Made by a program: the position numbers and the translations under genes. The notes under the pieces were generated by a model. That model was not told where the DNA came from and made no database searches. It was given only the letters and a program-made list of their open reading frames with translations. This document shows, in pieces, positions 1 to 64,000 of a stretch of DNA of 64,000 nt. Every line of letters starts with the position of its first letter. Positions within the stretch are counted from its first letter, which is position 1. This DNA comes from an uncultured Actinomycetes bacterium (GTDB taxonomy: Bacteria; Actinomycetota; Thermoleophilia; Gaiellales; Gaiellaceae): NCBI GenBank assembly GCA_963835965.1, contig CAWIHQ010000004.1, positions 151,921 to 215,920 of the forward strand, in the 5' to 3' direction.

Positions 1-2
1 GC

Positions 3-1079
3 CGCCCGGCACTCTCACTCGTCCTGTCAGTCGGGTTCATGCTTCTTTGCGCCTCGCCGATCTTCGGCCTCCATATCGGGGCTAACGGCGTCGCGACGCT
101 GCCGTCGAGCCTGCCCTCGAAGCAGGGCTACGTCCTGCTCCAGCGCACCTTCCCCGTCCAGAATCCGGAGCCGGTCCGCGTCGTCGCGGTGGGCGGTGAC
201 TCGGCTGAAGTTCACCGCGGCCTCGTGCAGCTCGAGCGCCGGCTCGCGGCCGAGGGGAGCTTCGGCCGCGGCACGATCCAGACGGCTTCACGCGACGACG
301 TCGCGCTACTCACCGCACCGGTTCGCGGCGACCCCGTCGGTGGCGCGGCCGTCGCTGCGGTACGCGACCTCCGCTCGAACGTCATCCCGTCGATCTTCGA
401 CGGCACCGGCGCGCAGGTGTACGTCGGCGGCGACACGGCCGAGAACGTCGACTACTTCGATGCGGTCTCGAATCCGACGCCGTACGTCTTGCTCTTCGTG
501 CTCGGGCTGAGCTTCGTGTTGCTCACGGTCGCCTTCCGCTCGATCATGGTCGCGCTCGTCTCGATCGTGCTCAACCTGCTCTCGGTGGGCGCGGCCTACG
601 GGCTGCTCACGCTCGTCTTCCTCGACGGCCACGGCGCGAGCCTCTTCGGCTTCCAGCACACGCACGTGATCGACGCCTGGGTGCCGCTCTTCCTCTTCTC
701 GGTCTTGTTCGGCCTGTCGATGGACTACCAGGTCTTTCTCATGAGCCGGATCAAGGAGCGCTTCGACCAGACCGGCTCGACCAGGGACGCGGTGGTGTGG
801 GGCGTCGCCTCGACGGCTCGGATCATCACCGGGGCGGCGCTGATCATCGTCGTCGTCTTCCTCGGCTTCGCTCGCGGCCAGCTCGTGATGTTCCAGCAGA
901 TGGGCTTCGGTGTCGCGGTCGCGCTCCTGCTGGACGCCACGATCATCCGCTCGGTCGTGCTCCCGAGCATGCTGACCCTCCTCGACCGGCGCAGCTGGTA
1001 CCTGCCGCGCTGGCTCGAGTGGCTCCCGCACGTCGAGGTCGAGCGGCCGGCCGAGGCGGCGGACGCGGTGACGACCTAG
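3..1079 (+). CDS. MMPL/RND-superfamily membrane transporter, C-terminal part (5' end cut by window edge)
   Basis: Frame is open from nt 3 with no stop before the listed ORF. Several hydrophobic helices and an MMPL-like C-terminal half (FLMSRIKERF, GAALIIVVVFLGF, LLDATIIRSVVLPS). Confidence 0.75.
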   Translation, partial: RPALSLVLSVGFMLLCASPIFGLHIGANGVATLPSSLPSKQGYVLLQRTFPVQNPEPVRVVAVGGDSAEVHRGLVQLERRLAAEGSFGRGTIQTASRDDVALLTAPVRGDPVGGAAVAAVRDLRSNVIPSIFDGTGAQVYVGGDTAENVDYFDAVSNPTPYVLLFVLGLSFVLLTVAFRSIMVALVSIVLNLLSVGAAYGLLTLVFLDGHGASLFGFQHTHVIDAWVPLFLFSVLFGLSMDYQVFLMSRIKERFDQTGSTRDAVVWGVASTARIITGAALIIVVVFLGFARGQLVMFQQMGFGVAVALLLDATIIRSVVLPSMLTLLDRRSWYLPRWLEWLPHVEVERPAEAADAVTT

Positions 1080-1268
1080 GCGGACCTCTGAGACCGCGCT
1101 GGTCGTAGCAGAGGCTCCCGCCGCGGGGGATCGTCATCCAGCTGATGCAAGCCGAGGAACGCCCCGATCGTTCGGGGGTGGGAAGTGGCCGCCGCGGATT
1201 CGTGCGGACAAGATCACGGGGACGCGGCGTCAGCTCGCGCGCGCGTGCGCCGAGCTCCGCACGGTTCG

Positions 1269-1676
1269 CTAGTCGGGCTTCTGTCGCAATTGCTTCGTCC
1301 GGGAGCGTCGCTTCTTCTGCTCGAGGCGACGTTTACGGGCCGCGGCGGTCGGCTTCGTGGGCACACGCTTCCGTTCGACGCGGAGCGCCTCCCGCAGCGA
1401 CGCGACGAGGCGCTCGACCGCGAGCTCGCGGTTACGCGACTGGCTCCGCTCGTCCTGCGCCACCGCCCGCAGCACCGGGCCGGCGCGGGAGATCACACGC
1501 CGCTTCTGCACGTCGGTCAGCGCGTTCGACGCCTCGACATCGAAGACGGCGACGGCCCGCGTCTCGGACTTCTGCGCGTGCTGCCCGCCGGGCCCGCTCG
1601 AGCGGGAGACCTGCAGCTCCACCTCCGCCAGCGGCAGGACGACCGAGCGCGTGACCCGAATAGACTCGACGGCCAT
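1269..1676 (-). CDS. arfB: Alternative ribosome-rescue factor ArfB (peptidyl-tRNA hydrolase, GGQ motif, basic C-tail)
   Basis: MAVESIRV...RSSGPGGQHAQKSETRAV... with a Lys/Arg-rich C-terminal tail. ATG at 1676 (cat at 1674-1676 on the + strand). The upstream part of the 259-aa ORF looks non-coding. Confidence 0.85.
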   Translation of the reverse strand: MAVESIRVTRSVVLPLAEVELQVSRSSGPGGQHAQKSETRAVAVFDVEASNALTDVQKRRVISRAGPVLRAVAQDERSQSRNRELAVERLVASLREALRVERKRVPTKPTAAARKRRLEQKKRRSRTKQLRQKPD

Positions 1677-2454
1677 GGCCGCGATTCTGCTCGACGTGGA
1701 CGGCGTCCTGCACGTCTCCGGCCAGCCGCTGCCGGGTGCGGCGGCCGCGGTGCGCAGCCTTCGCGAGGACGGGCACCGGCTCCGCTTCGTCACGAACGCG
1801 ACGACGCGCTCGAAGGCGGACCTTGCCGCGGGCCTACAGGCGATGGGCATCGAGCTCGAGGTGGGGGAGGTGCAGACGACAGCCGACGCAGCGGTCGAGG
1901 CCCTGCGTGGGCGGCGCGTCCTCGCGCTCGTCATGCACGCGCTCGTCGGCGACCTCGAGGGGATCGAGCTCGTGGGCGACAACGTCGACGCGGTCCTGAT
2001 CGGCGGCGCGGACGACTCGCCCGAGACGAACCTCGTCTTCTCGTACATGAACCTCGCGCGCGCGTTCGCGGAGCTCGAGCTCGGGGCCGACCTCTACTGC
2101 CTCCACCGCAACCGCTGGTGGCAGACGCAGCGCGGGCCGCTGCTCGACTCCGGCTGCTATGTCGCCGGGCTCGAGTATGCGGCTCAGACCGCGGCGACGG
2201 TACTCGGCAAGCCGAGCCCCGCCTACTTCGACGCCGCCTGCCGAGCGCTCGACGCCGAGCCCTCCATGGCGTGGATGGTCGGCGACGACCTCGAGACCGA
2301 CGTTGCCGGGGCGCGCGGCGTCGGGATGCGCGCCGTGCTCGTGCGCACCGGCAAGTTCCGGCCCGACGCCGTCGAACAGTCGCGGATCAGGCCGGACGGG
2401 ATCGTCTCCTCGATCGCCCATCTCCCCCAGTGGCTCGAGGAGCACATGGCGTGA
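1675..2454 (+). CDS. HAD-superfamily hydrolase, subfamily IIA (NagD/LHPP-like phosphatase)
   Basis: MAAILLDVDGVLH (DxDG nucleophile motif at the N-terminus), FVTNATTRS, GKPSP, MVGDDLETDV. ATG at 1675. Confidence 0.8.
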   Translation: MAAILLDVDGVLHVSGQPLPGAAAAVRSLREDGHRLRFVTNATTRSKADLAAGLQAMGIELEVGEVQTTADAAVEALRGRRVLALVMHALVGDLEGIELVGDNVDAVLIGGADDSPETNLVFSYMNLARAFAELELGADLYCLHRNRWWQTQRGPLLDSGCYVAGLEYAAQTAATVLGKPSPAYFDAACRALDAEPSMAWMVGDDLETDVAGARGVGMRAVLVRTGKFRPDAVEQSRIRPDGIVSSIAHLPQWLEEHMA

Positions 2455-2822
2455 GCGTCCACGTTGGCACCGATTTGATCGAGATCGAGCGGATCCGGCG
2501 CGCGCTCGCGCGCTACGCGCGCTTCCGCGAGCGCTGTTTTACGGAAGCGGAACGCGCCTACTGCGACTCGCGCCGGAACTCGGCGCAGAGCTACGCCGGC
2601 CGCTTCGCGGGCAAGGAGGCCGTCGGCAAGGCGCTCGGCTTCGGGGTCGCCCGGGCGTTCGCCTGGCAGGAGGTGGAGATCGTTGGACGTCCGAAGCCGG
2701 CGGTGCGTCTCTCCGGCCGGCTCGACGAGCGGGCGGCCTCGCTCGGGATCGAGGCCGTCGACCTCTCGATGACGCACTCGCGCGAGCTCGCGCAGGCTGT
2801 CGCGGTCGCTACAGATGCCTGA
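2451..2822 (+). CDS. acpS: Holo-[acyl-carrier-protein] synthase
   Basis: VSVHVGTDLIEIERI...FTEAERAYC...AGRFAGKEAVGKALG...EVEIV. GTG at 2451 overlaps the HAD stop (GTGA). Confidence 0.85.
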   Translation: MSVHVGTDLIEIERIRRALARYARFRERCFTEAERAYCDSRRNSAQSYAGRFAGKEAVGKALGFGVARAFAWQEVEIVGRPKPAVRLSGRLDERAASLGIEAVDLSMTHSRELAQAVAVATDA

Positions 2823-4143
2823 GCTCGAGCCGCTCTACTCCGCAGAGGAGATGCGCGCCGCCGAGGCGGGCCACGACGTCGACGCGATGATGCAGCGCGC
2901 GGGGGCGGCCGTGGCCGAGGAGGTCATTCGCCGCTTTCCCGACGCCCGCCGCATCGCGCTCCATGCGGGTGGCGGCGCGAACGGCGGCGACGGACGCATC
3001 GCCGCCGAGATTCTGTGCGCACAGGGGCGTGAGCTGGTCGACGAAGTGCCGGACGTCGTGATCGACGCGCTCCTTGGCACCGGGCTGAAGGGAGCGCCGC
3101 GGGAGGAGACGACGCGGCTCATCGAGCAGATCAACGAGGCGGGCGTTCCCGTCGTCGCCGTCGACATTCCCTCGGGCGTGAACGCGTCGACCGGAGAGGC
3201 AGCGGGCGGCGCCGTCCGGGCCGACGTCACCGTGACGATGCACGGCCCGAAGGTCGGCCTTGCGGTCGCTCCTGGCCGCTTCCACGCCGGTGAGGTGGCG
3301 GTGGCGGACATCGGCCTCGAAACGGCGGAGACCGAGCACCGGCTCGTCACGCCGGAGATCCTGGCCGAGGTGCCGCGCCGCTCGCCGCGCGACAACAAGT
3401 ACACGGCGGGCCACGTCCTCGTCGTCGGCGGCTCGCGCGGCATGACCGGAGCGCCGGCGCTCGCCGCCCGCGCCGCGTTCCGCGCCGACGTCGGCTACGT
3501 CACGATCGCCGCCCCGGCCGAGTCGCTTCCGGTCCTCGAGACACTCGTGCTGGAGGCCGTGAAGCGGCCGCTGGAGGATGTGTCCGAAGCTGCTGGACGC
3601 GCGAAGGCGCTAGCCATTGGACCTGGACTCGGACGCGAGAAGGAAGCGAAGACGCTCGTCCGTCGCCTCCTCACCGAGGTCGAGCTGCCCGCGGTCGTCG
3701 ACGCTGACGCACTCTTCGAGCTGGAGCCTGGCGAGTGGCCGGCCCCTCGTGTCCTCACCCCGCACGAAGGCGAACTTGCACGCCTGCTCGGGCGCGAGTC
3801 GAAGGAGATCGCGGCGCACCGGCTGGCCTCGGTGCAAGAGGCGGCGGAGACGTTCCGAGCGGTCGTCGTGCTCAAAGGCGAGGACTCCCTGGTCGCGGCC
3901 CCCGGTCGCGGCGTGCTGGTGTGCGCTCTCGGCCTCCCTTCGCTCTCGACCGCCGGCACCGGAGACGTGCTCACCGGCGTCACGGCCGCCTTCCTCGCAA
4001 AGGGGATGGAGCCACAGCGAGCGGCCGCTGCGGCCTGTGTGGCGCAGCAACTCGCATCCCACGAAGCTTCACAGCGCTATGGCCTCGTCGCGAGCGATGT
4101 GATCGAGGCCCTGCCGCGCGTGCTGGCTCTCGGTATCGGGTAG
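2815..4143 (+). CDS. nnr: Bifunctional NAD(P)H-hydrate repair enzyme Nnr (YjeF_N epimerase + ADP-dependent dehydratase)
   Basis: N-terminal YjeF_N-like region (GGGANGGDG, DALLGTGL). C-terminal carbohydrate-kinase-like region (KYTAGHVLVVGGS, GTGDVLTG). Overlaps the acpS end by 8 nt. Confidence 0.85.
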   Translation: MPELEPLYSAEEMRAAEAGHDVDAMMQRAGAAVAEEVIRRFPDARRIALHAGGGANGGDGRIAAEILCAQGRELVDEVPDVVIDALLGTGLKGAPREETTRLIEQINEAGVPVVAVDIPSGVNASTGEAAGGAVRADVTVTMHGPKVGLAVAPGRFHAGEVAVADIGLETAETEHRLVTPEILAEVPRRSPRDNKYTAGHVLVVGGSRGMTGAPALAARAAFRADVGYVTIAAPAESLPVLETLVLEAVKRPLEDVSEAAGRAKALAIGPGLGREKEAKTLVRRLLTEVELPAVVDADALFELEPGEWPAPRVLTPHEGELARLLGRESKEIAAHRLASVQEAAETFRAVVVLKGEDSLVAAPGRGVLVCALGLPSLSTAGTGDVLTGVTAAFLAKGMEPQRAAAAACVAQQLASHEASQRYGLVASDVIEALPRVLALGIG

Positions 4144-4444
4144 CCGGTCGATCCGCCAGATCTCCTCGGGAACCCGGAAGTTCTCGAGGCGGCCGGTCCG
4201 CTCCAGCCAGAACACGCGCCAGGGCGAACCGATCTCGAGTTGGAGTGAGAGCCAAGGGCCACTACGGAAGGGACCGAGGGACGGCGGGCGAGCTTGTCCC
4301 AGCGGGCGGCTACCGCGGCGAGCAACACGAGGGCTGCGAGCGCGACGACCCCGCAGCCTGTCCGTACGACGCCCAGGCGGGAGCCGCCTTCTCATCGGAC
4401 CGCAATCTGCCCCGCCTCCCGGCGTCCAACTAGGCTGGACGACC

Positions 4445-5458
4445 GTGCATCGGAGCGAGATCACGATCGACCTCGGCGCGATCCGCCACAACGCTCGGCG
4501 GCTGCTCCAGGCGCTCGCCGGAGCCGAGCTCTGGGCCGTCGTGAAGGCGAACGGCTACGGCCACGGCGCAACCGACGTTGGTCGGGCGGCGCTCGAAGCC
4601 GGCGCTTCGGCGCTCTGCGTCATCACCGTCGCCGAAGCGATCGATCTGCGTCGCGAGCTCCCGGAGGCGCGGATCATCGTGATGTGCCCGACCGACGAGC
4701 TCGCCGCAGCGCGCGAGGCGCGCGTGGAGCTCGTCGTCTCCGTCAGCGGCGAGATTCCGGCGGACCTTCCGGTGCACCTGAAGCTCGACACCGGCATGGG
4801 CCGCTGGGGGCTCGCGGAGCTGCCGGAACCGCCGGCGAACGTGCTCGGACTGATGAGCCATCTCGCCACGGCCGACACCGACGCTGCCTTCGCGCAGCGG
4901 CAGATCGCGCGCTTCCGCGAGGCGACGGAGGCGTACTCGCATCTCACGCGCCACATCGCAAACAGCGCCGCCGCGCTGCGGCTGCCCGAGGCCCGCTTCG
5001 ATGCCGCCCGCTGCGGGATCGCGCTGTACGGGATCTCGCCCTTCAACACGGATCCGCCCGCGAACGATTTGCGGCCCGCGCTGGCGTGGCGGAGCCGGCT
5101 CGCACGGGTCTTCCTCCTGCAGCCCGGAGAGAGCACCGGCTACGGACGACGGTTCGTCGCCGAGCGGCCGACGTGGATCGGGATCGTCCCCGTCGGCTAC
5201 GCGGACGGCTTCCGTCGAGACATGAGCGGCACCTACGTGCTCGTCGACGGCGAGTCGCGAGAGGCGGTCGGCACGGTCTCGATGGACGCGTTCGCCGTCG
5301 AGCTCGGGCGCGAGCTGCCGGTGGGAACGCCGGTCACCATCGTTGGTGACGGCCTGCCGATCGAACGCCACGCTCGGGTCGCCGGAACGATCGGGTACGA
5401 GATCGCCTGCGGGATCAACTCGAACCCGGCCCGGGCCCGCCGTGTCGTCGTCGACTGA
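4445..5458 (+). CDS. alr: Alanine racemase
   Basis: GTG start. AVVKANGYGHG (PLP lysine motif), HLKLDTGMGRWG, YGRRFVA...VPVGYADG, GYEI. Confidence 0.9.
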   Translation: MHRSEITIDLGAIRHNARRLLQALAGAELWAVVKANGYGHGATDVGRAALEAGASALCVITVAEAIDLRRELPEARIIVMCPTDELAAAREARVELVVSVSGEIPADLPVHLKLDTGMGRWGLAELPEPPANVLGLMSHLATADTDAAFAQRQIARFREATEAYSHLTRHIANSAAALRLPEARFDAARCGIALYGISPFNTDPPANDLRPALAWRSRLARVFLLQPGESTGYGRRFVAERPTWIGIVPVGYADGFRRDMSGTYVLVDGESREAVGTVSMDAFAVELGRELPVGTPVTIVGDGLPIERHARVAGTIGYEIACGINSNPARARRVVVD

Positions 5459-6143
5459 CCGCTTCGCCCGTACGGCGGACCGCGTCGCGGCGCGGCAGGA
5501 CTCTCGCGCGGCGCGGCTTGCGGAAGAGGTGCACGACTTCGTCCGGCCGCGCGGCGACGAGCGCGCGCTCGATGTCGGCACAGGCGTAGGGGCGCTGGCC
5601 TTCGCCCTCGCTCCGATCGTGCGGGAGGTCGTCGGGCTCGACCCCGTCCCGGAGCTGCTCGAGCTCGCGCGAGTCCGCAGCCTGTCGAACACGGAGTTCG
5701 TCGAGGGAGACGGAACTGCGCTGCCCTTCCCCGACGCCGCGTTCGACCTCGTGGGCACACATCGCACGCTCCATCACATAGCGGAGCCCGAGCTCGTCGT
5801 GGCCGAGCTCGCCCGGGTGACACGCGCCGGTGGTCACGTGGTCGTCGTCGATCAGCTCGCACCGGACGACCCGGCCGCGGCCGCTGCGCTCCACGAGTTC
5901 GAGACCGCGCGCGACCCCTCGCACACGCGCCTGCTCACCGACGAGGAGCTGCGGAAGCTCTTCGCGGCGAGCGAGCTCTCACTCCTCCGTGAGCGCCACG
6001 AGGAGGAGCGGCGCGACCTCTCGACGTATCTCGACCTCGCGGGCTGTGAGGGCGACCGCCGCGCCCACGCCGAGGCGCTTGCGGGAGCCGACGCCCGCGT
6101 CCTCGCCGCGAGCGTCGGCTGGTATCTGCTCGCGCGGAGCTAG
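5442..6143 (+). CDS. Class I SAM-dependent methyltransferase
   Basis: ALDVGTGVGALAFALA (motif I), FDLVGTHRTLHHI, GGHVVVVD. GTG at 5442 chosen (overlaps the alr end); start uncertain. Confidence 0.7.
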   Translation: MSSSTDRFARTADRVAARQDSRAARLAEEVHDFVRPRGDERALDVGTGVGALAFALAPIVREVVGLDPVPELLELARVRSLSNTEFVEGDGTALPFPDAAFDLVGTHRTLHHIAEPELVVAELARVTRAGGHVVVVDQLAPDDPAAAAALHEFETARDPSHTRLLTDEELRKLFAASELSLLRERHEEERRDLSTYLDLAGCEGDRRAHAEALAGADARVLAASVGWYLLARS

Positions 6144-6559
6144 CTCCCGGTGACGCCGCCTTCGAGGCTGGCGAACGCCTCGCGCAGCTGCGCGCGTTCC
6201 GTCTCGAGCTCGGTGAACGAGAGCATCAGGCGCCGCTCCCCCTCGGGCGTCAGACGCAGGTGAGCGACCCGCGCGTCCCGCTGCGACTGCTCGCGCTCGA
6301 TGAGCCCCGCGCCCTCGGCGCGGCGCACGAGCTCGGTCACAGTGCTCTGCGCGAGCTGCATCCGCTCGGACAGCTCGGTCACCGTTGACTGCTCGCCGCC
6401 GTTGCTCGCGCCCTTGATCATCATCAGCAGCGTGTAGCGCTGAGGCGTGAGCCCCGACTGGCGGGCAATCTTCTCGCTTCGCCGCAGGAAGTGCCGTAGA
6501 GCTGACCGGAACTCCGCAACGGCGATTACGTCCTGGATCGTCGCCTCCTGTTGGACCAT
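6140..6559 (-). CDS. MarR-family transcriptional regulator
   Basis: 139 aa. LTPQRYTLLMMI...TVTELSERMQLAQSTVTELVRRAEGAGLIERE...D.R...L.LTPEG is a winged-helix MarR pattern. Confidence 0.85.
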   Translation of the reverse strand: MVQQEATIQDVIAVAEFRSALRHFLRRSEKIARQSGLTPQRYTLLMMIKGASNGGEQSTVTELSERMQLAQSTVTELVRRAEGAGLIEREQSQRDARVAHLRLTPEGERRLMLSFTELETERAQLREAFASLEGGVTGS

Positions 6560-6568
6560 GCTGCGATT

Positions 6569-7318
6569 CTATGGAGCTTTCGGCAGGCGCGAAAGGACAC
6601 GGGTGAATACGTTCGGCATCGCGTCCTGCAGCGGGGCGACGGGACCGTAGTACCAGGGAACGGTCGTCTCACCGCGACCTTCGTCGAGCGAGCGGAGGAC
6701 GTGCGCCGCAACTTCCTGCGGGCCGATCACCACACGCTGGACGGGTGACGGCAGCCAGGACTGCGGAAATCCCTCCGTCTCGGTGAAGCCGGGTTTGACC
6801 GTATGCACCCGGATCCCCTCGCCGCGCAGCTCGGCTGCGATCGTGCGCGAGAAGGCGAGCTGGGCGTGCTTCGAGGCGGAGTACGGGCCGCTCGGTGGCC
6901 CGGCGACGACGCCCGAGACCGAAACGATGTTGACGACGTCCGCCGGCGCCGCCGCGCGCAGGCCCGGCAAGAAGCCGCGGAGGCACCAGATGGCGCCGAG
7001 GTAGTTGATCCGGATCAACCGCTCGATCACTTCGGGATCGCCGTCGAGGAAGCTCGTTCGTCCCGGGATCCCGGCGTTGTTGACGAGCAGGTCGATCTTC
7101 GGCTGCCGCTCGAGCACGCGTGCCGCGACGGATTCCACGGCAGCGCGGTCGGAGACGTCGCACGGCTCTGCCTCGGCGTTGAGCTCGTCGGCGAGCGCCT
7201 CGAGGCGCTCGGCGCGGCGGGCGAGCAGGATGCAGAGGTCGCCGCGCGCCGCGAGCAGGCGCGCAATCTCCACCCCGATGCCCGAGGAGGCGCCAGTGAC
7301 GACCACGACCCGGCCCAC
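6569..7318 (-). CDS. Short-chain dehydrogenase/reductase (SDR)
   Basis: VVVVTGASSGIG, NNAG, YSASKHA. GTG at 7318 chosen just before the Rossmann motif; the longer 318-aa ORF N-terminus looks non-coding. Confidence 0.8.
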   Translation of the reverse strand: MGRVVVVTGASSGIGVEIARLLAARGDLCILLARRAERLEALADELNAEAEPCDVSDRAAVESVAARVLERQPKIDLLVNNAGIPGRTSFLDGDPEVIERLIRINYLGAIWCLRGFLPGLRAAAPADVVNIVSVSGVVAGPPSGPYSASKHAQLAFSRTIAAELRGEGIRVHTVKPGFTETEGFPQSWLPSPVQRVVIGPQEVAAHVLRSLDEGRGETTVPWYYGPVAPLQDAMPNVFTRVLSRLPKAP

Positions 7319-7548
7319 GCAGGAGAGGCTATCTCTGGAGGAGGCCTCGGCGGAACGGAGGCCATGCCGGCCCGCCGCGCTGAGCGCCGCAACTCCTCGC
7401 TTCGCTCGTCGGCCGACTTCGTCGGCTGCAGCGTCTTCGGTCGCGCCGATAGGAACCGCTATCGGCGCTCCCTGCGTCCTTGCCTCGCGACACCCATCGC
7501 GACGCTCCAGCGGGCACCGCCCCACCGAGACCTCCTAGGATCGCCTCG

Positions 7549-8328
7549 ATGGCCGGAGCGTTCGCAGGGAGACGAGGGCTGGTGCTCGGGGTCGCCAACA
7601 AGCGATCCATCGCGTGGGCGATCGCGCGCGAACTGGCGGCAGGCGGAGCGAGCCTCGCCTTCACGTACCAGGGCGAGCGAATCGAGCCCACGGTGCGCGA
7701 GCTGGCCGCCTCGGTCGACGCCCCGCTGGTGACGGAGTGCGACGTCCGCTCAGACGAAGACGTGGCGCGGGTCTTCGGTGAAGTGGGAGAGGCGTTCGGC
7801 GGCGAGCTCGATCTGCTCGTCCACTCCGTCGCGTTCGCCGCGGCGGAAGACCTCGAAGGCCGCTTCACCGACACGCCGCGCGATCGCTTCTGGCTCGCGG
7901 TCGACGTGAGCGCCTACTCGCTCGTCGCCTGCGCGCGTGCGGCGGAGCCGCTGCTGGAGAAGGCCGGCGGCGGCTCGATCCTGACGATGACGTACCTCGG
8001 CGGCGAGCGTGCGGTGCCGCACTACAACGTGATGGGCGTTGCGAAGGCGACACTCGATGCGTGCGTGCGCTACCTCGCCTGGGATCTCGGCGCGAAGAAC
8101 ATCCGCGTGAACGCGGTCTCTGCCGGGCCTGTGCGGACGCTCGCGGCTCGCTCGATTGCAGGCTTCACGACGATGGAGGACATCGTCGAGGAGCGCTCGC
8201 CGCTGCACCGCCACGTCACCGCCGACGACGTCGGCGCGGCGGGCGCGTTCCTCCTCGGCGACGGTGCGGGCAACGTGACCGGGACGACGCTGTACGTCGA
8301 CAGCGGCTACCACGCGATGGGCATGTAG
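7549..8328 (+). CDS. fabI: Enoyl-[acyl-carrier-protein] reductase (NADH), FabI/InhA type
   Basis: GLVLGVANKRSIAWAIA, HSVAFA, YNVMGVAKATLDA (Tyr/Lys catalytic pair), RVNAVSAGPVRTLA. ATG at 7549. Confidence 0.85.
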   Translation: MAGAFAGRRGLVLGVANKRSIAWAIARELAAGGASLAFTYQGERIEPTVRELAASVDAPLVTECDVRSDEDVARVFGEVGEAFGGELDLLVHSVAFAAAEDLEGRFTDTPRDRFWLAVDVSAYSLVACARAAEPLLEKAGGGSILTMTYLGGERAVPHYNVMGVAKATLDACVRYLAWDLGAKNIRVNAVSAGPVRTLAARSIAGFTTMEDIVEERSPLHRHVTADDVGAAGAFLLGDGAGNVTGTTLYVDSGYHAMGM

Positions 8329-8329
8329 C

Positions 8330-9520
8330 TCAGACCCGCGTCCACGCGGGACGGTCGACTGCGACCTCGATCGGTAGCGCATCCGCCGGGGCTGCGTCCG
8401 AGGATGTCGACAGCCCGAGGTGCTCGGCGAGGAACGGGCTCAGGTACCGGCCGACGATCTTGCCGGGCGGCCACCACAGTGGCTGGGTGTCGACGACCGA
8501 CGGGCCGGCTTCCTCGTGACGCAGGAACCGCGGCACGAACCCGGTGAAGAGCAATCCGCGCAGGACCGGGCGGCACGGGCTCGGCTGCACATGCGCCCCT
8601 GCGTCAGCGGCGATCGCGTCGGCGACGGCATCCGCTTCCTGGGCTGCGATGCCGCCCTGCTTGATCGAGGACTGCATGAGATCGCCGGCGGCGTAGACAT
8701 CGGTGAGTCCGGCGACGCGGCCGTACTCGTCGGTCGGGACGAAGCCGCGTTCGTCCTGGGGTATGCCGTCGAGAGGAGCCCCCTCCAGCCTCGGAAGCGC
8801 GACGACGGCGTCGGCGGCGACCGCGCCACCGTCCGCGACTTGGAGCTCGCCGTCTCCGAACGCAACCGGCACCGTCGCCGTTTGAAGGGCGATCCCGCGC
8901 ATGTCGAGCAGCTGCGCCATCGCCTCGCTTGCCTTCGTCCCGAACAGCCCGAGCGGCTGCTCTTCCGGCGTGACGACTGTGAGCTCCGCATGCGTCATGT
9001 GCTCGGAGAGGTACTCGCCTGTCAGCAGGGCGAGCTCGTAGAGCGGCAACTGCCAGGTCGAATCTGCCGGAACGGCGAAGGCGAGCCGCCCCAGATCGCG
9101 AGTGGTCGCCCGCTCGAGCAGACCCGCCAGCTCTTCGCCGTCCTCGGGAAGGCCGCGGAAGGTCAACGCTCCGGGCACGGCGGGGAGCGGCCGCGCCCCC
9201 AGCGCGAGGACGAGGACGTCGTACTCGACCGTACTTCCGTCCGCGAGCACGGCGCGCGTCTCGTCCGGGTTCACCCCGACAAGCGCACCGTGGCGCAACT
9301 CGGCGCCCGCGGCGCCGACGAGCCGCGCGAGCGGGAACCGGCGAACCTCGCCGACGTGGAACGGCTCGGCCACCGCGAGCGGCCGGTAGACGAACTCTTC
9401 CTCCGGCGCGATCAACTCGACCGAGACGTGCTCCGCTGCGATCGCCTGCAGCGCGAGCGCGGCCTCGAGCCCGGCGACTCCGGCGCCGGCTACGACGACG
9501 TGCCTGCGACCGTCCTTCAT
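8330..9520 (-). CDS. FAD-dependent pyridine nucleotide-disulfide oxidoreductase (NDH-2 / sulfide:quinone oxidoreductase-like)
   Basis: MKDGRRHVVVAGAGVAGLEAAL (dinucleotide fold), DVLVLALGA, VYAAGD. Only the C-terminal 396 aa of the 811-aa track ORF look coding. ATG at 9520. Confidence 0.75.
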   Translation of the reverse strand: MKDGRRHVVVAGAGVAGLEAALALQAIAAEHVSVELIAPEEEFVYRPLAVAEPFHVGEVRRFPLARLVGAAGAELRHGALVGVNPDETRAVLADGSTVEYDVLVLALGARPLPAVPGALTFRGLPEDGEELAGLLERATTRDLGRLAFAVPADSTWQLPLYELALLTGEYLSEHMTHAELTVVTPEEQPLGLFGTKASEAMAQLLDMRGIALQTATVPVAFGDGELQVADGGAVAADAVVALPRLEGAPLDGIPQDERGFVPTDEYGRVAGLTDVYAAGDLMQSSIKQGGIAAQEADAVADAIAADAGAHVQPSPCRPVLRGLLFTGFVPRFLRHEEAGPSVVDTQPLWWPPGKIVGRYLSPFLAEHLGLSTSSDAAPADALPIEVAVDRPAWTRV

Positions 9521-9819
9521 CGCCGGTGATGATCGCACCGTGACCCCGCTGCGGCATCCGAAGCAAGTACGGATTCGCGCTCGGTGACCGTCCGGACCGC
9601 TGCCGCCGATTTGCGCGTATTCGGGGTGTGAGGCGTCTCCTCCCGGGGCTGCTGCTCGTCCTCTTCTACCACCACCACTGCGTCCCCGGCACGGCGCCCA
9701 ACCGGCGGAACCACCAGCTCTCCGGCACCGCTTCCTTCGTCGTCGAGCTCTCGGGCGGACGCGTCTCACCGCGCCAGGTGCGCCGCCACGGCGTGCAGTG
9801 CTCGCTCTCGGCGCTGTGC

Positions 9820-10296
9820 TCAGGCGCCCGCGTCGCCGGTGAAAAGCGCGCGCAGGTCGAGCGACGGCGCATGCGTCTGCGATGCGAGCGAGACGTACTC
9901 GCGGCCGAGGGCATCTTTCGCGGCTCCGAGCACGGTGCTCACCAGGCCGAGTGAGAGAGCCAGCTCCTTCGGCCGCAAGCGTGCGCAGAGCGCGGTCCAC
10001 GTCGCTTCTTCCAAGGCATTGAAGGCGCCCTGGACTTCCGTGAGGTCGTAGCCCGACTCGAAACGCTCCGCGGCGAGCTTCCGCGCGTAGTCGAGCACGC
10101 CCTCGAGATCGCGGCTCGACAGGGCCTCCAGCAGCTCGTCGTAGAGCAGCTCGATGCGGCGCCGGGTTTCTTCCTGCCCGGCCGCCTCGTAGTGGGTCCG
10201 GCTGTGCCGGAGCGACTCGCAGGCCGCGTCGACGATTGGCACTCGCTCCTGCTCGAGGACTTGCAAAACGTCGGCGCTTCCCCCAGGTTTGTTCAT
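9820..10296 (-). CDS. Hypothetical helical protein (possibly an RsbR-N/globin-like sensor-type domain; weak call)
   Basis: 158-aa ORF with protein-like composition and high GC3. Family assignment is from memory only. Confidence 0.45.
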   Translation of the reverse strand: MNKPGGSADVLQVLEQERVPIVDAACESLRHSRTHYEAAGQEETRRRIELLYDELLEALSSRDLEGVLDYARKLAAERFESGYDLTEVQGAFNALEEATWTALCARLRPKELALSLGLVSTVLGAAKDALGREYVSLASQTHAPSLDLRALFTGDAGA

Positions 10297-10405
10297 GGAG
10301 CTCCTCGTCTCGACGCGGGTGAGGATACGCGTCCGTGCTCACCACGCCTGCCGTTCCGTAGTTCATCCGGATGCGGCTGCCTCGAAGCGCGGCGACTATC
10401 GGCGC

Positions 10406-10879
10406 ATGGTGTACGTCGAGCATCGGTCGGACGAACTGCCTGTCGCCTTCGAGATCGCAACCGTCGCCGATGCGATGAGCAACGGCGTCATCAGCTGTCC
10501 GCCCGAGGCGCCGCTGAGGCTCGTGGCCCGGATGATGGTCACCTTCGGTGTGCATGCAATCTTCGTCTTCGAGCACTCGGACGAGGACGACGAGGCGCCG
10601 CAGTTGTGGGGCGTCGTCTCCGATCTCGATCTCGTGGCGGCCACGCGGCTCGATCTCGACACGCTTACCGCCGGTGCGACCGCGGTCACGCCGCTCGTCA
10701 CCGTTAGGGCCGACAGGTCGATCGCCGAAGCGGGCAGCCTGATGGCCCAGTACGGGGTCGCGCACCTCGCCGTCACCGACCCCGACTTCGACCGCCCGAT
10801 CGGCGTCATCTCGACGCTCGACATCGCGCGGGCGATCGCGGCCAGTCTCGGCCCACGCGAGATCTTCGCCTCGGCTTGA
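10406..10879 (+). CDS. CBS domain pair protein
   Basis: Two CBS-like units (VADAMSNGVISCP...HAIFVF...GVVSDLDL and VTPLVTV...AHLAVTD...IGVISTLDI). ATG at 10406. Confidence 0.75.
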   Translation: MVYVEHRSDELPVAFEIATVADAMSNGVISCPPEAPLRLVARMMVTFGVHAIFVFEHSDEDDEAPQLWGVVSDLDLVAATRLDLDTLTAGATAVTPLVTVRADRSIAEAGSLMAQYGVAHLAVTDPDFDRPIGVISTLDIARAIAASLGPREIFASA

Positions 10880-10902
10880 CGTAGCCGGAGAAGTCCGGGT
10901 TT

Positions 10903-11202
10903 TTGCGCATCAAGACAGCGGCATCTCCGGATTCAGCCGGCGTCCAGGAGGATGAAACTCGCGCCATGGACGAGATGCACGCAACACTCGATCGGCTCGA
11001 GACGCGGATCGAAGACCAGGGAGCTCGGATCGACGCTCTCTACCGCCTTCTCGAGCTGCGCGGGATTCTTCCGCAGGCCGTCGACGCGGGTCGGGGCGAC
11101 GCGCTGTCCGACGAGGAGCCGGAGGTCCTGGACCTGCCGTCCTGGCATGAGTCGCCGCGGCCGGCGAGGCGCTTTCACGTCGGTGAGGCAACCGGCGTCT
11201 AG
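10903..11202 (+). CDS. Small hypothetical protein (coiled-coil-like); real start may be the internal MDEMHATL
   Basis: ORF with high GC3 in frame. No recognisable family. Confidence 0.3.
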   Translation: MRIKTAASPDSAGVQEDETRAMDEMHATLDRLETRIEDQGARIDALYRLLELRGILPQAVDAGRGDALSDEEPEVLDLPSWHESPRPARRFHVGEATGV

Positions 11203-11340
11203 GTCGAAGCTCTTCTGGCCGTCAGGTGGGGTAGGGCGGCGGCTCGGCCGGCGGCGATCCGGTCCCGGTACCAGAAGAAGCTGTCCTTCGGCACCCGCTC
11301 CAGAGTCAGGTAGTCGACGTAGACGCCCCCAAGTGCGAGC
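11199..11340 (-). pseudogene. Relic of the extreme C-terminus of a GH1 beta-glucosidase-like gene
   Basis: Minus-strand frame reads ...GGVYVDYLTLERVPKDSFFWYRDRIAAG...*. This resembles the conserved GH1 C-terminal block (GLVYVDY..Q.R.PK.S..WY...I). Nothing GH1-like lies upstream, which is the hsp20 region. Confidence 0.4.
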
Positions 11341-11344
11341 GGCG

Positions 11345-11372
11345 GGGCGGAGGCGCAGGAGCGCCTCCGCCC
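11345..11372. terminator. Perfect 12-bp GC hairpin between the hsp20 3' end and the upstream small ORF (possible bidirectional terminator)
   Basis: gggcggaggcgc-agga-gcgcctccgccc, 9 nt from the hsp20 stop. Confidence 0.5.
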
Positions 11373-11380
11373 GCGTTGGA

Positions 11381-11800
11381 TCACTCTTTCGTGATCTCGA
11401 CCTTCTTCGGCTTCACGGTTGGCAGCTTCTCGGCATGCACCTCGAGCACCCCGTTGGCGAATACCGCCTTCAGGTGCTCGCTGTCGGCCTCGTTCGGGAG
11501 GACGAAGCGGCGTTCGAACATGCGCTCGAGCCGCTCGTGGAGCGCGAACTCCTTCGTCTTCTCCTCCTCGACCTTCTCGCGCGAGCCCTTGATCGCAAGC
11601 GTGTGGTCGTAGACCTTGATCGAGAGCTCCTTCTCCTCGTAGCCGGGGACTTCGAGCTCGACGACGAACTCGTCGTCGGTCTCGTAGACGTCGGCGGCGG
11701 GAGCGAGCCCGGGCGCGAAGCCGATCTCTTCGAAGATGCGCCGCATGCGGCGCTCCATCGAGTCGAGCTCCGTGAAGGGTGTCCACTTGACGATGGTCAT
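11381..11800 (-). CDS. Hsp20/alpha-crystallin family small heat-shock protein
   Basis: 139 aa. DVYETDDEFVVELEVPGYEEKELSIKV...F.R.F.LP...D....A.F.NGVLEV is a canonical ACD pattern. Confidence 0.9.
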   Translation of the reverse strand: MTIVKWTPFTELDSMERRMRRIFEEIGFAPGLAPAADVYETDDEFVVELEVPGYEEKELSIKVYDHTLAIKGSREKVEEEKTKEFALHERLERMFERRFVLPNEADSEHLKAVFANGVLEVHAEKLPTVKPKKVEITKE

Positions 11801-11888
11801 GTGTCACCTCCTTCCAGCTGCATGGTGACCGCTGCGCGTGCGTGCGCCATCGTGGGAATCACCGATCCGACGGGGCTCGCCGGTCGTT

Positions 11889-12899
11889 TCAGGCTGCGCG
11901 CTCGAGCAGGTGGGCCAGCCCGCGCACTGCCATTTCGGCGCCTGCCAGACGGAGCTGTCGCAGCCGGTCCGGATCGCCGGCCGGATCCACCGCGACAACC
12001 CAGGCAAAGCCGGCTGCCGCCGCGGCGGCCACGCCGGCCGGGCTCGTCTCGAACGCCGCTGCCGACTGCGGCTCGACACCGAGCCTCCGGCAGGCGGCGA
12101 GCAACCGGTCCGGAGCGGGCCGGTTGCGCAGGTGCTCGGCCGCGATCGTCTCGGCGTCGATGCTCCCGTCCACGAGCTCGTCGAGGCCGCTCCGCTCGAG
12201 CATCTCGTCGGTATGAGCGCTTGCAGAGACGACCGCGCAACTGATGCCCGCGTCGTGCGCTAGCTCGAAGTAGTGACGAACGCCGTCGAACGCGCGGACT
12301 CCACGCTGCTCGAGCAGCAGACCGAGCCACTCGTTCTTGCGGTTCGCCAGCCCGTGCACGGTCTCCGCCCCGGGCGGATCGGACGGCCGCCCCTCGGGCA
12401 GGCGGATGCCGCGACTGGCGAGAAATGCGCGCACACCCTCGAGCCGCGGCCGGCCCTCGATGTGCTCCGGATAGTCCCTGCGCGGATCGAACGGCGCGCT
12501 CAAGCGCCCGTAGCTCGTCTCCGACCGAGCGACGAGCAGCTCGTTCAGCGTCCGCGCCCATGCCTCCCTGTGCAGGCCGGCGCTGCCCACGAGCACATCG
12601 TCCAGTTCGAATACGCAGGACCGAACCGCCGGCGGAAGCCCGAGCGCTCGCCGGGCGCGCCCGCGGGGTAGGAACGGCTCCGCGAGCTCGGTCGGAAGCC
12701 CCTCGTCGAGCGCGAACTGGCGAAGCTCTGCTGCTGCCGTCCCGAACTCGCCGCGTAGATGACGCTCGTGTGCCTCGAGCTCCTGGTCGGGGAGGACGCC
12801 TTCCTCCGCGCGCAGCGCCTCCCGGGCCGAGAGCAGCGCTTCCCGCCACTCGGAGCGGAGGAGGTCGAGCTCTGCGCGTTCGGCTTCCCTGTCGGTCAT
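11889..12899 (-). CDS. HAD-family hydrolase (beta-phosphoglucomutase-like) with an N-terminal helical extension
   Basis: CVFELDDVLV (DxD), SASAHTDEML, AFETSPAGVAAAAAAG. ATG at 12899. The rest of the 654-aa track ORF is a shadow. Confidence 0.75.
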   Translation of the reverse strand: MTDREAERAELDLLRSEWREALLSAREALRAEEGVLPDQELEAHERHLRGEFGTAAAELRQFALDEGLPTELAEPFLPRGRARRALGLPPAVRSCVFELDDVLVGSAGLHREAWARTLNELLVARSETSYGRLSAPFDPRRDYPEHIEGRPRLEGVRAFLASRGIRLPEGRPSDPPGAETVHGLANRKNEWLGLLLEQRGVRAFDGVRHYFELAHDAGISCAVVSASAHTDEMLERSGLDELVDGSIDAETIAAEHLRNRPAPDRLLAACRRLGVEPQSAAAFETSPAGVAAAAAAGFAWVVAVDPAGDPDRLRQLRLAGAEMAVRGLAHLLERAA

Positions 12900-13027
12900 A
12901 CCGCCAGGGTGCACCCGGCCGATCCCCAGTGCATCCGCGAAGACCCGGGTCGCGACCTCAGCAGTTCTCCGGATGCCCGCGCCGCGGGAGGCGGCGACGA
13001 TGCAGACCAGAGAGATTGGAGGACACG

Positions 13028-13420
13028 ATGAACGCCCAGACGTACGAGAACGTCTTCGCCGCGATGCGTGGTGAGGCGGTTGCGCATGCGCGGTATCTGC
13101 TGTTCGCCGCAGCGGCGCGCAAGCGAGGAGAAGTGAGGCTCGCCTCGATGTTCGAGGGGATCGCAGCCGTCGAGCTGCAGGAGCACTTCGCCGAGCTCGC
13201 GGAGCTCGCCGGGTTCGTCGGGACGGATGCGGACAACATCCGCGGCGCGATCCTGGACGAGAACTGCGAGGTCGAGGAGACGTATCCGCGGTTCGCCGAG
13301 CAGGCCCGTGCGGCCGGCGAGCTCGCGGTCGCGGAGCGCTTCGAGGAGACGGCGGAGGACGAGCGGGAGCACGAGAAGACGCTCGAACAGGCGCTCGAGC
13401 AGCTCGAAGTCCCGGTCTAG
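13028..13420 (+). CDS. Rubrerythrin/ferritin-like di-iron protein (no rubredoxin domain)
   Basis: Four-helix ExxH pattern (GEAVAHARY, ELQEHFAEL, EVEETYP, EDEREHEKTL). GGAGG lies 6-7 nt before the ATG at 13028. Confidence 0.8.
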   Translation: MNAQTYENVFAAMRGEAVAHARYLLFAAAARKRGEVRLASMFEGIAAVELQEHFAELAELAGFVGTDADNIRGAILDENCEVEETYPRFAEQARAAGELAVAERFEETAEDEREHEKTLEQALEQLEVPV

Positions 13421-13569
13421 TCGCGTTCCGGTCGCCGCCGACGTCGGGGATTTCCCGCAGGCGAGACGGGGAAGATCCGCCGTCAGCTTCCGCGGTAGCC
13501 CCGACGACTCCGGCGCAGCACCACCCGACACTACGACGAAACGCACCACGGTTCGAAAGGAGTCGGGAC

Positions 13570-14241
13570 ATGCGCAAGGCACTGGAAATTGGAGGATTCA
13601 TCGCAGCGGCCGTCCTCATCGTGTTCGGCATCGTTGCCATCGCGATGGGCGTGAACGGCCGGAGCACGGTCAACAACAGCCTCTCGCACGAGTACATCGT
13701 CGCGGGATCCGACATGACGCCGTCGGCGATCAAGGCCGAGGCGCAGAAGGCGGGCATCGCGTCGGCGGTCAAGCAGTGGCCGACGATGAACATCGCAGGA
13801 AAGACGATCGACACCGGCCCCGAGGCGCAGGCGATGGCGCAGTACATGCACATCCACGCGCTCGAGGCGACGGGTGGCTACACGTACGCCCAGATGGGCA
13901 TCTACACGGCGAAGCCCGGGACGCCGAAGTCCCAGCTGATGACGGGCGGCGGCACGGACAACACCGCGTTCGCCGCGATCGATCCGACGACGAAGCAGCC
14001 CGTGCAGAACGGCGCTCGGCAGGTCTGGATCAGCGAGACCGCGCTCACGAACGCCCTGAACATGAGCTTCATGGCTTCGCGGATCGCACTGTTCGGGATC
14101 GTGGTCGGGATCGCCCTCCTCCTCACAGGAATCGGCTTCGCAATCCTCTCGGCCGTCGGGGCGCTCCGGAATCCGGAGACCGTTCTCTCGTTCGCGAAGA
14201 AGCCGGACCTCAAGAAGACTCCCGCGGTGCCGGTGGCATAA
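13570..14241 (+). CDS. Hypothetical membrane protein (TM helix at each end, extracytoplasmic middle)
   Basis: AAAGGAG RBS upstream of the ATG. N-terminal (IGGFIAAAVLIVFGIVAIAMG) and C-terminal (LFGIVVGIALLLTGIGFAILSAV) hydrophobic helices. Confidence 0.6.
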   Translation: MRKALEIGGFIAAAVLIVFGIVAIAMGVNGRSTVNNSLSHEYIVAGSDMTPSAIKAEAQKAGIASAVKQWPTMNIAGKTIDTGPEAQAMAQYMHIHALEATGGYTYAQMGIYTAKPGTPKSQLMTGGGTDNTAFAAIDPTTKQPVQNGARQVWISETALTNALNMSFMASRIALFGIVVGIALLLTGIGFAILSAVGALRNPETVLSFAKKPDLKKTPAVPVA

Positions 14242-14379
14242 GCAGCCCGACTCCACCGTAGGACAGTGAGGGCCGCTGCAGAGCGGCCCTCACGCTTTGC
14301 GCGAACTACGGGAAAGGCCGCATCCAGGATCCGCGGGAGGCACGACGCCTTCCGGGGGCTCGGCGGCGACGATGGCGGC

Positions 14380-14652
14380 ATGGGAATCGAGTCCACGACG
14401 CATCTCTGCTCGCTCGAAGCGGCCGTCGGCAGGCACGAGGCGTGCCCGGAGGGTGCCTGTCCGTTCTGGGAGCCCGGCGGCGCGGCGCTCGATGGACGCT
14501 GCGCGTTCGAGGAACTCGACATCACGGCCGACGCCGCGCTTGCAACCTGGCTGCTCGAGATCCGTGAACGTTTGGCCTCGTCAGAATCGACCGTGGCCGC
14601 GGACGCTGCACGCAGCCTCTTCCGTCACCTGCTCAACGGATCGGTCGAGTAG
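14380..14652 (+). CDS. Small hypothetical 4-Cys protein
   Basis: MGIESTTHLCSLEAAVGRHEACPEGACPFWEPGGAALDGRCAFEE... In-frame ATG at 14380. Convergent with the DevR-like regulator gene. Confidence 0.4.
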   Translation: MGIESTTHLCSLEAAVGRHEACPEGACPFWEPGGAALDGRCAFEELDITADAALATWLLEIRERLASSESTVAADAARSLFRHLLNGSVE

Positions 14653-14673
14653 AGAGCGAGGCCCGGCCCCGCG

Positions 14674-15315
14674 TCACTCGGCCTCGAGAAGACCACGGTC
14701 GAGCGCGTACGCCACCAGGTCTGCCCGGGTCTGCAGCCGGAGCTTCTGCATGATGTGCGCCCGGTGTGTCTCGGCCGTGCGGACCGAGATGTAGAGCATC
14801 TTCGCGATCTCCTGGTTCGTGTGGCCGAGTGCGAGCAGACGCAGCACCTCCCGCTCGCGGTCGGAGAGCGGATCCTCCTCGGCGAGCTTGGCCGCTTCGG
14901 CGTCGGCCGCCACGAGCCGCGCGCCGAGCTCCGGGTTGACGTAGCGCCCGCCGCCGGCGACCTCGCGAATCGCTGCCACGACCTCGTTGTCGGCCGCTTC
15001 CTTGAGGACGTAGCCGCTGGCACCCGCCGCGAACGCCTCGCGCACGTAGCGAGGCTCGTCCTGCATCGACAGGATGAGCACCTTCGCGTCCGGGTTCTCG
15101 TGCTTCAGCTGCGGCAGCACTTCGAGGCCCGTCTGCTCGGGCATGACGACGTCGAGCAGGATCACGTCGGGCTTGAGCGCCCGCCCTTGGAACACCGCAT
15201 CGCGGGCATTGCCCGCCTCGCCGACGGGCTCGAGGTCGTCCTCTGCCTCGAGGAGCAGCCGCAGGCCGGTCCGGACCACGGCGTGGTCGTCGACGATGAG
15301 GACCCGGATGCTCAC
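14674..15315 (-). CDS. NarL/LuxR-family response regulator (DevR/DosR-like)
   Basis: IRVLIVDDH, DVILLDVVMP, LSMQDEP... receiver, plus a LuxR HTH (LSDREREVLRLLALGHTNQEIAKMLYISVRTAETHRAHIMQKL). GTG at 15315 overlaps the kinase stop (GTGA). Confidence 0.9.
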   Translation of the reverse strand: MSIRVLIVDDHAVVRTGLRLLLEAEDDLEPVGEAGNARDAVFQGRALKPDVILLDVVMPEQTGLEVLPQLKHENPDAKVLILSMQDEPRYVREAFAAGASGYVLKEAADNEVVAAIREVAGGGRYVNPELGARLVAADAEAAKLAEEDPLSDREREVLRLLALGHTNQEIAKMLYISVRTAETHRAHIMQKLRLQTRADLVAYALDRGLLEAE

Positions 15316-16952
15316 CCGAGAGGCACCTCCGCGACGATCGTCGTCCCGGCGCCCGGGCGCGACTCGATCTCCAGCCGCCCGTCGACGAAGGACAGCCGCT
15401 CGCGCATGCCGAGTAGCCCCACGCCTTCCCCGCGGACGGCTCTCTGGTCGAAGCCGGCCCCGTCGTCCTCGATCACCGCTGCGACGGTGGACCCGCGCCG
15501 GGCGATCGAGACGCTGATGTTGTGCGCCTTCGCGTGCTTGACGATGTTCGTGAGCGACTCCTGCACGACCCGGTACAGCGTCGTCTCGACCTCGGACGGC
15601 AGCCGCTTGTCGCCGAGCGCCGAATGGAAGTCGACGCGAATGTCCGACTGCTCCGCGAACGCATCGGTCAGCCGCTCGAGCGCCGGCACGAGCCCGAAGT
15701 CGTCGAGCACGGCCGGGCGAAGCTCGACCGCGAGGCGGCGGACGTCCTGGAGAGCGCTCACGACCTGCTCCCGCAGCTCGACGAGGGCGGAGCGCGCCGG
15801 GTGGTCCGCGAGTGCCTCCTCGAGCGGTTTCAGCCCGAGCAGGATCGAGGTCAGTGCCTGCCCCGTCTCGTCGTGGAGCTCGCGCGCGAGCCTCTGACGC
15901 TCCAGCTCCTGCGCCTGCACGACGCGGCGGACCGCATCCCGCGCCACTCGCTGCGACAGCTCGACTGCGACGGCGGCGCGGGCCGCGAATGTCTCGGCCA
16001 GCCGGAAGTCGTCGTGGGAGAAGCGAGGGTCGAGGCCTTCCTTGTCGTGGATCTCGAGCACGCCGATACCCTGGTCGCGCGCGATCAGGGGGATCCACAT
16101 GCCGGTCCGGGCGGCGAGTTGCCGCGAGACCTCCTGGTGCACCTCGGGATCGTCGAGCACCGAGTCGATGCGCTCGCTGCGCCGACGCTCGAGCACGGCG
16201 CCGCTCTTCGACCCGGACCGGGAGATGGTCGTGCCGAGCAGACCCTCGGCGCCGGCCACCGCCGCGAACCGCAGTGCGTCACCGCCGCTCGGCAGCGCGA
16301 GCGCGACGACGCGGGCTCCGAGCAGCTCGCGCAGGCGCCGGACGACGAGGTCGAGCAGCTTTTCGAGATCGGTTTCGGTGGCCAGCGCGTTGCCGACCTC
16401 CTGCAGCGACTGCAGCTGCCGTGACCAGCGAGTCGAGGCCTCGTAGAGGCGCGCGTTCTCGATCGCCACCGCCGCCTGGCCGGCGAGGAGCGTGACGAGC
16501 TCCTCGTCCTCGTCCGTGAAATCCTCGCCGCTCTCTTTTTCGGTGAGGTAGACGTTCCCGTAGGCGACGCCGCGCAGCAAGATCGGCACGCCGAGGAAGC
16601 TGCGCATCGGTGGGTGCCCGGGAGGGAAGCCGACCGACCGCGGGTCCTCGGCGAGGTCGTGCAGGCGTAGCGGCCTCGCCTCGCGGATCAGCACCCCGAG
16701 GATGCCCCGCCCGCGCGGCAGCGCGCCGATCTCGGCGCGAAGGGCGTCGTCGATGCCGTGGGTGACGAACTGCTCGAGTTCCAAGCCGTTCGCGTCGATC
16801 ACGCCGAGCGCCGCGTAGCGCGCGCCCGTCAGCTCGGCCGCCACCTCCACGAGCCGACCCAGAAGTGCGTCCAGCGACAGCTCGGAGGTGACGGCGACTC
16901 CCGCCGCGAACAGCGCGCGCAGACGCCCTTCGGTGACCGACAGCGCGTCCAT
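15312..16952 (-). CDS. Tandem-GAF sensor histidine kinase (HisKA_3 + HATPase), DevS/DosT-like
   Basis: Two GAF-like regions. GFPPGHPPMRSFLGVPI...YGNVYLTEK resembles the heme-GAF segment of mycobacterial DevS/DosT (from memory). H-box RLARELHDETGQALTSI. ATPase motifs VQESLTNIVKHA, DDGAGF, GVGLLGMRER. Start is ATG 16952 or GTG 16991. Confidence 0.85.
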   Translation of the reverse strand: MDALSVTEGRLRALFAAGVAVTSELSLDALLGRLVEVAAELTGARYAALGVIDANGLELEQFVTHGIDDALRAEIGALPRGRGILGVLIREARPLRLHDLAEDPRSVGFPPGHPPMRSFLGVPILLRGVAYGNVYLTEKESGEDFTDEDEELVTLLAGQAAVAIENARLYEASTRWSRQLQSLQEVGNALATETDLEKLLDLVVRRLRELLGARVVALALPSGGDALRFAAVAGAEGLLGTTISRSGSKSGAVLERRRSERIDSVLDDPEVHQEVSRQLAARTGMWIPLIARDQGIGVLEIHDKEGLDPRFSHDDFRLAETFAARAAVAVELSQRVARDAVRRVVQAQELERQRLARELHDETGQALTSILLGLKPLEEALADHPARSALVELREQVVSALQDVRRLAVELRPAVLDDFGLVPALERLTDAFAEQSDIRVDFHSALGDKRLPSEVETTLYRVVQESLTNIVKHAKAHNISVSIARRGSTVAAVIEDDGAGFDQRAVRGEGVGLLGMRERLSFVDGRLEIESRPGAGTTIVAEVPLG

Positions 16953-17072
16953 TCGGAACAAGCCTAAACCTAGGTGCGTGGTTTCCCGCACCAGCAGACG
17001 GCTCCGCCCGGATGCCGATACCCTCGACCTGGACGAACACTGTCTCCATGATCACGAGAAGGAGGCAGTGAG

Positions 17073-17552
17073 ATGAGCGATACGAGACCGATTCTGTTCG
17101 CGACCGACGGGTCGCCTTCGGCCGAGGTGGCACAGCAGGAAGCGTTCGAGCTCGCCCAGCGGCTCGACGCTCCGCTCGTCGTCGTCTCCGTCGCGCACGC
17201 CCACCTGCCCGCGGTCGGCTACGCCGGCTACGGCTACTCGAACATCGTGGCCGAGCTCACGCAGGCCGAGCACAAGCGCGTGAAAGAGCTCCTGGCCACG
17301 ATCGCCACCTCTGCGTGTGCGGCCGGCCTGTCGTGCTCGACCGTCCTTGCCGACGGGTTCGCCGTCGAGGAGATCTGCGAGGTTGCGAGCGAGCACGACG
17401 CGCAGCTGATCGTGGTGGGCTCCCACGGCTGGGGCGCCGCGCGCCGGTTCCTGTCCGGCAGCGTCTCGACCGGGCTCGTCCATTCGGCGCCGTGTCCGGT
17501 ACTCGTCGTCCGACCGCGGGAGCAGCCCGCCCAACACGCGGCGGCCGCGTGA
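17073..17552 (+). CDS. Universal stress protein (UspA family)
   Basis: GAAGGAGG RBS. ILFATDGSPSA..., LIVVGSHGWGAARRFLSGSVSTGLVHSAPCPVLVV (ATP-binding G-2x-G-9x-G(S/T) type). Confidence 0.85.
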   Translation: MSDTRPILFATDGSPSAEVAQQEAFELAQRLDAPLVVVSVAHAHLPAVGYAGYGYSNIVAELTQAEHKRVKELLATIATSACAAGLSCSTVLADGFAVEEICEVASEHDAQLIVVGSHGWGAARRFLSGSVSTGLVHSAPCPVLVVRPREQPAQHAAAA

Positions 17553-20197
17553 GCGTCGCGGCGGCAGCCACGGTCGAGGCGACCGACGTCATCCTCCGCG
17601 ACGGATCGACGCTCCGGCTGAGAGCGCCGGCCGCGGAGGATGCCGACGCGCTGCTCGAGTTCTTCTCGGGCCTCTCCGACCACAGCCGCTACCTCCGCTT
17701 CCACGGCTTTCCCGCGCTCGGCCCGAAGCTCGTCGAGCCCCTGCTCGTGCCCGACTGGCAGGAGCGGGGCGCGCTGCTCGGGTCGCTCGACGGCCGCATC
17801 GTGGCCGTTGCGAACTGGTTCCGGCTGCGCGACCCGCGTGCCGCGGAGGTGGCCTTCACAGTCGGCGACGAGTTCCAACGGCGCGGAATCGGAACGCGCC
17901 TGCTCGAGCAGCTGGCGGCCCGGGCCTCGGAGGCCGGAATCGAGGAGTTCGTCGCCGAAGTCCTGCACGACAACGCCACGATGCTCCACGTCTTCCGCGA
18001 TGCCGGCTTCGCGGTCACACGCGCCGGCGAAGGCGGGGAACTCGAGATCCGTTTCGCGATCGCGCCGACCGACGCCTATCGCGAGCACGTCGCCGAGCGG
18101 GACCACGTCGCCGTGCGGGCCTCGCTCGAGCCGTTCTTCCAGCCGCGCTCCGTCGCCGTCGTCGGCGCCTCGAAGCGCCGCGGCTCGATCGGCGGTGAGC
18201 TCTTCCGCAACATCCTCACCGGTGACTTCGCCGGCTCCGTGTACCCGGTGAACCGGAAGGGCGACTCCGTCGCCGGCGTACACGGCTACGGCACGGTGGG
18301 GGAGATCGCAGAGGCCGTCGACCTCGCCGTCATCTGCCTCCCGGGAGAGCTTGTGCTGGACGCGGCAGAAGAGGCGCTCGCGGCGGGCGTTCGCGCGCTC
18401 GTCGTCATCTCGGCGGGCTTCGCCGAGACGGGCAGCGAAGGGACGGAGCGGCAGGAGCGGCTGCTCGAGCTCGTCCGCGCTCACGGCGCGCGCCTCCTCG
18501 GCCCGAACTGCCTCGGCATCGCCTCCACGGCCGTTCATCTCAACGCGACCTTCGCGCCGCGCAGCTTCCCCGCCGGCAAGATCGGCTTTTCCTCCCAGAG
18601 CGGTGCGCTCGGGCTCGCGTTGCTCGAGCGCGCGGAAGCGAGCGGCCTCGGCGTCACCTCCTTCGTCTCGATCGGCAACAAGGCGGACGTCTCGTCGAAC
18701 GACCTGCTCGAGTGGTGGGAGGATGATGACGCGACCGAGCTCGTCGTCCTCTACCTCGAGTCCTTCGGCAATCCACGCGCGTTCGCGCGGATCGCGCGCC
18801 GGCTCGCACGCCGCAAGCCGATCCTCGCACTGAAGGGCGGAACGACGCGCGCCGGCATCCGGGCGGCGGGATCGCACACCGCCGCGCTCGCCGGCTCGGA
18901 CGCCGCGGCCGACGCGCTCTTTGCGCATGCGGGCGTGATCCGGGCACGCACGCTCGACGAGCTGATCGACGTAGCGGCCCTCCTCTCGGCTCAGCCCGTG
19001 CCGCGCGGCCGGCGAGTCGCCGTCGTCACGAATGCCGGCGGTCTGGGAATCCTCGCTGCGGACGCATGCGAGGCGCTCGGCCTCGAGTTGCCGCCGCCGA
19101 GCGACGAGACGCGCACCGCGCTCGCCGCGTTCATGCCGGCCGAGGGGAGCGCCGCGAACCCGATCGACATGCTCGGTGGAGCGAACGCCGAGAGTTTCGA
19201 GAAGGCGCTTCCACCGGTTCTCGCCGATCCCGCGTTCGACGCCGCGATCGTCCTCTTCGTTCCGACGGTCGGTACGGACGAGGAGGTGGTCGGTGCCGCG
19301 ATCAGCCGAACTGCAGCGGCAGCCGTCGACAAGCCTGTCCTGTGCGCGTTCCTCAGCGCGAAGGGCGCTCCCGTCTCATTGCAGAGCGTGGCGCATGTGC
19401 CGTCCTTCGCCTATCCCGAGGCCGCCGCGAAGGCGCTCGCGAGAGCGGTCGAGCGCGGTGAATGGCTCCGACAGCCGGCGGGCACGGTCGCCGAGCTCGA
19501 GTGCGACCGCGACGAAGCGCAGGCCGTCGTGGGGGAGGCGGTCGCCGCGGGCGGGGGCTGGCTCGATCCCGGACAAACGCGCCGGCTGCTCGAGGCCTAC
19601 GGCGTTCCGCTCGTGCCCGAGCGCGTCGCGGCCACGACGCTGGAAGCGGTCGAGGCGGCGACCGAGCTCGGCTTCCCGGTCGTGCTCAAGACGGCTGCAC
19701 CCGGCGCGCACAAGACCGAGCAGGGCGGGATCGCTCTCGACCTCGCCGACGAGGAAGCCGTCGTCGAGGCGGCCGAGCGGATCGGTCCTCCGTTCGTCGT
19801 CCAGCCGTTCGTCCGCGGCGGTGCCGAGCTGCTCGCGGGTGCCGTGCAGGATCCTGTTTTCGGTCCGCTCGTCGCGTTCGGGCCCGGCGGTGTCCTGGCC
19901 GAGCTGATCGGGGAGGCGCAGTTCCGGCTGGCGCCGCTCACCGACCGCGACGCCGGCGAGCTCGTTCGCTCCGGCAAGGCCGGCCGGCTCGTGGCCGGCT
20001 TCCGAGGAACGCCGCCCGCCGACCAACAGGCGCTCGTGGACCTTCTCCTGGGCCTCTCGCGGCTCGTCGAGGAACTGCCCGAGGTCGTAGAACTCGACCT
20101 GAATCCCGTGCTGGCGCTCCCGGACGGCTGCCTTGCCGTCGATGCCAGGGTGCGCGTCGCGGAGCAGGGGCACGCGCATCGCACGAAGAGCTGGTAG
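17549..20197 (+). CDS. Pat-type protein acetyltransferase: N-terminal GNAT fused to an NDP-forming acyl-CoA synthetase-like region (CoA-binding, ligase-CoA, ATP-grasp)
   Basis: GNAT motif A QRRGIGTRLLEQL. Then PRSVAVVGASKRRGSIGG (CoA-binding), LLGPNCLGI, and a C-terminal ATP-grasp-like region (EAYGVPLV...GFPVVLK). GTG at 17549 overlaps the USP stop (GTGA). Confidence 0.85.
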   Translation: MSVAAAATVEATDVILRDGSTLRLRAPAAEDADALLEFFSGLSDHSRYLRFHGFPALGPKLVEPLLVPDWQERGALLGSLDGRIVAVANWFRLRDPRAAEVAFTVGDEFQRRGIGTRLLEQLAARASEAGIEEFVAEVLHDNATMLHVFRDAGFAVTRAGEGGELEIRFAIAPTDAYREHVAERDHVAVRASLEPFFQPRSVAVVGASKRRGSIGGELFRNILTGDFAGSVYPVNRKGDSVAGVHGYGTVGEIAEAVDLAVICLPGELVLDAAEEALAAGVRALVVISAGFAETGSEGTERQERLLELVRAHGARLLGPNCLGIASTAVHLNATFAPRSFPAGKIGFSSQSGALGLALLERAEASGLGVTSFVSIGNKADVSSNDLLEWWEDDDATELVVLYLESFGNPRAFARIARRLARRKPILALKGGTTRAGIRAAGSHTAALAGSDAAADALFAHAGVIRARTLDELIDVAALLSAQPVPRGRRVAVVTNAGGLGILAADACEALGLELPPPSDETRTALAAFMPAEGSAANPIDMLGGANAESFEKALPPVLADPAFDAAIVLFVPTVGTDEEVVGAAISRTAAAAVDKPVLCAFLSAKGAPVSLQSVAHVPSFAYPEAAAKALARAVERGEWLRQPAGTVAELECDRDEAQAVVGEAVAAGGGWLDPGQTRRLLEAYGVPLVPERVAATTLEAVEAATELGFPVVLKTAAPGAHKTEQGGIALDLADEEAVVEAAERIGPPFVVQPFVRGGAELLAGAVQDPVFGPLVAFGPGGVLAELIGEAQFRLAPLTDRDAGELVRSGKAGRLVAGFRGTPPADQQALVDLLLGLSRLVEELPEVVELDLNPVLALPDGCLAVDARVRVAEQGHAHRTKSW

Positions 20198-20252
20198 CGG
20201 GAACGTCGCTTATCTGCACCTTGGACGGCGCGGGTGTGGTCGAGTGCTCACG

Positions 20253-20516
20253 CTAACCGCCGCTGATGGCGGCGATGACGTCGAGGCGCGAGCGCTCCGC
20301 GACGGGCGTTTCCAGCCCGGCCCGCTCGCCGTCGACGTAGGCATGGATGTGCGACCGCAGGGTCGGGCCTTCCGCGACCAGGCGGTCGCGGAGGCCCGGC
20401 CACTGCTGTTCGAGCGAGTCGATCGCAGCAAGCACGGTTGGGGCCTCGACCTCGAGTCGGCGTGGCAGCCCGGGGAAGAGCGGCGTCAGCGTTCCGGGAA
20501 GCCTGACGTCCGCCAC
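20253..20516 (-). CDS. MoaD/ThiS-family ubiquitin-like sulfur-carrier-type protein (C-terminal GG)
   Basis: 87 aa ending ...DVIAAISGG. Beta-grasp size. 1 nt downstream of the BNR gene stop. Confidence 0.75.
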   Translation of the reverse strand: MADVRLPGTLTPLFPGLPRRLEVEAPTVLAAIDSLEQQWPGLRDRLVAEGPTLRSHIHAYVDGERAGLETPVAERSRLDVIAAISGG

Positions 20517-20517
20517 G

Positions 20518-21591
20518 TCAGTCGAGGATGGCCACGTCGACCGAGGAGATCGAGGGCAGGTAGCTCGCGATCTCGCTCCACGTATCGCCCTCGTCCGCGC
20601 TCGCGAAGATCTGCCCGGTGCTCGTGCCGAAGTAGACGCCGGGGACGTCGTGCGAGTCGATCGTCATCCCCTGCCGCAGCACACCGAGGTGCGCGTTCAC
20701 CTGCGGCAGGCCGTCGCGCATCGGCTGCCAGCTCGAGCCGGCGTCGCGCGTGCGCCAGACGGTTGCCTTGCCCTCGTGCATCGTCCGCCCGTGGCCGCCA
20801 TCGACCGGGATGACGTAGAACGTCTCTGTGTCGTGGGGATGGACGACCGCCGCGAAGCCGAAGTCGCCCGGCAGGCCTTCGGTGATCTCGGTCCACGACA
20901 GGCCGGCGTCGTCCGAGCGGTGCATGCCCACGTGGTTCTGCTGGTACATGCGCTGCGGGTCGGCCGAGCGCACGAGCTTGTGCACGCAAAAGCCGACGTC
21001 GTCGTAGTCGGCCGGCCAGTCGCGGCGCAGGCCCTTGTTGCGCGGCGTCCACGACGAGCCGCCGTCCTCCGTCTCGAATGCGCCGACTCCCTGCACGATC
21101 GTGAAGAAGCTGTCGGAGTCGCCCGGGTCGGTGACGAAGCCCGAAATCCCGAGGTGCCCGGGCGGCTGGTTGGCCGGATCGTCCCAAGCCTCGCTTCCGT
21201 GCTGGCCTGACAGGGTCGACAGGAGCGACCAGGTCTTGGCGTTGTCGCGGCTCTCGAAGATCCCCGGCGCCTCGACGCCGACGAGCAGGCGGTCGCCGGC
21301 GCGCGCGAGCGTCGACACCTTCGAGATCTTGCGTCCGTCCTCGTCGCCGTAGGAGAGGCCTTCGCTCGACATCTCCCACGTCTCGCCAAGATCGGCGCTG
21401 CGCCAGACGGCGGAGCCGTGCCACTCGCTCGCGGCGGCCGCGTAGATCTCGCCGGTGGTCGGGTCGTAGATGGCGTGAAAGACGGGCCATCCCTCGCAGT
21501 ACGGGCCGCGCAGCGTCCAGTCGCGGCGGTCGTCGCTCTCGAGCACGAACGTGCCCTTGCGGGTCGCGACGGTCAGCATTGTCTTCGGCAT
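20518..21591 (-). CDS. BNR/Asp-box repeat beta-propeller protein (sialidase-fold, function unknown)
   Basis: Repeated S.D.G.(T/S)W units (SADLGETW, SRDNAKTW, TEDGGSSW, SDDAGLSW, TRDAGSSW, SADEGDTW). ATG at 21591. Confidence 0.7.
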   Translation of the reverse strand: MPKTMLTVATRKGTFVLESDDRRDWTLRGPYCEGWPVFHAIYDPTTGEIYAAAASEWHGSAVWRSADLGETWEMSSEGLSYGDEDGRKISKVSTLARAGDRLLVGVEAPGIFESRDNAKTWSLLSTLSGQHGSEAWDDPANQPPGHLGISGFVTDPGDSDSFFTIVQGVGAFETEDGGSSWTPRNKGLRRDWPADYDDVGFCVHKLVRSADPQRMYQQNHVGMHRSDDAGLSWTEITEGLPGDFGFAAVVHPHDTETFYVIPVDGGHGRTMHEGKATVWRTRDAGSSWQPMRDGLPQVNAHLGVLRQGMTIDSHDVPGVYFGTSTGQIFASADEGDTWSEIASYLPSISSVDVAILD

Positions 21592-21986
21592 CGATTCGCT
21601 CCTCAGCGGTCGCGGGACTGGTCGAGAGTGTTGCCGATCGGCCACTCTCTCGGGAAGAGACTGCGCGGCCGCCGGAAACTCATCGCCACCGGCGGCCGCT
21701 GTCACGAGGCACTGGTCAGCCGGCGAGAGGCTTCCCGGTCTCCAGGAGGGTTTTGAGGCCGCGGGATGGCTGCTGAGGACGGGGGCCGGGCCTGATTTGG
21801 CTGGGCTAGGGCGCTTGCGGATTCCCAAACGGCTGGCTGCTTGTCTGTTGGTCCGCAGCTAGGGCTGGCCGCTGGAGACGGTCGATGGGCTTGAGCGTGC
21901 ACGTCCGCAGTCTTCAACCGGTGTTCAGAAACTGCCTATTTGCAGGGTGTTTGTACCGTCCGGCGCGGCTGCTTACATGAGTTGCC

Positions 21987-22928
21987 GTGTTCCTCAGCCG
22001 ATTCGCAGATCCGACCCCCAGTAACCGCCCGAACCTGAGCTTCCGGCAGGAGCTCACTGCGACAGGCGCGCTCAAGGATGAGTGGAGCTTTGTTTGGGAC
22101 GACGCGCTGCGGTCGAACATCGCGGCGACCCTCCAGGACGTGGAGTTCGATGTCTACCTCGTGAACCGGTACAACGTCTTCTGGACGCCGCGCGCGATGA
22201 AGTTCAAGCACGCGATCGTCCAGGCGGCATCGGTCGCGGAGGCCGTCCTCGATTACATGCTCCGGATGGTCGAGGACGACCCGCGAGCGCAGAAGGAGCT
22301 TGGCTCGAAGTGGACGCTGCGGGACTTCGCGAAGGTCCCGATGCCCGGCGTGGACTTGCCGGAGGGAGTACGCGTCGTCTCCGGCACCCAGGAGCAGATT
22401 CCGAACGTCCTCGACCGGAATACGAAGATGCAGCTGCTGATACGAGCGGCCCGCGCGGTCGAGATCGTCGACGAAGATCTCGCCAAGGAACTGGACACGC
22501 TCCGCGACCTCAGGAACCGCATCCACATCAAGACCCTCACGGACCCTGAGTACGACGCGTACGAGCCGAAGATGGCGAACGATGCGCTCGACGTTCTCGC
22601 ACGCTTCCGCGATGTTGCTCTCCAGTGGACCGTAGAAACGCGGGCGGCGGAACTGCGCGAGCCCGTGCTGTCCAACGACCTCACGAGCCAGGTCAGGTCT
22701 GCGCACGCGAACCGCGACGACAACACCGAGTTCGACGTGGCCGCGGCGCTGGCGGTCGATGACCTGGTGGTTCACTCGACCCTCGGCGAAGGGCTGGTCG
22801 TCGCCGTCGAGGGCGAAATCGTCTCTGTGCGCTTCTTCGGCGACGGCGCCGTTCGTCGGTTGATGCTCCCTTACGCCCCGATGTACAAGACCGGGGTGTT
22901 CAGGGCCGACGACGACATCCCGTTCTAG
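21987..22928 (+). CDS. Hypothetical protein: HEPN-like helical domain (RDLRNRIH) fused to a C-terminal PcrA/UvrD-type Tudor-like domain
   Basis: 313-aa ORF from GTG 21987 with coherent protein-like sequence. ...LAKELDTLRDLRNRIHIK... fits Rx4-6H. The C-terminus DDLVVHSTLGEGLVVAVEGEIVSVRFFGDGAVRRLMLPYAPM resembles the helicase C-terminal Tudor motif G..V.H..FGEG.V..V.G....V.F...G.K.L.L.YAPL. Confidence 0.6.
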   Translation: MFLSRFADPTPSNRPNLSFRQELTATGALKDEWSFVWDDALRSNIAATLQDVEFDVYLVNRYNVFWTPRAMKFKHAIVQAASVAEAVLDYMLRMVEDDPRAQKELGSKWTLRDFAKVPMPGVDLPEGVRVVSGTQEQIPNVLDRNTKMQLLIRAARAVEIVDEDLAKELDTLRDLRNRIHIKTLTDPEYDAYEPKMANDALDVLARFRDVALQWTVETRAAELREPVLSNDLTSQVRSAHANRDDNTEFDVAAALAVDDLVVHSTLGEGLVVAVEGEIVSVRFFGDGAVRRLMLPYAPMYKTGVFRADDDIPF

Positions 22929-22929
22929 G

Positions 22930-23427
22930 TTGGCCACGAACGTTGTCTCCTTGCTCGTGGTCGCGCTCGGCGGCGGGATCGTCGCAGCGTTGTTGGGATC
23001 GTGGTTCGACCGGCTCTCGGCGCTGGAGGTCGCTCGACTAGTGGTGCAGGCGGAACTCATGGCCAACCTTGCGGCGCACCACGCATTCGCAGCCCTCGGA
23101 CCCGGCGACGAAGCACCGCATGTCCAGTACTCGACCAGCGGATGGCTCACCCACAGGGACAGGCTGGCCATCAGAGCGCAGCGTTTCCCGGACGTTTGGC
23201 AGGCGCTCACCAACTTCTACGCGCTTGTGCTGGCGCTGCCCTATGACAGCAGTCCGCTCGACGAGGACAGCGAGACGCAGGCGAGCTACGCCGTCGCGAA
23301 CCTCGACGTGCTGGAGCCGAGCACTCTGGAGCTCGTCCGGTGTATGGGCCACGACGCGCTTGGGCGATCTGGCGTGAGCGGCGCCGCGCGAGGGCCGCTC
23401 ACGCTAAAGGAACTGGCTGCTGACTAA
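22930..23427 (+). CDS. Small single-pass membrane protein, co-oriented and abutting the preceding gene
   Basis: TTG at 22930, 1 nt after the upstream TAG. N-terminal TM helix VVSLLVVALGGGIVAALLGSWF followed by a helical domain. Confidence 0.5.
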   Translation: MATNVVSLLVVALGGGIVAALLGSWFDRLSALEVARLVVQAELMANLAAHHAFAALGPGDEAPHVQYSTSGWLTHRDRLAIRAQRFPDVWQALTNFYALVLALPYDSSPLDEDSETQASYAVANLDVLEPSTLELVRCMGHDALGRSGVSGAARGPLTLKELAAD

Positions 23428-23535
23428 GCGGAAGGTCCGACCATTGGCTGCCCAACTTCCAGCAGCGTCTTGGGGCAGGTCGGGCCGGGTCGCGTCAGCG
23501 CCCGGGCGTTCGGATCGCCGCCCGGCCGGAAGCCC

Positions 23536-24153
23536 TCACCACGGGCTCTTCCCGACGAGGGACTTTGCTTCGGTCGCAATCGCCGTATCCACTTTCGCGC
23601 CGAGCTCCTCGACGAAGGCCCTCCAATCGAGGGCGTTCTGCTTGTAGAAGTCGGGAGGCGCCTTTCCCGTATCCACGATCTGCCCACGCTCTTCAACAAG
23701 CCTGTCTAGCTTCTCCTTGTCGTCGTCGGATAGATCGCAGAACGGGTCAACGCCCACGCGCTCGAAGAGACCGGCGACGGTTTTGACATCCGCTGACAGG
23801 ACGCCGAAGTCGCGGGCCTTCTCAGCGTCGCCCTTGGCCCGGGCTCGAACCATTTGGACCCAAAGTTCCCGCCACCCAGGGTGGACAACGAGATCCCATG
23901 CCGTCGGCGGCGGCTGCATCTTCATCAGCCAGTCTCGAACGCTCGCTGGGACGTTGCCCTCCCCGATTTGCTCTGCAAGCGCTGTTGTGACCTCGACGGC
24001 CACCTCCTCCACGTAGTTCTCCCACACTGCATATGAGAGCGCTACGGAGGCGACAAAGAGCGACTGCTCCTTCTTCGAGGGCTTGCCAACGCCCGACTTC
24101 GCAAAGCTCAGCACGTCATCGACCGCCTTGAGGCCGCCCCGCAAATCCTTCAA
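23536..24153 (-). CDS. Hypothetical protein with a RiboL-PSP/MAE_28990-type HEPN-like layout (Asp in place of the motif His)
   Basis: 205 aa. The N-terminal helix FVASVALSYAVWENYVEEVAVEV resembles the (A)HWEGF(V/I)K helix of these HEPN families. The C-terminal LDRLVEERGQIVDTG sits where L..L...RN.IAHG is expected. TTG at 24153 is the first possible start. Confidence 0.55.
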   Translation of the reverse strand: MKDLRGGLKAVDDVLSFAKSGVGKPSKKEQSLFVASVALSYAVWENYVEEVAVEVTTALAEQIGEGNVPASVRDWLMKMQPPPTAWDLVVHPGWRELWVQMVRARAKGDAEKARDFGVLSADVKTVAGLFERVGVDPFCDLSDDDKEKLDRLVEERGQIVDTGKAPPDFYKQNALDWRAFVEELGAKVDTAIATEAKSLVGKSPW

Positions 24154-24293
24154 TGCGTTGCTACGGCGATGGTGTGAAGCATGTCAGGGCTTACGACCAC
24201 CTAACCGCCTCTGCTCACGAAAAGGGCGGCTCGTCGCCGCCCCGTTCGACCCGTTCAGGTGTGCGCTACGCCGCGGGGCTAGCTCAGTCTGGA

Positions 24294-24794
24294 TCAGTCA
24301 TCGCACGTCATTTTTAGAGGTTTCAGACCGCTGAGGACGTACATCCAGCCGCCGGCGACGCTTTCCGCCGTCTTCGGCGCGCCCTCGAGTTGGTCGTGCA
24401 CGACGGTGAGCCTGGTGATGCCGCCGTCCTGGGGCTCGATCTCCCAGGTGACGCGGCTCTCCGCCTCCGCCGCCAGATCGGGGTCGTAACCCGCCGTCCA
24501 GCCGTGCACGAGCCTGCGCGGGGGATCGGCCTCGTACACCTCCTCGTCCCACTCGGCATCCCCGATCGCCGAGAAACGGCGGCCGTCGCGCACCTCGATG
24601 CGGGCGCCGAAGAAGTACTGCCGGGTGAACTCCGCCTGCGTGATCGCGTTCCAGACCTGCTCGGGTGTGGCGCGGATGAAGACGGAGTAGACCTGCGTCG
24701 TCTGTGCCAGCCCAGGGCCGCCGCTTGCGACGGCCCGGTCTTCCCGCTGGGCGTCCGCGGCTTTGCCGCCGACGTTTCCTGCAATGGTAGTCAT
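24294..24794 (-). CDS. SRPBCC/AHSA1-family protein
   Basis: YSVFIRATPEQVWNAITQAEFTRQYFFG..., RLVHGW..., TRLTVVHDQLEGAP...GGWMYVLSGLK. ATG at 24794 overlaps the arsR stop. Confidence 0.8.
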   Translation of the reverse strand: MTTIAGNVGGKAADAQREDRAVASGGPGLAQTTQVYSVFIRATPEQVWNAITQAEFTRQYFFGARIEVRDGRRFSAIGDAEWDEEVYEADPPRRLVHGWTAGYDPDLAAEAESRVTWEIEPQDGGITRLTVVHDQLEGAPKTAESVAGGWMYVLSGLKPLKMTCDD

Positions 24795-25108
24795 GCGGTG
24801 TCCTCCAGTTCGTGCTTGAGATCCGCGAGCGCCGCCACGCGGTGCTCGGTGTACTTGTCGATCCACCGGTCGTGGATGAGCCGGATCGGAACCGGGTTCA
24901 GGAAGTGGAGCTTCTCCCGGCCCTCCCGTCGGGTGACGACGAGCCCGGCTTCCTCGAGCACGCGCAGATGCTTCATCACACCGAAGCGGGTCATCTCCAG
25001 CTCGGACTCGAGCTCCGTGAGCGTGCGGCCGTCGCGCTCGAAGAGCTGGTCGAGCAAGTGACGCCGCGTCGGATCGGCGAGCGCCTTGAAGACCTGGTCG
25101 TCGTCCAC
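24791..25108 (-). CDS. ArsR/SmtB-family transcriptional regulator
   Basis: FKALADPTRRHLLDQL...RTLTELESELEMTRFGVMKHLRVLEEAGLV. This is the typical ArsR + SRPBCC gene pair. Confidence 0.85.
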   Translation of the reverse strand: MDDDQVFKALADPTRRHLLDQLFERDGRTLTELESELEMTRFGVMKHLRVLEEAGLVVTRREGREKLHFLNPVPIRLIHDRWIDKYTEHRVAALADLKHELEDTA

Positions 25109-25309
25109 CTTCTGGAGATTACGTGACCAAAGGCGATTTCCTTGACGGTAGGTAGTTCAGCGGCTATTCTTGGAGGGAGCAGGGGGCGGTGCTGAGGTTG
25201 GGTTAGTGTGACGAGTGCTCGAAGGAAGGGGAGGCCCTGCTGGTGTACTGTCGTGTAGCGTGTCTCGACTCGATCTCCCGACTCCTCGACTCTCGATCTC
25301 CTCTCATCC

Positions 25310-25986
25310 GTGATCGGGAGGTGAAATCGACGGCCACGACATCTCCATGACCTTGTCGTGTCTCGCGGGTCGCCGCGTCCCCGCTTCGGGAACTCGCTCG
25401 GACGCCTGCGAGCGTCGGGTGGAACTCCGGAATACGGATCGCAGTAGATGCGCCCTGGCTCTCGTTCGTCCCGCGCTTATCGTCCCATTCGAGCTTGCGC
25501 CCCTCGTCCGCTTTCGCGTGCCGGTCGGCGAGACCTTCGGCGTCTGGAAGAGAGGGCTGAGCGGAACATCGCCTGCGTAGCGGGCGGCATTGAGGTAGAA
25601 GGCGATCGCCTTCCGCGCTGTGTCGCCCGCACCCCGTATTCGGCGAACACCTCCAACAGCTGTCCCGTGGTCGCGTTCTCCTTGCCAAGCTAGACGGCTT
25701 CGGGGTAGTGCTCGCGGAGGACGCGTGCCAGCACCGTCTGCCGCTCGGACTTCGAGCCATGACGAACTCATGCAAGATCGGGAGCGCGGCCCGTCCGCGT
25801 CGATGAAGCGAGCGAGCGCATTCCCGCGATGTACTGCGTCTGCGCCGCGCCCGACATTCCCAGGAGGAATGAGCGATCGATGCGCTTCGGGATGCCCTTC
25901 TCCTTCATCAGATCCGCCTGGTTCAGGAAGGTCTTGTACGCGAAGTACGGGGGCGCCTGCTTGGAACTATCCGTGGCTGTCTCCAT
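25310..25986 (-). pseudogene. DUF5343-like gene, disrupted by frameshifts and a stop
   Basis: Frame 1: METATDSSKQAPPYFAYKTFLNQADLMKEKGIPKRIDRSFLLGMSGAAQTQYIAGMRSLA. It continues in other frames (RQTVLARVLREHYPEAV*, ..ATTGQLLEVFAEYGV.., ..ARKAIAFYLNAARYAGDVPLSPLF). Family call is from memory. Confidence 0.5.
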
Positions 25987-26152
25987 CAGCCAACCTCCTG
26001 GTACGTGTGGATTGTCTCGCGTACCGTAGCCGGTACACCCGCGTGGCGCAAACACGGATGCCGGAGAAGTGCGGATTTCTTTGGCACGACCCGACTGTCT
26101 CGCGTAGCTTGGGAGCAGGAGGTGAGTGCAAATGCGCTTGGCTGAGCCAGGA

Positions 26153-26350
26153 ATGGCGGTGACGGTTCGCACGGCGGATGGAAAGGAACTCGCGCGTGTG
26201 GCTGTCAGCGGTGTGGTCGATGGGGCAGATTTCCCGTCGTCTGGGTCTGCTCGGAGGAGGAATGGGCCGCGGCGCACGGGAGCGGGAACGTTCCGACAGC
26301 GCTTCCGTGGCCTGCGGAGGATGTACGGCCGGCTGAGGAACAGGTGCCCG
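26153..26350 (+). pseudogene. Small hypothetical gene with a +1 frameshift
   Basis: MAVTVRTADGKELARVAVSGVVDGADFP then, one base out of frame, VVWVCSEEEWAAAHGSGNVPTALPWPAEDVRPAEEQVPA*. The second half is protein-like only in the shifted frame. Confidence 0.35.
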
Positions 26351-26459
26351 CGTGACCGAGAAGAAAGAGCCGGAGGAGAAGCCCTATGCGCGAGCGGACT
26401 TCATGCGCGATCTCGGAGAAGGCATCTAGGAAGCTAGAGCCGGAGAAGAAGGCGAAGAA

Positions 26460-27345
26460 GCGAACGCCCTTCCGGACGTTCCGGAGGAAGACCTTGAACA
26501 TCGGCACGCGATCGTGGCGGTGGCTGTACTTGAACGCGAACTCCTGCACGTAGAGTCCGAGCCACTTACGGGCTGACGTTGTGCTGGACGCCTGAGAGCC
26601 CACGCTTCACGTTGCCGAAGAACCCCTCGATCGTCTGCGTATGAACGTCGCCCTGCGCGTAGATCGATTCCGTGTGCTTGATCGTGTAGTGACGTGCGAA
26701 CTCCGCGCCAAGTCCCGCATATAGCGTGAACTCGTCCGTGTAGATCGTCGCGTCTGGGCTGACGTTGGCGCGGATTGCGGCGTGGAGCGTTTCGCGGCTC
26801 CGGTCCGGAACGACGATCGCGCGTGCCCGACCGCCGCGCTCGACCATTGCGAGATCGTCGGGCGACTCTGAATCTTCGCCATAGCGTCCTGCCGACGCCG
26901 TGTCGATGTTGCGGCGCGCGACGGTCCCCTGCTCGAATCTTCCCGCCCCACGCTGACTCGTCAATCTCGACCTCGCCGCGCAACGGCGTTGTGTCGTCGT
27001 CGAGTAGGAGGCGCCGGATCATGTTGAACATGCGCCATGCCGTCTTGTACGTCACGCCGATTTCGCGTTCGAGTTGCTTCGCGCTGATACCGCAGCGTGT
27101 CTGGCTCATGATGAAGATCGCGTGGAACCACACCGCAACGGCGTCGTGGACTTCTCGAAGATCGTCCCCGCTGTCGGATGGACATGGTGGCCGCACGAAT
27201 CGCATGAGACGAGTGCGGCCTTTACGCGATGGACCGGCGTGGTCTGCCGCACTTCGGACAATCGGCAGTGATCCGTCGACGCTGGGAGTTGCGCCAGAGG
27301 TATGAGGCAGGCGTCATCCGTCGGGAACGGTGGAAAGGTGAGCGT
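26460..27345 (-). mobile_element. IS1595-family (ISXO2-like) transposase gene remnant with at least 3 frameshifts
   Basis: The pieces lie in four frames. (1) Zn-ribbon/N-terminus ...FPTDDACL...CDSCGHHVHPTAGTIFEKSTTPL. (2) WFHAIFIMSQTRCGISAKQLEREIGVTYKTAWRMFNMIRRLL...GEVEIDESAWGG. (3) DDE core ...AIVVPDRSRETLHAAIRANVSPDATIYTDEFTLYAGLG..HYTIKH...YAQGDVHTQTIEGFFGNVKRGLSGV. (4) KWLGLYVQEFAFKYSHRHD. No inverted repeats identified. Confidence 0.7.
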
Positions 27346-27413
27346 GTACGCTTGGGGCGGGGGGCGCAGAAGAAAGGAGTGGGGCAAGGTCACATGTCAA
27401 GTTGTCCCTTCGC

Positions 27414-28004
27414 TCAGCTGAACGGCTTCATCAGCATGTCGAAGACGACGACCATGAGCACGGCGACGTCGATGCGCGCGATGAGGAGAATTTCCTTGAT
27501 CGCGGCCTGCGTCTCTGCCGCGGCGGCGCCCTTCGTCTCGAGCAGGTTCGCGACCCGCTTCGCACGCGGGGAGAGGAAGGCGATGCCGGTCGTGAAGGTC
27601 ATCGCATAGCCGACGAGGCCGATGACCACCCAGGTCGTGCCGAAGCCGATGTGGTCGTTGATCACCATCGTGATCCCCATCGCCAGCACGACGAGACCGG
27701 CCGGCGCGAACAGCTTCTCGCCGACGAACGCCGCCTGGCGGGCGATGGTCGCGAGCTCCTCCGGGTCGTTCTTGTTCTGTGCCAGGAGCGCGAGCACGGT
27801 GAGCATGATCCCGCCGCCGACCCAGAAGACGGCGACGCCGACGTGGATCAGCTTGAACACGGCGAACCAGTGCGAGGGCGCGTCGGTCGTGTTCAGGGCG
27901 AAGATCAGGCCGACGGCGGCGACGGCCAGGCCGATTCCGACGGTGAGCGAGCGGGAAGCGCCGGTGTCGGTCCGCGGCGCCTCGGCGAGGGGAGTCGTAT
28001 CCAT
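27414..28004 (-). CDS. DUF2269-like integral membrane protein
   Basis: About 196 aa from ATG 28004 with 4-5 hydrophobic helices (HVGVAVFWVGGGIMLTVLALL, LVVLAMGITMVI, WVVIGLVGYAMTF, IDVAVLMVVVFDMLMKP). Confidence 0.6.
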   Translation of the reverse strand: MDTTPLAEAPRTDTGASRSLTVGIGLAVAAVGLIFALNTTDAPSHWFAVFKLIHVGVAVFWVGGGIMLTVLALLAQNKNDPEELATIARQAAFVGEKLFAPAGLVVLAMGITMVINDHIGFGTTWVVIGLVGYAMTFTTGIAFLSPRAKRVANLLETKGAAAAETQAAIKEILLIARIDVAVLMVVVFDMLMKPFS

Positions 28005-28033
28005 GGCCCGAGTAAACGCGATGCGGCGGACGG

Positions 28034-28495
28034 TTACAAGCTGCGCGCAGCCGCGATCAACTCGTCGACGTCGGGCAGCTCGCTCGGCTCGTAGGCCCAC
28101 GCGCAGCGGACGACGCCCTCCACGTCGACGAGGAACGCGCTGCGCCGCGAGACGTCGCGCATCCCGTTGTGCTCGTAGGCGACGCCGAAGCCGTGTGTCG
28201 CCTCGGCGTTCCAGTCGGACAGCAGCGGGAAGTCGAGGTCGAGCGCCTGCATCCAGGCGACGTGCGTGTACGGCGAGTCGCGCGAGATTGCGAACGGCTC
28301 GACCCCGGCGTCCTGCAGCTCCGCTCTCCTGTCACGCAGGAGCTCGAGCTCGCTCGTTCAGGTCGAGGACCAGTCGAAGAGATAGAAGAGGAGGAGCAAC
28401 GGCCGGTCGTGGAACAGATCGCCGATGCTCGCGCGCTCGCGCGGCGTCGTCCAGACGACCGCCTCGAGCGGCGCTTTCTCCCCGGCCTCGAGCAT
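28034..28495 (-). CDS. AhpE/BCP-like peroxiredoxin with in-frame TGA (codon 46, nt 28358-28360) at the peroxidatic-Cys position; candidate selenocysteine protein (alternative: nonsense pseudogene)
   Basis: Reading from ATG 28495 (AGGA 7 nt upstream): MLEAGEKAPLEAVVWTTPRERASIGDLFHDRPLLLLFYLFDWSST[TGA]TSELELLRDRRAELQDAGVEPFAISRDSPYTHVAWMQALDLDFPLLSDW...RRSAFLVDVEGVVR... This is the same frame as track ORF 28034..28252. It aligns residue by residue with the Prx motif FYPxDFT/SxxC(P/T)TE. Confidence 0.7.
28317..28350 (-). promoter_or_regulatory. Candidate bacterial SECIS hairpin downstream of the in-frame UGA
   Basis: mRNA sense: UGA-acgagcg-AGCUCGAGCUCCUG-CGUGA-CAGGAGAGCGGAGCU. Perfect 6-bp apical stem (CUCCUG/CAGGAG) with a 5-nt loop CGUGA starting 22 nt after the UGA. 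The lower stem is extendable with an internal loop and a bulge. Confidence 0.5.
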
Positions 28496-28504
28496 CCCTC
28501 GATC

Positions 28505-29791
28505 CTATGCGGCGGCGGCCGGCTCGGGCTTCGGTGAGACCTCCGTCGCCACGGCGATCTCCCTCGCCACCTCGACGATGTCGCCCCGGCCGCCGAAGGC
28601 GGGGTCTCTCGGCCGCGCGCCGGCGGCTTCGCCGCCGGCGCTTGCAGCCTTGAGCGTGTTGAAGACATGCAGCTGCCGGTCGGCGCCGTTGCCGCGGCGG
28701 AGGATCTCCTCGACGCCGGCGAGCTCTTCCTCCGAGCCGAGGTCGCGAGCGTGCGGGCGCAGCGTGTTCAGTGTCCGCCGCGCGAGCGCTGCGACCGGCA
28801 GCCGGTTGCGCCGCCCCGTGTGGAGGTCCATCACCGGCGCCGACAGGCCGTAGCGCGCGGCGAGCCACTTGTTCTCGGTCGTGAGAATGCGGTGGAAAGA
28901 CGGGATCTCCTCGCCGCGCTCCACCAGCTCTGCGTAGTGCTTGACGAGCGCCTGGCAGTAGGCCGTGATGGCGATCGCGTCCTCGAGTCGTGTCACCGCG
29001 TCGCAGATGCGGATCTCGACCGTGCCGAGACGCGGGTGGAGGCGGATGTCCCACCAGATGTGCGTGTAGTCCTGGATGCACCCGGTCTTCTCGAGTTGGT
29101 TCACGACTTGCGCGTAGTCGGCGTAGTCGCGGAAGCGAGGCGGCGGGCCGGAACGCGGGAAGGCGGCGAAGATCATGTGGCGCGACGAGCGGAGCCCGGT
29201 CGGCTCACCGCGCCAGAACGGAGAGCTGGCCGACAGCGCCACGAGCTCCGGGAGATGGGCGATCAGCCCGTTGACGACCTGGATCGCCTTCTCCGCGTCG
29301 TCGACTGCGACGTGGACGTGCATCCCGAAGATCAGCTCGCGCCGCGCGATGTACTGCATCTGGTCGACGAGCGCGCGATAGCGGTCTTTGGCCGTGATCC
29401 GCTGCGCCTCGAAGAGCGAGAACGGATGCGTGCCGGCCGAGCCGACGCGCAGGCCCTTCTCGCGCGCGACATCGGTGACGTAGCGGCGGATGCGCAGCAG
29501 TTGCTGCTGCACCCCGGCGGGCGTATGGCAGACCGGCGTTGCCACCTCGAGCACCGACTGCATCAGCTCCGGGTTGATCCGCGGCTCCAGCTCGTGGCCG
29601 GCGACGGCAGCGAGAACGGTGTCGATGTGCTGGACGAGGTCGAACGTCTCGCTGTCGAGGAGCATGTACTCCTCCTCGACGCCGAGCGTGTACGGGTCGC
29701 TCGCGCCGAAGGCGTGATCGAGCACGCTGCCGCCGGGCGGGAAGTGCGAGCCCTTCCCCGTGATCGAGGGCGGGATCAGCGAGTCGCTCAT
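28505..29791 (-). CDS. Carboxylate-amine ligase, YbdK/GCS2 family (glutamate-cysteine ligase 2-like)
   Basis: TLGVEEEYMLLD, GTHPF, RELIFGMHVHV, SSPFWRG..TGL.S.R, WWDIRLHPRLGTVEIRICD. Its stop is 9 nt upstream of the peroxiredoxin ATG. Confidence 0.85.
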   Translation of the reverse strand: MSDSLIPPSITGKGSHFPPGGSVLDHAFGASDPYTLGVEEEYMLLDSETFDLVQHIDTVLAAVAGHELEPRINPELMQSVLEVATPVCHTPAGVQQQLLRIRRYVTDVAREKGLRVGSAGTHPFSLFEAQRITAKDRYRALVDQMQYIARRELIFGMHVHVAVDDAEKAIQVVNGLIAHLPELVALSASSPFWRGEPTGLRSSRHMIFAAFPRSGPPPRFRDYADYAQVVNQLEKTGCIQDYTHIWWDIRLHPRLGTVEIRICDAVTRLEDAIAITAYCQALVKHYAELVERGEEIPSFHRILTTENKWLAARYGLSAPVMDLHTGRRNRLPVAALARRTLNTLRPHARDLGSEEELAGVEEILRRGNGADRQLHVFNTLKAASAGGEAAGARPRDPAFGGRGDIVEVAREIAVATEVSPKPEPAAAA

Positions 29792-29849
29792 GCTGGGACG
29801 ATATCCCCTGGGTTTGCAGGAAGAAAGCGTCGGCCGAGAATGGCGAGCC

Positions 29850-30224
29850 TCATTCGGGGAGGAGCGCGTCGGCCTCGATCTCGACCTTCCAGGCTGGATC
29901 GAGCAGCCCCTTGATCACGAGCATCGCCGAGGCGGGCTGATGCCGACCGAACACCTCGCCGTGCGCGACCCCGACTGCCTCCCAGTCGGCGGCGTCGACG
30001 AGGTAGACGCGCGTACGAACGACGTGCTCGGGCGCCGCGCCGAGCCCGCGAAGCGCATCGACGATGATCGTGAGGCAACGCTTCGCCTGCTCGTATGCGT
30101 CGTCGGACTCGATGCCGACGGGGGCGGTTCCGGAGATGTAGACGTGGCGCCCGTCGCGCACCGCTCGGGCGTACCCGACCGTGTCCGCGAAGGGCGAGAC
30201 CGCAGGGACGGTTGCGCGCGCCAC
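29850..30224 (-). CDS. RidA/YjgF/L-PSP family protein
   Basis: About 124 aa from GTG 30224 (AGGAAGG just upstream). GYARAVRDGRHVYISGT..., TRVYLVD..., AMLVIKGLLDPAWKVEIEADA. Confidence 0.8.
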   Translation of the reverse strand: MARATVPAVSPFADTVGYARAVRDGRHVYISGTAPVGIESDDAYEQAKRCLTIIVDALRGLGAAPEHVVRTRVYLVDAADWEAVGVAHGEVFGRHQPASAMLVIKGLLDPAWKVEIEADALLPE

Positions 30225-30243
30225 CTTCCTAGTATCCTCCGCT

Positions 30244-31053
30244 GTGGAGGCGCTGCGAGCGATCGAAGGCTGGGGCGCGGACATCGCCGCCGCCGGCGTC
30301 GCGCGGGCGGACAGCGTCGTCGCGATCGACGGGCCCGGCCGCACGGAGCTGCCGTGGGCATCCGTGACAAAGCTGCTGACCGGGGTCGCGGTGCTCGTCG
30401 CGCTCGAGGAGGGGACGGTCGACCTCGACGAGCCGGCAGGGCCGCCCGACGCGACGCTCCGCCACCTCCTCGCCCACGCCTCCGGGCTGCCGGTCGACGG
30501 TGAGCAACCGATCACCGAATCGGGTCGCCGCCGCATCTACTCGAACACCGGCATCGAGCTCGCAGCGCGTCTCGTCGAGCAGCGGGCGGAGATGCCCTTC
30601 GCCGACTACTTCGCGCACGCGGTCGTCGGGCCGCTCGGCCTCACCGGGCGCCTGGCCGGCTCGCCCGCCCACGGTTACCGCGGGCCGCTCGAGGACCTCC
30701 TCACGCTCGGCCGCGAGCTCCTGCGACCGACCCTGGTGGCCCCCGAGACGCTGGCCGAAGCGACGACCGTCCAGTTTCCCGGCCTCGTCGGCGTGCTGCC
30801 GGGGTTCGGTCGGATGGAGCCGAACGACTGGGGCCTCACCTTCGAGCTGCGGGACACGAAGTCGCCGCACTGGACCGGTGGGCGAAACTCCGAGCGGACC
30901 TTCGGTCACTTCGGCGCGAGCGGCACGTTCCTTTGGGTCGATCCCGCGGCGGGGGTGGCATGCGGAGTGCTCACCGACCGGCCGTTCGGCGACTGGGCGA
31001 AGGAGGCGTGGCCCCCCTTCAGCGACGCTGTCCTCGCCGAGCTCTCCGGCTAA
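30244..31053 (+). CDS. Serine hydrolase, beta-lactamase/transpeptidase-like fold
   Basis: ASVTKLLTG (SxxK), YSNTG (YxN), HFGASGTFLWVDP. Start uncertain (GTG 30244 chosen; the ORF is open from 30181). Confidence 0.75.
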   Translation: MEALRAIEGWGADIAAAGVARADSVVAIDGPGRTELPWASVTKLLTGVAVLVALEEGTVDLDEPAGPPDATLRHLLAHASGLPVDGEQPITESGRRRIYSNTGIELAARLVEQRAEMPFADYFAHAVVGPLGLTGRLAGSPAHGYRGPLEDLLTLGRELLRPTLVAPETLAEATTVQFPGLVGVLPGFGRMEPNDWGLTFELRDTKSPHWTGGRNSERTFGHFGASGTFLWVDPAAGVACGVLTDRPFGDWAKEAWPPFSDAVLAELSG

Positions 31054-31361
31054 TCGTCGGCGAAGAGCGGCCGCAACAGCTCGTCGAACGTCGCCCGGTC
31101 GCAGCTCGCGAGGACCGCGGGAGTCATCGCGGACACGGTCGCCGTTCGGGGGATGCTCATCGCGGGCGCGACCTCGCCGAAGTAATCGCCGGGGCGGAGC
31201 ACGCTGCGCGCGCCGAGATCGCGCTGGCTGACGGCGAGGACACCCGAAAGGAGGACATAGAAACGGTCGTCGGACTCGCCCTCGCGTACGAGGACGGTGC
31301 CGGGCGCAACCTCCGTGCGCTCCATGCGTTGCCCGAGCCGAGCGAGCGTCTCGCCCGGCAA
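31050..31361 (-). CDS. Cyclic-nucleotide-binding-domain protein (short; may be N-terminally truncated)
   Basis: VLVREGESDDRFYVLLSGVLAV...LRPGDYFGEVA...RTATVSA. The first usable start is TTG 31361, and an in-frame TAA lies at 31443-31445. Confidence 0.6.
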   Translation of the reverse strand: MPGETLARLGQRMERTEVAPGTVLVREGESDDRFYVLLSGVLAVSQRDLGARSVLRPGDYFGEVAPAMSIPRTATVSAMTPAVLASCDRATFDELLRPLFADD

Positions 31362-31586
31362 CCCGGCGAGCAGCTCGATCCGGGCGAGCTCGTGCTGGGT
31401 GGCGGAACGGCGCGGCGAGGCTAGCTCCTCTCCTCGAGTCGGTTAGGTCCGGCCGTCCACGAAGTTGAGCCGAACGGCCCATGGCCATTGTCCGGGTTCG
31501 TGTCGATCATGCCCATCAATGAGCGTAGGCTTGACGGAGCTCATCAGAGAGCGGAGGCGCCGGCGTGTACGGAGCCGCAGCGGAAG

Positions 31587-31748
31587 ATGAGCGAGCGGGG
31601 GTTCCACCGGATCGAAGACGACATCGCCGAGACCTGGTTGGAGGACTGGGCGGGTGCCGGTCTGGGAGAGCTCGAGGCGTATCTCGCCAAGCATGCCGAT
31701 TTCCTCCGCTTCGTCGAGGGTCGCGACGCGGCCCAGACGGCGGACTAG
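31587..31748 (+). CDS. Small hypothetical protein (53 aa)
   Basis: MSERGFHRIEDDIAETWLEDWAGAGLGELEAYLAKHADFLRFVEGRDAAQTAD. Acceptable GC3; no family recognised. Confidence 0.3.
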   Translation: MSERGFHRIEDDIAETWLEDWAGAGLGELEAYLAKHADFLRFVEGRDAAQTAD

Positions 31749-31835
31749 CCCACTGACCTTCCTGAGGGCGCAGAGAGCGCGGCTCTCCGCGGCAAGCGCC
31801 GGCGGCGAAGCCACCGGCGCGCGGCGCAGAACCGA

Positions 31836-31856
31836 GCGGCCGCATTCGGCGGCCGC
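31836..31856. terminator. Hairpin downstream of trxA (gcggccgc-attcg-gcggccgc)
   Basis: 8-bp GC stem 13 nt beyond the trxA stop. Weak U-tract. Confidence 0.35.
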
Positions 31857-31868
31857 GTAGCCGCGCTC

Positions 31869-32180
31869 TCAGCTTTCGAAGCCGAGCTGGCGCTCGAGCA
31901 TGCCCTTCGGCATCGCGCCGACGGCGGAGGCCTTCGGGGCACCGCCCTCGAAGAGCATCATGTTCGGGATCGACTGGATCCCGTAGCGCATCGCGAGATC
32001 CTGGTTGTCGTCGATGTTCACCTTGACGAGCTTGAGGCCGCGCTCGTCGGCGATCCGCTCGAGGACCGGTGCGACCGCGTGACACGGCCCGCACCACTCG
32101 GCCCAGAAGTCCACGAGCACGGGCTTGTCGGCCTGCAGGACCTCGGTCTCGAATGTGGAGTCGGTTACGTCGTTTGTCAT
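31869..32180 (-). CDS. trxA: Thioredoxin
   Basis: 103 aa. VLVDFWAEWCGPCHAVAP...VNIDDN...YGIQSIPNMMLF. GAAGGA RBS. Confidence 0.92.
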   Translation of the reverse strand: MTNDVTDSTFETEVLQADKPVLVDFWAEWCGPCHAVAPVLERIADERGLKLVKVNIDDNQDLAMRYGIQSIPNMMLFEGGAPKASAVGAMPKGMLERQLGFES

Positions 32181-32268
32181 CGTTTCCTTCCCGTGTTCAG
32201 TGTGAGTGGAGGCGGTTCTACCCGCCCTCCCAATGGTAGGAACGCCTCAGCCTAGACTTGCCTTCCCG

Positions 32269-35200
32269 ATGCTGAAGCCAATCTTCCAACCTCTACCGGA
32301 CAAACCCGATCATCCTCGCCTCGAGGAGGAGGTGCTCGCGCTTTGGGAAGCCGAGGGCACGTTCGCGAAGCTCCGCGAGCTGAACCGCGGCGGACCGACC
32401 TTCTCCTTCGTCGACGGCCCGGTGACGGCGAACAGGTTCTCGCTCGGCGTTCACACGGCTTGGGGACGGACGCTGAAGGACGTCTTCCAGAGGTACAAAG
32501 CGCTGCGCGGCTTCGACCAGCGGTACCAGAACGGCTTCGATTGCCAGGGGCTCTGGATCGAAGTGGGTGTCGAGCGCGAGCTCGGCCTCAACTCGAAGCG
32601 CGAGATCGAGGACTTCGGCCTCGAGGAGTTCGCCCGCCGTTGCCGCGACGTGGTCGTGCGGTCGTCCGAGGCACTGACCCGCGGCTCGATTCGCCTGGGC
32701 CAGTGGATGGACTGGGGCAACGACTACCTCACGTCCAGCGACACGAACATCGAGTACGTCTGGCGGATGCTGAAGTCGGTCCACGAGCGGGAATGGCTCT
32801 ACCTCGGCCATCGCTCGACGGAGTGGTGTCCGCGCTGCGGCACCTCGATCTCTCAGCACGAGCTGATCGGGTCGTACGTCGATCGGGCCGACCCGTCGCT
32901 ATACGTGCGCCTTCCGCTGCTCGACCGCCCCGGCGAGTACCTGGTCGTCTGGACGACGACCCCGTGGACGCTGCCGGCGAACGTCGCAGCCGCGGTCAAC
33001 CCGGAGGCGGAGTACGGCCGCCGGAAGAATGGCGAGTGGGTTGCGGCCGCGCGCTATCCGACTGAGGAGCTCGAAGACCGGCGGCGGGGCGCGGACCTCG
33101 TTGGCTGGACCTACCGCGGCCCCTTCGACGACCTGACGGAAGTGGACCACCGGGTCATTCCGTGGGACGAAGTCTCGATGGACGAGGGCACCGGCATCGT
33201 GCACATCGCGCCCGGCTGCGGGACCGAGGACTTCGAGCTCGCGCAGGTGCATGGGCTCGAGGTGATCCAGCCGGTCGACGAGTCGGGTCGCTTCTACGAC
33301 AACTTCGGCTGGCTGCACGGGCTCTCGACCACCGAGGCCGCAGAGCAGATCATCGGCAACCTCGAGGAGAAGGGCGTTCTGGTCGAGGCCGGGCTGCACG
33401 AGCACCGCTATCCGGAGTGCTGGCGGTGCCACACGCCCTTGATCTTCCGCATCGCTGATGACTGGTTCATCTCGGTCCGCGAGTTGCGGCAGCAGATGCT
33501 CGACGCGAACGCGACGGTTGAGTGGACGCCGGAGTACATGGGGAAGCGGATGGACGACTGGCTCCGCAACATGGGTGACTGGAACATCTCCCGCCGCCGC
33601 TACTACGGACTGCCGCTGCCCTTCTATCCCTGCGCGTGCGGGCACCTCAACGTGATCGGGTCGCGCGCCGAACTCGAGGAGCGTGCCGTCTCCGGGCTCG
33701 AGCAGCTGGAGGAGCTCCGGCGGCCGTGGATCGACCGCGTGCCGGTGCGCTGCGCGGAGTGCGGCGAGCCGGTCGCACGGATCATCGAGGTCGGCGACGT
33801 GTGGCTCGACGCGGGGATCGTCCCGTTCTCGACGCTCGGCTGGGAGAACCCGGTGTGGGTGGAGGAGGGAAACGCGACGGGCGCCGCGCGCGGGCTGACG
33901 AAAGCGGACCTTCCGGATCACGCCTACTGGGAGAAGTGGTTCCCGGCGGACTGGGTGAGCGAGATGCGCGAGCAGATCCGCCTCTGGTTCTACTCGCAGC
34001 TCTTCATGTCCGTCGTCCTGACGGGCGGCGCCCCATTCAGACGTGTCCTCGGCTACGAGAAGATGCTCGACGAAAGCGGTCGCGAGATGCACGCGTCGTG
34101 GGGTAACACGATTCCGGCCGAGGAGGCGTTCGGGCGGATGGGCGCGGACGTGATGCGGTGGCAGTACTGCTCGCAGCCGCCCGACCGCAACCTGCTGTTC
34201 GGTTACGGCACGGCCGAGGAACTGAAGCGCAGGCTCCTCACCTTGTGGCACTCCGTCAAGTTCTTCGTCGATTACGCGAACGTCGCCGGATTCCGGCCGT
34301 CCTGGGAGAGCCTCCAGCCGGACGCAGTCGAGCCGCTCGACCGCTGGCTCGTCGAGCGGACGCGCGCCTTCGTCGCCGACGCGACTGCCGGCTACGAGCG
34401 CTGGCTGTCACCAGACGTGTTGCGCGACTTCGAGGTGTACCTCGACGACCTCTCGAACTGGTACATCCGCCGCTCAAGGCGCCGGTTCTGGGACAGCGAC
34501 GAGGTCGCGCTGAGGACCCTCTGGTACGCGCTGGTGCAGACGCTCCGCGTCCTCGCGCCGATCCTCCCCTTCATGACCGACCACCTCTGGCGCGCGCTGG
34601 TCGTCGACGGGCCCGAGTCGGTGCACCTCGCCGGCTGGCCCGAGGTTGCCGAGCCGGACCGAGCGCTTCTCGACGAGATCACGGCGGTGCGGCGCGTCGT
34701 GGAGCTCGCCCGGCAGGCGCGCTCGAGCTCGGGAATCAAGCTGCGGCAGCCGCTGCGTCGGCTCGTCGTCGAGGGCGCGAGCGTCGACGGCCATCTCGAC
34801 GAGGTCGCAGACGAGCTGCGCGTGAAGGACGTCGAGCTCGGGCCGGTAGAGGCGGTCGAGCTGCGTGTCAAGCCGAACCTGCCGGTGCTCGGACCGAAGC
34901 TCGGCCGTGAGCTCGGCGCAGTGCGCGAGGCGCTCGCGGCGGGCGAGTTCGAGGAGCTGCCGGACGGCCGCTTCCGGGCGGCCGGTCGCGAGCTGGAGCC
35001 GGACGAGGTGCTCGTCGAGCGGGGCGGGCGAGAGGGCTGGGCGGTCGCATCGGGCGACGGCGTGACGGTCGCGCTGGACCTCGGCCTCGACGACGAGCTC
35101 GTCCTCGAGGGCGAGGCGTACGAGCTCATCCACCTCGTCAACTCGCTCCGCAAGGAGCGTGGCCTCGAGCTGACGGACCGGATCGAGCTCACCGTGCCCG

Positions 35201-35319
35201 AGAGACAACGCGATCTGGCCGACCGTCACGGCGACTGGATTTCGCGCGAAGTCCTCGCGACCGAGCTCCGCGTCGCAGGCGATGAACTAAAGCTCGCGAA
35301 GCTGCGCTTCGCTCGCTGA
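32269..35319 (+). CDS. ileS: Isoleucyl-tRNA synthetase homolog (type-2 architecture) with non-canonical catalytic signature motifs
   Basis: Editing domain WTTTPWTLPAN and GTGIVHIAPGCGTEDF. CPRCGTSISQHEL, RYPECWRCHTPLIF, DWNISRRRYYGLPLP. IleRS-type C-terminal domain (REGWAVASGDGVTVALDL...ELIHLVNSLRKERGLELTDRI). However, HIGH reads LGVH and KMSKS reads EMHAS. ATG 32269 chosen (ORF open from 32206). Confidence 0.85.
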   Translation: MLKPIFQPLPDKPDHPRLEEEVLALWEAEGTFAKLRELNRGGPTFSFVDGPVTANRFSLGVHTAWGRTLKDVFQRYKALRGFDQRYQNGFDCQGLWIEVGVERELGLNSKREIEDFGLEEFARRCRDVVVRSSEALTRGSIRLGQWMDWGNDYLTSSDTNIEYVWRMLKSVHEREWLYLGHRSTEWCPRCGTSISQHELIGSYVDRADPSLYVRLPLLDRPGEYLVVWTTTPWTLPANVAAAVNPEAEYGRRKNGEWVAAARYPTEELEDRRRGADLVGWTYRGPFDDLTEVDHRVIPWDEVSMDEGTGIVHIAPGCGTEDFELAQVHGLEVIQPVDESGRFYDNFGWLHGLSTTEAAEQIIGNLEEKGVLVEAGLHEHRYPECWRCHTPLIFRIADDWFISVRELRQQMLDANATVEWTPEYMGKRMDDWLRNMGDWNISRRRYYGLPLPFYPCACGHLNVIGSRAELEERAVSGLEQLEELRRPWIDRVPVRCAECGEPVARIIEVGDVWLDAGIVPFSTLGWENPVWVEEGNATGAARGLTKADLPDHAYWEKWFPADWVSEMREQIRLWFYSQLFMSVVLTGGAPFRRVLGYEKMLDESGREMHASWGNTIPAEEAFGRMGADVMRWQYCSQPPDRNLLFGYGTAEELKRRLLTLWHSVKFFVDYANVAGFRPSWESLQPDAVEPLDRWLVERTRAFVADATAGYERWLSPDVLRDFEVYLDDLSNWYIRRSRRRFWDSDEVALRTLWYALVQTLRVLAPILPFMTDHLWRALVVDGPESVHLAGWPEVAEPDRALLDEITAVRRVVELARQARSSSGIKLRQPLRRLVVEGASVDGHLDEVADELRVKDVELGPVEAVELRVKPNLPVLGPKLGRELGAVREALAAGEFEELPDGRFRAAGRELEPDEVLVERGGREGWAVASGDGVTVALDLGLDDELVLEGEAYELIHLVNSLRKERGLELTDRIELTVPERQRDLADRHGDWISREVLATELRVAGDELKLAKLRFAR

Positions 35320-35333
35320 GGAGAAGGAACTTC

Positions 35334-35378
35334 GCGAGCCGGAAAGCGCGGTTTCCGGCTCGCTTCGTGCTGTTTTGT
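35334..35378 (+). terminator. Rho-independent terminator of the IleRS-homolog gene
   Basis: gcgagccggaaa-gcgcgg-tttccggctcgc (12-bp perfect stem) followed by ttcgtgctgttttgtctt, 15 nt after the stop. Confidence 0.7.
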
Positions 35379-35709
35379 CTTGGCTGCTCTGGAGGGTGGG
35401 AGGCTTGTGTCGTGCGCTCGCGCGCGGCGGAGGCCGGCGCGAGCGCGGTCCGGCCTGCGGCCAAGTCGCCGCTTCGCGGCTGTCTTAGCCTTCGGCCTTT
35501 GGTGCTTCCGTCGTTTGAGCGTTTCGAGCCAGACCGGCGCCGAGGCGGTGGCGTAACGGTGCGTTACGCCGCCGCGGGGTAGCGAGCGTGCACGCGAAGC
35601 CTGCGCGCTCGCGACGGAACCAGCGTCTGAACCTCCGCGGCCCCGATGTGTCCTCAGCACGGAGGCAACGGGAGACCGCGCTCTCCCGTTGCCGGAGTTC
35701 CTCATGTCT

Positions 35710-35767
35710 AGCTCGCGAGACCGAAGGTCTCGCGAGCTCCCGGGCGAAGAGCGAACTCTTCGCCCGG
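35710..35767 (-). terminator. Two tandem perfect hairpins abutting the ispH stop codon
   Basis: agctcgcgagacc-gaa-ggtctcgcgagct (13 bp) and ccgggcgaagag-cgaa-ctcttcgcccgg (12 bp). The second ends at 35767; the ispH stop is at 35768-35770. Confidence 0.5.
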
Positions 35768-36712
35768 CTAAGCGGCCGCGCGCTCGGCTCGGCGTAGCTC
35801 GACGGGCAGCTTGAAGCTCACGTCCTCGTGCACGGGCTCCTGCTCGCACACCTCCGCGCCGCGGGCGCTGAACCACGCGCACACCTCGGCGACGAGCCGC
35901 TCCGGCGCCGATGCGCCCGATGTGAGACCGACCGTCTCGCAGCCGTCGAGCCAGGTCTCGTCGATGCCCCGCAGGTCGTCCACCAGGTGAGCCGGAATCC
36001 CTTCGGCGCGCGCGACGTCGACGAGCCGCTGGGAGTTCGAGGAGTTGGGTGAACCGACGACGAGCAGCAGATCGATCTGGCGCAGGAGCTCCTTCACGGC
36101 CCACTGTCGATTCGAGGTCGCGTAGCAGATGTCCTCGCGCGCCGGTCCTTCGACGTGCGGGAAGCGGCGGCGCAGCACCGCGACGATCTCGCTCGTCTCG
36201 TCGACCGAGAGCGTCGTCTGGGTGAGGTACGCCAGCGGCTGGTCGGCCGGAAGCGAGACGTGCTCGGCGTCCTCCGCCGACTGGACGAGGACGATCGCGT
36301 CGGGCGCCTCGCCGAGTGTGCCTTCGACTTCCTCGTGCCCCGCGTGTCCGATGAGAACGAGCGCGTAGCCGGCTTCGGCATAACGGCGGGCCTGCGCGTG
36401 CACCTTCGTGACGAGCGGGCAGGTCGCGTCGATCGTCGTCAGGCGCAACTCCTTCGCCTCGCGGCGCACCGCCGGGGCAATGCCGTGGGCGGAGAAGACG
36501 ACGGTTGCGCCCTCGGGTACGTCGGTGAGCGCGTCGACGAAGACGGCTCCGCGCGAACGCAGGTCCTCGACGACGTGCGAGTTGTGGACGATCTGCTTGC
36601 GGACGTAGACGGGGCTCCCGTAGTGCGTGAGAGCCCGCTCGACCGTCTGGACCGCCCGTTCTACCCCCGCGCAGTAGCCGCGCGGCGAGGCGAGAAGAAG
36701 GCGTTTCACCAC
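35768..36712 (-). CDS. ispH: 4-hydroxy-3-methylbut-2-enyl diphosphate reductase
   Basis: LASPRGYCAGVERAV, SAHG, DATCPLVTKVH, GHAGHEEV, ICYATSNRQ, VVGSPNSSNS (three conserved Cys contexts). Confidence 0.92.
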   Translation of the reverse strand: MVKRLLLASPRGYCAGVERAVQTVERALTHYGSPVYVRKQIVHNSHVVEDLRSRGAVFVDALTDVPEGATVVFSAHGIAPAVRREAKELRLTTIDATCPLVTKVHAQARRYAEAGYALVLIGHAGHEEVEGTLGEAPDAIVLVQSAEDAEHVSLPADQPLAYLTQTTLSVDETSEIVAVLRRRFPHVEGPAREDICYATSNRQWAVKELLRQIDLLLVVGSPNSSNSQRLVDVARAEGIPAHLVDDLRGIDETWLDGCETVGLTSGASAPERLVAEVCAWFSARGAEVCEQEPVHEDVSFKLPVELRRAERAAA

Positions 36713-36919
36713 GGCCCGGCCACGATAGCCGTGGAACGGTCAGGTGGGAGTGAGAAGAAACCGGGCGACGCGATCTCGCCCGCTCACGACGACGCTTTAT
36801 CCGTTGCAAAGATGGGCCGGACGGCCCATTGTCCGTCTCGCAAACGGTCTCTACCCTCCCAGGCACTGGGCGATGCGAACCGCGGCGTCTCCGGACGCCT
36901 CGCGGGGAGCAATCGGGAG

Positions 36920-36956
36920 AGCCCGCCGCACCGACCCCCCGAGCGGCGGGCTTTTC
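36920..36956 (+). terminator. Orphan intrinsic-terminator-like hairpin with a C-rich loop, upstream of the kinase gene
   Basis: agcccgccgc-accgaccccccga-gcggcgggct followed by tttcc. No + strand CDS lies upstream of it (ispH is on the minus strand). Confidence 0.45.
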
Positions 36957-37015
36957 CATGTCTGGGCTCGGACGCCGGCCCGGCTGGACGCGGCTCCGTA
37001 CAATCTCTGCGCCCA

Positions 37016-40000
37016 GTGCTGAACTCAGTTGAGCTCTCGACCGTTCGCGCGCTCGGCCGCGCCGCGGCCGCCGTACTGCTCCTGCCTGCCGTTCTGCGCC
37101 GCGGCGCCTGGCAAGACCGACGGGCCGGTACGACGAGGGAGTTCGAGAGCGTCAGCCGCGTCGCCGACGAGCTGGCCCGGATCGCAGACGTCGAAGGCGT
37201 CGCTCGCACGCTGCTCGACGAGCTTGCCGAGCTCTTCGGGGTCGGCTTCGCCGCATTGACCTTCGTCTCCGACGACGCGCGCGAGGCCTCGGGCTACCTC
37301 GCGCGTTCGGGCGGCGAGGATGTCGAGTGGTGGCGGGATTTGCGCCTCGACCTCGGAAACGAGCCGTCGGGAATCGCGAGCGCGGTGTTCGAGGCGACGG
37401 CGATGACGGTCTACGACACTGCGAGCTCCGGCGTCGTCAGCCGCCGGCTGGTCGACGCCGTGGGAGCCAAGAGCGCCGCGTTCGTCCCGCTGCTCGTGGA
37501 GGAGCGCGTGACCGCGGTGATCTCGGTCGCGACCCTCGACGAGCCCCGGGTGTTCTCGAACGAGGACCTCGGGGTCATGCAGACGCTCGCCGCCGAAGCT
37601 GCTGTCGCGCTCGAACGGCTGCGCGCCGGTGTCGCGCTCGAGGAGGCGCTGAAACGGAACGAGGAGCAGCTTGCGCAGCAGAGCGCCCTGCTCCGGGCGG
37701 CGCACGTGCTCAGCAGCGAGCTCGACTTGCCGGTCGTGCTCCAGCGGCTGGCCGACCAGCTCGCGCACCTCCTCGATGCCGACGCCGCCGACTGCTACCT
37801 CCTCGACCGCGAGCGCGGCCTTTTCCGCTGTGTCGCGCTGGACGGCTTCGACAGCTCGCTGCTCGGCTTCGAGTTCCCGCTCGACCAGGGCCTGGCCGGC
37901 GCCGCCGTCCGCGAGGGACGGCCGCTGATCGCGAGCGCGTACGGCGAGATCTCGGCACCGGTTCCGCACCCCGCCTACGACGGCTTCACCGACGTGATCA
38001 CCGCGCCGATGGTCTGGAGCGACGAGGTGCGCGGCGTGCTCGGCGTCGGCCGGCGCGAGGGGCGGCAGTTCGCAGCCCAGGACGCGAACATCCTCGGGGC
38101 CTTCGCGGGGCTCGCGTCGCTCGCATTGCGGAACGCCGAGATGTTCACGCAGAGCGCACGCCAGGCGCGGATCCAGCGGGGCTTCTACCGGATCGCGTCG
38201 GTGCTCGGGCAGTCGCTGTCCCGCGCCGCCACGCTCGAGGCGATTGCCCAGGCTGCGGCGGAGGCGGTCGGTGGAAGCTCGGCGGCCGTGCTCGTTCCCT
38301 CGGGTGGCCGACTCGAGGCGGTGGGGACGTACGAGCTGCCGGCCGACCTTCGCGAGATCCTGGGCGAGCGGGCCTGGGGCCGCGAGAGCCCGCTCTTCCG
38401 CGCTGCGATCGAGGGGCGGATCATCGTCTCCTCGTCCATCGCCGACGACGAGCGGCTACTGGCAGATCTGCGCGAGGCTGCCGATGCGAATCGCTACCTG
38501 TCGCTGATCTCCGTGCCGGTCGACGCGCCGCGCGACGCAGGGCGCGGCCTCGTCCTCATCTTCTTCGCCGAGCGGCGCTCCTTCGGCGAAGACGACCTCG
38601 AGCTTGCACGCCACCTGGCCGACGCCACCAGCGGCGCGCTCGAGCGCAGCGAGCTGTTCGAGGCGGAGCGCGGTGCGCGCGCCCTCGCGCAGCAGCTCAC
38701 GCGCACGGGTCGGCTGCTCGCGAGTGAGCTCGACCCGGCGGCGGTGCTGGACGAGGTCGTCCAGCAGGCGCCGGCGGTCGTCAACGCGGAGGCGGGAGCC
38801 TTCCGCCTGCTCGACGGCGAGCAGCTCGTCGTCACGGCAGCCGACGGAGAGGGCGCCGAGGCCGCGCTCGGCTCGCGGAGCCCGGCCGGCGGCTGGCTCT
38901 CCGGTGACGTCCTTCAGTCGGGGGCGCCCGTCGCGCTCGCGCACGCAGGCGAAGACGAGCGGCTCCGCGGCCTCGATCAGATGCTCGAGGCTGGCCACGC
39001 CGCCTTCCTCGGCGTGCCGGTCGGCGGCACGGAGGGAGCGACCCTCGGCGTGCTCGCCGTTTACGCCTCCGTGCCGCGCGAGTGGCGAGAGGAGGAGATC
39101 GAGGCGCTGCTCGCCGTGGCCGCGAGCACGTCGGCCGCGCTCTCGAACGCCGAGCTCTACCAGCGCGTCGCGCTCGAGCGGGAGCGCTCGGTCGCCATTC
39201 TCGCCAACATCGCAGAGGGGATCGTCGCCGCCGATCGCGACGGCAAGGTCGTTCTCTGGAACAGTGCTGCGGAAGGGATCACGGGAGTTCCGGCTGCGGT
39301 CGCGCTCGGCCGCGCCCCGGTCGACGTGTTGCAGCGGAGCCTCGAGTCCACCGACGATGGGGCGCGCGGCGAGCGGCTCGTTCCGATCATGCGCGGGCGC
39401 GAGGAGGTCTGGCTTTCGGTCACCGAGGCGGTCATGCGCGATCCGCTCGGCGCAGTTGCGGGCCGCATCTTCGCCTTCCGTGACGTCTCGAGCGACCGGC
39501 TGGTCGAACAGGTCAAGTCCGACTTCGTGAGCACCGTCTCGCACGAGCTCCGCACGCCGCTCACCTCGATCTACGGATTCGCCGAGACGCTCCTGCGCCA
39601 GGACGTCATGTTCGGCGAGGAGGAACGGCAGACGTTCCTCCGCTACATCGCCTCCGAGTCGCAGCGGCTGACGTCCATCGTCGACACGCTCCTCAACGTC
39701 GCCCGCCTCGACACGGGCGATCTCCAGGTCAACCTTGCAGAGACCGATGTACGTGACGTGGTCGGTCAGGTGCTCGACATCGCCTCCAGGGTGGAGGTCA
39801 ACGGGCACCGCTTCGTCGTCGAGCTACCCGAAGAGCCGCTTGCCGCAAGGGCGGATCCCGAGAGGCTGCGTCAGGTGTGCGCCATCCTGGTCGAGAACGC
39901 TGTGCGCTACTCGCCGGGCGGAGGCACCGTGACCGTCGTCGCCACCCGGCGGCAGGACCTGGTCGAGGTGAGCGTCGCGGATGAAGGGATCGGGATCCCG

Positions 40001-40228
40001 CAGTCGGACCAGGAGCAGATCTTCCGCAAATTCTATCGCGGCTCCGCCGCCGAGCTACGTGCCGGCGCCGGCGGTACCGGCCTGGGGCTGTTCATCGCTC
40101 GCGGCCTCGTGACGGCCATGGGCGGCCGGATCTGGGTGTCGTCGCAGGAGGGCGAGGGCTCTCGCTTCGCATTTGAGCTTCCCGCCGTCGCTGCCGATCC
40201 TGTCGGGAGAGGAGAGGAGCGAGTATGA
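37016..40228 (+). CDS. Multi-GAF + PAS sensor histidine kinase (HisKA + HATPase_c)
   Basis: About four GAF-like repeats, a PAS region (ANIAEGIVAADRDGKVVLWNSAAEGITG), H-box FVSTVSHELRTPLTSI, N/G boxes (LVENAVRYSP, DEGIGI, GGTGLGLFIARG). Start uncertain: GTG 37016 chosen, after a TACAAT at 36999-37004. The ORF is open from 36155 only because it shadows ispH. Confidence 0.85.
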   Translation: MLNSVELSTVRALGRAAAAVLLLPAVLRRGAWQDRRAGTTREFESVSRVADELARIADVEGVARTLLDELAELFGVGFAALTFVSDDAREASGYLARSGGEDVEWWRDLRLDLGNEPSGIASAVFEATAMTVYDTASSGVVSRRLVDAVGAKSAAFVPLLVEERVTAVISVATLDEPRVFSNEDLGVMQTLAAEAAVALERLRAGVALEEALKRNEEQLAQQSALLRAAHVLSSELDLPVVLQRLADQLAHLLDADAADCYLLDRERGLFRCVALDGFDSSLLGFEFPLDQGLAGAAVREGRPLIASAYGEISAPVPHPAYDGFTDVITAPMVWSDEVRGVLGVGRREGRQFAAQDANILGAFAGLASLALRNAEMFTQSARQARIQRGFYRIASVLGQSLSRAATLEAIAQAAAEAVGGSSAAVLVPSGGRLEAVGTYELPADLREILGERAWGRESPLFRAAIEGRIIVSSSIADDERLLADLREAADANRYLSLISVPVDAPRDAGRGLVLIFFAERRSFGEDDLELARHLADATSGALERSELFEAERGARALAQQLTRTGRLLASELDPAAVLDEVVQQAPAVVNAEAGAFRLLDGEQLVVTAADGEGAEAALGSRSPAGGWLSGDVLQSGAPVALAHAGEDERLRGLDQMLEAGHAAFLGVPVGGTEGATLGVLAVYASVPREWREEEIEALLAVAASTSAALSNAELYQRVALERERSVAILANIAEGIVAADRDGKVVLWNSAAEGITGVPAAVALGRAPVDVLQRSLESTDDGARGERLVPIMRGREEVWLSVTEAVMRDPLGAVAGRIFAFRDVSSDRLVEQVKSDFVSTVSHELRTPLTSIYGFAETLLRQDVMFGEEERQTFLRYIASESQRLTSIVDTLLNVARLDTGDLQVNLAETDVRDVVGQVLDIASRVEVNGHRFVVELPEEPLAARADPERLRQVCAILVENAVRYSPGGGTVTVVATRRQDLVEVSVADEGIGIPQSDQEQIFRKFYRGSAAELRAGAGGTGLGLFIARGLVTAMGGRIWVSSQEGEGSRFAFELPAVAADPVGRGEERV

Positions 40229-40710
40229 GTGGCGACATGGATGGGTATATGCGGCCGGTGCCAGACGGGGGCGAGGTGCAGGTGCTGGTGATCGACGACG
40301 AGGCGCCGATTCGGCTGCTCTGCCGTGTCAACCTCGAGGCCGAGGGGATCTCCGTGCTCGAGGCCCCGGACGGCACGACGGGGCTCGACCTCGCGCGGAA
40401 CGAGCAGCCCGACGTCGTGCTCCTCGACGTGATGATGCCCGGCCTCGACGGCTGGCGGGTGGCCGAGGAGTTGCTGGAGGACGACCGCACGCGCGCGATC
40501 CCGATCATCTTCCTCACGGCGCGCGCGGAGTTTCGCGACCGGGCCCGCGGGCTCGACATCGGCGGAGTCGACTACGTGACAAAGCCCTTCAACCCGCTCG
40601 AGCTCGCTCCGCTCGTACGCGACCTGCTCGCCCGCATCGATCGCGGCGAGCGCGACGAGCTGCGCGGCGAGAAGCTCGCCGAGCTGCGCACGCTCATCGA
40701 GTCGGAGTAG
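40225..40710 (+). CDS. Stand-alone receiver-domain response regulator (CheY-like)
   Basis: VLVIDDE, DVVLLDVMMPGLDG, VTKPF. ATGA overlap with the kinase stop. Confidence 0.85.
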   Translation: MSGDMDGYMRPVPDGGEVQVLVIDDEAPIRLLCRVNLEAEGISVLEAPDGTTGLDLARNEQPDVVLLDVMMPGLDGWRVAEELLEDDRTRAIPIIFLTARAEFRDRARGLDIGGVDYVTKPFNPLELAPLVRDLLARIDRGERDELRGEKLAELRTLIESE

Positions 40711-40739
40711 CGGCGAAGCAGCCGTAGACTGCGTCTCGT

Positions 40740-40814
40740 CGGGGCGTAGCTCAGCCTGGTCAGAGCGCCCGGTTTGGGGCCGGGAGGCCGGCAGTTCGAA
40801 TCTGCCCGCCCCGA
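40740..40814 (+). tRNA. tRNA-Pro (anticodon TGG)
   Basis: CGGGGCG/CGCCCCG acceptor stem, GCTCAGCCTGGTCAGAGC D-arm, anticodon loop TTTGGGG, GGCAG-TTCGAAT-CTGCC T-arm. CCA not encoded. Confidence 0.9.
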
Positions 40815-40852
40815 TTCCGCGCCGGGATCGCGGCCGCTTCCGTTCAGACCCC

Positions 40853-41305
40853 ATGCGGGCATCCGAACAGCGGGGCAGCGTGCAGCCGGAGCGGGACGAG
40901 CCGCGGCTCCACGACCCGGGGCTCGGCGATCTCTCCTTCCGTGACTGGCAGGCGATCTTCGTCGGCGCCCTCAAGGGTTCCTCGAGGACAACGGGACGAT
41001 GCTCGCCTCGGCGCTGGCGTACTCGACGTTCTTTGCGATCCTCGCCGTCCTCCTCGTCGTGGTCGGCGTCTTCACACTCCTCGTCGGCCCGCAGACGATC
41101 TCGGTCGGGCGCCTTCGCCTTCTACACGTCGAACTTCGGCTCGTACAACAAGGCGTGGGGCTCCCTCGCCGCTGTGATCATCATGCTCATGTGGCTCTGG
41201 CTCGCCGCGATCGCGCTGCTCCTCGGTGCCGACGTCAATGCCGACGCCGAGCGGAGCCGGAAGCTGCGCGAAGGCCGGCTGCTGGTGGCGACGCGCTCGG
41301 GTTGA
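40853..41305 (+). pseudogene. YihY/BrkB-family membrane protein relic (internal deletion plus two frameshifts)
   Basis: The N-terminal block ..FLEDNGTMLASALAYSTFFAILAVLLVVVGVF.. is readable only in frame +2 (40975-41105). The C-terminal block FYTSNFGSYNKAWGSLAAVIIMLMWLWLAAIALLLGADVNA is in frame +1. About 150 aa of the family's middle are absent. The 3' end overlaps the convergent ctaG. Confidence 0.55.
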
Positions 41306-42011
41306 AGTGCCCCCCCGCCTGCTCGTCGGCGAGGAAGCGAAGTAGATAGGCCGCGAAGGCTCCGAAGAAGACGAGCGCCTCCTCGGCCGCCATCGTCACG
41401 CCGGCGATCTGCTGATCGGCGAGCGGGCCGGGCCCCCAGGTGCGCGGCGCGTGGACGTAGAACGGATAGATCGCGCGAGGGATGAGCGCGAGCAGCAGGC
41501 CGAGCGGCGACGCGAGCACGAACGCAGCGAAGAGGTAGGCGGCCTTCGCTCCCGCCGACGCTTTCCCGTGCACGACCGGCCACCAGACGCAGATGCCCGC
41601 GGCGAGATAGGTCAGGTGCTCGACGTGGAGGAGCGAGTGCGGGCGGCGGAGCGCCGCGTCGTAGATCCAGGGCAGGTGCCACGTGTAGTAGGTGACCAGC
41701 CAGAGCGGAAGCGCGACGAACGGCCGGAAGAGCGGGAAACCGGCCGCCCGCCCGGCGAGTCGCGGCGGGACCGCGAGCACGAGCAGCGCGGGAGCCCACT
41801 CCGCGAGAACGACGTTCTGCAGGAGGTGCGCCCAGAGGAACGTGTGGTTCGCGAGCGGCTCGAGCTGCGTGACGAAGGCGGCGAAGACGAGGCCGACGCC
41901 GAGGGCTCCGGCGACGAGGCGCGGGCGCGGGATGGGGCCGCCGCGGTAAGCGAGTGCCAGTCCGACCGCGAGCACCGGCGCGAGCCCGATCGCCTCCGCC
42001 GAGGGATGCAT
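41235..42011 (-). CDS. ctaG: Cytochrome c oxidase assembly factor CtaG (Caa3_CtaG family) membrane protein
   Basis: 258 aa, polytopic. HLLQNVVLAEWAPALLVLA, YYTWHLPWIYDAAL, HSLLHVEHLTYLAAG..W. Family call is from memory. Confidence 0.7.
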   Translation of the reverse strand: MHPSAEAIGLAPVLAVGLALAYRGGPIPRPRLVAGALGVGLVFAAFVTQLEPLANHTFLWAHLLQNVVLAEWAPALLVLAVPPRLAGRAAGFPLFRPFVALPLWLVTYYTWHLPWIYDAALRRPHSLLHVEHLTYLAAGICVWWPVVHGKASAGAKAAYLFAAFVLASPLGLLLALIPRAIYPFYVHAPRTWGPGPLADQQIAGVTMAAEEALVFFGAFAAYLLRFLADEQAGGHFNPSASPPAAGLRAASGSARRRH

Positions 42012-42034
42012 CTCGCTACCGTACCCAGCGCCTC

Positions 42035-42105
42035 GCGGGTGTAGCTCAATGGTAGAGCCCTAGCCTTCCAAGCTAGTTACGCGGGTTCGACTCCCGCCAC
42101 CCGCT
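42035..42105 (+). tRNA. tRNA-Gly (anticodon TCC)
   Basis: GCGGGTG/CACCCGC acceptor stem, GCTCAATGGTAGAGC D-arm, anticodon loop CTTCCAA, GCGGGTTCGACTCCCGC T-arm. Confidence 0.9.
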
Positions 42106-42400
42106 TCTTCTTCTTCCCGCATGGTTGGCCGGAAACCCGCTACTGGAGCGGGCTTCCGCGTCTCAGGGTCTCCTCAGCGTTTGCCGCTTGAAACCACTCG
42201 AACCCGCCCGATACTTGCACGCAACGGGCGCGCACCCTTGAAGAGGTGGGACAGTTCCGGGGGCAAGCCAGCACGAGCCGGAGGGCGTAGCGAGGTCGAG
42301 CACGCAGACCGTGCGCGGCAAGCGCGGGTCGAGCGAGCGGAGGTCCGTGCGGACAGGCCGCATCCGCCCGAGGCTGCTCGCGGCGCCGCAGTTCTGAGGC

Positions 42401-43186
42401 TTAGAGTTGTGGCGCCGCGAGGGCGGACGACCGGACCGACCGGTGCATGCCCGCGGACGGCGTCCAGAAATGGTGCTGAGAACCGAACCGGAAGCCGTGG
42501 TGCGGCATCTTCTGCGACCCGGCAGGCAGCGTGCGGTTCACGAGGCTCGTGTAGAAGGTCTGCATCTTGCTGAGAATCGCCTTCTCCTGAGCAGAGCTGA
42601 GATGCTTTGCGGTGACCGCCTCGTCGAGCCTGGTCTTCGTGGCGGCCATGAGCGCGGCGACGACGCCGTCGGCGGTCTTGCCGTGCGCCTTCGCGATCTG
42701 AGCGGGGCTCTTGCCGGATGCGAGAGCGCTCTGCAGCTGTGCCTGCGTGATCCCGAGGTAGGAGGCGACGGTCTTGAGGCCCGTCCCGAGCATCCCGCCG
42801 GCGAGGCCTGCGCCGAACATGCCTCCCCGATGCCCGAACCCGAAGCCGTGACCGCCGACGCCAAAGCCGTGACCGCCGAAGCCAAAGCCGTAGCCGAGCC
42901 CGCCGACGAGCGGCATCTGCCCCTTGTCGATCCGTGCCTTGAGCTCATTGGCTTGCTGCTTCGTGAGCCGGCCGGCCTTGACAGCGGCGTCGATCTGGTC
43001 ATCGAGCGCCTGCCTGAGCGCCGAGGAGAGCGCGCCCGGGGTTACATGTAGACGGCCCGCCGCATCGTTGATGATCGCCTTGCTCTGTTCACTCGGTGAC
43101 TCGAGTTTCGTTGCGGCGACAGCGCTCCCGGCGACGACGACGGCAAGCGCGATGACGCCCATCATGACCCAATAACGACGGCGCAT
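42401..43186 (-). CDS. Secreted hypothetical protein with a Gly-rich (H)GFG repeat core
   Basis: Signal-like N-terminus MRRRYWVMMGVIALAVVVAGSAVAA. Central GGLGYGFGFGGHGFGVGGHGFGFGHRGGMFGAGLAGGMLG flanked by helical regions. Confidence 0.6.
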   Translation of the reverse strand: MRRRYWVMMGVIALAVVVAGSAVAATKLESPSEQSKAIINDAAGRLHVTPGALSSALRQALDDQIDAAVKAGRLTKQQANELKARIDKGQMPLVGGLGYGFGFGGHGFGVGGHGFGFGHRGGMFGAGLAGGMLGTGLKTVASYLGITQAQLQSALASGKSPAQIAKAHGKTADGVVAALMAATKTRLDEAVTAKHLSSAQEKAILSKMQTFYTSLVNRTLPAGSQKMPHHGFRFGSQHHFWTPSAGMHRSVRSSALAAPQL

Positions 43187-43299
43187 TTGCTCCCCTTTCG
43201 TGCTAATCGTGGCACACCGGAGGGGTGCAATCCATGCCCGTCAGGATTCTTACCGAAATCTCACGCTTGGATCCGAGATGACGACGGCCGACCGTCGCG

Positions 43300-43614
43300 C
43301 TACTCGCCGCCGGCCTCTCCGTCGGCTACTCCAGTCGAGGCGGTCGAGAGACTCCTTGCCAGGGTGTCGTGACTGCCGCCGGTGATGCGGCGGTAGTCGG
43401 GGTGATGGTGGCGGCAGACAGGGTGGCCGTGCTCGGGGTGCGGGTGCCAGGCGAGGCGCCAGCACCGGTTGACGTGGCAGTTGCGCTGGCGGATCCAGAT
43501 GACGAAGGCGGTAAGTAGAGTCAGCTCACCGACGTCCGAGCCGATGCCGGACCAGAACTGATAGCCACGGCCCGAGAGAACGTGCTCGAAGTAGGTCTGG
43601 AACCAGCCCGGCAA
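43300..43614 (-). CDS. Small hypothetical membrane protein with a Cys/His-rich segment
   Basis: MPGWFQTYFEHVLSGRGYQFWSGIGSDVGELTLLTAFVIWIRQRNCHVNRCWRLAWHPHPEHGHPVCRHHHPD... Confidence 0.5.
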   Translation of the reverse strand: MPGWFQTYFEHVLSGRGYQFWSGIGSDVGELTLLTAFVIWIRQRNCHVNRCWRLAWHPHPEHGHPVCRHHHPDYRRITGGSHDTLARSLSTASTGVADGEAGGE

Positions 43615-43697
43615 CTCGCGCCGAGTCTAGGCCCGTCGGCGGACGAATCGACCGGCGCTGAAATCCCGCCACAGCGCCGTGCTCATGGCGGGGCACG

Positions 43698-44693
43698 CTA
43701 CTGCGGCGGGCCGCTGATCGGCGTGATCGTGCCGGTCTGGGCGGTTCCGCTCGTATCCGTCCAGCCGATCGAGACGGCCTTGCCGGGCACGAGCGAGAGG
43801 ACGACCCTGAGGACGTCCGCCCTCGACGAGATCGTGGCCCCGTTGAGCGAGGTGATGACGTCTCCCTTGACGAGTCCCGCGAGGTCGGCCGGCTTTCCCG
43901 ACACGACCGACACGATCTTGGCGCTGCTCGAGACATCCTGGAGCAGCACGCCGAGGAACGCCGTCGGCCCGACGTGGACGATGGCGCTCGATTTGCCGTT
44001 CTCGATCTGGCGCGCGAGCCGGAGCGCCTGCGTGAGCGGGATCGCGAAGCCGCGGTGGACGCCGGAGGTCGAGCCGGCGGTCACGATGCCGAGGACGCGG
44101 TTCTGGCTGTTCTCGAGCGGCCCGCCCGAATAGCCGGGCACCACGGGCGCGTCGGTGGCGATCAGGTTGTTCAGCGTCTCGGGGTCGCCGCTGTCTCCCG
44201 TCGCGATGATCTGCTGGTGGAGGGCGATGATCCGGCCCCGCGCCGTCTTCGGCGGGCCGCCGCGGCCCTGTGCGTTCCCGCGGGCGACGACACGCATCAT
44301 GACGTGTAGGGGGATGGCGCCACCTCGCCTGACCGTCCCCAGGCCCGAGGCGTTCGCCAGCTGCAGCACCGCGATGTCTCGCGAGACGGAGTAGCCGACG
44401 ACGGTGGCGGTGTACTTGGTGTGCGTCGTGACGTCGACGACCTTGAACTTCGTCGCTCCCGCGATCACGTGGTTGTTCGTCAGGACCTCTCCCGAGCGCG
44501 AAATGATCATCCCGGTCCCGGCGGCGAGTCCGTGCTCGTAGCCGAGCGTCGTGTAGATGTCGACGATGCCGACGTTCGGGGCGGCTCTCACGGTGTGCGT
44601 CGAGTGCCCGGTGGCGCCGGCCGGAGAGGCGGCTACGGCCGGCGCCAGCGTCGCCAGGACGGCGAGCAGGAGGCGTCGCGTCAGTCCGGGCAC
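43698..44693 (-). CDS. Trypsin-like serine protease with C-terminal PDZ domain (HtrA/S1C family)
   Basis: Signal peptide. Triad contexts TNNHVI, DIAVLQL, PGYSGGPL. PDZ-like GKPADLAGLVKGDVITSLNG. Confidence 0.85.
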   Translation of the reverse strand: MPGLTRRLLLAVLATLAPAVAASPAGATGHSTHTVRAAPNVGIVDIYTTLGYEHGLAAGTGMIISRSGEVLTNNHVIAGATKFKVVDVTTHTKYTATVVGYSVSRDIAVLQLANASGLGTVRRGGAIPLHVMMRVVARGNAQGRGGPPKTARGRIIALHQQIIATGDSGDPETLNNLIATDAPVVPGYSGGPLENSQNRVLGIVTAGSTSGVHRGFAIPLTQALRLARQIENGKSSAIVHVGPTAFLGVLLQDVSSSAKIVSVVSGKPADLAGLVKGDVITSLNGATISSRADVLRVVLSLVPGKAVSIGWTDTSGTAQTGTITPISGPPQ

Positions 44694-44820
44694 GAGAGCA
44701 TCAGAGCAGGAGTCGATGAGCCATGTCTAAGCGATCTGAAAGCCGCATGTAAGCGTCGGTTCGGCCATTTTGCAGCAGATCTTTAACCCGACCGGTACGG
44801 GCCGCCGCTCCTGGCTGCGG

Positions 44821-45273
44821 TTAGAGATCGATCCGCTCTATGACGACGGATTCGCGCGGGCGGTCCGCGGAGTCCGTGTCCACCGCCGAGATCGTGTCGA
44901 CCACGTCCATGCCGCCGGTGACGCGGCCGAACACGGTGTGCTTGCCGTCGAGCCACGGGCACGCGTCCGCGGTCACGATGAAGAACTGGCTCCCGTTCGT
45001 GTTCGGGCCTGCATTTGCCATCGCCAGCGCGCCGCGCACGACCGGGTGGTCGTTGAACTCGTCCTCGAAGGTGTAGCCGGGGCCGCCCGATCCCGTTCCT
45101 TCCGGGTCGCCGCCCTGGATCATGAAGTCTGGGATGATCCGGTGGAAGATGACGCCGTCGTAGAATCCGTCCTCGGCGAGCTTGCGGAAGTTCTCCACCG
45201 TCTTCGGCGCCTCGCCTTCGAACAGCTCGAGAGCGATGGGTCCGTGGTTCGTGTGCAGGGTGGCGGCGGTCAC
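44821..45273 (-). CDS. Cyclophilin-type peptidyl-prolyl cis-trans isomerase
   Basis: [36 protein letters not shown]...[19 protein letters not shown]...LDGKHTVFG. Confidence 0.92.
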
Positions 45274-45575
45274 TGCGGCGGAACGCTATCGGCTAGCGGC
45301 TCGAGCGCGCCGGCGGTAGGTTCGAGCGATCCGTCGCCGAGTCCCGCGACGGCTTCGCGCAGGAGTGCCCGGGCGGCATCGACGTCGTCGGCGGAGAGGA
45401 CGGTCGCGACTCCGGCGAGGTGCTCACCCCGGCCCTCGTCCCAGAGCTCGATCAGGACCGTGTCCAGGTCGCGGCGCGGAGTGTAGGAGTCCTCGGCCAC
45501 GCCGACCCGAACCGCCACGACACGCCCGTCCGGCAGCGCCACCTCCTGCTCGAGCGAAACGCTTCGGAGGGACAT
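45270..45575 (-). CDS. Hypothetical protein (101 aa), translationally coupled to the PPIase gene
   Basis: [26 protein letters not shown]... Its stop overlaps the PPIase GTG (GTGA). Confidence 0.45.
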
Positions 45576-45661
45576 CGTTGTGCCATTCCGCCGGAGGTGG
45601 GTCGGGTTGAAACCAGTGCAGGAGTAGGACCACTGCTGCGCGAACTTGCGCCGAACGGCCC

Positions 45662-46234
45662 ATGGCGGTTCTTCCCGACAACCGCAACCGTGTCCGCGTG
45701 AGCGGCAGCAGAGCACTCCGGTTCTCCCTCGCCCTCGCGGTGCTGGTCGCGACCGCGTTCCTCGCCGATTCGGCGTTCGCGACGAGTCGCTCGGAGAGGA
45801 ACCTCCCGACGCTGAACCATCAGGTGCTCATCGCGGTGAATCGGTTCCGCGCAGCGCACGGCCTCGTAGCGCTGCGCGAGTCGGCGGCTCTCGACAGGTC
45901 GGCGCGCCGGCACTCGCTCGAGATGGGCCGGCGGGGCTACTTCGGTCACTCCTCGGCCGACGGGACCGTGTTCTGGCGGCGCATCCAGCACTACTACCCC
46001 GCGACCAACTTCTCCTACTGGTCGGTCGGCGAGAACCTCATCTGGCAGTCGCAGAGCCTGGGCGCTGCTGCCGCGATGCAACTGTGGATCGCGAGTCCTC
46101 CGCATCTGGCGAATCTGCTGTCTCGCCAGTGGCGCCAGATAGGGGTCTCAGCCGTCGGTGTCCCCCGGGCTCCGGGCGTCTACGGCGGGAGGCACGTGAT
46201 CATCATCACCACCGACTTCGGCGTCCGCCGCTAG
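45662..46234 (+). CDS. CAP/SCP/PR1-like domain secreted protein
   Basis: Signal/TM segment, then VNRFRAAHGL..L..S..L..SA..HS..M...GYFGH.S.DG........VGENL...SP.H..NLL....R.IGV. Confidence 0.75.
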   Translation: MAVLPDNRNRVRVSGSRALRFSLALAVLVATAFLADSAFATSRSERNLPTLNHQVLIAVNRFRAAHGLVALRESAALDRSARRHSLEMGRRGYFGHSSADGTVFWRRIQHYYPATNFSYWSVGENLIWQSQSLGAAAAMQLWIASPPHLANLLSRQWRQIGVSAVGVPRAPGVYGGRHVIIITTDFGVRR

Positions 46235-47263
46235 CGAGCCCGGGCCCTCGGGCGCTCGGCGTCGCAGGTGGTAGAGCCCTATCGCCGCGGGGCCGAGCGG
46301 CAGCCAGAGGTTGAAGACGCGGTACGCGAAGACAGCGAGGACGGCAGCGGGCAGGCTATAGCCGACCCAGACGAGCGCGAACGGTAGGAGTGCCTCGACG
46401 GCGCCCGCGCCCGCGAGCGGGAGCGTCCGCCGCGTCAGGGCGTACCCGGTCGCGTAGCCGACCACGACCGCCGCCACCGAGGGCGTGACCTGATCGAAGG
46501 CGGCGAGACAGACCCAGAGGACGAACACCTCGCCGGCCCAGTACAAGGCCATCCCGCTGAACGCGGCAGCACCGTGCCGGCGCGGCTCCGCGAGGATCCT
46601 CCCGACGACCGCGATCGCCTCGAGCGCCGGCCGCAGCATTCTGCCGATGCGTGCGCGGTAGATCACCTCTCGGTAGCGGACGGCGAGCAGTGCGAGCGCT
46701 GTGCCCGCGGGGACGCCGATCGTCCAAGAGAGCGTCACGGCCCGCTGCGCAGGCCAGTGGTTCAGGAGCAGGAGGATCGAACAGATGCACGCGCCCGCTG
46801 CGAGAACGGCGTACTCGAGCGAACCGAGACCGAGCACTCGGACCCGTGCTTCGTCCTGCGGGACGCCGAGGTCCTGAAGGGCCTCGAGATCCACCGCGAA
46901 CCCGCCGCGCGGGAAGAACATGCCGAACCCCGCGGCGACGATCGCGGCCGCCCGCAGGCGTCCGAGCCGGACCTCACGTCCTATGTTCGCGACCTCTCGG
47001 TAGGCCACCGTGTAACCGACGTGGGCGGCGACGGCTCCGGCGATCGCGAACGGGAACCAGTAGGTGTCCGCGTGTTTGAGGTGCGACGCGACGGCGGCGT
47101 AACCCGCGGCCCCGGCCACGAAGATCGTCGCGATCAGCGAGAGCGCGCCCGCGAGGAGCATCAGCATCACGACGTGGTGCGGCTCGTGCTCGCGGTGATG
47201 CGCGAACAGCACCCCGAGAGGGCTGCCGCGCCGCCGAGCGCGCCGAGCAGGCAACCGCGTCAC
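46148..47263 (-). CDS. Polytopic membrane protein, lysylphosphatidylglycerol-synthase TM-region/UPF0104-like
   Basis: 371 aa with about 8 hydrophobic helices. Family call is tentative. The 3' end overlaps the convergent CAP gene. Confidence 0.55.
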   Translation of the reverse strand: MTRLPARRARRRGSPLGVLFAHHREHEPHHVVMLMLLAGALSLIATIFVAGAAGYAAVASHLKHADTYWFPFAIAGAVAAHVGYTVAYREVANIGREVRLGRLRAAAIVAAGFGMFFPRGGFAVDLEALQDLGVPQDEARVRVLGLGSLEYAVLAAGACICSILLLLNHWPAQRAVTLSWTIGVPAGTALALLAVRYREVIYRARIGRMLRPALEAIAVVGRILAEPRRHGAAAFSGMALYWAGEVFVLWVCLAAFDQVTPSVAAVVVGYATGYALTRRTLPLAGAGAVEALLPFALVWVGYSLPAAVLAVFAYRVFNLWLPLGPAAIGLYHLRRRAPEGPGSLAADAEVGGDDDHVPPAVDARSPGDTDG

Positions 47264-47285
47264 CGGCCCGATGATCCCGGTCGGG

Positions 47286-47746
47286 CTATGACGCCGACCG
47301 AGCGGCGGCGACGGCTTCCAGTCGGGAATCGACGCCGAGCACCTCGACCTGGCGGGGGGTGAGATGCGCGGGCGGCGCGGTGGAACTGTCGCCCGGCTGT
47401 TCCTCGATCAGGCCGAGGATGCCGACCACACCCTCGCCGTTCATGAGCGGCGCCCAGCTGAGCTCGACGGCCACCCGTGTGTGCCGGCGGTCGAGACCAG
47501 GACGCCGGTCGAGTCTGTGGCCGGGGCGGCGGCGATCACCTTCTGGGCGAACAGCTCGCGGGCGCGCCGGCTGTCCTCGGGCGAGACGACCGATTTGTAG
47601 TGGCGACCGCGAATGTCCCCGAGCAGCCGCTCGGCCGCAGGATTGTTCCAGCGGACGTCTCCCGTCGTGTCGAGCACGTAGCTCGGGACGCCGACGTGGT
47701 CCAGAGCCCCCTCGACGTCGCCGCCGACTGTCAGGCCGGTGGCCAT
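47286..47746 (-). pseudogene. PAS-domain/LuxR-type regulator fragment, frameshifted and lacking its HTH
   Basis: MATGLTVGGDVEGALDHVGVPSYVLDTTGDVRWNNPAAERLLG... continues after a 1-nt shift near 47476-47481 (acacac) as (R)VAVELSWAPLMNGEGVVGILGLIEE...HLTPRQVEVL. It then stops where a LuxR HTH should continue. Confidence 0.5.
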
Positions 47747-47826
47747 CACGGAAGTGTGGCTGATCCGGCCCGACGATGACGCGTCCTTCACCACGTCCGC
47801 GAGTCTCCAGTCAGGTGAACTCCGAG

Positions 47827-47899
47827 TGCGCCCGGGAGGATTCGAACCTCCGACCCGCGGATTAGAAGTCCGCCGCTCTGTCCACTGAGCTACGGGCGC
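47827..47899 (-). tRNA. tRNA-Arg (anticodon TCT)
   Basis: Reverse complement: GCGCCCG-TA-GCTCAGTGGACAGAGC-G-GCGGA-CTTCTAA-TCCGC-...-GGAGGTTCGAATCCTCC-CGGGCGC-A. Confidence 0.9.
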
Positions 47900-47932
47900 G
47901 TGCGCAAAGGGTAGACCGCTAGATTGCCGCCG

Positions 47933-49492
47933 ATGGCGGACGCGCTCGAGCAGCTCAAGGAACGGCTGGCCGAGGTCATGGACCTCGGCAAGATCGCGCG
48001 CCTCCTCTCCTGGGATCAGCAGACGATGATGCCGCCCGCCGGCACCGCACACCGCGCCGACCAGTCCGCGACGCTGCTCCGCCTGATGCACGAGCGGTTC
48101 ACCGATCCCGAGGTCGGCCGGATGCTGGAGGAGTTGCGCCCGCTCGAGGACTCGCTCGATCCGGATTCCGACGACGCCGCGCTGATTGCGCTCGTGCGCC
48201 GCGACTACGAGAAGGCGGTGAACGTGCCGGCGTCGCTGCGGGCGGCGATGGCCCACGCCGCCGCCGAGGCCCGGCCCGTCTGGGTGAAGGCGAAGGCGGA
48301 GTCGGACTTCGCCTCCTTCCTGCCGTCGCTCGAGCGGATCGTCGAGCTGAAGCTCGAGTACGTCGACTGCGTCGCGGACGGACCTGGAAGCGTCGTCGGC
48401 GAAGCCGACGACGCCCGGCAGGAAGACCACGCCGCCTCCGGCGGCGCTGGGGCGGCCGAGCGGTACGACGTGCTGCTCGACGACTACGAGCCGCAGACGA
48501 CGACCGCGGAGGTCAGGACGCTGTTCGAGGAGCTGAAGCAGCCGCTGGTCGAGCTGATCAGCGAGCTGCGGGAGCGGGAGGTGGACACCTCGTTCCTGCA
48601 CGGCGACTTTCCGCCCGACCGCCAGCGCGACCTCGCCTACGAGGTGACCGAGCTCTTCGGCCACCGGCCCGACAGCTGGCGGATCGACCCGACCGAGCAC
48701 CCGTTCGCGTCAGGCGCCGGCCGCGACGACGTCCGGATCACGACGAACTACCACCCGGACTCGCTCGAGTCGCTCTTCTCGACGATGCACGAGTACGGCC
48801 ACGGCCTCTACAGCCACCAGCAACCGCAGCACCTCGAGCGGCTGCCGACCGGCGGTCCCTGCTCGCTCGGGATCCACGAGTCGCAGAGCCGGCTCTGGGA
48901 GAACCTCGTCGGCCGCAGCCGTCCGTTCTGGCAGCTCTTCTATCCGCGTCTCCAAGAGACGTACCCCGAGCAGTTCGGAGACGTCGACCTCGAGCGCTTC
49001 CACGCCGGCATCAACGCCGTCACGCCCAGCCTGATCCGCATCCAGGCCGACGAGGTGACGTACGGAATGCACGTCATGCTGCGCTTCGAGCTCGAGCAGG
49101 ACATGGTCGAGGGCCGCGTCGAGCTGCGCGACCTGCCGCAGCGCTGGAACGAGAAGATGTGGGATTACCTGGGCGTCGAGGTGCCCGACGACGGGCACGG
49201 CGTGCTCCAGGACGTCCACTGGTCCGGCGGGTCGATCGGCTACTTCTCCACCTACTTGATCGGGACGGTCGCCTCGGTGCAGATCTGGGAGGCCGCAATG
49301 CGCGACCTGCCCGACCTCGAGGAGCAGGTCGGCCGCGGCGAGTTCGCGCCGCTGCGCGAGTGGCTCGGCGAGCACATCCATGTGTTCGGCCGCAAGTTCT
49401 CGCCGCAGGAGACGCTACGGCGTGCAACCGGCTCCGCGATCGCGGCCCAGCCGTATCTGGACTATCTCCGCCGCACGTACGCGGCGTCGTAG
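47933..49492 (+). CDS. Carboxypeptidase Taq-type metallopeptidase (M32 family)
   Basis: HEYGHGLY (HExxH), DVRITT, GIHESQSRLWEN, IRIQADEVTY, VHWS.G..GYF.TY. ATG 47933 (TTG 47924 is an alternative). Confidence 0.9.
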   Translation: MADALEQLKERLAEVMDLGKIARLLSWDQQTMMPPAGTAHRADQSATLLRLMHERFTDPEVGRMLEELRPLEDSLDPDSDDAALIALVRRDYEKAVNVPASLRAAMAHAAAEARPVWVKAKAESDFASFLPSLERIVELKLEYVDCVADGPGSVVGEADDARQEDHAASGGAGAAERYDVLLDDYEPQTTTAEVRTLFEELKQPLVELISELREREVDTSFLHGDFPPDRQRDLAYEVTELFGHRPDSWRIDPTEHPFASGAGRDDVRITTNYHPDSLESLFSTMHEYGHGLYSHQQPQHLERLPTGGPCSLGIHESQSRLWENLVGRSRPFWQLFYPRLQETYPEQFGDVDLERFHAGINAVTPSLIRIQADEVTYGMHVMLRFELEQDMVEGRVELRDLPQRWNEKMWDYLGVEVPDDGHGVLQDVHWSGGSIGYFSTYLIGTVASVQIWEAAMRDLPDLEEQVGRGEFAPLREWLGEHIHVFGRKFSPQETLRRATGSAIAAQPYLDYLRRTYAAS

Positions 49493-49601
49493 CCTCATCT
49501 CTTGCAGAGCTTCGATCGCGAAGGTCTTCGGGCGCAACGGGGCCGCGCCGCCGCCTCGTTGTCGAACTCCCTCTGGTCGGCCAGGGCGGCTAGCGTGGAA
49601 C

Positions 49602-50162
49602 GTGTCGCCTGATTGGCCTGTCGAGACGAACCGGCTGATGTTGCGGCCGTTCGTCGCCGCGGATTTCGAGGCGATGTACGCGATGCGGTCGGATGCCGAG
49701 GTCGCCCGCTACCTCTACCAAGAGCCGTTGTCACCTGAAGAGACACGAGACCTCCTGACCCGGAAGATGGCGGCGACCGCTTGGGCGAGTGAGGGTGACT
49801 GGCTCGGCGCCGCGGTCGTCGAGCGAGCATCCCTACTCGCCGTCGGGGATGTGGGGCTCCATTGGGTGAGCGAGCGGGACCGGACCGCGGAGATCGGCTT
49901 CACGTTCGACCCGCGCTGCCAGGGGAAGGGGTTCGCCACCGAGGCCGCACGCGCGCTGGTCGACTGGGCGTTCTCCGCGGCGGGCATCCACCGGGTCATC
50001 GGCCGCACGGAGGCTCGCAACACCGCATCGGCTCGAGTGCTCGAGAAGCTCGGGATGCGGCGCGAGGCCCACTTGGTCGAGAACGAGTGGGTAAAGGGTG
50101 AGTGGCAGAGCGAGCTCATCTACGCGGTTCTCGACCGTGAGTGGCCTTCCCGCTCCGCGTAG
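49602..50162 (+). CDS. GNAT-family N-acetyltransferase (RimJ/RimL-like)
   Basis: ETNRLMLRPF...D.E.....R.D.EV.RY, EIGFTFDPRCQGKGFATEAARALVDWAF, RVIGRTEARNTASARVLEKLGMRREA. GTG 49602 chosen. Confidence 0.8.
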   Translation: MSPDWPVETNRLMLRPFVAADFEAMYAMRSDAEVARYLYQEPLSPEETRDLLTRKMAATAWASEGDWLGAAVVERASLLAVGDVGLHWVSERDRTAEIGFTFDPRCQGKGFATEAARALVDWAFSAAGIHRVIGRTEARNTASARVLEKLGMRREAHLVENEWVKGEWQSELIYAVLDREWPSRSA

Positions 50163-50280
50163 AGTCTGGTGGAGGCTCGGGGAACGTGTGGATGCCCGCG
50201 CCCCCGGGGGTGTCCACCACTTGACTCGGTTCGCGTTGCTGTGCATGGTCTTGTCACTACCCAACAACCAAGGAGTAACT

Positions 50281-50673
50281 GTGCTAGCTGCCTACTCGTT
50301 CGGCGACGTCATGTGGACGATGCTCGTGTTCTTCTGCTGGATTCTGTTCTTCTGGCTGCTCTTCGGCGTCTTCGGCGACCTGTTCGGCCGGCACGACATC
50401 AGCGGCTGGGGGAAGGCGGGCTGGACGATCTTGGTGATCATCCTTCCGTTCCTCGGAATCTTCATCTACCTCATCACTCAGGGAAAGAGCATGGGCGAGC
50501 GGGCGCAGCAGAGGGCGCAGGCTCAGCAGTCCCAGATGGACACCTACGTGCGGTCGGTCGCGTCGTCCGGCTCCGCCACGGATGAGATCGCCAAGGGCAA
50601 GGAACTCTTGGCGTCCGGCGCGATCACGCAGGCGGAGTACGACCAGCTCAAAGCCAAAGCGCTCACGACGTAG
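50281..50673 (+). CDS. Small membrane protein with PLD-nuclease-N-like TM region and C-terminal SHOCT domain
   Basis: AAGGAG RBS. WTILVIILPFLGIFIYLI. C-terminal ELLASGAITQAEYDQLKAKAL (SHOCT pattern). Confidence 0.75.
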   Translation: MLAAYSFGDVMWTMLVFFCWILFFWLLFGVFGDLFGRHDISGWGKAGWTILVIILPFLGIFIYLITQGKSMGERAQQRAQAQQSQMDTYVRSVASSGSATDEIAKGKELLASGAITQAEYDQLKAKALTT

Positions 50674-50999
50674 CCTTGGCCTCCCGCGACGGGGGTCCTC
50701 GCCCGGGCGAGTGTCCGGAGAGGACCCCTGACGCGTTGGGTCGTAAGACCTTTCAGGCGGTCGCAAGTCCCGGAGCACGCGTCGCATATCTGAGCGATGC
50801 TTCCGCCAGAGGAGATCCGCCCTGCCCTTCTGATCCGCGGACTCTCCGCTTGCACAACCTCGCCGAGGATGGCGGCCGGGAAGCCGCCGACGATCCAGAG
50901 CCAGACGAAGAGCGCCGCCATCTGCCGAGACTTCTCTCTCAGCGCCTCCGTGCGGCCGCCACAAATCTCAACCCGTTCGAAACGGGCGCTTCGGGCAAG

Positions 51000-51073
51000 G
51001 GTGGCGGACGGGACTCGAACCCGCGGCCACCGGGACCACAACCCGGAGCTCTACCAACTGAGCTACCGCCACC
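51000..51073 (-). tRNA. tRNA-His (anticodon GTG) with encoded G-1
   Basis: Reverse complement: G-GTGGCGG-TA-GCTCAGTTGGTAGAGC-T-CCGGG-TTGTGGT-CCCGG-...-GCGGGTTCGAGTCCCGT-CCGCCAC-C. G-1:C73 pair. Confidence 0.9.
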
Positions 51074-51123
51074 GAGCCGGCACAGCGTAGCGAGGAACCA
51101 GGCGAGATACCCTCTTTGCGCTC

Positions 51124-51195
51124 GGCCCCGTAGCTCAGCGGACAGAGCGGCAGCCTTCGAAGCTGCGTGCGGAGGTTCGATTCCTCCCGGGGCCG
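51124..51195 (+). tRNA. tRNA-Arg (anticodon TCG)
   Basis: GGCCCCG-TA-GCTCAGCGGACAGAGC-G-GCAGC-CTTCGAA-GCTGC-...-GGAGGTTCGATTCCTCC-CGGGGCC-G. Confidence 0.85.
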
Positions 51196-51346
51196 TAAAA
51201 CCATCGATTTGCAGGAATTTTCAGCTTGGAGAGGGGCCACGAAGCGTCACAGACTCCGCCGGGACGTCACGAGTCGTCGAATGCGTGGGTACCCCGGTGG
51301 TGCCCCGTCCGCTAGCTGTCCGCGGGCTGATCGCTGGAGTGGCGCG

Positions 51347-51868
51347 TCAATCGAGGGCTTCGAGCTGGTACCGGTCGTCCTGGGTGGCGACGAGGACGCC
51401 GGCTCCCTTGGCCAGCGGCGGCACGATCTGGCCGGTGAGGCCGAGGATGGCGGCTTCGTTGGTTGGGCTGTGGCCGACGGCGAGCGCCCGGCCGCCGTCG
51501 GGGAGCCGGTCGAAGATGCGGCGGAGCGCGGCGCCGAGGAGCTGCGAGTCGTCGGCGACGAGTTCGGGGTCGGCCTCGCGGAGGGCGTCGAGTGAGCCGC
51601 TGCCGACCATTTGGTAGGCGGTGCGCCAGCGGTCCTCGACCTGTGAGCGCAGGCCGGGTTCGACCATGACGCCGCCCGGTACCTGTTGGCCGAGGGCGGC
51701 GAGGAAGCAGGCGAGCGTCTGCGTCGCGCGCTGGGCGCCGCTTGAGACTCCGAGGTGGTAGCCGCCGCGGAGTTGTGCGCCGATCGCAAGCGCTGCCGTC
51801 AATCCCTCGGCGGTGAGGATGTCCGCGTCGGCGTCGGTGTGCCGCCGCAGCTCGATCTCCTTGGCCAC
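51347..51868 (-). CDS. Histidine phosphatase (phosphoglycerate-mutase-like) family protein
   Basis: EIELRRHTD (RH motif), SSGAQRATQT, AVGHSPTNEAAILGL. GTG 51868 chosen; start uncertain. Confidence 0.6.
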   Translation of the reverse strand: MAKEIELRRHTDADADILTAEGLTAALAIGAQLRGGYHLGVSSGAQRATQTLACFLAALGQQVPGGVMVEPGLRSQVEDRWRTAYQMVGSGSLDALREADPELVADDSQLLGAALRRIFDRLPDGGRALAVGHSPTNEAAILGLTGQIVPPLAKGAGVLVATQDDRYQLEALD

Positions 51869-51888
51869 CGGGGCGACGCTAACAGCGA

Positions 51889-52638
51889 GTGCCTCAGTTC
51901 GCCGGGTTGCCCGGACGTGGCGTCGCATCGATCGAGGCTGGCAGCATTGCTTGGGTGCGAGTGCTCGAGGTGGAGTCGCAGTCTGGGTTGGCACGGGTCT
52001 ATCTGCATGCTGCCGATTCGCCGCGCGCCGGTTTGCTGCTTGGTCATGGCGCGGGGGGAGGGGCGGAGGCGCCTGACCTGGTAGCCGTGAGTGAGGTCGC
52101 GCAAGCGGAGGGTGTCAGTGTCGGCTTGGTGGAGCAGCCTTACCGAGTGGCTGGGCGACGCTCGCCTGCTTCCGCGGGCCACCTTGACGCCGCCTGGCTG
52201 GCGGTGGTTGTCCGGTTGCGCGAGCGGGAGCTGCGCGCCTTGCCGTTGCTGGTCGGTGGGCGTTCCTTGGGTGCCCGGGTCGCCTGTCGCACCGCCGCCG
52301 TAACGGACGCGGTCGCGGTGCTGTGTCTGGCCTTCCCGTTGCAGCCGCCGCGGCGCTCGGGGGCGGCTGCGGCGCCGAGCCGTCTTGCCGAACTGGACGC
52401 GGTGGCGGTGCCGACCCTCGTCGTGCAAGGAAGGCGCGACCCATTCGGGATCCCACCCGCGGGCAGAGACCGAACGGTGGTCGAGGTCCCGGGTGACCAC
52501 AGCCTCAAGGCGGACCTGGCGGCAGTGTCGGCCGCCGTCCAGCCCTGGCTGGTCGATCGTCTTACTGCGCTCGAATCGCAACCGGCCGTGCAGGCACGCA
52601 CCCGACCGGACACGGTGGCAGGCGATACGACCAGCTAA
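51889..52638 (+). CDS. Alpha/beta-fold hydrolase (COG3571/KANL3-like)
   Basis: GLLLGHGAGGG..APDL, LLVGGRSLGARVA (nucleophile elbow G-x-S-x-G), VVQGRRDPFG, GDHSL. Start uncertain (GTG 51889 or 51955). Confidence 0.65.
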   Translation: MPQFAGLPGRGVASIEAGSIAWVRVLEVESQSGLARVYLHAADSPRAGLLLGHGAGGGAEAPDLVAVSEVAQAEGVSVGLVEQPYRVAGRRSPASAGHLDAAWLAVVVRLRERELRALPLLVGGRSLGARVACRTAAVTDAVAVLCLAFPLQPPRRSGAAAAPSRLAELDAVAVPTLVVQGRRDPFGIPPAGRDRTVVEVPGDHSLKADLAAVSAAVQPWLVDRLTALESQPAVQARTRPDTVAGDTTS

Positions 52639-53393
52639 CGGCTGCGAAGACGAGCGAGCTCGCGCTGCGCTTTCTCGACCGCCGCCTGCGCCTTCTCCAG
52701 TTCCCGCCGCGTTTGCGTCCAGCGCCGCTGCGCCTGCCGCTCCTCCGCGGCCGCCGCCCTAAGCATCTCCTTTGCCTCCTGCAGCCGCGCCCGGGCAGCG
52801 CTGTCGTCCGGCCGGCCCGCCGCGGGAGTACGTCGGTTTGCGGGCCTCGCTTCCGCAGACGAGGGTTTCACTGGGGGCTCGTTTTTGGTTGGCGTGGCGG
52901 TCGCGCGTTTGGCGCTGGAAGTCTTGGCGGTTGTGGGTTCGGCGTGAGCGAGCAGGGTGCCGAATCCGGCCGGCTCCGGCTCGTGGACAAGCCGGGCCTG
53001 GAGAAGGTCGCGCGCAATGTCGTCGTCGACGGCAGCAGCCTGGAGCGTCGTCCGCACTGGCTCGCCGCCGAGGGCGACCAACTTGTCGAGTGCGACCCGC
53101 TCTGCCTGCGCGGCCGCGGCGGGGTCACCCTTGCCCGCCACCTGCGCGTCGCGCAGCCTGGCCGCCGCCTCCAGGAACGCCTCCACTTGGGCGCGGTGGC
53201 TGCGGACGAGCCGGTTCACCGCGCCGGCGGCGGCGGTCGGCTTGCGCAGCGCTTTCACCCGTTCTGCCTGCTCCCGATCCCCCGCCGTTCGCAGCTCACG
53301 CTCGGCCTGATTGCGCGCCTGCGTGAACTCCTCAGGCGGCAGCGCATACAGCCGATCGCTGATCTCGTCCGCGCTCACCTTGCTGATTTTCAC
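52635..53393 (-). CDS. Conserved-looking hypothetical protein (helical N-domain, low-complexity linker, coiled-coil C-terminus)
   Basis: 252-aa ORF. MKISKVSADEISDRLYALPPEEFTQARNQAE... Confidence 0.5.
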   Translation of the reverse strand: MKISKVSADEISDRLYALPPEEFTQARNQAERELRTAGDREQAERVKALRKPTAAAGAVNRLVRSHRAQVEAFLEAAARLRDAQVAGKGDPAAAAQAERVALDKLVALGGEPVRTTLQAAAVDDDIARDLLQARLVHEPEPAGFGTLLAHAEPTTAKTSSAKRATATPTKNEPPVKPSSAEARPANRRTPAAGRPDDSAARARLQEAKEMLRAAAAEERQAQRRWTQTRRELEKAQAAVEKAQRELARLRSR

Positions 53394-53683
53394 TCACCTC
53401 GCCGCGCGCCGTCGTACAAATAGAAGAGCCTGCGCGCGTGACTGGGACCGGTGTGCAGCGTCGACCGGTTCTTCATTGGCCGCTCATGACGGGCAAGAGT
53501 TCGTACGCTGTGGCGATGGCACGTCTTGATGCCGCCACCGGCGATGGGATCGCGCGGCTGGAGGAGGCGGGAGACCTGGGAGACCTTCTGTTGACCCACT
53601 TTGCCGTCCAGCTAGACAACGCGGCCGGCGCGACCGCCATGGCCGATCGCTGACTGCCGAGAGCGTGGCCACCTTGCGCGGCT

Positions 53684-54424
53684 CTAGGGGATCGTCTGCG
53701 TCTGCCCGCTTCTGAAGTGGACTTTGAACCCACGGACGGCCGCCGACCACTTGCCTACGTAGACCCAGACGTTGTCCTTGACCGGAACGGTCACTGTGAG
53801 GCGGCGGTTTGCCGGGAACGACACGGCAGTCGCACCGTCGAGAGTGATGCCCCAGCTGATGGCAGGCGATTCCCCATGCGGCCCTTTGAATGCCCGGAAG
53901 CTCTCAACGGTGCTCGGCACCTTCTGAGTCAGCGGTGACGTACATCCAAGGGAGTAGCCCCCGCGCTTCATGTTGCTGGCGAGGCGGGGCATTCGCTCCA
54001 TCACTACGCAGAGTTCGTCGCCGGTGGCCGCAACGGCAAAAACGCGTGCCCCGTCCGGGAGCTGCCTGACTAGACGCGAGGTGTCAGGCTCCAGCAGGCC
54101 TCGTCTGCTGTGCGTTAGCCGCGCTCGCTGCTTGTTGTCGAAGCGAATTGACGCAACGACGGCCGGGTCGAGTCTGTCGGCTGCGGTGCGCGGATGCTGG
54201 GCGGCTTTGATCCCGTGAAACGCACCGACGCTCGCAGCGATTGCTACGCCCACGCCGACTAGCGCGCCAACGGCCACTGCGGCGACGAACACTCGCCGCA
54301 ACGGCCGACGAGCGGTCACGGAACCGGCGCGACGCAGCACATCACTCCAATCTGCACGACCGCGATCCGGCAGCGGGAGCATCCGCCCCAGCTCGGAAGC
54401 GATCAGCGGCTCCACGTCGATCAT
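53684..54424 (-). CDS. Single-pass membrane protein downstream of an ECF sigma gene (anti-sigma-like position)
   Basis: 4-nt overlap with the sigma gene. TM helix VFVAAVAVGALVGVGVAIAA after about 45 cytoplasmic residues. Confidence 0.55.
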   Translation of the reverse strand: MIDVEPLIASELGRMLPLPDRGRADWSDVLRRAGSVTARRPLRRVFVAAVAVGALVGVGVAIAASVGAFHGIKAAQHPRTAADRLDPAVVASIRFDNKQRARLTHSRRGLLEPDTSRLVRQLPDGARVFAVAATGDELCVVMERMPRLASNMKRGGYSLGCTSPLTQKVPSTVESFRAFKGPHGESPAISWGITLDGATAVSFPANRRLTVTVPVKDNVWVYVGKWSAAVRGFKVHFRSGQTQTIP

Positions 54425-54915
54425 CGCTCAACCTCCTCCAAAGATCGCCGAAGCGCTTGATGTGCCGAACTCAACGACGCCGACACCGTGCCCACCTCGA
54501 CACCGAGTGCCTCGGCGATTGCGCGGTAGTCAAGGTCGGCGTAGTAGCGCAGATAGACAGCAAGCCGTTGCCGCTCAGGCAGGGCCGCGACCCAAGCACG
54601 AACACCCGCCTCATCGGCGTTGCGCCCGTTCGCACTCCGGGCCTCGAACGCTTCGGGAACTTCGCGTCGGGCGACACGGCGACGTCGTGAAGCCAGAGCC
54701 GCGTTTACAACCATCCGCCACACCCAGCCCTCCACTGAGCCCTCATCCCGGAATGACCGCTGCACGCGTAGCGCCTGCGCAAACCCGTCCTGCACCGCGT
54801 CATGGCCTGCTGCTTCGTCGCCAAGGATCGCGGTCGCCACTCGGAGAAACTGTCGGTATCGTCGCCGATAGACCGCCTCGAGTTCGGGCGTGAGCGGAGC
54901 GCTTCGTGTCATCAC
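54421..54915 (-). CDS. ECF-type RNA polymerase sigma factor (sigma-70 regions 2 and 4)
   Basis: DAVQDGFAQAL..., EGWVWRMVVNAAL, LPERQRLAVYLRYYADLDYRAIAEALGVEVGTVSASLSSAHQAL. Confidence 0.85.
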   Translation of the reverse strand: MMTRSAPLTPELEAVYRRRYRQFLRVATAILGDEAAGHDAVQDGFAQALRVQRSFRDEGSVEGWVWRMVVNAALASRRRRVARREVPEAFEARSANGRNADEAGVRAWVAALPERQRLAVYLRYYADLDYRAIAEALGVEVGTVSASLSSAHQALRRSLEEVER

Positions 54916-55072
54916 CTAAACGATGCACCAGAGCCGGCAGTTTGTTTAGTCGCGCGTGTGCTTCGCGTTAGCGACGTGCTCGCTAGCCCAAACCACAGAC
55001 GAGCTGTGGCGCCAGAGGTCGACTGCCCGGGTTGCGCTGGCCCGGCGATCGCAGCCGACATCAGCAGCTAGC

Positions 55073-55549
55073 TCAGCCTCGTCGTTGCGGTGGTGCGACC
55101 AGGTAGTCGAACCGGACCGCGCCAGCTGGCCCGGCGAGCTTGACGAGACGCACATGCCAGGTGGCCTTGGGCATGGGACACCACTCTTCGGCTTGGTTGC
55201 AGATCTCGTACGGCCCTTTGTGTCGGCAGGAGAGAGATGCGTCGCGGCCTCGTTGGTCGGACCAGCTGATCACGCCTGCACCGGCGAGGTGGGGGATCGA
55301 GGCGTAAGCAGTCACGCGCACACCGCGGCGGACGGTGAGCCGGTTGATGAGGATGACGCCGCTTCGCTCGCGAAGCGTGAAAGTGCGCGACGCTCGTCCG
55401 GCTGGCAGCTGAAATGTCCGCGCGGTTTCGAAGCCCCGTGTGGCGGTACGCGCCCGATTTGGCGCAGTCGCGCCAGACGGCTGCACGGCGAATAGAGCAG
55501 CTACTCCTGCGATCACGGCGCAACCGAAACTCAACCGTCGCAACGCCAC
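55073..55549 (-). CDS. Secreted hypothetical protein
   Basis: GTG 55549 chosen. Signal-like LRRLSFGCAVIAGVAALFAV, then a beta-rich region with Cys residues. Confidence 0.45.
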   Translation of the reverse strand: MALRRLSFGCAVIAGVAALFAVQPSGATAPNRARTATRGFETARTFQLPAGRASRTFTLRERSGVILINRLTVRRGVRVTAYASIPHLAGAGVISWSDQRGRDASLSCRHKGPYEICNQAEEWCPMPKATWHVRLVKLAGPAGAVRFDYLVAPPQRRG

Positions 55550-55641
55550 CAACAGTGATACGGGAGGCAGGGCGTTAGAAGTCCCGCGGATCTCGGCGCG
55601 CTCCGGGACCGTTTTCCGGGACGGCGGCGTAATCCGGGTGG

Positions 55642-56649
55642 ATGCTTCGCTGGGCCACCTCCATTGTCGGCGCGTTCCTCCTCGTCGTCGCCGCCGCCCC
55701 GGCATCGCAGGGACGCGACCTGGGGCTGGCGCTCCGGCTTGGCGGAACACCCTTGCAACTGCTGGCGGCTCGTGGCTCGCTCTGGGTCCTGACCTGCGAT
55801 CGCGGCTGCACGGGAGAAGCTCGTCACTCGATCGGTCGCATCATCCGCATCGATCCACGGAACGCACGAGTTGTCGCTTCGGCCAAGATTCCGCGACCGG
55901 ACACCGTTGCAGTCGGGGCGGGTGGCCTTTACGCGACCGACTTCGAGCACGGCACGATTCGCCGACTCGATCTCCACACGCTGGCGGTCGTCGGCGCGCT
56001 CAAGCTCAAGCTTCCGTTTCGATTCTCAGCGCGCGATAACGCCTTTCTCCCAGAGGCGGTTGCGGTGGGACGAGACGCCGTCTGGGTCGTCAGCGACCGC
56101 GGCGCGGTCGTTCGCGCAGACCTGCGGCTGCACCGTGCCGTGGCGAGCCTGCGCATGCCCCCGGACGCGTTCGGCGACCCGGTTGGCGGAATAGCAGCGG
56201 ACACGGGTGGCGCCTGGTCGGCGGAGAGTTTGGCCGGTGTTTATCGCGTCGACCAGCGAGCGAATCGGATCAGCGCCAAGATTCGCGTGCCGTTGGCGAC
56301 GGGCCGGTTTGACGCAGTGCAGGTCTTCCCGCTGGCCGGTCAGGTCCTAGTTCTCGGCGTCAAGACGTCCGGGGGCGCGCTCACGCAACGCAACCTGCTC
56401 GCTCGGATCGACGCGAACCACAACCGGGTCGAAAGAATCACGTCTCTTCCGTCAGGCCGAGTGGTGGCCACAACCGGGGCCGGCTCGCTCTGGGTCGCAA
56501 GACTCGGAGGAGCAACCGTAGGGCGCGTAGACCCGCGTACCGGCCGGGTTGTCGCCCGCTTCCGAGCGCATGCCGGTACGGCGCTGGCAGTCTCGGGCGG
56601 TCACCTTTGGACGGTCTCGCCGCGCGGCGTGGTTCGCCAGGTGAGATGA
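55642..56649 (+). CDS. Secreted beta-propeller-like repeat protein
   Basis: Signal peptide MLRWATSIVGAFLLVVAAAPASQG. Recurring ..G.LWV../..VWVV.. strand motifs about every 40-50 aa. Confidence 0.55.
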   Translation: MLRWATSIVGAFLLVVAAAPASQGRDLGLALRLGGTPLQLLAARGSLWVLTCDRGCTGEARHSIGRIIRIDPRNARVVASAKIPRPDTVAVGAGGLYATDFEHGTIRRLDLHTLAVVGALKLKLPFRFSARDNAFLPEAVAVGRDAVWVVSDRGAVVRADLRLHRAVASLRMPPDAFGDPVGGIAADTGGAWSAESLAGVYRVDQRANRISAKIRVPLATGRFDAVQVFPLAGQVLVLGVKTSGGALTQRNLLARIDANHNRVERITSLPSGRVVATTGAGSLWVARLGGATVGRVDPRTGRVVARFRAHAGTALAVSGGHLWTVSPRGVVRQVR

Positions 56650-56742
56650 GCGACTGAACAGAACGGCGTCCTCGCCCGCGACAAGGTCGGTCTTACGCTC
56701 GGCGCTCGGGACTCCGTTCGAGCGGTCGCACGTAGGAGAGGC

Positions 56743-57924
56743 ATGCACCTCGATCGGTGGTTGGTCGTTCTCCTGCTCGCCGCCGTTCCGTTGCTCGCCG
56801 TCGCGGGCAGCTCCGCTGCTTCTCCTGCTGCGTCGTGCCGCTGGCGGACGGCTGCAGTGGAGGAGCCACACCAAAATCTGTTCAACGCCCTCAACTCGGT
56901 AACGGCAACGCGGTCCGGAAGGGCATGGGCGATCGGTAGCTACTACACGGGTAAGGAGGCAGGCCCGAGCGGCGCCTTCATCGAGGAGTGGATGGGGCGA
57001 CGCTGGCAGCTGGTGGGACGACCGTTGCCGAACGCCGACCTCTGGTCGGTATCGGCCTCCGACAACAACGACGCATGGGTGGTCGGCGACCATCTGGTCG
57101 AACACTGGACTGGATATACGTGGCGCAAGGTCAGGACGGCACGCGTTCCTGGCCGCAGCATCCTCCATGCGGTCGCCGCGGTTGGACCGCGGAACGCTTG
57201 GCTCGTGGGTTCGAAGTGGCAAGGTGCCGGAACCCGCGCCGAGACGCTCGTCGAGCACTGGAACGGAAGACGCTGGAGCGTCGTTCCGACACCGAATCCT
57301 CCCGTAGTTGCGTCGCGTCAAGATGCGGGCTTTGAAGCTGTGAGCGCTCGCTCCGCCTCGGATGTCTGGGCCGTCGGCTACGAGATCGTCGGCGGGCGAG
57401 GAGCCACCGTCCGCCACGGGAAGCCTGCCGCGGGGACGTTGATCGAGCACTGGAGCGGACAACGCTGGCAGATCGTGCCAAGTCCGAGCGTCCGTGCGGG
57501 CAACGGCGTTCTCAACGACAATCTCTTCTCAGTCTCGGCTGACCGTTCCAACGATGCCTGGGCGGCAGGCAGTTGGGGCAGCGGACACATCCTCGGTTAT
57601 GGCGGCGGCGGCGACCATGCCCTCGTTCTGCACTGGGATGGACAGAGCTGGTCTCGTGCCTCGCTGCCCAAGATTGCCAAGCGGAGTCTTCTTGGGGGTG
57701 TCGCGGCTCGGAATGGACGTGCCTGGGCGGTCGGTGACCAGGGTGAACAACCCCGACAATCGACGTTGGTCGAACGCTGGAATGGAACTGCGTGGGCCGA
57801 GTCGCAAAGCCCGAGCGGCTTCACGCTGGCAGCCATCTCGATCCCACGGCGTGGCGCTGGATGGGCAGTCGGTTCAGCTGGAAGGAAGCCGCTTGCCGCG
57901 CGACTCGTCTGCGGCCGCAGTTAA
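56743..57924 (+). CDS. Secreted beta-propeller-like protein with (V/I)EHW(N/S/T)G..W repeats
   Basis: Signal peptide. Repeats IEEWMGRRWQ, VEHWTGYTWR, VEHWNGRRWS, IEHWSGQRWQ, VLHWDGQSWS, VERWNGTAWA, each preceded by ..AW(A/V)VG. Confidence 0.65.
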   Translation: MHLDRWLVVLLLAAVPLLAVAGSSAASPAASCRWRTAAVEEPHQNLFNALNSVTATRSGRAWAIGSYYTGKEAGPSGAFIEEWMGRRWQLVGRPLPNADLWSVSASDNNDAWVVGDHLVEHWTGYTWRKVRTARVPGRSILHAVAAVGPRNAWLVGSKWQGAGTRAETLVEHWNGRRWSVVPTPNPPVVASRQDAGFEAVSARSASDVWAVGYEIVGGRGATVRHGKPAAGTLIEHWSGQRWQIVPSPSVRAGNGVLNDNLFSVSADRSNDAWAAGSWGSGHILGYGGGGDHALVLHWDGQSWSRASLPKIAKRSLLGGVAARNGRAWAVGDQGEQPRQSTLVERWNGTAWAESQSPSGFTLAAISIPRRGAGWAVGSAGRKPLAARLVCGRS

Positions 57925-57953
57925 ATCTCGGGCGCCAGCCTCGCGGCTGGCCG

Positions 57954-58724
57954 CTATCCGTGTGCGAGCGGGTAGGTGAGGCCCGGCCTCGCTGCAGTGA
58001 AGCCGTCTCCGTCGGGCATCCAGCCTGCGTTGGTGAGGCCCGAGTTGCTGCTTTTGGCATCGAGCTCGAAGAACCAAGGGCGCACGTTCGGAGGGTGGCC
58101 GATGCTCAAGATGATCCGCTGAAGCATGTCGGCTGCTGCAGCAGATCCAGCACCGGGATCAGCAGTCCGGAACACGAAGACGCACGTCCCGTTGATCCAG
58201 GGGAGCGTCTTCGCGGAGTCGAGCGTGAGCGAAGCTTGCCCGGCGGCAGCCGCCGTCGCCGCTGAGTCGCACGTTCCCGGCGCGAGCGGAGAAACGTTCG
58301 GATCACTCTCGATCGGGTCGCCCTTCAGCGACCACCCCAGGAGGGATCGACCATTGGTGTCTCGATAGCGAACGGTCGTAATCGGATGTTGCCCGTGCGC
58401 ACGCTGCCAGTCGGCGACAGCATGGCCGAGCACCTGAGCCTCGAACACCGCTTTGTTCTCGTACGTGTCAGCCGCTCCGACATCGCTCGGATGCGGAACC
58501 GAGAGCGTGACGATGAGGAGCAACCCTTCGACGGAGGCAGAGACGATCCGCCGGTCGCCGAAGCTCCGCTGCACCTGCGCGACAACAGCATCAACATCCT
58601 TCGCCCGCCTCAGCGAAGTCGGTAGGGCTGCGGCGCCGCCTCTACTAGCAACTCCGCCAACGATAGCCCCGGCGATCACCGCCGCGACGAGAGCCGCAGC
58701 GAGGACTCGGCGCCTTCTCGTCAT
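57954..58724 (-). CDS. Membrane-anchored hypothetical protein
   Basis: ATG 58724 chosen (MTRRRRVLAAALVAAVIAGAIVGGV TM/signal anchor). Confidence 0.5.
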   Translation of the reverse strand: MTRRRRVLAAALVAAVIAGAIVGGVASRGGAAALPTSLRRAKDVDAVVAQVQRSFGDRRIVSASVEGLLLIVTLSVPHPSDVGAADTYENKAVFEAQVLGHAVADWQRAHGQHPITTVRYRDTNGRSLLGWSLKGDPIESDPNVSPLAPGTCDSAATAAAAGQASLTLDSAKTLPWINGTCVFVFRTADPGAGSAAAADMLQRIILSIGHPPNVRPWFFELDAKSSNSGLTNAGWMPDGDGFTAARPGLTYPLAHG

Positions 58725-58773
58725 GCCGCGAAGGCGTGTCACTTCGAACTTCCGGACGGACTGGCTGAGAACT

Positions 58774-60063
58774 CTAGGCATGCCGTAGGAGCGCTGTGAG
58801 ACCGGGCCTCGCGGGCTGCACGGAATAGCCGCGAGGGTCGCGACTCAGAAAGCGGCGGGTATATGCGCAGAAGCTCGCGCGCACCTGGTAGCGCCGTTGA
58901 CGGACGTCCGCCGCTGGCGCGCCGATCAGCCGCGTCCAGACACGGCAGCTGCGGCCAGAGACCTGCGCGCAGATCAGATACGAACCGGAGCCAGAACCAC
59001 CCGCGAGCGCGTCGGGCGGCACTCGGGGGCTGCTCGCGGTTCCGCCACACAGGACTCGGGTGACTTGTGGCGCTGGCTTGGGTGAAGGGGCTTGTGGCGT
59101 CTGTCCGCGTGCGTGGACGGAGTTGATCAAGGCGGCGAGCGTCGCGCGGTCGACTTTCTTCGCATGCATTCCGACCCAGGCGATCGCCCAATAGCTCGCT
59201 CCGTTGACACGGAACCAGGCGCCCCATTGCTCGGGAGGCGGAGGTTTCTTTCCGGGAAGATTGAGCCCCTCGCCTGCCGCGTTGAACTGCCACAGCGACA
59301 ATCTGCGCTCACCGAGCTTCACGTTCGCCACCCCGTTATCTGCCGGCGGTCGATACAGCTCGAGCGCGACGCCCTTCGACGAGAAGTGAGCGCCCGACCC
59401 GCCGATCTCCGGCTGCGCCTTCAAGGGATAACTCGCGATCACGACGCCGCGATCGCAGCCGCCCTTGCGATCACCCGTGACCGCAAAGCTGCAGCTCGCG
59501 AATCGACGCACGTAATACCGCCGCGGATAAGTGAACTGGAGGCCGGACACGTGGCCGGAGGGATCGGTTCGCGCCGAGCCCGAGGCAGCTAGCGCTACCA
59601 CGGTAGGACCTCTGAGGTGAGAGATCGCGACCGGCCGGTTACCCAGACCGAAATCCGTCTGTCCCGTCTTCGACGACCAGACCTCCGTCGCGATCTTGCC
59701 TCGGGCAGGCTTCGCTTTGGCCGACGGACCAGTGCACCCACGGCAGACGAAATGACCGTGCAGGACGATCAGATAGAACCCCTTTCGCTCACTCGCGACC
59801 TTCTGCACCAAGTCGCCCGACGAGTCCTTCACGAGCAGATAACGGGAATCCGGCCCGTACACCTGCACGGTCTTCACCGAAGGATCTCCGAGCGATCTGG
59901 CTGCGCCTCGAGCTTCAGAAGCAAGCCGCTTCATGAGTGGAGCAGGCAGCGTCGCCGCGACTAGGCGGCGGGGACCGCCGGATGTCGCCCGATGGCTGCC
60001 ACCACAGGCGGACAGCACGAGCGTCGACGCCACGAGGATTGCTGCGCCAGCTAACGCCTTCAT
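58774..60063 (-). CDS. Putative lipoprotein
   Basis: MKALAGAAILVASTLVLSAC (lipobox LSAC). ATG at 60063. Confidence 0.6.
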   Translation of the reverse strand: MKALAGAAILVASTLVLSACGGSHRATSGGPRRLVAATLPAPLMKRLASEARGAARSLGDPSVKTVQVYGPDSRYLLVKDSSGDLVQKVASERKGFYLIVLHGHFVCRGCTGPSAKAKPARGKIATEVWSSKTGQTDFGLGNRPVAISHLRGPTVVALAASGSARTDPSGHVSGLQFTYPRRYYVRRFASCSFAVTGDRKGGCDRGVVIASYPLKAQPEIGGSGAHFSSKGVALELYRPPADNGVANVKLGERRLSLWQFNAAGEGLNLPGKKPPPPEQWGAWFRVNGASYWAIAWVGMHAKKVDRATLAALINSVHARGQTPQAPSPKPAPQVTRVLCGGTASSPRVPPDALAGGSGSGSYLICAQVSGRSCRVWTRLIGAPAADVRQRRYQVRASFCAYTRRFLSRDPRGYSVQPARPGLTALLRHA

Positions 60064-60367
60064 GTCACGGAAGATACGACGCCCGGCGCGCAAAACGTCA
60101 CGCTGCTACTGGATGGATGCCCTGCCTTGCGCTTTCCACGCGCGTAACGCGAACGCGAAGAGTGTCGTCTGCGATAGGGGATAACCGACTCGCCCTACAG
60201 GGCCTCACAGGGACCTGTCCGTGACTTGCTCCTAAGGTCGGTCCGCGGTCGCGCACGCTGGAGCGAGAGGAGTCAGTTCCCCCGTGACCCACGGAACCGA
60301 GAATGTCGGCGTAGACGAGCGGTGGTGGGGCCGGCCCCACCACCGCTGCATGCGCGGACGCATGGCC

Positions 60368-61630
60368 TCATCGTGTCTGGAGACGCTGCGTGAAGACAGG
60401 CTTGCCGCTCCGGCTCAGGCCCACAGTCGCCACGAGCCGTGCGCCCGCCTTGCGGTAGGCGGGGGGAATCTGATGGAGCAGGTGGCCGTCGACCGGTGTC
60501 AGCCGTTCGGTCCGGCCGTTCGCGTAGCGCAACTCGACCCTGGCAATGCCCGACCGCACTTCGGCCAAGTAGACGCCGCCGTTCCCGTAGACGCCGCCGT
60601 TGACCGCGGGCAGCTGCGCGAGCTCACGGGGCCTCCAGCAGCCGAATCCGCCGCCGGCTCCAGTTCCGAAGAGGTAGCAGGAGCCGCCACCCGCGCGGGG
60701 TATGACCCAGAGGTAAGCATGGGCGCCGCTCGTGGTTCGGAAGCTGAAGGGTTCGCGGGCCCGGGCCGCCTGCGCGCGGCGCGGCAACGAGTACTTCGTC
60801 CCGTCGGGCAGCGTCTGCAGGACGTCCTGGTCGAGCGGCTTCGTCACTCCGATGTCGTCCTGTCCAACGACCTTGCCGTTTCCGTCGAGAGCGACGACGG
60901 ACGACAAAGCGTTATCGGTCGTCTGATGAGCGGGCGGAACGACGTAGGCGAAGAAGCCCGCGTCGATCGGAGCCGAGACCCAGGTGACCGGAATGCTGAC
61001 ACTCGAGCCGTCGGCGAAGCGGGCTTCGACGGTCTGCGCCTCGCCGCGCACGTACCCATCGGTGAAGGTCGCGTAGTCGCCGGCGAGCCACTCGACGCCG
61101 AGCGGACGGGCCCCCGGATCAGTCGTGGCCGCCGCCGCATCCTCCGGGTCGGCGCAGCCGCCGCCGTAATCCGTCCAGAGGAAGCAGAAGCCCCCGTCCG
61201 TCCTCGCTGCGACGTAGAGCGTGTGCTCCGTCGGGTTCGTCGGAGCGGCGTTGTTCGCGTCGAAGCTCGCCGTCATCACCTCACGGGCCTGGCCCACCGT
61301 CGCGTTGGGGCTAACGCCGTGCGGCAGCGCGGCGTCGTGGGCCCGGAAGAACGCCTCGACGCTCTCCGGCGCCGGCCGCGCCTTGAAGAAGTCGACGAAG
61401 GCACCCGGCCAGCCGAATGCGGCGGCGGAGACCGTCAGCGCCACGACCGCAACCGCGCCGGCTAGCGCGAGGCCGATCGGCGCGCGCCCTCGCAGCGCGG
61501 TATCGCGCCGCCGAACCGGCGAGTGTGCGGCGCGGGCACGGGCGAGCACGTCCCTCCACTCGCCGTCGTCGATCTGATTCGCGACCGCGTCGAAGCGGGC
61601 TTGGATCATCTGATCGATCGTCTCGTTCAT
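60368..61630 (-). CDS. Single-pass membrane protein downstream of an ECF sigma gene (anti-sigma-like position), large extracytoplasmic domain
   Basis: 4-nt overlap with the sigma gene. TM IGLALAGAVAVVALTVSAAAF at about residue 50. Confidence 0.6.
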   Translation of the reverse strand: MNETIDQMIQARFDAVANQIDDGEWRDVLARARAAHSPVRRRDTALRGRAPIGLALAGAVAVVALTVSAAAFGWPGAFVDFFKARPAPESVEAFFRAHDAALPHGVSPNATVGQAREVMTASFDANNAAPTNPTEHTLYVAARTDGGFCFLWTDYGGGCADPEDAAAATTDPGARPLGVEWLAGDYATFTDGYVRGEAQTVEARFADGSSVSIPVTWVSAPIDAGFFAYVVPPAHQTTDNALSSVVALDGNGKVVGQDDIGVTKPLDQDVLQTLPDGTKYSLPRRAQAARAREPFSFRTTSGAHAYLWVIPRAGGGSCYLFGTGAGGGFGCWRPRELAQLPAVNGGVYGNGGVYLAEVRSGIARVELRYANGRTERLTPVDGHLLHQIPPAYRKAGARLVATVGLSRSGKPVFTQRLQTR

Positions 61631-62103
61631 GGTCGGACTCCTTCGTTGTCCAGGATCACAGCGAGCTCCTGCCTCGCCTGCGCCAGCGTCGCGGCGACGG
61701 TGCCGACGTCGAGCTCGAGCGCCTCCGCGATGGTCTGGTACGGCAGGTCGGCGAAGTAGCGCAGGAAGACGATGAGCCGACGGCGCGGCGGCAGCGCCCG
61801 CACCGCGGCGGTGAGCGTGAGATCGCGCTCCGGCTCGGCCAGCGTGGCTTCGACCTCGCCGAGCGGGACCTCACCTCCCGGCCGCGTCTGCTCGAGCGCG
61901 GTACGAAGCACGATCCGCCAGACCCAGCCCTCCAACGATCCCCGGCCGGAATACTGACCGCTCGAACGCAGCGCCCGCGCGAAACCCTCCTGCACCGCGT
62001 CACGCGCGGCCTCGTAGCTCCCCGCGACGGGCGCGACGCCGTTCCGGAACCGCACGTAGCGATCCCGGTAGAGGCGCTCGATCGCCACGGCCGTCTCGTC
62101 CAC
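61627..62103 (-). CDS. ECF-type RNA polymerase sigma factor (paralog of 54421-54915)
   Basis: DAVQEGFARAL, EGWVWRIVLRTAL, LPPRRRLIVFLRYFADLPYQTIAEALELDVGTVAATLAQARQEL. Confidence 0.85.
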   Translation of the reverse strand: MDETAVAIERLYRDRYVRFRNGVAPVAGSYEAARDAVQEGFARALRSSGQYSGRGSLEGWVWRIVLRTALEQTRPGGEVPLGEVEATLAEPERDLTLTAAVRALPPRRRLIVFLRYFADLPYQTIAEALELDVGTVAATLAQARQELAVILDNEGVRP

Positions 62104-62333
62104 TGTGAAGAAGAGGCTAGAACGCCGCCGTTTCTTTAGCGGCTCACTCGCCTGAGCCAGAGTTCCCGGAATGACTTTGAGCCGGTGCGCGTGAGACGAG
62201 CTCTTCTTAGCCGTACGCGGCCAGCATCACGAGCGGCGCCCGAACTTACGCGGCCGGCCGTCGCGATTCGAAGCGTGTAATGAAACGACCTCGCTTCGGG
62301 ATGTAGTAGTGAACCCCGGACGAGGAGGGCGCA

Positions 62334-63200
62334 GTGCGTGCCAGACGGAATGCAGGGAGGGAGATCACCAGGCTCCTAGAGGCGAACGACCCGGCGGACG
62401 GGATCGCGCTGACGGCGCCAGCGGTAGACGCCGCCCTCGACGAGCTTGGGGCGGCGATCATGGCCTTGCCCGTCTCCGCGAGTCCGCCTCGCCGTTTCAC
62501 TCGCCCTTTCCTCGCCCTGGGAGTGGCGGCGGCGATGATCGTGATCGGCGGGGGCGTCGCCGCCGGGGCGGTGCTGAGCGCGCACACAGGAAAGGTTGTG
62601 CCCAAGGCGCAGGTGCCGATGGGCGGCCCAGGAGAGGAGCTCAATCCTGCTGCGCCCGACTTTCGCAGCGTGGCGCTCCAGATCTCAGCGGACATCCCGT
62701 ATCCGCCCGGCTACGGAAGCTGGCGCGAACTTGTCATCGGAGACGCGAGCGATCCGTCCGGGCAAGTCAGCTCGGGCGCACTGCATGGCTGGTTCGCCAT
62801 GAGCGCCTTCTGCGCCTGGGTGCGGGATTGGGACCAGGCGGTCGGTGCGGGCGACAGCGCGGGGGCGGCGACCGCGTCACAGACGATCGCGCAGGCGCCG
62901 GACTGGAAGGCGGTGACGGATGAAGACCCGCACCCGAATCCGTCCGCGCCCAACGATCCAGGCGCCGAGACCGGCACGCTCTTCGGCTGGCTGCTCCCCT
63001 ATCGCGCTGCCGTGCTCGCCGGCGACCGCGCCCAAGTCGAGCGGTTGCTCGCGAACCGCTACGGCGACGGCCGCTGTTCGCTCTACGACCCGGTGATCCG
63101 TGCACGCGAGTCCGCTCAGGCGCGGGCGGCGCGAGCTTCGTCGCCGTCCGGGCCCGCTCAGCCTCCTACCGCGACCGTGCCCCCCGCGACGCAGCCGTGA
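62334..63200 (+). CDS. Single-pass membrane protein upstream of, and overlapping, a third ECF sigma gene
   Basis: TM FLALGVAAAMIVIGGGVAAGAVL at about residue 60. GTGA overlap with the following gene. Confidence 0.55.
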   Translation: MRARRNAGREITRLLEANDPADGIALTAPAVDAALDELGAAIMALPVSASPPRRFTRPFLALGVAAAMIVIGGGVAAGAVLSAHTGKVVPKAQVPMGGPGEELNPAAPDFRSVALQISADIPYPPGYGSWRELVIGDASDPSGQVSSGALHGWFAMSAFCAWVRDWDQAVGAGDSAGAATASQTIAQAPDWKAVTDEDPHPNPSAPNDPGAETGTLFGWLLPYRAAVLAGDRAQVERLLANRYGDGRCSLYDPVIRARESAQARAARASSPSGPAQPPTATVPPATQP

Positions 63201-63754
63201 GGCGCCCCGAGGAAGACGACCGCGCCGCGCGCTTCGAGGACCTCTTCCGTCGAACGCGACTCGATCTGCTTCGCTACCTCACCCGCCGCGCGGGGGATCC
63301 CGACGAGGCGGCCGATCTCCTGGCCGAGACGTACCTCATCGCCTGGCGCAGGTTGGAGGTGATCCCTGCCGGCGACGCGGCACGTCTCTGGCTGTTCGGC
63401 GTTGCACGCAACCTGCTCAAGAAGCGGGCGAGCCGCAGCCGCACGACCGAGGCGCTCGCCGAACGCCTCGCCGCCGAACTGCACGCTGCTCAGCAGACGG
63501 CCGAAGCGACAAACGACGAGCGCGCGCACCTCGCCCTTCGGGCCTTCGGCCGACTGAGCGAGCAGGACCGCGAGATCCTGAGCCTCACCGCATGGGAGGG
63601 CCTCAGGCCCGGACAGATCGCTAGCGTCATGGGCATCTCCGCGAACCGCGCGCGGGTGCGTCTCCACCGGGCCCGCACCAAGCTCGGACGGCAGCTGCGA
63701 CCGGCGAAGCCGCCCACACAGCATCGACCCAGCGCCGTCGTCGACCCCGATTAG
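63197..63754 (+). CDS. ECF-type RNA polymerase sigma factor
   Basis: FEDLFRRTRLDLLRYL..., ADLLAETYLIAWRRL, WLFGVARNLL, LSEQDREILSLTAWEGLRPGQIASVMGISANRARVRLHRAR. Confidence 0.85.
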   Translation: MRRPEEDDRAARFEDLFRRTRLDLLRYLTRRAGDPDEAADLLAETYLIAWRRLEVIPAGDAARLWLFGVARNLLKKRASRSRTTEALAERLAAELHAAQQTAEATNDERAHLALRAFGRLSEQDREILSLTAWEGLRPGQIASVMGISANRARVRLHRARTKLGRQLRPAKPPTQHRPSAVVDPD

Positions 63755-63860
63755 CGGACGCGGGCCCTCCCTCGGGCGGGATACCTACGGTGTACTCGAA
63801 GAGGTTGGTCTCTAGCAGCTATTCCCTCGCCTGGGCCACTGTTCCGCAATGACCCGCGAG

Positions 63861-63998
63861 CTAAGGGCGGTGAGCAGCGACAAGCGTGTCCAGAACTGCG
63901 CGCCCCTTGGCGGCAAGAGCAGCAGTCGCATCAGGGCTTAACAGGAGATATGCAGCGAAGTCCCGGCGGTTCGATGTGAACTCGATGCCTCCGCCCGG
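63861..63998 (-). CDS. 3' end of an unidentified gene (5' part lies beyond the window)
   Basis: Minus-strand frame open to the window edge: PGGGIEFTSNRRDFAAYLLLSPDATAALAAKGRAVLDTLVAAHRP*. It is not in the ORF track because no start codon lies inside the window. Confidence 0.3.
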   Translation of the reverse strand, partial: PGGGIEFTSNRRDFAAYLLLSPDATAALAAKGRAVLDTLVAAHRP

Positions 63999-64000
63999 CC

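Follow-up and report, generated by a model that had tools for sequence, protein, structure and literature searches.

A strain-specific insertion in a Gaiellaceae genome carries a gene for a HEPN-like protein with a Tudor domain of the UvrD/PcrA type and an SSB-tip-like tail

An insertion at the 3′ end of an SRPBCC gene

The window (the whole 64-kb stretch of DNA analyzed) contains a strain-specific insertion of 2,559 bp at positions 21763 to 24321, here called the island, which is supported by blastn breakpoints, junction sequences, and GC statistics. It carries the three open reading frames given in the preliminary description: g1 (21987 to 22928, + strand), g2 (22930 to 23427, + strand), and g3 (23536 to 24153, − strand). 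In blastn comparisons with more than 12 related Gaiellaceae loci, the breakpoints fell at 21762 and 24322, and the flanks overlapped by 9 to 10 bp in every relative. Homologs of g1, g2, and g3 were found at none of 79 related Gaiellaceae loci, about 35 of which, from close relatives, keep the uninterrupted order DUF2269-ArsR-SRPBCC-BNR-MoaD with SRPBCC abutting BNR. The segment from 21763 to 24321 is a foreign insertion at the SRPBCC 3′ end and is specific to this strain. The block had earlier been placed at 21850 to 24290; it is real, with wider limits, and its absence from all 79 related loci in the synteny comparison agrees with the view that it is foreign DNA between conserved neighbors. 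Island GC is 0.641 (64.1%), and the remainder of the window has 69.3%; 534 windows of equal size from other parts of the 64 kb had a GC of 0.693 ± 0.017 with a minimum of 0.654 (island z = −3.0). The low GC thus holds under windowed analysis, in a milder form than the earlier hand counts had indicated.

The host gene encodes an AHSA1-like SRPBCC protein (24294 to 24866, − strand; Pfam AHSA1, E = 1.4e-18). Junction comparison with relatives shows that its last ~9 codons (24294 to 24321) now come from island DNA and read ..GLKPLKMTCDD*, while the displaced native 3′ end lies across the island at 21717 to 21762 (− strand). This displaced end encodes ..GLKTLLETGKPLAG followed by a stop, and its translation is the C terminus of the SRPBCC genes of relatives. 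Alignment of attR with attB places an attR-like copy of the short attB segment, GCGGCCTCAA, inside 21717 to 21762, and an attL-like copy, GCGGTCTGAA, lies at about 24322 to 24331. An imperfect attB segment of 10 to 14 bp is present at both island ends, as short and diverged repeats. The top local alignment of the two junction windows is a nearby identical 10-mer, CGTCCTCAGC, which was equaled in 5 of 500 shuffles.

A relative (L028) harbors a 9.2-kb decayed recombinase element with a boundary at the same SRPBCC site, and ~37 bp of element-end sequence are common to that insert and the window. Serine-recombinase fragments occur within the L028 insert only; no recombinase gene or remnant was detected within 21763 to 24321 by open reading frame, Pfam, or junction analysis. 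The SRPBCC 3′ end is a recurrent integration site in Gaiellaceae, a soil lineage that has received little study. Decayed mobile DNA had also been described downstream, and indeed a decayed IS1595-family element with a frameshifted transposase (DDE_Tnp_IS1595, E = 6e-23) occupies 25134 to 27385, with breakpoints between ArsR and DUF2269. This element is a second, independent, strain-specific insertion and is not part of the island.

The three island genes and their distribution

g2 begins with a TTG codon 1 nt past the TAG stop of g1 and encodes 165 amino acids, with a single hydrophobic helix near the N terminus (about residues 4 to 24, by hydropathy); frame, spacing, and helix are as previously described for a single-pass membrane protein. 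It matched nothing in Pfam, PADLOC, NCBIfam, or PHROG and has only 6 homologs. In alignment A5, a 1-nt deletion at about 23336 puts its last ~28 residues in a different frame from the family consensus. The copy in L004, which is the same strain, has one extra C relative to the window, and the frameshift could be an assembly error. The family consensus ends in a conserved basic C terminus, WRERRRR, which suggests that g2 is a real protein, and we regard it as a membrane protein outside known classes.

g3, which is convergent with g2, encodes 205 amino acids and matches the RiboL-PSP-type HEPN model PF18735, in keeping with its earlier reading as a second HEPN-like protein. The match is marginal (28.6 bits; cutoff, 28.4) and covers an N-terminal stretch only, whereas the homolog P0063 reaches 41.3 bits over the catalytic region (profile positions 125 to 189); nearly all of 61 g3 homologs carry a precomputed PF18735 annotation. 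R156 of the R156-x4-H161 motif is kept, but the catalytic His, present in 30 of 31 aligned members, is Asp in the window copy, in which codon 161 reads GAT (23671 to 23673, − strand; alignment A2). The same Asp161 occurs in P0275, an independent assembly. Because the catalytic His is lost, g3 is unlikely to be an active toxin here, and its sequence indicates that it is probably inactive in this strain. Three-frame translation against P0275 and family N termini (24160 to 24182, − strand) places the probable ancestral ATG start at 24182 to 24180, which a 1-nt deletion within GCCGTAGC (24167 to 24160) has put out of frame; the TTG listed as the start, at 24153, falls inside the family N terminus. 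This frameshift, too, could stem from assembly. Homologs of g3 are solitary and sit in varied mobile or defense contexts, with DndB, a type IIG R-M gene, a TrwC relaxase, or a DUF4011 helicase adjoining.

Loss of the recombinase, the adjoining IS remnant, the H161D change and out-of-frame start of g3, and the C-terminal frameshift of g2 would all suit an island that is decaying junk with no gene still functional. We consider this extremely unlikely: g1 is intact, and both 1-nt differences may be assembly errors. g1 encodes 313 amino acids from a GTG start to a TAG stop, its N terminus (MF..RF) agrees with the family, its family-invariant residues, Tudor domain, and tail are all preserved at full length, and its GC3 of 0.87 is coding-like. 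It has at least 61 close homologs, and an exhaustive profile search returned 436 relatives; the family thus has at least 436 members, and none of Pfam, NCBIfam, and PADLOC holds a model for it.

The preliminary description had treated the three genes as one conserved toxin or abortive-infection module, in which two HEPN nucleases and a membrane protein would act jointly. Tight packing, with a gap of 1 nt between g1 and g2, HEPN-type domains in two of the three genes, and the location of all three inside foreign DNA are consistent with such a module. However, when family HMMs were scanned against 110 loci (1.62 Mb), g1 with g3, or g2 with g3, occurred together in none, and the closest g1 homologs with flanking DNA (L005 and L006, 75 to 79% identity) have neither g2 nor g3. 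Nor did any PADLOC-DB 2.0 component model match g1, g2, g3, or their intact relatives, and the catalytic His of g3 is lost here. The lack of co-occurrence largely refutes the single module, which we regard as very unlikely.

A narrower arrangement would pair g1 and g2 as sensor and effector, or as toxin and immunity protein, with g3 an unrelated passenger. The two genes are adjacent only in L004 and in one contig of ~80% identity (P0002/P0123), where the 1-nt spacing between g1 stop and g2 start is kept; this spacing and the WRERRRR C terminus of the g2 consensus speak for a pair. We nonetheless give the pair little weight, since g2 is missing from L005, L006, and all more distant g1 homologs, including ~11 independent g1 contexts with downstream sequence. 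Conversely, g2 occurs in L007 and L107 with no g1 relative within 2 to 8 kb, even by HMM. The 6 homologs of g2 stand against at least 61 for g1, and the window g2 is frameshifted at its C terminus. Taken together, these distributions suggest that the island holds three unrelated, independently distributed accessory genes rather than one three-part system.

Domains and genomic contexts of the g1 family

The N-terminal part of g1 (amino acids 1 to 242; 21987 to 22712, + strand) is a predicted helical domain with a β-hairpin insert at residues 107 to 139. The AF2 model of g1 had a pLDDT of 83.8, and the domain-only model had a pLDDT of 93.9. When the domain model was searched with Foldseek, more than 30 of the 50 highest-ranking PDB matches were HEPN proteins, with target-normalized TM-scores of 0.5 to 0.62; they included HepT (7bxo, 6m6u, and 7ae6), YutE (1ylm), AF_0298 (2hsb), and Csm6. 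Foldseek probabilities ranged up to 0.99 with a best E value of only 0.05, so that these matches, to a domain with a large insertion, are individually non-significant. Sub-threshold Pfam matches were to HepT-like_2 (best E = 0.005, in 8 of 37 members), HepT-like, and DUF4145. No curated HEPN model from Pfam, NCBIfam, or PADLOC matched g1 above threshold, none of 70 distant relatives matched a HEPN model, and hhalign gave a probability of 1.3% for a match between the g1 and g3 families; one distant g1 relative gave a weak PADLOC match to Csx1/Csm6 HEPN (E = 0.014). Through the accumulation of structural and sub-threshold Pfam matches, none significant by itself, the N-terminal domain is best described as HEPN-like.

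Alignments A1, A3, and A4, together with motif counts in distant relatives, define a signature, RDLRNRIH (R173 to H180; 22503 to 22526, + strand), with the family pattern RxxRNxIH. Across 102 sequences of 16 to 83% identity, R176, H180, and E85 are invariant, and R173 and N177 are near-invariant. The spacing of the invariant R176 and H180 corresponds to Rx3H, and the canonical Rx6H is obtained only via the near-invariant R173. Conservation of this signature with E85 speaks for a HEPN-like domain, and the Arg-His spacing speaks against it.

The second domain of g1 (amino acids 257 to 304; 22755 to 22898, + strand) is a Tudor domain of the UvrD/PcrA C-terminal type, a Tudor/SH3-like five-strand barrel. 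It superposes in Foldseek on 7egt_B with a target-normalized TM-score of 0.90, an rmsd of 1.0 Å, and 40% identity, and further matches were to 9dqs, 5dma, 6yi2, and 7egs. The Pfam model PF21196 matches 15 of 37 family members (best E = 3e-6), and the window g1 scores 16.1 bits, below the cutoff of 23.9; only ~40% of the family has the domain. Foldseek matches for both domains sustain the original reading of g1 as a HEPN-like protein with a Tudor domain.

g1 ends in the hexapeptide DDDIPF (22908 to 22925, + strand), which is identical to the Escherichia coli SSB C-terminal tip, SSB-Ct (PMC5872125). In the AF2 model, the tail follows a low-confidence, probably flexible linker (tip pLDDT, 49). 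DDDIPF or a close variant ends ~50 of 61 family members, whether or not the Tudor domain is present, and some members have added internal D[FYW]GP(P) repeats. Among the 11,495 open reading frames in all DNA searched, 17 end in D[DE]xPF, and all 17 belong to the g1 family. Because g1 has neither an OB fold nor an SSB Pfam match, the AF2 model being a helical bundle plus a Tudor domain, it is not an SSB and has only the tip. We found no SSB-tip tail on a HEPN protein described in the searchable literature. In the soil-actinobacterial branch of the family, a HEPN-like predicted nuclease domain is joined to two modules of kinds by which proteins are normally brought to RNA polymerase and to SSB.

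R-M genes lie within ~2 kb of g1 homologs in five of eight independent contexts. Near homologs there were also integrases, a serine recombinase, IS110, and VapBC; three g1 contexts are purely housekeeping. No nucleotidyltransferase (MNT antitoxin) was present in the island or beside any g1 or g3 homolog examined. A check for an upstream RNA antitoxin of the type III TA or AbiF-like kind detected no tandem repeats and no Rfam match at an E value of ≤1, and the leader fold had a z-score of 0.19. Searches of viral contigs detected no member of the g1 or g3 family. Of the toxin or abortive-infection island proposed earlier, the foreign DNA, the two HEPN-type genes, and the proximity of g1 relatives to R-M and mobile genes stand; the single module and an active g3 are not supported.

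g1 might instead serve outside defense, as an accessory RNA-processing or DNA repair factor that acts with RNA polymerase and the SSB interactome, for example, by clearing R-loops or stalled transcripts as UvrD/PcrA-associated factors do, its mobile carriage being incidental. The UvrD/PcrA-type Tudor domain and the SSB tip both come from the genome maintenance toolkit, some neighbors are housekeeping genes, and no defense database matched. We think this role unlikely in view of the patchy, strain-specific distribution (0 of 79 relatives at the locus), the recurrence of R-M genes, recombinases, and IS elements beside g1, the low GC, and HEPN toxins as the closest structural matches.

Proposed origin and function, and known systems compared

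Beyond the observed insertion, its att-like junctions, the site shared with the L028 element, the lack of co-occurrence of the gene families elsewhere, the domains of g1 and g3, and the His-to-Asp change in g3, we consider it probable that the island is the remnant of a site-specifically integrated mobile element with independent cargo, including one plausible single-protein defense RNase, g1. An integrative element would have recombined site-specifically into the SRPBCC 3′ end and later lost its recombinase and most of its length, leaving three cargo genes. g2 may be a late add-on, translationally coupled to g1 only in this sublineage, and g3 a RiboL-PSP HEPN gene that stands alone and is inactivated in this strain. 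The sole functional unit would then be g1, a self-contained predicted HEPN-type RNase of the abortive-infection or defense kind, in which R176 and H180 with E85 may form an RNA-cleaving site, probably across a HEPN dimer. SSB-interacting proteins recognize the SSB-tip peptide DDDIPF, and the Tudor domains of the helicase relatives, judging solely by how the matching PDB entries are named, may bind RNA polymerase β or UvrB. The Tudor domain and tail of g1 could thereby position or gate the RNase on transcription and replication/repair hubs, and its activity may be coupled to disturbance of such a hub, for example, by phage infection. Seen as a toxin island of three genes, the locus is ordinary, a decayed mobile-element remnant with passenger genes; g1 is the part worth following.

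A more specific proposal, which we put forward as speculation with a low chance of being correct, is that the g1 family comprises undescribed single-protein HEPN immune RNases in which the SSB-tip mimic, with a UvrD-type Tudor domain in some members, acts as bait. The tail would park or silence the nuclease on host SSB-interacting or RNA polymerase hubs, and its capture or displacement by SSB-tip-binding phage replication proteins would lead to RNA cleavage and abortive infection.

The N-terminal domain is matched best in structure by the HepT toxins of HEPN-MNT systems (Shewanella SO_3166, PDB 5yep/7bxo; Aphanizomenon HEPN, 7ae6), and both HepT and g1 are helical bundles with a conserved Arg...His pair. 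In contrast to HepT, g1 lacks a neighboring MNT antitoxin gene and a conserved partner of any other kind, its domain is ~100 residues larger with a β-hairpin insert, its motif is RxxRNxIH rather than Rx4HxY, and it additionally bears the Tudor domain and SSB-tip tail. The RiboL-PSP-HEPN family (PF18735), to which g3 and its 61 homologs belong, keeps an R-x4-H motif (RGxIVHTG), whereas the window g3 has Asp for the catalytic His and an ancestral start that is out of frame.

Abortive-infection systems consisting of a single HEPN protein exist, for example, DARNA/PD-T7-3, and DARNA has been linked to SSB biology (bioRxiv 10.64898/2026.02.22.705581). Like the predicted g1, DARNA/PD-T7-3, ApeA, and HepS combine a HEPN RNase with a sensing or regulatory region in one polypeptide and occur in defense or mobile contexts with no separate antitoxin. 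g1 differs from these single-protein HEPN defenses in having no sequence match to them (PADLOC), and the C-terminal domain of DARNA is a Pds5-like helical repeat that binds single-stranded DNA, in contrast to the Tudor domain and SSB-tip peptide of g1. The g1 Tudor fold is near-identical to that of the UvrD/PcrA C-terminal domains (PF21196; 7egt, 6yi2, 5dma, and 9dqs), with 40% identity to the domain of Thermus thermophilus UvrD, but is joined to a HEPN-like domain instead of an SF1 helicase. Likewise, the extreme C terminus of g1 is the same DDDIPF hexapeptide as SSB-Ct, on a protein that, unlike SSB, has no OB fold. It is becoming apparent that phage defense is commonly triggered through SSB and the replication machinery (Retron-Eco8, Hna, AbpAB, and DARNA), and a nuclease that itself bears the SSB tip would represent a new wiring of an effector to the SSB/replication hub.

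Insertion with att-like junctions at a reused site

The ORF listing placed three genes where the preliminary description had claimed them: g1, a HEPN-like ORF with a Tudor domain (window 21987-22928, + strand, 313 aa); g2, a small membrane-protein ORF (22930-23427, + strand, 165 aa); and g3, a RiboL-PSP-type HEPN ORF convergent with g2 (23536-24153, − strand, 205 aa). The lower GC content proposed for this block also held: GC is 0.62 to 0.66 in the block versus 0.70 to 0.74 in its flanks. Over the true extent of the block (21763-24321), GC is 0.641 (z = −3.0). The remainder of the 64 kb, sampled as 534 windows of equal size, has a mean of 0.693 (SD 0.017) and never falls below 0.654. A scan for promoters and terminators gave background levels.

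To compare related loci, we took the flanking BNR/Sortilin-like protein as the query in a scan of a single genome from each species; it yielded 79 loci, nearly all from Gaiellaceae/Thermoleophilia MAGs. About 35 close relatives retain the gene order DUF2269-ArsR-SRPBCC-BNR-MoaD with no room between genes. The block was absent from all 79 loci, none of which encoded a relative of g1, g2, or g3. DNA alignment placed the breakpoints at window 21762 and 24322, and the two flanks overlapped by 9 to 10 bp in every relative aligned. The junctions place the insertion in the SRPBCC gene, at its 3′ end, and show both a displaced native end and a new, island-encoded end: the SRPBCC C terminus is now supplied by the island (..GLKPLKMTCDD, then stop), and the native end (..GLKTLLETGKPLAG, then stop) is stranded at 21717-21762, on the opposite side of the island. 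Each junction retains a short and imperfect version of the attB segment (GCGG[T/C]CT[G/C]AA).

In a related Gaiellaceae MAG (locus L028), a 9.2-kb insert (approximately 802-9999) occupies the identical position and has about 37 bp of element-terminal sequence in common with window 24285-24321. Given this shared position and similar end sequence, the SRPBCC 3′ end appears to be a recurrent attachment site, and the block in the window is a remnant of 2,559 bp that has no recombinase. The L028 insert carries serine-recombinase fragments adjoining its BNR-side junction, together with a split EcoRI-type methylase and fragments of GmrSD (GmrSD_N), Clp, and small-terminase genes; it resembles a decayed phage-like or integrative element. 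Neither terminal inverted repeats nor long direct repeats were found in the island, where only short matches at chance level turned up. We also considered a tie between g1-carrying elements elsewhere and the L028-type element. The serine recombinase at L006, the locus of a g1 homologue, is just 28% identical over 114 aa to the L028 fragments, and g1-carrying elements therefore could not be linked to the element family that uses this site.

Gene content at the surrounding ArsR-SRPBCC locus varies among relatives, which marks it as a hot spot. The ArsR-SRPBCC pair is variably present (L032, L036, L039-L041, L044, L046, and L082), DUF2269 directly abuts BNR in several relatives, and all three genes are missing from L020 and L085. 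The decayed mobile DNA previously described downstream was recovered as a second strain-specific insertion (25134-27385) in the ArsR-DUF2269 gap, where relatives have a spacing of about 45 bp. It holds the frameshifted remains of an IS1595-family transposase (DDE_Tnp_IS1595, E = 6e-23 for 26566-26964, − strand) and is an insertion separate from the island. On the other side, the listed 5′ end of the BNR/Sortilin-like ORF (20518-21828, − strand) is over-extended, and its spurious part runs across the displaced SRPBCC 3′ fragment. Alignments with homologues begin only at about residue 58-80, and the ATG at 21591 is therefore the probable true start.

Separate distributions of the g1, g2, and g3 families

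The preliminary description had proposed that the three genes form one toxin/abortive-infection module and named co-occurrence across genomes as a test. Searched family by family in a collection of 5.8 billion proteins, g1 and g3 each returned 61 homologues and g2 only 6. We retrieved genomic contexts for representatives, took 14 more g1 loci from metagenomes, and ran the three family profile HMMs against the six-frame translation of all 110 loci analyzed (1.62 Mb). Relatives of g1 were detected in 20 loci, of g3 in 8, and of g2 in 4. The sole overlap was g1 with g2 in L004, which derives from the same strain as the window; no locus held all three families. The preliminary description had set a lack of co-occurrence elsewhere as the refuting outcome; across these 110 loci that outcome holds for the three-gene module, which is therefore rejected, and the three families are distributed independently. 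An apparent g1-g3 co-occurrence (P0011 of the g1 family and P0078 of the g3 family, both with a longest contig of 9,640 bp) proved to be coincidence, as tblastn of L001 found no g3 homologue.

A two-gene system of g1 and g2 was weighed separately. As described previously, the TTG start of g2 lies one base past the TAG stop of g1, and this layout is repeated in one further contig at about 80% identity. Against such a system, g2 is missing beside the g1 homologues at 75 to 79% identity (L005 and L006), and no g1 accompanies the g2 homologues of L007 and L107. We therefore give the two-gene system less weight; from these sequences, g1-g2 appears to be a lineage-specific pairing. No RNA antitoxin or other RNA partner or regulator was found: tests for Rfam matches, tandem repeats, and an unusually stable leader fold were all negative.

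Database searches added little. NCBIfam, PADLOC, and PHROGs were uninformative for g1, g2, and g3 alike, and neither g1 nor g2 was classified by Pfam. Viral contigs scanned with g1 and g3 family patterns held no relatives.

Homologues of g1 have no conserved neighbor. Restriction-modification genes lie within about 2 kb of g1 in five of the eight independent contexts with enough flanking DNA; they comprise EcoO109I-like endonucleases, an MT-A70 methyltransferase, N6_N4 methyltransferases (one as a fusion with an Mrr nuclease domain), and a C5 methyltransferase with an EcoRV-like endonuclease. Other frequent companions are integrases, a serine recombinase, IS110, and VapBC. At L094 (5220-9592), a g1 homologue sits within a compact defense-like cluster in the order IS110 transposase, C5 DNA methylase, EcoRV-like endonuclease, 217-aa protein of no assigned family, g1, and a VapBC-like pair (a 72-aa product and a PIN protein). 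A convergent neighbor of about 340 aa that recurs in L091, L095, and L097 proved to be a housekeeping ornithine cyclodeaminase.

Apparent lesions in g3 and g2

The HEPN-type assignment of g3 was upheld by Pfam HEPN_RiboL-PSP, marginally for the window copy (28.6 versus 28.4 bits) and with a clear pass across the catalytic region for its homologue P0063 (41.3 bits). Where the family has the motif R-G-x-I-V-H-T-G, the window encodes RGQIVDTGK (GAT at 23673-23671), so the catalytic His is lost. Asp likewise occupies this position in P0275, a homologue from an independent assembly. Comparison with P0275 also shows that a 1-nt deletion in the window has put the family-type N terminus (..IADSNALKDL..), along with its ATG (24182-24180), out of frame. 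With the catalytic His lost and the ancestral start out of frame, g3 is probably inactive.

Homologues of g3 are solitary genes in varied mobile or defense settings, among them an integrase with a type IIG restriction-modification system, a TrwC relaxase, a DUF4011 helicase, and HTH, TIR, and IS481 genes. At L109 (320-2284), the closest homologue (74% identity, His intact) follows a DndB-family gene (Pfam DndB; PADLOC DndB, E = 5.6e-10) after a gap of 13 bp, a layout suggesting that DndB-like proteins are partners of some RiboL-PSP HEPN genes.

The g2 product has a single hydrophobic helix at its N terminus, in agreement with its description as a single-pass membrane protein. Window and L004 differ at 3 positions in 1,797 bp. 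One C is missing from the window at about 23336, so the last 28 or so residues of g2 are frameshifted and the conserved basic C terminus (PVYGPRRAWxIWRERRRR) is lost; this missing base may be an assembly error. The two single-base deletions, at about 23336 and 24160-24167, strike the g2 C terminus and the g3 start, respectively, and may represent either indel errors in the window assembly or real decay; the sequences that reveal them (L004 and P0275) were assembled separately, from the same strain or one almost identical to it. Wholesale decay of the island, which both deletions and the g3 substitution would fit and which assembly error would weaken, carries less weight in our assessment.

Domain architecture and proposed role of g1

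An alignment of 37 g1 homologues revealed an invariant ..LRxxRNRIHIK.. motif and a DDDIPF at the C terminus; about 40% of members also have a small C-terminal domain. When 1.84 billion representatives were searched exhaustively by profile, 436 relatives emerged, many of them stand-alone proteins of about 200 aa that cover the N-terminal domain alone. In 102 family sequences, with identities as low as 16%, invariance is confined to E85, R176, and H180, while R173, N177, K74, and N44 are near-invariant. No Pfam model matched any of 70 distant members.

The AlphaFold model of the N-terminal domain alone (pLDDT 93.9, pTM 0.87) had PDB neighbors in Foldseek that were overwhelmingly HEPN proteins (HepT toxins, YutE, AF_0298, and Csm6 HEPN domains), at target-normalized TM-scores of 0.5 to 0.62 and with no single E value under 0.05. 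With the full-length model, Tudor matches had filled the list and left just one HEPN match. Sequence-profile searches of the PDB returned weak UvrD Tudor matches or spurious ones only, and a BFVD fold search returned small Tudor-like matches only. Weak family matches to HepT-like_2, HepT-like, DUF4145, and Csm6-HEPN agree with the fold neighbors, and on these grounds we accept "HEPN-like" for the modeled domain, with two caveats: the invariant Arg lies three residues from the His, with near-invariant R173 supplying the canonical Rx6H spacing, and the family belongs to no curated HEPN family. Kinship between the g1 and g3 families gained no support (hhalign probability, 1.3%; alignment confined to the motif stretch).

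The C-terminal domain is a UvrD/PcrA-type Tudor (7egt_B: target-normalized TM-score 0.90, RMSD 1.0 Å, 40% identity), so that both parts of the HEPN-like/Tudor description stood. The protein ends in DDDIPF, the same hexapeptide as the SSB C-terminal tip, which is recognized by SSB-interacting proteins (PMC5872125). This tail or a near variant occurs in about 50 of the 61 family members, Tudor present or not; all DNA analyzed contains 11,495 ORFs of 80 aa or more, of which 17 end in D[DE]xPF, and all 17 belong to the g1 family. The same DNA contained no SSB gene. Because distant stand-alone relatives lack the tail, it was gained within the branch of the family that includes the window g1. AlphaFold places the tail tip with low confidence. 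Tudor-less members (P0004, P0005, P0006, P0023, P0043, P0053, and others) carry one to three acidic-aromatic D[FYW]GP(P) linker motifs before the tip, resembling a repeated docking peptide.

A repair or transcription accessory role for g1, to be judged with the UvrD/PcrA-type Tudor domain on one side and the HEPN fold neighbors on the other, receives less weight. We favor g1 as a self-contained HEPN-type RNase of the defense or abortive-infection kind. The Tudor domain would dock or gate the protein on RNA polymerase or UvrB, and the SSB-tip tail would do so on SSB-interacting proteins, acting in recruitment, in autoinhibition, or as bait. The island itself is ordinary; g1 represents a family without a curated model, and its combination of HEPN-like domain, UvrD-type Tudor, and SSB tip was not found in the searchable literature. 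For a self-contained HEPN defense RNase, precedents exist in DARNA/PD-T7-3, ApeA, and HepS.

What the first reader, a model, noticed from the sequence alone, without database searches (positions are those of the whole stretch)
21987..22928. HEPN-like domain fused to a PcrA/UvrD-type Tudor (RNA-polymerase-binding) domain
The 313-aa protein has no housekeeping family I recognise.
- Its helical body carries ...LAKELDTLRDLRNRIHIK..., which fits the HEPN Rx4-6H RNase signature (R-DLRNRI-H).
- Its last about 45 residues (DDLVVHSTLGEGLVVAVEGEIVSVRFFGDGAVRRLMLPYAPMY) closely resemble the C-terminal Tudor-like module of PcrA/UvrD helicases (G..V.H..FGEG.V..V.G....V.F...G.K.L.L.YAPL).
- In PcrA/UvrD that module docks onto RNA polymerase.
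- A predicted RNase-type domain tethered to an RNAP-docking module is an architecture I do not know from described toxin, Abi or defence systems.
Basis: partly seen in the sequence, partly recalled or inferred. Interest (0 to 1): 0.75.

Follow-up and report, generated by a model that had tools for sequence, protein, structure and literature searches.

The report
HEPN-like protein with borrowed docking tags

Summary
ORF 21987-22928 (+) is a real 313-aa gene.

- **Tudor module.** The C-terminal module (aa 257-304) is a PcrA/UvrD-type Tudor domain. The family profile hits only UvrD/PcrA C-termini in the PDB (E=1.3e-6). The AF2 model superposes on 7egt_B at TM 0.90 and 1.0 Å.
- **N-terminal body.** Residues 1-225 match no Pfam, NCBIfam or PADLOC model. 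They do have HEPN topology, a conserved Glu in helix 2, and a near-invariant R-N-x-x-H at the end of helix 3. Nearly all top Foldseek hits are HEPN toxins, but with weak E-values.
  - The protein ends in DDDIPF, the exact hexapeptide of the SSB C-terminal tip. It follows a disordered linker and is kept in about 50 of 60 homologs.
  - The Tudor module is optional (about 22 of 60 homologs, patchy on the tree).
  - More distant ~200-aa relatives have neither tag and always pair with a small basic upstream ORF, like a toxin-antitoxin pair.
- **Context.** Neighbourhoods vary and are rich in restriction-modification (RM), toxin-antitoxin (TA), TIR and integrase genes.

Most likely this is an accessory, conflict-type HEPN-like effector docked to RNAP/UvrB and to SSB-partner proteins. 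Activity and partners are untested. I rate it a new variant of a known kind, of moderately high interest.

The parts
21987..22928 (+). Whole gene: 313 aa, GTG start, TAG stop
   Evidence: ORF list and translation. GC3 0.86. A 100%-identical protein, P0001, is in NCBI/ENA, and there are 60 homologs.
21987..22661 (+). N-terminal helical domain (aa 1-225) of an undescribed HEPN-like family. H1 aa 39-61, H2 aa 66-94, poorly ordered insert aa 95-162, H3 aa 163-181, H4 aa 194-224.
   Evidence: AF2 model has pLDDT 82 and pTM 0.78. Top Foldseek PDB hits are HepT, DUF86, AF0298 and Csm6 HEPN proteins, with TMt 0.5-0.67 and E 0.08-2. The best-probability viral hit is a MAE_28990-like HEPN. hhalign to the ~200-aa stand-alone relatives gives prob 99.9%, E 1e-35.
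22239..22241 (+). E85, conserved acidic residue in helix 2
   Evidence: Glu in 178 of 185 aligned relatives. It corresponds to the 'second conserved acidic residue in helix-2' of HEPN domains (PMC3710099).
22503..22532 (+). Putative active-site motif R173-D-L-R176-N177-R-I-H180-I-K182, at the end of helix 3
   Evidence: R176 178/185, N177 168/185, H180 179/185, R173 152/185. R..RN..H occurs in 0.085% of shuffles. [quoted passage not shown]
22662..22754 (+). Linker (aa 226-256): helix extension followed by a low-confidence acidic stretch
   Evidence: pLDDT is 51-68. Length and sequence vary among homologs.
22755..22898 (+). PcrA/UvrD-type Tudor domain (aa 257-304, five beta strands)
   Evidence: PF21196 matches aa 257-301. 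The family profile hits 7egt_B at 1.3e-6 and then only UvrD/PcrA chains. Foldseek to 7egt_B gives TMt 0.90, rmsd 1.0 Å, 40% identity. H263, L266, R289 and L291 align with the PcrA RNAP-binding residues H681, W684, K712 and L714.
22908..22925 (+). C-terminal hexapeptide DDDIPF, identical to the SSB C-terminal tip (SSB-Ct)
   Evidence: Read directly from the sequence. pLDDT is below 50. Exactly DDDIPF in 22 of 60 C-terminally complete homologs, and about 50 of 60 once close variants are counted, behind linkers of 27-116 aa after the conserved Trp that closes the N-domain (W214 in the query). SSB-Ct is defined as DDDIPF in PMC5872125.

Best explanation
The gene encodes a solitary, accessory protein with three parts.

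1. A ~225-aa domain of an undescribed family with HEPN architecture. I predict it is a metal-independent RNase that uses R176, N177 and H180 together with E85.
2. An optional PcrA/UvrD-type Tudor domain. In those helicases this module docks onto a beta-hairpin 'helicase interaction motif' of RNAP beta and UvrB.
3. A disordered linker ending in DDDIPF, the hexapeptide through which SSB recruits its many genome-maintenance partners.

The most likely mechanism is that the two borrowed docking tags tether, or gate, the HEPN-like effector at transcription complexes and at SSB-partner proteins on replication and repair intermediates. Its RNA-directed activity would then be exerted, or released, there. 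The gene behaves like a conflict (toxin or defence-type) gene, not a housekeeping gene.

Shown here: the domain architecture, the conservation pattern, and the sporadic distribution with variable, defence-rich neighbourhoods. Inferred: RNase activity, the binding partners, and the biological role.
For: - **Tudor homology.** Sequence profile and structure agree. Three of the four PcrA RNAP-binding positions are kept or conservatively replaced.
- **SSB-like tail.** It is conserved behind linkers that vary greatly in length and sequence. The linkers often carry extra internal copies such as DDDIDWGPP and PDFGPP. This is the pattern expected of a selected short linear motif.
- **HEPN-like features as defined in PMC3710099.**
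  - Two alpha-hairpins with an insert between H2 and H3.
  - A basic-polar-His motif at the end of H3.
  - A conserved Glu in H2.
  - HEPN toxins dominate the Foldseek lists.
- **Relatives.** The ~200-aa stand-alone relatives form overlapping two-gene modules with a conserved 46-66-aa basic ORF in 5 of 5 loci examined. One sits next to a HEPN-MNT pair and a NYN gene.
- **Accessory behaviour.**
  - Only about 60 protein clusters were found among 5.8 billion clustered sequences.
  - Only 3 of 185,579 species genomes carry it.
  - Six of seven distinct actinobacterial neighbourhoods hold RM, TA, TIR, NERD, Schlafen, integrase or resolvase genes within 5 kb.
  - In the window the gene opens a low-GC stretch (0.63-0.65 against about 0.70). 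That stretch also holds a RiboL-PSP HEPN gene and an IS1595 transposase fragment.
Against: - No HEPN sequence profile matches the family in Pfam, NCBIfam or PADLOC. There are only marginal DUF4145 and PF05168 hits, in 5 of 50 distant relatives.
- Foldseek E-values for the N-domain are not significant (0.08-2).
- The invariant Arg-His spacing is x3, outside the canonical x4-6.
- W684 of PcrA is Leu here, so RNAP/UvrB binding may differ.
- I could not establish the host's own SSB tail sequence.
- One homolog (L021) sits in a purely metabolic neighbourhood.
- There is no conserved partner gene, no PADLOC hit, and no hit in plasmid or phage collections.
- No biochemical data of any kind exist.
Confidence: 0.5

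Rival explanations
1. Bait or guard model. The DDDIPF tip and the Tudor domain do not deliver the protein anywhere. They are decoys that imitate SSB and UvrD. A phage or plasmid protein that hijacks the SSB-Ct or the RNAP/UvrB helicase-interaction motif binds them. That releases an autoinhibited HEPN-like toxin and causes abortive infection.
For: - Neighbourhoods are defence-rich.
- The tail plus internal repeats give a multivalent acidic-aromatic motif on a flexible linker.
- Tails ending in DDDIPF are common in viral contigs and occur on non-OB proteins such as a RadD-like helicase. Mobile elements therefore clearly use this interaction network.
- The Tudor and linker modules are swapped frequently, with at least 10 changes on the tree, as expected under an arms race.
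Against: - There is no evidence of autoinhibition.
- The N-domain is itself acidic (pI 5.1), so a simple electrostatic tail-on-domain lock is not obvious.
- There is no PADLOC match.
- No phage-challenge data exist.
Confidence: 0.2
2. Housekeeping-type accessory factor of replication-transcription conflict or R-loop/primer processing. In this reading an RNA-directed enzyme is recruited by RNAP, UvrB and SSB partners, by analogy with RNase HI (an SSB-Ct binder) and PcrA/UvrD (R-loop suppression).
For: - Both tags come from genome-maintenance proteins.
- The PcrA Tudor-RNAP interaction suppresses R-loops (PMC8318588).
- One homolog lies among metabolic genes.
- One stand-alone relative lies among housekeeping genes: sodA, cca, hflX.
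Against: - The distribution is extremely sporadic: 3 of 185,579 species genomes.
- There is no conserved synteny.
- The gene lies in a low-GC island with an IS fragment in the window.
- Most neighbourhoods hold RM, TA or integrase genes.
Confidence: 0.12
3. Non-catalytic competitor, possibly encoded by a mobile element. The protein soaks up SSB-partner proteins, RNAP or UvrB through its tags, for example to blunt host repair or recombination. In this reading the helical domain is a binding or oligomerisation module, not a nuclease.
For: - L007 and L020 carry an integrase or a resolvase beside the gene.
- Some HEPN domains are non-catalytic binding modules (PMC3710099).
Against: - Near-invariance of R176, N177, H180, E85, N44 and K74 across relatives that share only about 25% identity points to catalysis.
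- There are no hits in 50,697 phage or 72,556 plasmid records.
- The stand-alone relatives lack both tags yet keep the motif.
Confidence: 0.08
4. The DDDIPF tail has nothing to do with SSB. It would be a family-specific C-terminal motif, such as a degron, a self-association peptide, or a ligand for an unknown partner, and only coincides with the SSB tip.
For: - Internal variants such as DDDIDW/FGPP lack the free C-terminal carboxylate that SSB-Ct pockets use.
- From memory, not verified here: actinobacterial SSBs typically end in DDEPPF, not DDDIPF. A literature search for that string found nothing.
Against: - The identity to the SSB-Ct hexapeptide is exact, it sits at the very C-terminus, and it follows a disordered linker, exactly as in SSB.
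- The family's variants (DDDFPF, DDDVPF, GDDEPF, SDEEPF) stay within the acidic-x-P-F pattern.
- It co-occurs with a second repair-protein docking module.
Confidence: 0.1

Closest known systems
HepT/DUF86 and other small HEPN toxins (e.g. SO_3166 HepT, PDB 5yep/7bxo; A. flos-aquae HEPN, 7ae8; YutE, 1ylm; MAE_28990/MAE_18760-like HEPN)
   Same: - All-alpha four-helix core.
- Arg-Asn...His motif at the end of helix 3, followed by a conserved aromatic residue.
- A conserved acidic residue in helix 2.
- The stand-alone relatives occur as tightly coupled two-gene modules, like TA pairs.
- These proteins are the top Foldseek hits.
   Different: - No detectable sequence-profile similarity.
- The invariant spacing is R-N-x-x-H, one residue shorter than RNxxxH.
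- A large ~70-aa insert lies between H2 and H3.
- The partner in the stand-alone relatives is a small basic ORF, not a MNT nucleotidyltransferase.
- The window protein has no partner and carries C-terminal docking tags instead.
C-terminal Tudor domain of PcrA/UvrD helicases (PF21196; PDB 5dma, 7egt, 7egs, 6yi2, 9dqs)
   Same: - Homologous five-stranded Tudor fold: 40% identity to T. thermophilus UvrD CTD, 1.0 Å rmsd.
- Preceded by a disordered linker near the C-terminus.
- The residues His, basic and Leu that PcrA needs for RNAP binding are kept (H263, R289, L291).
   Different: - Attached to a HEPN-like domain, not to an SF1 helicase.
- W684 is replaced by Leu.
- Followed by about 9 further residues that end in DDDIPF.
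- Present in only about a third of family members.
SSB C-terminal tip (SSB-Ct, DDDIPF) with its intrinsically disordered linker
   Same: - Identical hexapeptide at the extreme C-terminus.
- Preceded by a variable, low-complexity, Pro/Gly/acidic linker.
   Different: - There is no OB fold, so the protein is not an SSB.
- The linkers often hold additional internal acidic-aromatic repeats (DDDIDWGPP).
- Partners are unknown.
Non-SSB viral proteins ending in DDDIPF (e.g. RadD-like helicase in IMG/VR contig L045, found here)
   Same: They carry the same portable SSB-type tip on a non-OB protein.
   Different: - Their catalytic domains are unrelated: an SF2 helicase, small helical proteins, and others.
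- My SSB versus non-SSB sorting was crude, so many of the others may be divergent phage SSBs.

Membership tests
HEPN superfamily (as defined in Anantharaman et al. 2013, PMC3710099) | Core of four helices in two alpha-hairpins (H1-H2, H3-H4) | tested here: met
   The AF2 model (pLDDT 82, pTM 0.78) has H1 39-61, H2 66-94, H3 163-181 and H4 194-224.
HEPN superfamily (as defined in Anantharaman et al. 2013, PMC3710099) | Significant structural similarity to solved HEPN domains | tested here: inconclusive
   About 30 of the top 40 PDB hits are HEPN proteins (HepT, 7ae*, YutE, AF0298, Csm6), with TMt 0.5-0.67. E-values are only 0.08-2. The viral library gives a MAE_28990-like HEPN at prob 0.80.
HEPN superfamily (as defined in Anantharaman et al. 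2013, PMC3710099) | [quoted passage not shown] | tested here: met
   aa 95-162 form a low-confidence loop plus short helices. This is the most variable region of the alignment.
HEPN superfamily (as defined in Anantharaman et al. 2013, PMC3710099) | [quoted passage not shown] | tested here: inconclusive
   The position is right. The near-invariant pair R176-N177...H180 has an x3 spacing. The x6 spacing uses R173, which is conserved in only 152 of 185 relatives.
HEPN superfamily (as defined in Anantharaman et al. 2013, PMC3710099) | Conserved acidic residue in helix 2 (often Ex3[KR]) | tested here: met
   E85 is Glu in 178 of 185 relatives and lies in H2. The Ex3[KR] context itself is not present.
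HEPN superfamily (as defined in Anantharaman et al. 2013, PMC3710099) | Match to a HEPN-clan sequence profile | tested here: not met
   Pfam, NCBIfam and PADLOC give no hit for the query or for 50 distant relatives at E<=0.01. The only marginal hits are DUF4145 (3 of 50) and PF05168 (2 of 50) at E about 0.09. hhalign against three single HEPN sequences was negative. HHpred against Pfam/PDB70 was not available.
HEPN superfamily (as defined in Anantharaman et al. 2013, PMC3710099) | Metal-independent RNase activity | not testable with these tools
   This needs biochemistry.
PcrA/UvrD Tudor domain (PF21196) | Sequence-profile match | tested here: met
   The query alone scores 16-21 bits, below the gathering threshold (GA) of 23.9. 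However, 22 of 23 family members match, best at 1.6e-7. The family profile retrieves only UvrD/PcrA C-termini from the PDB, with 7egt at 1.3e-6.
PcrA/UvrD Tudor domain (PF21196) | Five-stranded Tudor/SH3-like barrel | tested here: met
   Strands are 259-263, 267-275, 278-283, 289-293 and 299-304, with pLDDT 84-95. Foldseek gives TMt 0.90 and rmsd 1.0 Å to 7egt_B.
PcrA/UvrD Tudor domain (PF21196) | RNAP-binding surface residues (G. stearothermophilus PcrA H681, W684, K712, L714; PMC5397179) | tested here: inconclusive
   The aligned residues are H263 (invariant), L266 (Trp to Leu), R289 (Lys to Arg) and L291.
PcrA/UvrD Tudor domain (PF21196) | Lies at the C-terminus of an SF1 UvrD/PcrA helicase | tested here: not met
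   There is no helicase domain. The N-terminal part is the HEPN-like domain.
PcrA/UvrD Tudor domain (PF21196) | Binds the helicase-interaction motif of RNAP beta or UvrB | not testable with these tools
   This needs pull-downs or complex modelling with the host's RpoB and UvrB, which are not in the window.
Bacterial SSB (for the tail only) | Acidic C-terminal tip D-D-D-I-P-F at the extreme C-terminus after a disordered linker | tested here: met
   aa 308-313 are DDDIPF, followed by the stop codon. pLDDT is below 50. The tip is conserved in about 50 of 60 homologs. The motif is defined in PMC5872125.
Bacterial SSB (for the tail only) | OB-fold ssDNA-binding domain | tested here: not met
   There is no OB fold in the model and no SSB profile hit. 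The protein is not an SSB.
Type II toxin-antitoxin / known defence system | Conserved adjacent partner gene, or a match to a catalogued defence-system protein | tested here: not met
   - The window gene has no conserved neighbour. Its downstream 165-aa membrane ORF is not conserved in other loci.
- Neither the small basic partner of the stand-alone relatives nor the 202-aa partner of one subclade is in the window.
- PADLOC gives no hits.

The most novel reading that the evidence does not exclude
This is a conflict-system HEPN-type RNase that works by molecular mimicry of two genome-maintenance docking modules, the SSB C-terminal tip and the UvrD/PcrA Tudor domain. Through them it plugs into the SSB interactome and into RNAP/UvrB. 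It could do so in either of two ways: riding to replication and transcription complexes, or acting as bait for invader proteins that hijack those hubs. It would be the first effector shown to use SSB-Ct mimicry. The stand-alone relatives with their small basic partner would define a new, widespread HEPN-like two-gene (TA-like) family, found among other lineages in Patescibacteria.
Probability: 0.3. Interest if true: 0.8.

Novelty: new variant of a known kind. Interest (0 to 1): 0.62.

Why it matters
If the predictions hold, a toxin or defence-type nuclease can acquire 'address labels' copied from core repair proteins (the SSB tip and the UvrD Tudor domain) to reach, or to monitor, the replication and transcription machinery.

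That would add a new logic of targeting or sensing to bacterial conflict systems. It would also provide a natural SSB-Ct mimic for probing the SSB interactome in Actinobacteria.

Independently of that, the N-domain family is absent from Pfam, NCBIfam and PADLOC. This covers about 370 representatives at 50% identity, together with a conserved small partner ORF that is also absent from Pfam. Both deserve a family definition.

Tried and rejected
- **Profile scans of the query and 50 distant relatives.** Pfam, NCBIfam and PADLOC gave nothing for the N-domain.
- **PDB sequence searches.** Single-sequence and profile searches with the N-domain returned only noise: CutA, IscS.
- **Is the neighbouring RiboL-PSP HEPN gene (23536-24153, -) a paralog or partner?** hhalign and BLASTP say no.
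- **hhalign against single canonical HEPN sequences.** L016 PF05168 and L001 Abi_C/HEPN were both negative.
- **tblastn in 72,556 plasmids and 50,697 phage records.** No match for the query or for a stand-alone relative.
- **Word-indexed search with the distant-relative profile.** Unproductive, 4 hits.
- **Cluster names.** All members are unnamed or 'hypothetical'.
- **Search for the small basic partner or the 202-aa partner in the window and the actinobacterial loci.** Absent, except that the 202-aa gene is present in one subclade.
- **Is the downstream 165-aa membrane ORF a conserved partner?** No.
- **Literature searches.** DDDIPF+HEPN, HEPN+Tudor+UvrD, DDDIPF+toxin and SSB-Ct mimic gave no precedent.
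- **Bare Rx4-6H match as evidence.** Rejected, because it occurs in 64% of shuffles.
- **Promoter and terminator scan.** Nothing informative.
Full report
**1. The observation**

The window contains an ORF at 21987-22928 on the + strand.
- It has a GTG start and a TAG stop and encodes 313 aa.
- Its codon-position GC profile (0.68 / 0.39 / 0.86) is that of a real gene in this ~70% GC genome.
- The start codon agrees with the 'MFxxRF' N-termini of homologs.

An identical protein is on record from an NCBI/ENA contig of 598 kb. Relatives found in a scan of 185,579 species genomes come from only three MAGs: Gaiellales, Gaiellaceae and an uncultured Actinomycetes bacterium.

**2. The C-terminal module is a PcrA/UvrD-type Tudor domain**

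- *Query alone:* it scores below Pfam's threshold for PF21196 (16-21 bits against 23.9). It hits T. thermophilus UvrD CTD at E=0.004.
- *Family level:* the case is clear. 22 of 23 members match PF21196, best at 1.6e-7. A profile of the family's module retrieves only UvrD/PcrA C-termini from the whole PDB: 7egt 1.3e-6, 4c2t, 5dma, 6yi2, 7egs, 9dqs, 1qhh, 1pjr, 9dci.
- *Structure:* the AF2 model has five strands with pLDDT 84-95. It superposes on 7egt_B with TM 0.90, rmsd 1.0 Å and 40% identity. The next best hits are the other UvrD/PcrA Tudor structures.

Sanders et al. showed that H681, W684, K712 and L714 of G. stearothermophilus PcrA are needed for RNAP binding (PMC5397179). The aligned residues here are H263 (invariant in the family), L266, R289 and L291.

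In PcrA this domain binds a beta-hairpin 'helicase interaction motif' present in RpoB and UvrB (PMC8318588). The likely partners are therefore RNAP beta and/or UvrB. This is inference.

**3. The N-terminal body**

*Sequence searches.* Residues 1-225 have no hit in Pfam, NCBIfam or PADLOC. They have none in the PDB by sequence, even with a family profile.

*A wider family.* An exhaustive HMMER search of 1.84 billion representatives found 367 relatives.
- Beyond the actinobacterial clade, most are ~200-aa stand-alone proteins.
- hhalign between the two groups gives 99.9% probability, E=1e-35.
- These relatives also match no curated family. There are only marginal DUF4145 and PF05168 hits, in 5 of 50.

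*Conservation over 185 aligned proteins.*

| Residue | Location | Conserved in |
|---|---|---|
| N44 | helix 1 | 178 |
| K74 | helix 2 | 173 (plus 8 Arg) |
| E85 | helix 2 | 178 |
| R176 | end of helix 3 | 178 |
| N177 | end of helix 3 | 168 |
| H180 | end of helix 3 | 179 |
| position 188 | H3-H4 loop | Glu or Asp in 173 |
| Y192 | H3-H4 loop | Tyr or Phe in 174 |

*Structure.* The AF2 model of the domain (pLDDT 82, pTM 0.78) shows:
- two alpha-hairpins, H1 39-61 with H2 66-94 and H3 163-181 with H4 194-224;
- a poorly ordered insert between H2 and H3;
- the R-x2-R-N-x2-H motif at the end of H3, entering the loop to H4.

*Comparison with the HEPN definition.* According to Anantharaman et al. 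(PMC3710099), a HEPN domain has a four-helix core, an insert between helices 2 and 3, the Rx4-6H motif at the end of helix 3, a polar residue after the Arg, and a conserved acidic residue in helix 2. All of these match.

*Fold searches.* Foldseek against the PDB returns almost only HEPN proteins at the top: HepT 7bxo/6m6u/6m6w/5yep, the 7ae* HEPN toxin, YutE 1ylm, AF0298 2hsb and Csm6. TM scores normalised to the target are 0.5-0.67. The best-probability viral hit is a MAE_28990/MAE_18760-like HEPN protein.

*Caveats.*
- The Foldseek E-values (0.08-2) are not significant.
- The invariant Arg-His spacing is x3, not x4-6.
- The bare Rx4-6H regex is worthless on its own, since it occurs in 64% of shuffles.

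I therefore call the domain 'HEPN-like, probably a new HEPN family'. I do not call it a proven member.

**4.

*(a) An SSB-type tail.*
- The protein ends in DDDIPF (nt 22908-22925). This is the exact hexapeptide of the SSB C-terminal tip, through which SSB binds its many partners (PMC5872125).
- The tail is predicted to be disordered.
- Among 60 C-terminally complete homologs, 22 end in exactly DDDIPF. About 50 end in it or a close variant such as DDIPF, DDDIPW, DDDFPF, DDDVPF, GDDEPF or SDEEPF.
- The tail is kept although the preceding linker varies from 27 to 116 residues and is not alignable.
- Many linkers carry extra internal copies of an acidic-aromatic motif (DDDIDWGPP, DDDIDFGPP, EPDYGPP, PDFGPP), up to four per protein.

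*(b) The Tudor domain is optional.*
- About 22 of 60 homologs have it.
- Close relatives of the query, at 76-79% identity in the N-domain (P0004-P0006), lack it.
- Parsimony on an NJ tree of the N-domain needs at least 10 gains or losses.
- The constant appendage is thus the SSB-like tip. The Tudor domain is an interchangeable extra.

*(c) The stand-alone relatives have a small partner ORF.*
- The ~200-aa relatives have neither tag.
- In all five independent loci examined they are preceded by an overlapping ORF of 46-66 aa. It is strongly basic and highly conserved, with the consensus KRKDTKMGTIEKKYGKDFGVRSDKKLGNYLKEKGYxSLSELLK.
- This small ORF has 145 clusters of its own, some from Candidatus Parcubacteria/Patescibacteria, and no Pfam match.
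- In L016 the pair lies beside a canonical HEPN-MNT pair and a NYN gene.
- This is the layout of a toxin-antitoxin-like module.
- The actinobacterial clade, including the window gene, has lost that partner. One subclade has a different 202-aa upstream gene.

**5. Genomic context**

*In the window.*
- The gene is divergent from a BNR/sortilin-repeat gene.
- It starts a stretch of lower GC, 0.63-0.65 against about 0.70.
- That stretch contains an unconserved 165-aa membrane ORF, a separate RiboL-PSP-type HEPN gene (23536-24153, -), an ArsR/AHSA1 pair and an IS1595-family transposase fragment.

*Elsewhere.*

| Locus | Neighbours of the homolog |
|---|---|
| L003 | MmeI-type RM enzyme and a Schlafen/AlbA_2 protein |
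| L004-6 | NYN and PIN toxin genes |
| L009 | NERD nuclease |
| L007 | EcoO109I-type restriction enzyme, integrase, excisionase-like HTH, MT-A70 methylase and an RHS toxin |
| L020 | Resolvase, MTase-Mrr fusion, TIR protein and an HsdR-N protein |
| L001 | Abi_C/HEPN protein |
| L021 | Metabolic genes only |

There is no conserved operon. There is also no hit in plasmid or phage collections.

**6. Interpretation**

*Shown:* a three-part architecture of HEPN-like domain, optional UvrD/PcrA Tudor domain, and disordered linker with SSB-Ct tip. Also shown are strong purifying selection on a putative active site and on the tip, and a sporadic distribution with defence- or MGE-rich neighbourhoods.

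*Inferred:* the N-domain is a metal-independent RNase. The Tudor domain docks on RNAP beta or UvrB. The tip docks in the SSB-Ct pockets of genome-maintenance proteins.

*Preferred reading (confidence about 0.5).* This is a conflict-type effector whose borrowed docking tags place it at, or gate it by, transcription and replication/repair hubs.

*Rivals.* I cannot exclude any of these:
- a bait or guard model, in which invader proteins that hijack the SSB-Ct or the helicase-interaction motif trigger the toxin;
- a housekeeping R-loop or primer-processing role;
- a non-catalytic competitor of SSB or UvrD;
- a tail motif unrelated to SSB.

*Portability of the tip.* A scan of viral contigs found many ORFs ending in DDDIPF that my crude iterative OB-fold filter did not class as SSBs. 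One is a RadD-like SF2 helicase, E=1e-73 to RadD.

**7. Novelty**

Neither the HEPN census (PMC3710099 contains no mention of Tudor or SSB) nor full-text searches turned up this architecture. The searches tried were HEPN+Tudor+UvrD, DDDIPF+HEPN and DDDIPF+toxin.

The parts are known kinds: a HEPN-type effector, a Tudor docking domain and an SSB-Ct motif. The combination is new, and so are the N-domain family and its small partner. I class it as a new variant of a known kind. Interest is 0.62. It would surprise a specialist and is directly testable, but every functional statement is still prediction.

Noticed in passing
L011:7840-7995, L013:1670-1810, L014:4804-5004, L016:4001-4177, L018:4001-4165 (each directly upstream of a ~200-aa relative): A highly conserved, very basic 46-66-aa ORF (consensus KRKDTKMGTIEKKYGKDFGVRSDKKLGNYLKEKGYxSLSELLK) always overlaps the start of the stand-alone N-domain relatives. 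It has 145 clusters in the protein collection, some from Candidatus Parcubacteria/Patescibacteria, and no Pfam match. It looks like an undescribed two-gene, TA-like module.
   Followed up: partly
Homologs P0004-P0006, P0013, P0015, P0023, P0041-P0044, P0053 (linker regions): The disordered linkers carry up to four internal copies of an acidic-aromatic motif (DDDIDWGPP, DDDIDFGPP, EPDYGPP, PDFGPP) in addition to the terminal DDDIPF. This suggests a multivalent short linear motif.
   Followed up: partly
window 23536-24153 (-): A separate 205-aa protein matches Pfam HEPN_RiboL-PSP (E=1.6e-6, 28.6 bits, just above threshold, N-terminal part only). It lies 600 bp downstream on the opposite strand. 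It has no detectable relationship to the target's N-domain.
   Followed up: partly
window 26205-27205 (-), especially 26566-26964: There is an IS1595/ISXO2-like DDE transposase fragment, apparently broken over several frames. It lies inside a 22-28 kb stretch where GC drops to 0.63-0.65 against about 0.70 in the flanks. This looks like a variable or island-like region.
   Followed up: no
window 22930-23427 (+): A 165-aa ORF with an N-terminal transmembrane segment starts 2 nt after the target's stop codon, so it may be co-transcribed. It has no Pfam hit and is not conserved next to homologs elsewhere.
   Followed up: partly
L004:2083-2691, L005:1505-2113, L006:1902-2510, L009:9389-9997, L010:2921-3529: One Tudor-less subclade (P0046-like) has a conserved 202-aa gene immediately upstream, with a gap of 3 nt or less and 75-78% identity between loci. 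It has no Pfam match. Its N-terminus (..LMEFFDFLTAKGYATP..) faintly recalls the FLKEKGY motif of the small basic partner of the stand-alone relatives.
   Followed up: no
IMG/VR loci L022-L141, e.g. L045 (562-aa ORF on the - strand): Many ORFs in viral contigs that end in DDDIPF were not recognised as OB-fold SSBs by a crude iterative HMM. They include a RadD-like SF2 helicase (E=1e-73 to PDB 6jde), a recurrent ~75-aa helical protein, and 200-290-aa proteins that may be non-classical phage SSBs or recombinases.
   Followed up: partly
window 24294-25108 (-): An ArsR-family HTH gene (24791-25108) overlaps an AHSA1/SRPBCC-family gene (24294-24866). This is a typical small regulatory pair and is unrelated to the finding.
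   Followed up: no
window 17315-20197 (+) and 15312-16991 (-): Upstream neighbours are a 960-aa GNAT plus CoA-ligase/ATP-grasp protein (Pat-like protein acetyltransferase architecture) and a double-GAF histidine kinase. This is ordinary chromosomal context.
   Followed up: no

Follow-up and report, generated by a model that had tools for sequence, protein, structure and literature searches.

The window analysed here, a 64-kb stretch of DNA from an uncultured Gaiellaceae bacterium, carries on its minus strand a reading frame (28034..28495) that starts at ATG 28495, runs through 45 sense codons to a TGA at 28358-28360, continues for another 107 sense codons and closes with TAA at 28034-28036. 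The TGA is the sole interruption of this 153-codon frame. Based on the translation, Pfam and PDB matches and orthologs, we read the whole as a complete gene for a peroxiredoxin of the 1-Cys(Sec) AhpC/TSA type, in which the TGA (28358..28360, minus strand) would be read as UGA for selenocysteine (Sec) at the peroxidatic position, S43-S-T-U46. The start codon (28493-28495) and its AGGA/GAGGG ribosome-binding region span 28493..28506 on the same strand; AGGA lies 7 nt and the TAG stop of the preceding GCS2/ybdK gene 9 nt upstream of the ATG, and the N-terminus, M/V-L-E-x-G, is kept in orthologs. The initial annotation had described 45 good codons, a TGA and then a continuous peroxiredoxin frame, with the AGGA and the ybdK stop at these distances, and the sequence agrees with it on each of these points.

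The upstream gene (28505..29791, minus strand) encodes a YbdK-like protein of glutamate-cysteine ligase family 2 (Pfam GCS2, 2e-61) and is probably co-transcribed with the peroxiredoxin. Downstream, on the same strand, lies a gene for a DUF2269 membrane protein (27414..28004; Pfam DUF2269, 7.5e-13) that likely starts at ATG 28002-28004. The order GCS2 - Prx - DUF2269 is kept in orthologous loci, both those with the Sec form and those with a Cys form of the peroxiredoxin, and a neighbouring 195-aa gene is present in the DUF2269 slot of loci L001 and L002. A thioredoxin gene (31869..32180, minus strand; Pfam Thioredoxin, 3.4e-28) is found about 3.4 kb away; it also neighbours the peroxiredoxin in L001, L002, L084 and L085, and its product may act as the reductant of the peroxiredoxin.

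When codon 46 was read as Cys, the Pfam AhpC-TSA model (PF00578) matched residues 21-130, across the TGA, at 7.6e-22 and 78 bits against a cut-off of 26. The best PDB matches were BCP/PrxQ and AhpE peroxiredoxins, with E-values of 3e-18 to 2e-12. In the alignment with Aeropyrum pernix BCP (2cx3), residue 46 falls on the peroxidatic Cys (FSPVCTKEL), in line with the earlier proposal that the TGA replaces the redox-active Cys, and R118 (RRSAF) falls on the catalytic Arg (AKRAVF), so that the conserved Arg context RRSAFLVD, also predicted to be intact downstream, is indeed in place. The peptide around the TGA, FYLFDWSST[TGA]TSEL, had been said to match the family motif position for position. This held for the Cys position, and the T/S-x-x-C motif is present as S43-S44-T45-U46, but the canonical Pro of PxxxT/SxxC is absent, with Leu39 opposite the Pro of 2cx3. 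FYLFDWS occurs in the whole clade, including its Cys forms, and FYPFDWS in more distant homologs. The missing Pro reads as a deviation inside the family; AhpC/TSA membership stands, with a domain score well over the cut-off.

No second Cys is conserved: the only other one, C131, is Gly in L001 and L002, and there is no CxxxxC motif, position U+5 being Glu. By these sequence features the protein is a peroxiredoxin of the 1-Cys type, closest to the BCP/PrxQ and AhpE enzymes. Structures of the latter (2cx3; Sulfolobus Bcp, 3hjp and 2ywn; Mycobacterium tuberculosis AhpE, 1xxu and 1xvw) are of similar length (153-164 against 153 residues), and their peroxidatic residue and catalytic Arg align with those of the Gaiellaceae protein, which resembles both subfamilies. 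They differ from it in having Cys instead of Sec and in keeping the motif Pro, and their identity to it is low. One peroxiredoxin-selenoprotein equivalog was matched in the NCBIfam scan, PrxU (NF040737), at 44.6 bits against a cut-off of 270. PrxU, which depends on thioredoxin, is likewise a Sec member of the superfamily but is longer (a 233-position model), and the Gaiellaceae protein is not a PrxU ortholog, which is probably why it is annotated only as a truncated 'redoxin domain-containing protein'.

The stop codons that genes in the window use bear on whether UGA has been reassigned to sense genome-wide (genetic codes 4 or 25), a reading with which the W given for the peroxiredoxin TGA in some JGI gene calls would fit. 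TGA ends 20 of the 45 coding-like ORFs, among them those for thioredoxin, IleRS, DUF2269 and ArsR, all verified by Pfam, while the peroxiredoxin TGA is the single in-frame one within coding sequence in the 64 kb; no other has coding-like sequence in frame on both sides. Reassignment is refuted by this usage, and we give it practically no probability. In about 1.5 Mb of related DNA the peroxiredoxin TGA, at 81 loci, was likewise the only recurrent one of its kind, the others being 31 unconserved singletons or doubletons. As the sole such configuration in the window and the sole recurrent one in the related DNA, it is beyond what chance would produce. Other in-frame TGAs considered as Sec sites were rejected as ordinary junctions of adjacent genes or unconserved noise.

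We next turn to the orthologs, a set of 82 loci from Gaiellaceae and related MAGs that comprises 80 species-representative genomes and two other contigs. Codon 46 is TGA in 81 of the 82, TGC in one (L065), and TAA or TAG in none. Amino-acid identity over the post-TGA region is 68-94% among these loci, and dN/dS was 0.35 over 33 codons before the TGA and 0.25 over 60 codons after it, which indicates purifying selection on both sides. No additional stops were found in the 82 loci, and the one frameshift, a 1-nt indel in L057, a long-read MAG, is probably an assembly error. The initial annotation had expected Sec versions in relatives with conservation on both flanks, as is seen, and had held that extra stops or frameshifts, or unconserved first 45 codons, would speak against it; the L057 indel and a dN/dS of 0.35 are what we found instead.

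Seen in the window alone, the TGA could mark a pseudogene or a fresh nonsense mutation, or be an error of sequencing or assembly at the Cys codon (TGC/TGT to TGA), since a single base turns TGC into TGA. The comparative data refute this: the same TGA recurs in 81 genomes, all of different species and assembled independently, from projects of both the short-read and the long-read kind, both halves are under purifying selection, and other stops and frameshifts are lacking save the probable long-read indel. We therefore regard this explanation as having hardly any chance of being correct.

It could also be argued that translation really ends at the TGA and the gene is split, yielding a 45-residue peptide and a separately initiated C-terminal protein, which might associate in the absence of a catalytic residue; in relatives, a 45-aa ORF and a 94-104-aa ORF are indeed what gene callers annotate. 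The callers, though, choose CTG, TTG, GTG or ATG at differing positions, and the orthologs have no conserved start codon after the TGA: codon +4 is variable (Leu in 86%, as CTC in 59, CTG in 9 and TTG in 2, the rest having ATG or a codon for Val), and just 81% of sequences carry Met at +36. The lack of a conserved start argues against independent translation of the C-terminal part. A true stop would moreover drift among TGA, TAA and TAG, yet all 81 are TGA, and it would have to fall exactly on the catalytic residue within a single thioredoxin-fold domain that is uninterrupted in a Cys-form ortholog. A split gene is thus very unlikely.

What replaces the TGA is informative. The orthologs with Cys, expected from the outset, were found at L065, L084 and L085/L087, all syntenic and all with TGC. 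The Cys forms of L065, L084 and L085 (P0003, P0004 and P0009) sit in the same GCS2 - Prx - DUF2269 slot as the Sec form, equal it in length, are 65-73% identical to it and keep the active site FYLFDWSxT[C/U]T unchanged. Among more distant full-length homologs, position 46 is Cys in 62 of 68 and 'W' in the remaining six. These six calls are put down to gene callers reading TGA as Trp, with the DNA-level check made for one of them, P0001 (locus L083), which has TGA. Exchange only to Cys implies that a Cys-like nucleophile is required at the site and that Trp or Arg would not do.

Downstream of the TGA the mRNA can form a short hairpin, a putative bacterial SECIS whose 17-nt core, CUCCUG-CGUGA-CAGGAG (28326..28342, minus strand), is defined by its pairing, an invariant loop and the RNAalifold consensus. 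A 6-bp stem of CUCCUG (28337-28342) with CAGGAG (28326-28331) closes the apical loop CGUGA (28332-28336); the stem begins 15 nt, and the loop 21 nt, after the UGA. RNAalifold on the 82 sequences arrived at the same consensus hairpin, with its 6-bp stem and its loop of 5 nt. Pairing in the core is 100%, with three variable pairs that change only from Watson-Crick to G.U, and no TGA form departs from the loop sequence. A conserved hairpin after the TGA was one of the checks proposed in the initial annotation, and the synonymous sites give it further weight. Codons +5 to +11 (GAG CTC CTG CGT GAC AGG AGA; 28325..28345, minus strand) form a frozen zone, with a pS of 0.006 against 0.307 in the rest of the gene (about 50-fold), the lowest of 81 sliding windows. 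Across the orthologs the zone uses CGT in 80/81, AGG in 79/79 and AGA in 55/55, rare codons that make up 7.6%, 4.5% and 1.8% of the Arg codons in the window ORFs. The encoded motif ELELLRDR is conserved in the Cys forms as well, so part of the conservation in the hairpin zone reflects the protein, for which the synonymous-site analysis controls.

The core helix has no compensatory double substitutions, no pair being changed on both sides, and covariation was not significant, with 59-167 of 500 shuffles reaching the observed values in a helix that hardly varies. Folding of the 76 nt that follow the UGA gave a free energy not unusual for their composition (z = -1.2); overall stability is therefore uninformative and the signal sits in the 17-nt core. 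Rfam gave no family match to the region, only chance miRNA hits. A possible lower stem flanking the core (AGCUC, 28346-28350, with GAGCU, 28317-28321; 28317..28350, minus strand) has 91% of its cells paired, but two of its pairs are broken in 13-19 of 79 distinct sequences and it is absent from the RNAalifold consensus; we accordingly downgraded it to a weakly supported possibility.

Known bacterial SECIS elements, the one in E. coli fdhF for example, and the consensus used by bSECISearch place a hairpin inside the reading frame, a short way 3' of the UGA, with 16-37 nt between UGA and loop in the consensus. The 21 nt seen here fit this range, and the G-U in the apical loop is shared with known elements. 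The peroxiredoxin hairpin differs from them in its short stem of 6-7 bp with a 5-nt loop and in having no sequence similarity to them and no identified bulged U.

The Cys forms provide a natural comparison. In all three, CGC replaces CGT, which turns the loop CGUGA into CGCGA, with loss of the loop U; the 17-nt core carries four changes in L065, and the stem is altered in both L065 and L084. Since the loop is altered in every Cys form, hairpin and TGA appear to be coupled. The Cys forms have the look of Sec-to-Cys revertants in which a SECIS is decaying.

Insertion of Sec requires a dedicated machinery, and the initial annotation had noted that no sel genes were visible in the window. Our searches with ARAGORN, Rfam and Pfam (the last on 20 ORFs), and by tblastn with the SelA and SelD of E. 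coli, bear this out: neither the 64-kb window nor the 10 kb on either side of the 82 loci yielded a sel gene or tRNA-Sec. They are present elsewhere in the Gaiellaceae lineage. A clade of SelA proteins lies on contigs whose tetranucleotide composition matches Gaiellaceae and which carry selA, selB (whose product has the SelB beta-barrel and WHD domains) and tRNA-Sec (Rfam RF01852, above the gathering score). NCBI names five members of the clade 'L-seryl-tRNA(Sec) selenium transferase [Gaiellaceae bacterium]', and selA, selB and tRNA-Sec stand in a row on DASREW010000021.1 and DASXQY010000098.1, from MAGs that NCBI labels Gaiellaceae. Such clusters are also found in a large related clade. None of the four NCBI assemblies identified for the SelA clade (WGS prefixes DASREW, DASXQY, JBKPQP and WNGO) belongs to the 82 records that carry the peroxiredoxin, and SelA-bearing and TGA-peroxiredoxin assemblies did not overlap among the matches listed. 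No SelD turned up, either in the window or in the Gaiellaceae-clade DNA examined, while the same probe detects SelD beside selA in other lineages. Other selenoproteins were not found near the peroxiredoxin or near selA.

Altogether, these data favour, with a probability of roughly 0.88, a single intact gene at 28034-28495 that encodes a 153-residue AhpC/TSA peroxiredoxin with Sec specified by UGA at codon 46. The UGA-encoded Sec put forward in the initial annotation thus gains support from a TGA kept in 81 of 82 loci, its exchange only to Cys, selection on both halves and a constrained hairpin; of the refuting conditions named there, none, as far as they were run, spoke against it. In this gene the hairpin (CUCCUG/CAGGAG, loop CGUGA, 21 nt after the UGA) would act in the mRNA as a bacterial SECIS and recruit SelB with Sec-tRNA(Sec) to the ribosome, so that Sec is inserted and translation does not terminate. 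Selenium would then be incorporated at codon 46, as the sequence evidence suggests, and the selenol would attack peroxides, the task of the peroxidatic Cys in ordinary peroxiredoxins. Because no resolving Cys is conserved, an external reductant would be needed to recycle the oxidised enzyme, perhaps the thioredoxin encoded nearby or a low-molecular-weight thiol that the GCS2-family ligase makes.

The strongest competitor is readthrough of the UGA without Sec, in which a near-cognate or dedicated tRNA inserts Trp, Cys or Arg and the hairpin only slows termination; a SelB-dependent tRNA inserting Cys would be a special case. Such readthrough would accommodate the failure to see Sec machinery and TGA peroxiredoxin in one assembly, the missing SelD and a hairpin without covariation tying it to SelB binding. 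Against it, TGC is the sole natural replacement of the TGA and the distant homologs have Cys, and the family encodes SelB, a canonical tRNA-Sec and SelA, which converts Ser-tRNA(Sec) to Sec-tRNA(Sec). If Cys were inserted, 81 species would have no reason to retain a costly UGA with TGC one mutation away. No conserved bacterial case of readthrough of this kind at a catalytic Cys is known to us, and we consider it unlikely.

A bacterial selenoprotein family, 'Prx', with a T/SxxU active site is already established (PMC1794560; PMC5029168), and the initial annotation had rightly stated that peroxiredoxin selenoproteins were known from surveys. The Gaiellaceae gene shares with this family the AhpC/TSA fold and UGA-Sec in place of the peroxidatic Cys in T/S-x-x-U, and it matches it in having Cys orthologs, a stem-loop soon after the UGA and a pattern of Cys-Sec exchange. 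It differs in that the active-site Pro is Leu throughout the Gaiellaceae clade, and in its host: the survey 'Prx' proteins are from Deltaproteobacteria, Clostridia and Symbiobacterium (PMC1794560; PMC5029168). A literature search on Sec in Gaiellales, Thermoleophilia and Gaiella returned no relevant report. BSepDB may already list such proteins, and its text names no Gaiellales or Thermoleophilia lineage (PMC13326102). The Gaiellaceae protein is thus very probably a real selenoprotein of a familiar kind, in a lineage for which we found no report of Sec use, and it leaves the known workings of selenoproteins unchanged.

The use of Sec would thereby extend to the Gaiellaceae. These bacteria are an abundant, mostly uncultured, aerobic soil lineage, and the finding suggests that selenium availability may affect their peroxide defence. 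Entries at NCBI and JGI hold the protein as 94-104-residue fragments or with 'W' at the catalytic site, and it is cut short in many related genomes. Since the fragments lack the catalytic residue, both antioxidant capacity and selenium dependence are under-called, and because this peroxiredoxin stays below the cut-off of every curated NCBIfam model, the error will persist until a model is added.

Earlier surveys mostly attributed maintenance of the Sec trait to FdhA or SelD (PMC1794560). We tentatively suggest, as a rather doubtful reading, that this peroxiredoxin may be a main reason why the Gaiellaceae, a dominant, aerobic and high-GC family of soil actinobacteria, keep the trait, the Cys forms nested in the Sec clade then marking repeated recent losses of Sec. 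Linked to it is the possibility that SelD is truly absent from these genomes and selenium is activated by another route. The 81 Sec forms with a frozen putative SECIS, together with several Cys forms in which it seems to be decaying, make up a natural Sec/Cys series that could be used to study how a SECIS arises and decays inside a coding sequence.

Reading the in-frame TGA of the minus-strand peroxiredoxin gene (28034-28495) as selenocysteine (Sec) is well supported, based on a TGA kept in 81/82 loci, a frozen hairpin behind it, and Sec machinery at the family level. The frame runs from an ATG at 28495 through 45 sense codons to the TGA (28358-28360), and then through 107 sense codons to a TAA (28034-28036); as the initial annotation had proposed, it is broken solely by that TGA. 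The upstream gene's TAG ends 9 nt before the ATG, which has AGGA/GAGGG on its 5' side. The peptide flanking the stop reads FYLFDWSST[TGA]TSELELLRDRR. With Cys substituted at codon 46, the 153-residue product gave a Pfam AhpC-TSA match that crosses the stop (residues 21-130, E = 7.6e-22, 78 bits vs a cut-off of 26) and matched solved BCP/PrxQ and AhpE peroxiredoxins with E = 3e-18 to 2e-12. In alignments to these, the peroxidatic Cys (FSPVCTKEL in 2cx3) corresponds to residue 46 and the catalytic Arg to R118. The proposal that the TGA replaces the peroxidatic Cys therefore stands, but the accompanying motif match is imperfect, since Leu39 (codon 39, 28379-28381, minus strand) takes the position of the canonical Pro in PxxxT/SxxC. 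Leu is found there throughout the Gaiellaceae clade, in Sec and Cys forms alike (FYLFDWSxT[U/C]), and FYPFDWS is the form in more distant Cys homologs.

A six-frame scan of the window found this to be the sole TGA with coding-like sequence in frame on both sides (GC3 > 0.8, at least 30 codons on either side), so it is not a common chance configuration. Genome-wide reassignment of UGA would also allow an open frame here; it is disfavoured because 20 of the window's 45 ordinary ORFs end in TGA, those for thioredoxin, IleRS and DUF2269 among them.

Next, we examined codon 46 in relatives. In protein searches, full-length homologs were just 55-75% identical, and the closest relatives (80-96% identity) were without exception truncated gene calls of 94-104 residues, one of them entered at NCBI as 'redoxin domain-containing protein [Gaiellaceae bacterium]'. 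We compared 82 loci as DNA: two contigs of truncated calls and 80 species-representative genomes, all 80 of them MAGs labelled Gaiellaceae, Gaiellales, Thermoleophilia or Actinomycetota. The aligned codon was TGA in 81 and TGC in one (L065); TAA or TAG occurred in 0/82. The frame 5' of the TGA is open and conserved (VWTTPRE...LLLFYLFDWSST), and the gene order GCS2 - peroxiredoxin - DUF2269 is kept. A pseudogene or a sequencing error, either of which would leave a stop in a once intact frame, is disfavoured: dN/dS (pooled Nei-Gojobori) was 0.35 over the 33 codons 5' of the TGA and 0.25 over the 60 codons on its 3' side, which indicates that both halves are maintained as protein. A split gene, with the 3' half translated separately, is likewise disfavoured, and no conserved start codon was found 3' of the TGA among orthologs. 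In about 1.5 Mb of DNA flanking the loci, the peroxiredoxin TGA (81 loci) was the only recurrent in-frame TGA; the 31 others were unconserved singletons or doubletons. Two loci differ in detail: in L057 (10001-10460) the N-terminus is off by one base (a match of 460 nt vs 459), probably an indel of a long-read MAG, and L042 (~10100-10150) has a 5-residue insertion 5' of the LLLFYLFDW motif.

At the codon-46 position, 62 of the 68 full-length homologs in databases have Cys and six have 'W'. The latter are all JGI gene calls (P0001, P0007, P0011, P0012, P0039 and P0062); in the 'W' case read as DNA (L083, 20-553) the codon is TGA, so its 'W' comes from a gene call made with TGA as Trp. Such calling puts spurious Trp-containing peroxiredoxins into protein databases. 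Altogether, the ortholog comparison bears out the initial expectation of Cys-containing relatives and of conservation on both sides of the TGA.

Synonymous constraint is strongest just behind the UGA. Codons +5 to +11, counted downstream from it, are GAG CTC CTG CGT GAC AGG AGA, and synonymous variation in them is nearly nil among 80 TGA forms (pS 0.006 vs 0.307 across the remaining gene). Among 81 sliding windows none has a lower pS, and the bottom eight are all found immediately 3' of the UGA. The Arg codons CGT, AGG and AGA, which account for 7.6%, 4.5% and 1.8% of Arg codon usage in window genes, are conserved in 80/81, 79/79 and 55/55 sequences. The stretch folds into a minus-strand hairpin in which CUCCUG (28337-28342) pairs with CAGGAG (28326-28331) around an apical loop CGUGA (28332-28336) that begins 21 nt 3' of the UGA, and the RNAalifold consensus of 82 sequences is the same hairpin. 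A conserved hairpin, suggested at the outset, is thus present, without covariation. Its six stem pairs show standard pairing in every sequence, with variation limited to three kinds of transition, each from Watson-Crick to G.U; two-sided changes were not seen, and covariation measures were not above shuffles. The wider region was unremarkable in free energy (z = -1.2), 13-19 sequences disrupt a putative lower stem, and no Rfam family matched the hairpin. Since covariation, energy and Rfam gave no signal, support for the hairpin comes from conservation and from one natural experiment, the Cys forms. Its geometry and apical-loop G-U are in keeping with bacterial SECIS models.

Three Cys-form orthologs were readable (L065, L084 and L085/L087), all syntenic, and two of them share the amino-acid sequence of the hairpin stretch with some Sec forms. 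In all three, CGT has become CGC, changing the loop from CGUGA to CGCGA, and L065 carries four substitutions in the 17-nt hairpin core. Where the TGA has been lost, the hairpin is thus relaxed as well. Within codons +5 to +11, L065, L084 and L085 still have the rare AGG and most stem positions. The Cys-form hairpin looks like a decaying SECIS after Sec-to-Cys reversion. In a neighbour-joining tree, which is rough given the short protein and carries no support values, distant Cys forms are basal and several Cys forms fall within the TGA clade. This fits a single acquisition of Sec with repeated later reversions, a history that would account for the retention of AGG and the greater part of the stem in Cys forms.

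As the initial annotation had noted for the window, tRNA-Sec, SelA, SelB and SelD are absent from it, and also from the peroxiredoxin flanks. Five tRNA genes lie within 40739-51196 (Pro-TGG, Gly-TCC, Arg-TCT, His-GTG and Arg-TCG), tRNA-Sec not among them. We found no literature report on Sec in this lineage. We scanned a metagenome collection with the SelA motif SGDKLLGGPQAG, back-translated using G/C wobble positions; the E. coli SelA sequence that supplied it is identical to PDB 8uzw, and the Aquifex enzyme has the motif too. Among the 120 loci listed, one SelA clade (72-83% mutual identity) comprised those closest to Gaiellaceae DNA in tetranucleotide composition. Its contigs carry selA and selB, the SelB product having both the beta-barrel and the winged-helix domains specific to SelB; they also carry a tRNA-Sec (anticodon TCA), whose Rfam RF01852 match exceeds the gathering score. 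Five proteins that NCBI names 'L-seryl-tRNA(Sec) selenium transferase [Gaiellaceae bacterium]' came up in a profile search with the clade, and selA, selB and tRNA-Sec are consecutive for the two on DASREW010000021.1 and DASXQY010000098.1. The family carrying the TGA peroxiredoxin therefore has, at family level and from separate assemblies, a predicted core Sec-decoding machinery; none of the four NCBI assemblies identified with this SelA clade belongs to the 82 records that bear the peroxiredoxin. Readthrough of the UGA by some route other than Sec insertion is disfavoured.

For this clade SelD was not found, beside selA or elsewhere in the DNA examined, with a probe that detects SelD in other lineages; selD adjoins selA or tRNA-Sec in other high-GC lineages from the motif scan (L156 3396-4337, L123, L186, L170, L175, L105 and L168). 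In Gaiellaceae-like Sec clusters an O-methyltransferase gene (Dimerisation + Methyltransf_2) sits between selA and selB, overlapping both by a few bases (L209 11296-12246, L210 3458-4408); it is truncated in L208 (11296-11811) and absent from L212 and L214. The NCBI-labelled Gaiellaceae contig L212 also carries a bacterial class A RNase P RNA (1139-1468; RF00010, 208.8 bits) about 8.5 kb upstream of selA.

The best reading of the product is a 1-Cys-type peroxiredoxin with Sec as the peroxidatic residue. The hairpin would recruit SelB and Sec-tRNA(Sec), and Sec would be inserted at UGA46. C131 is replaced by Gly in relatives, and with no conserved resolving Cys an external reductant would be needed. 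A candidate is the thioredoxin of a conserved neighbour gene (31869-32180); alternatively, a thiol from the probably co-transcribed GCS2-family ligase (28505-29791) might serve.

The initial annotation was right that such selenoproteins are known: the T/SxxU peroxiredoxins are an established bacterial family, with 12 proteins in one survey (PMC1794560) and 91 from 78 organisms in a later one (PMC5029168). Our protein and the curated PrxU equivalog are not orthologous (44.6 bits vs 270). The protein falls below the cut-off of every NCBIfam model, probably the reason why its annotations are truncated. The catalogue BSepDB lists 57,630 bacterial selenoproteins (PMC13326102) and may already hold similar Gaiellaceae entries. 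The value of the finding is practical for annotation, with some for evolution; the mechanism is not new.

Elsewhere in the window, three minus-strand ORFs (190, 169 and 259 aa; 25203-27205) without a Pfam match separate DUF2269 from an ArsR-type HTH gene; the two genes adjoin in the related loci L001 and L002. GC is 0.64-0.65 over 22-28 kb vs ~0.70 elsewhere, and the three-ORF segment may be an insertion. Four further ORFs (335, 393, 439 and 420 aa) in 55642-61630 lack Pfam matches at E <= 1e-5, and GC there is slightly lower (0.65-0.67).
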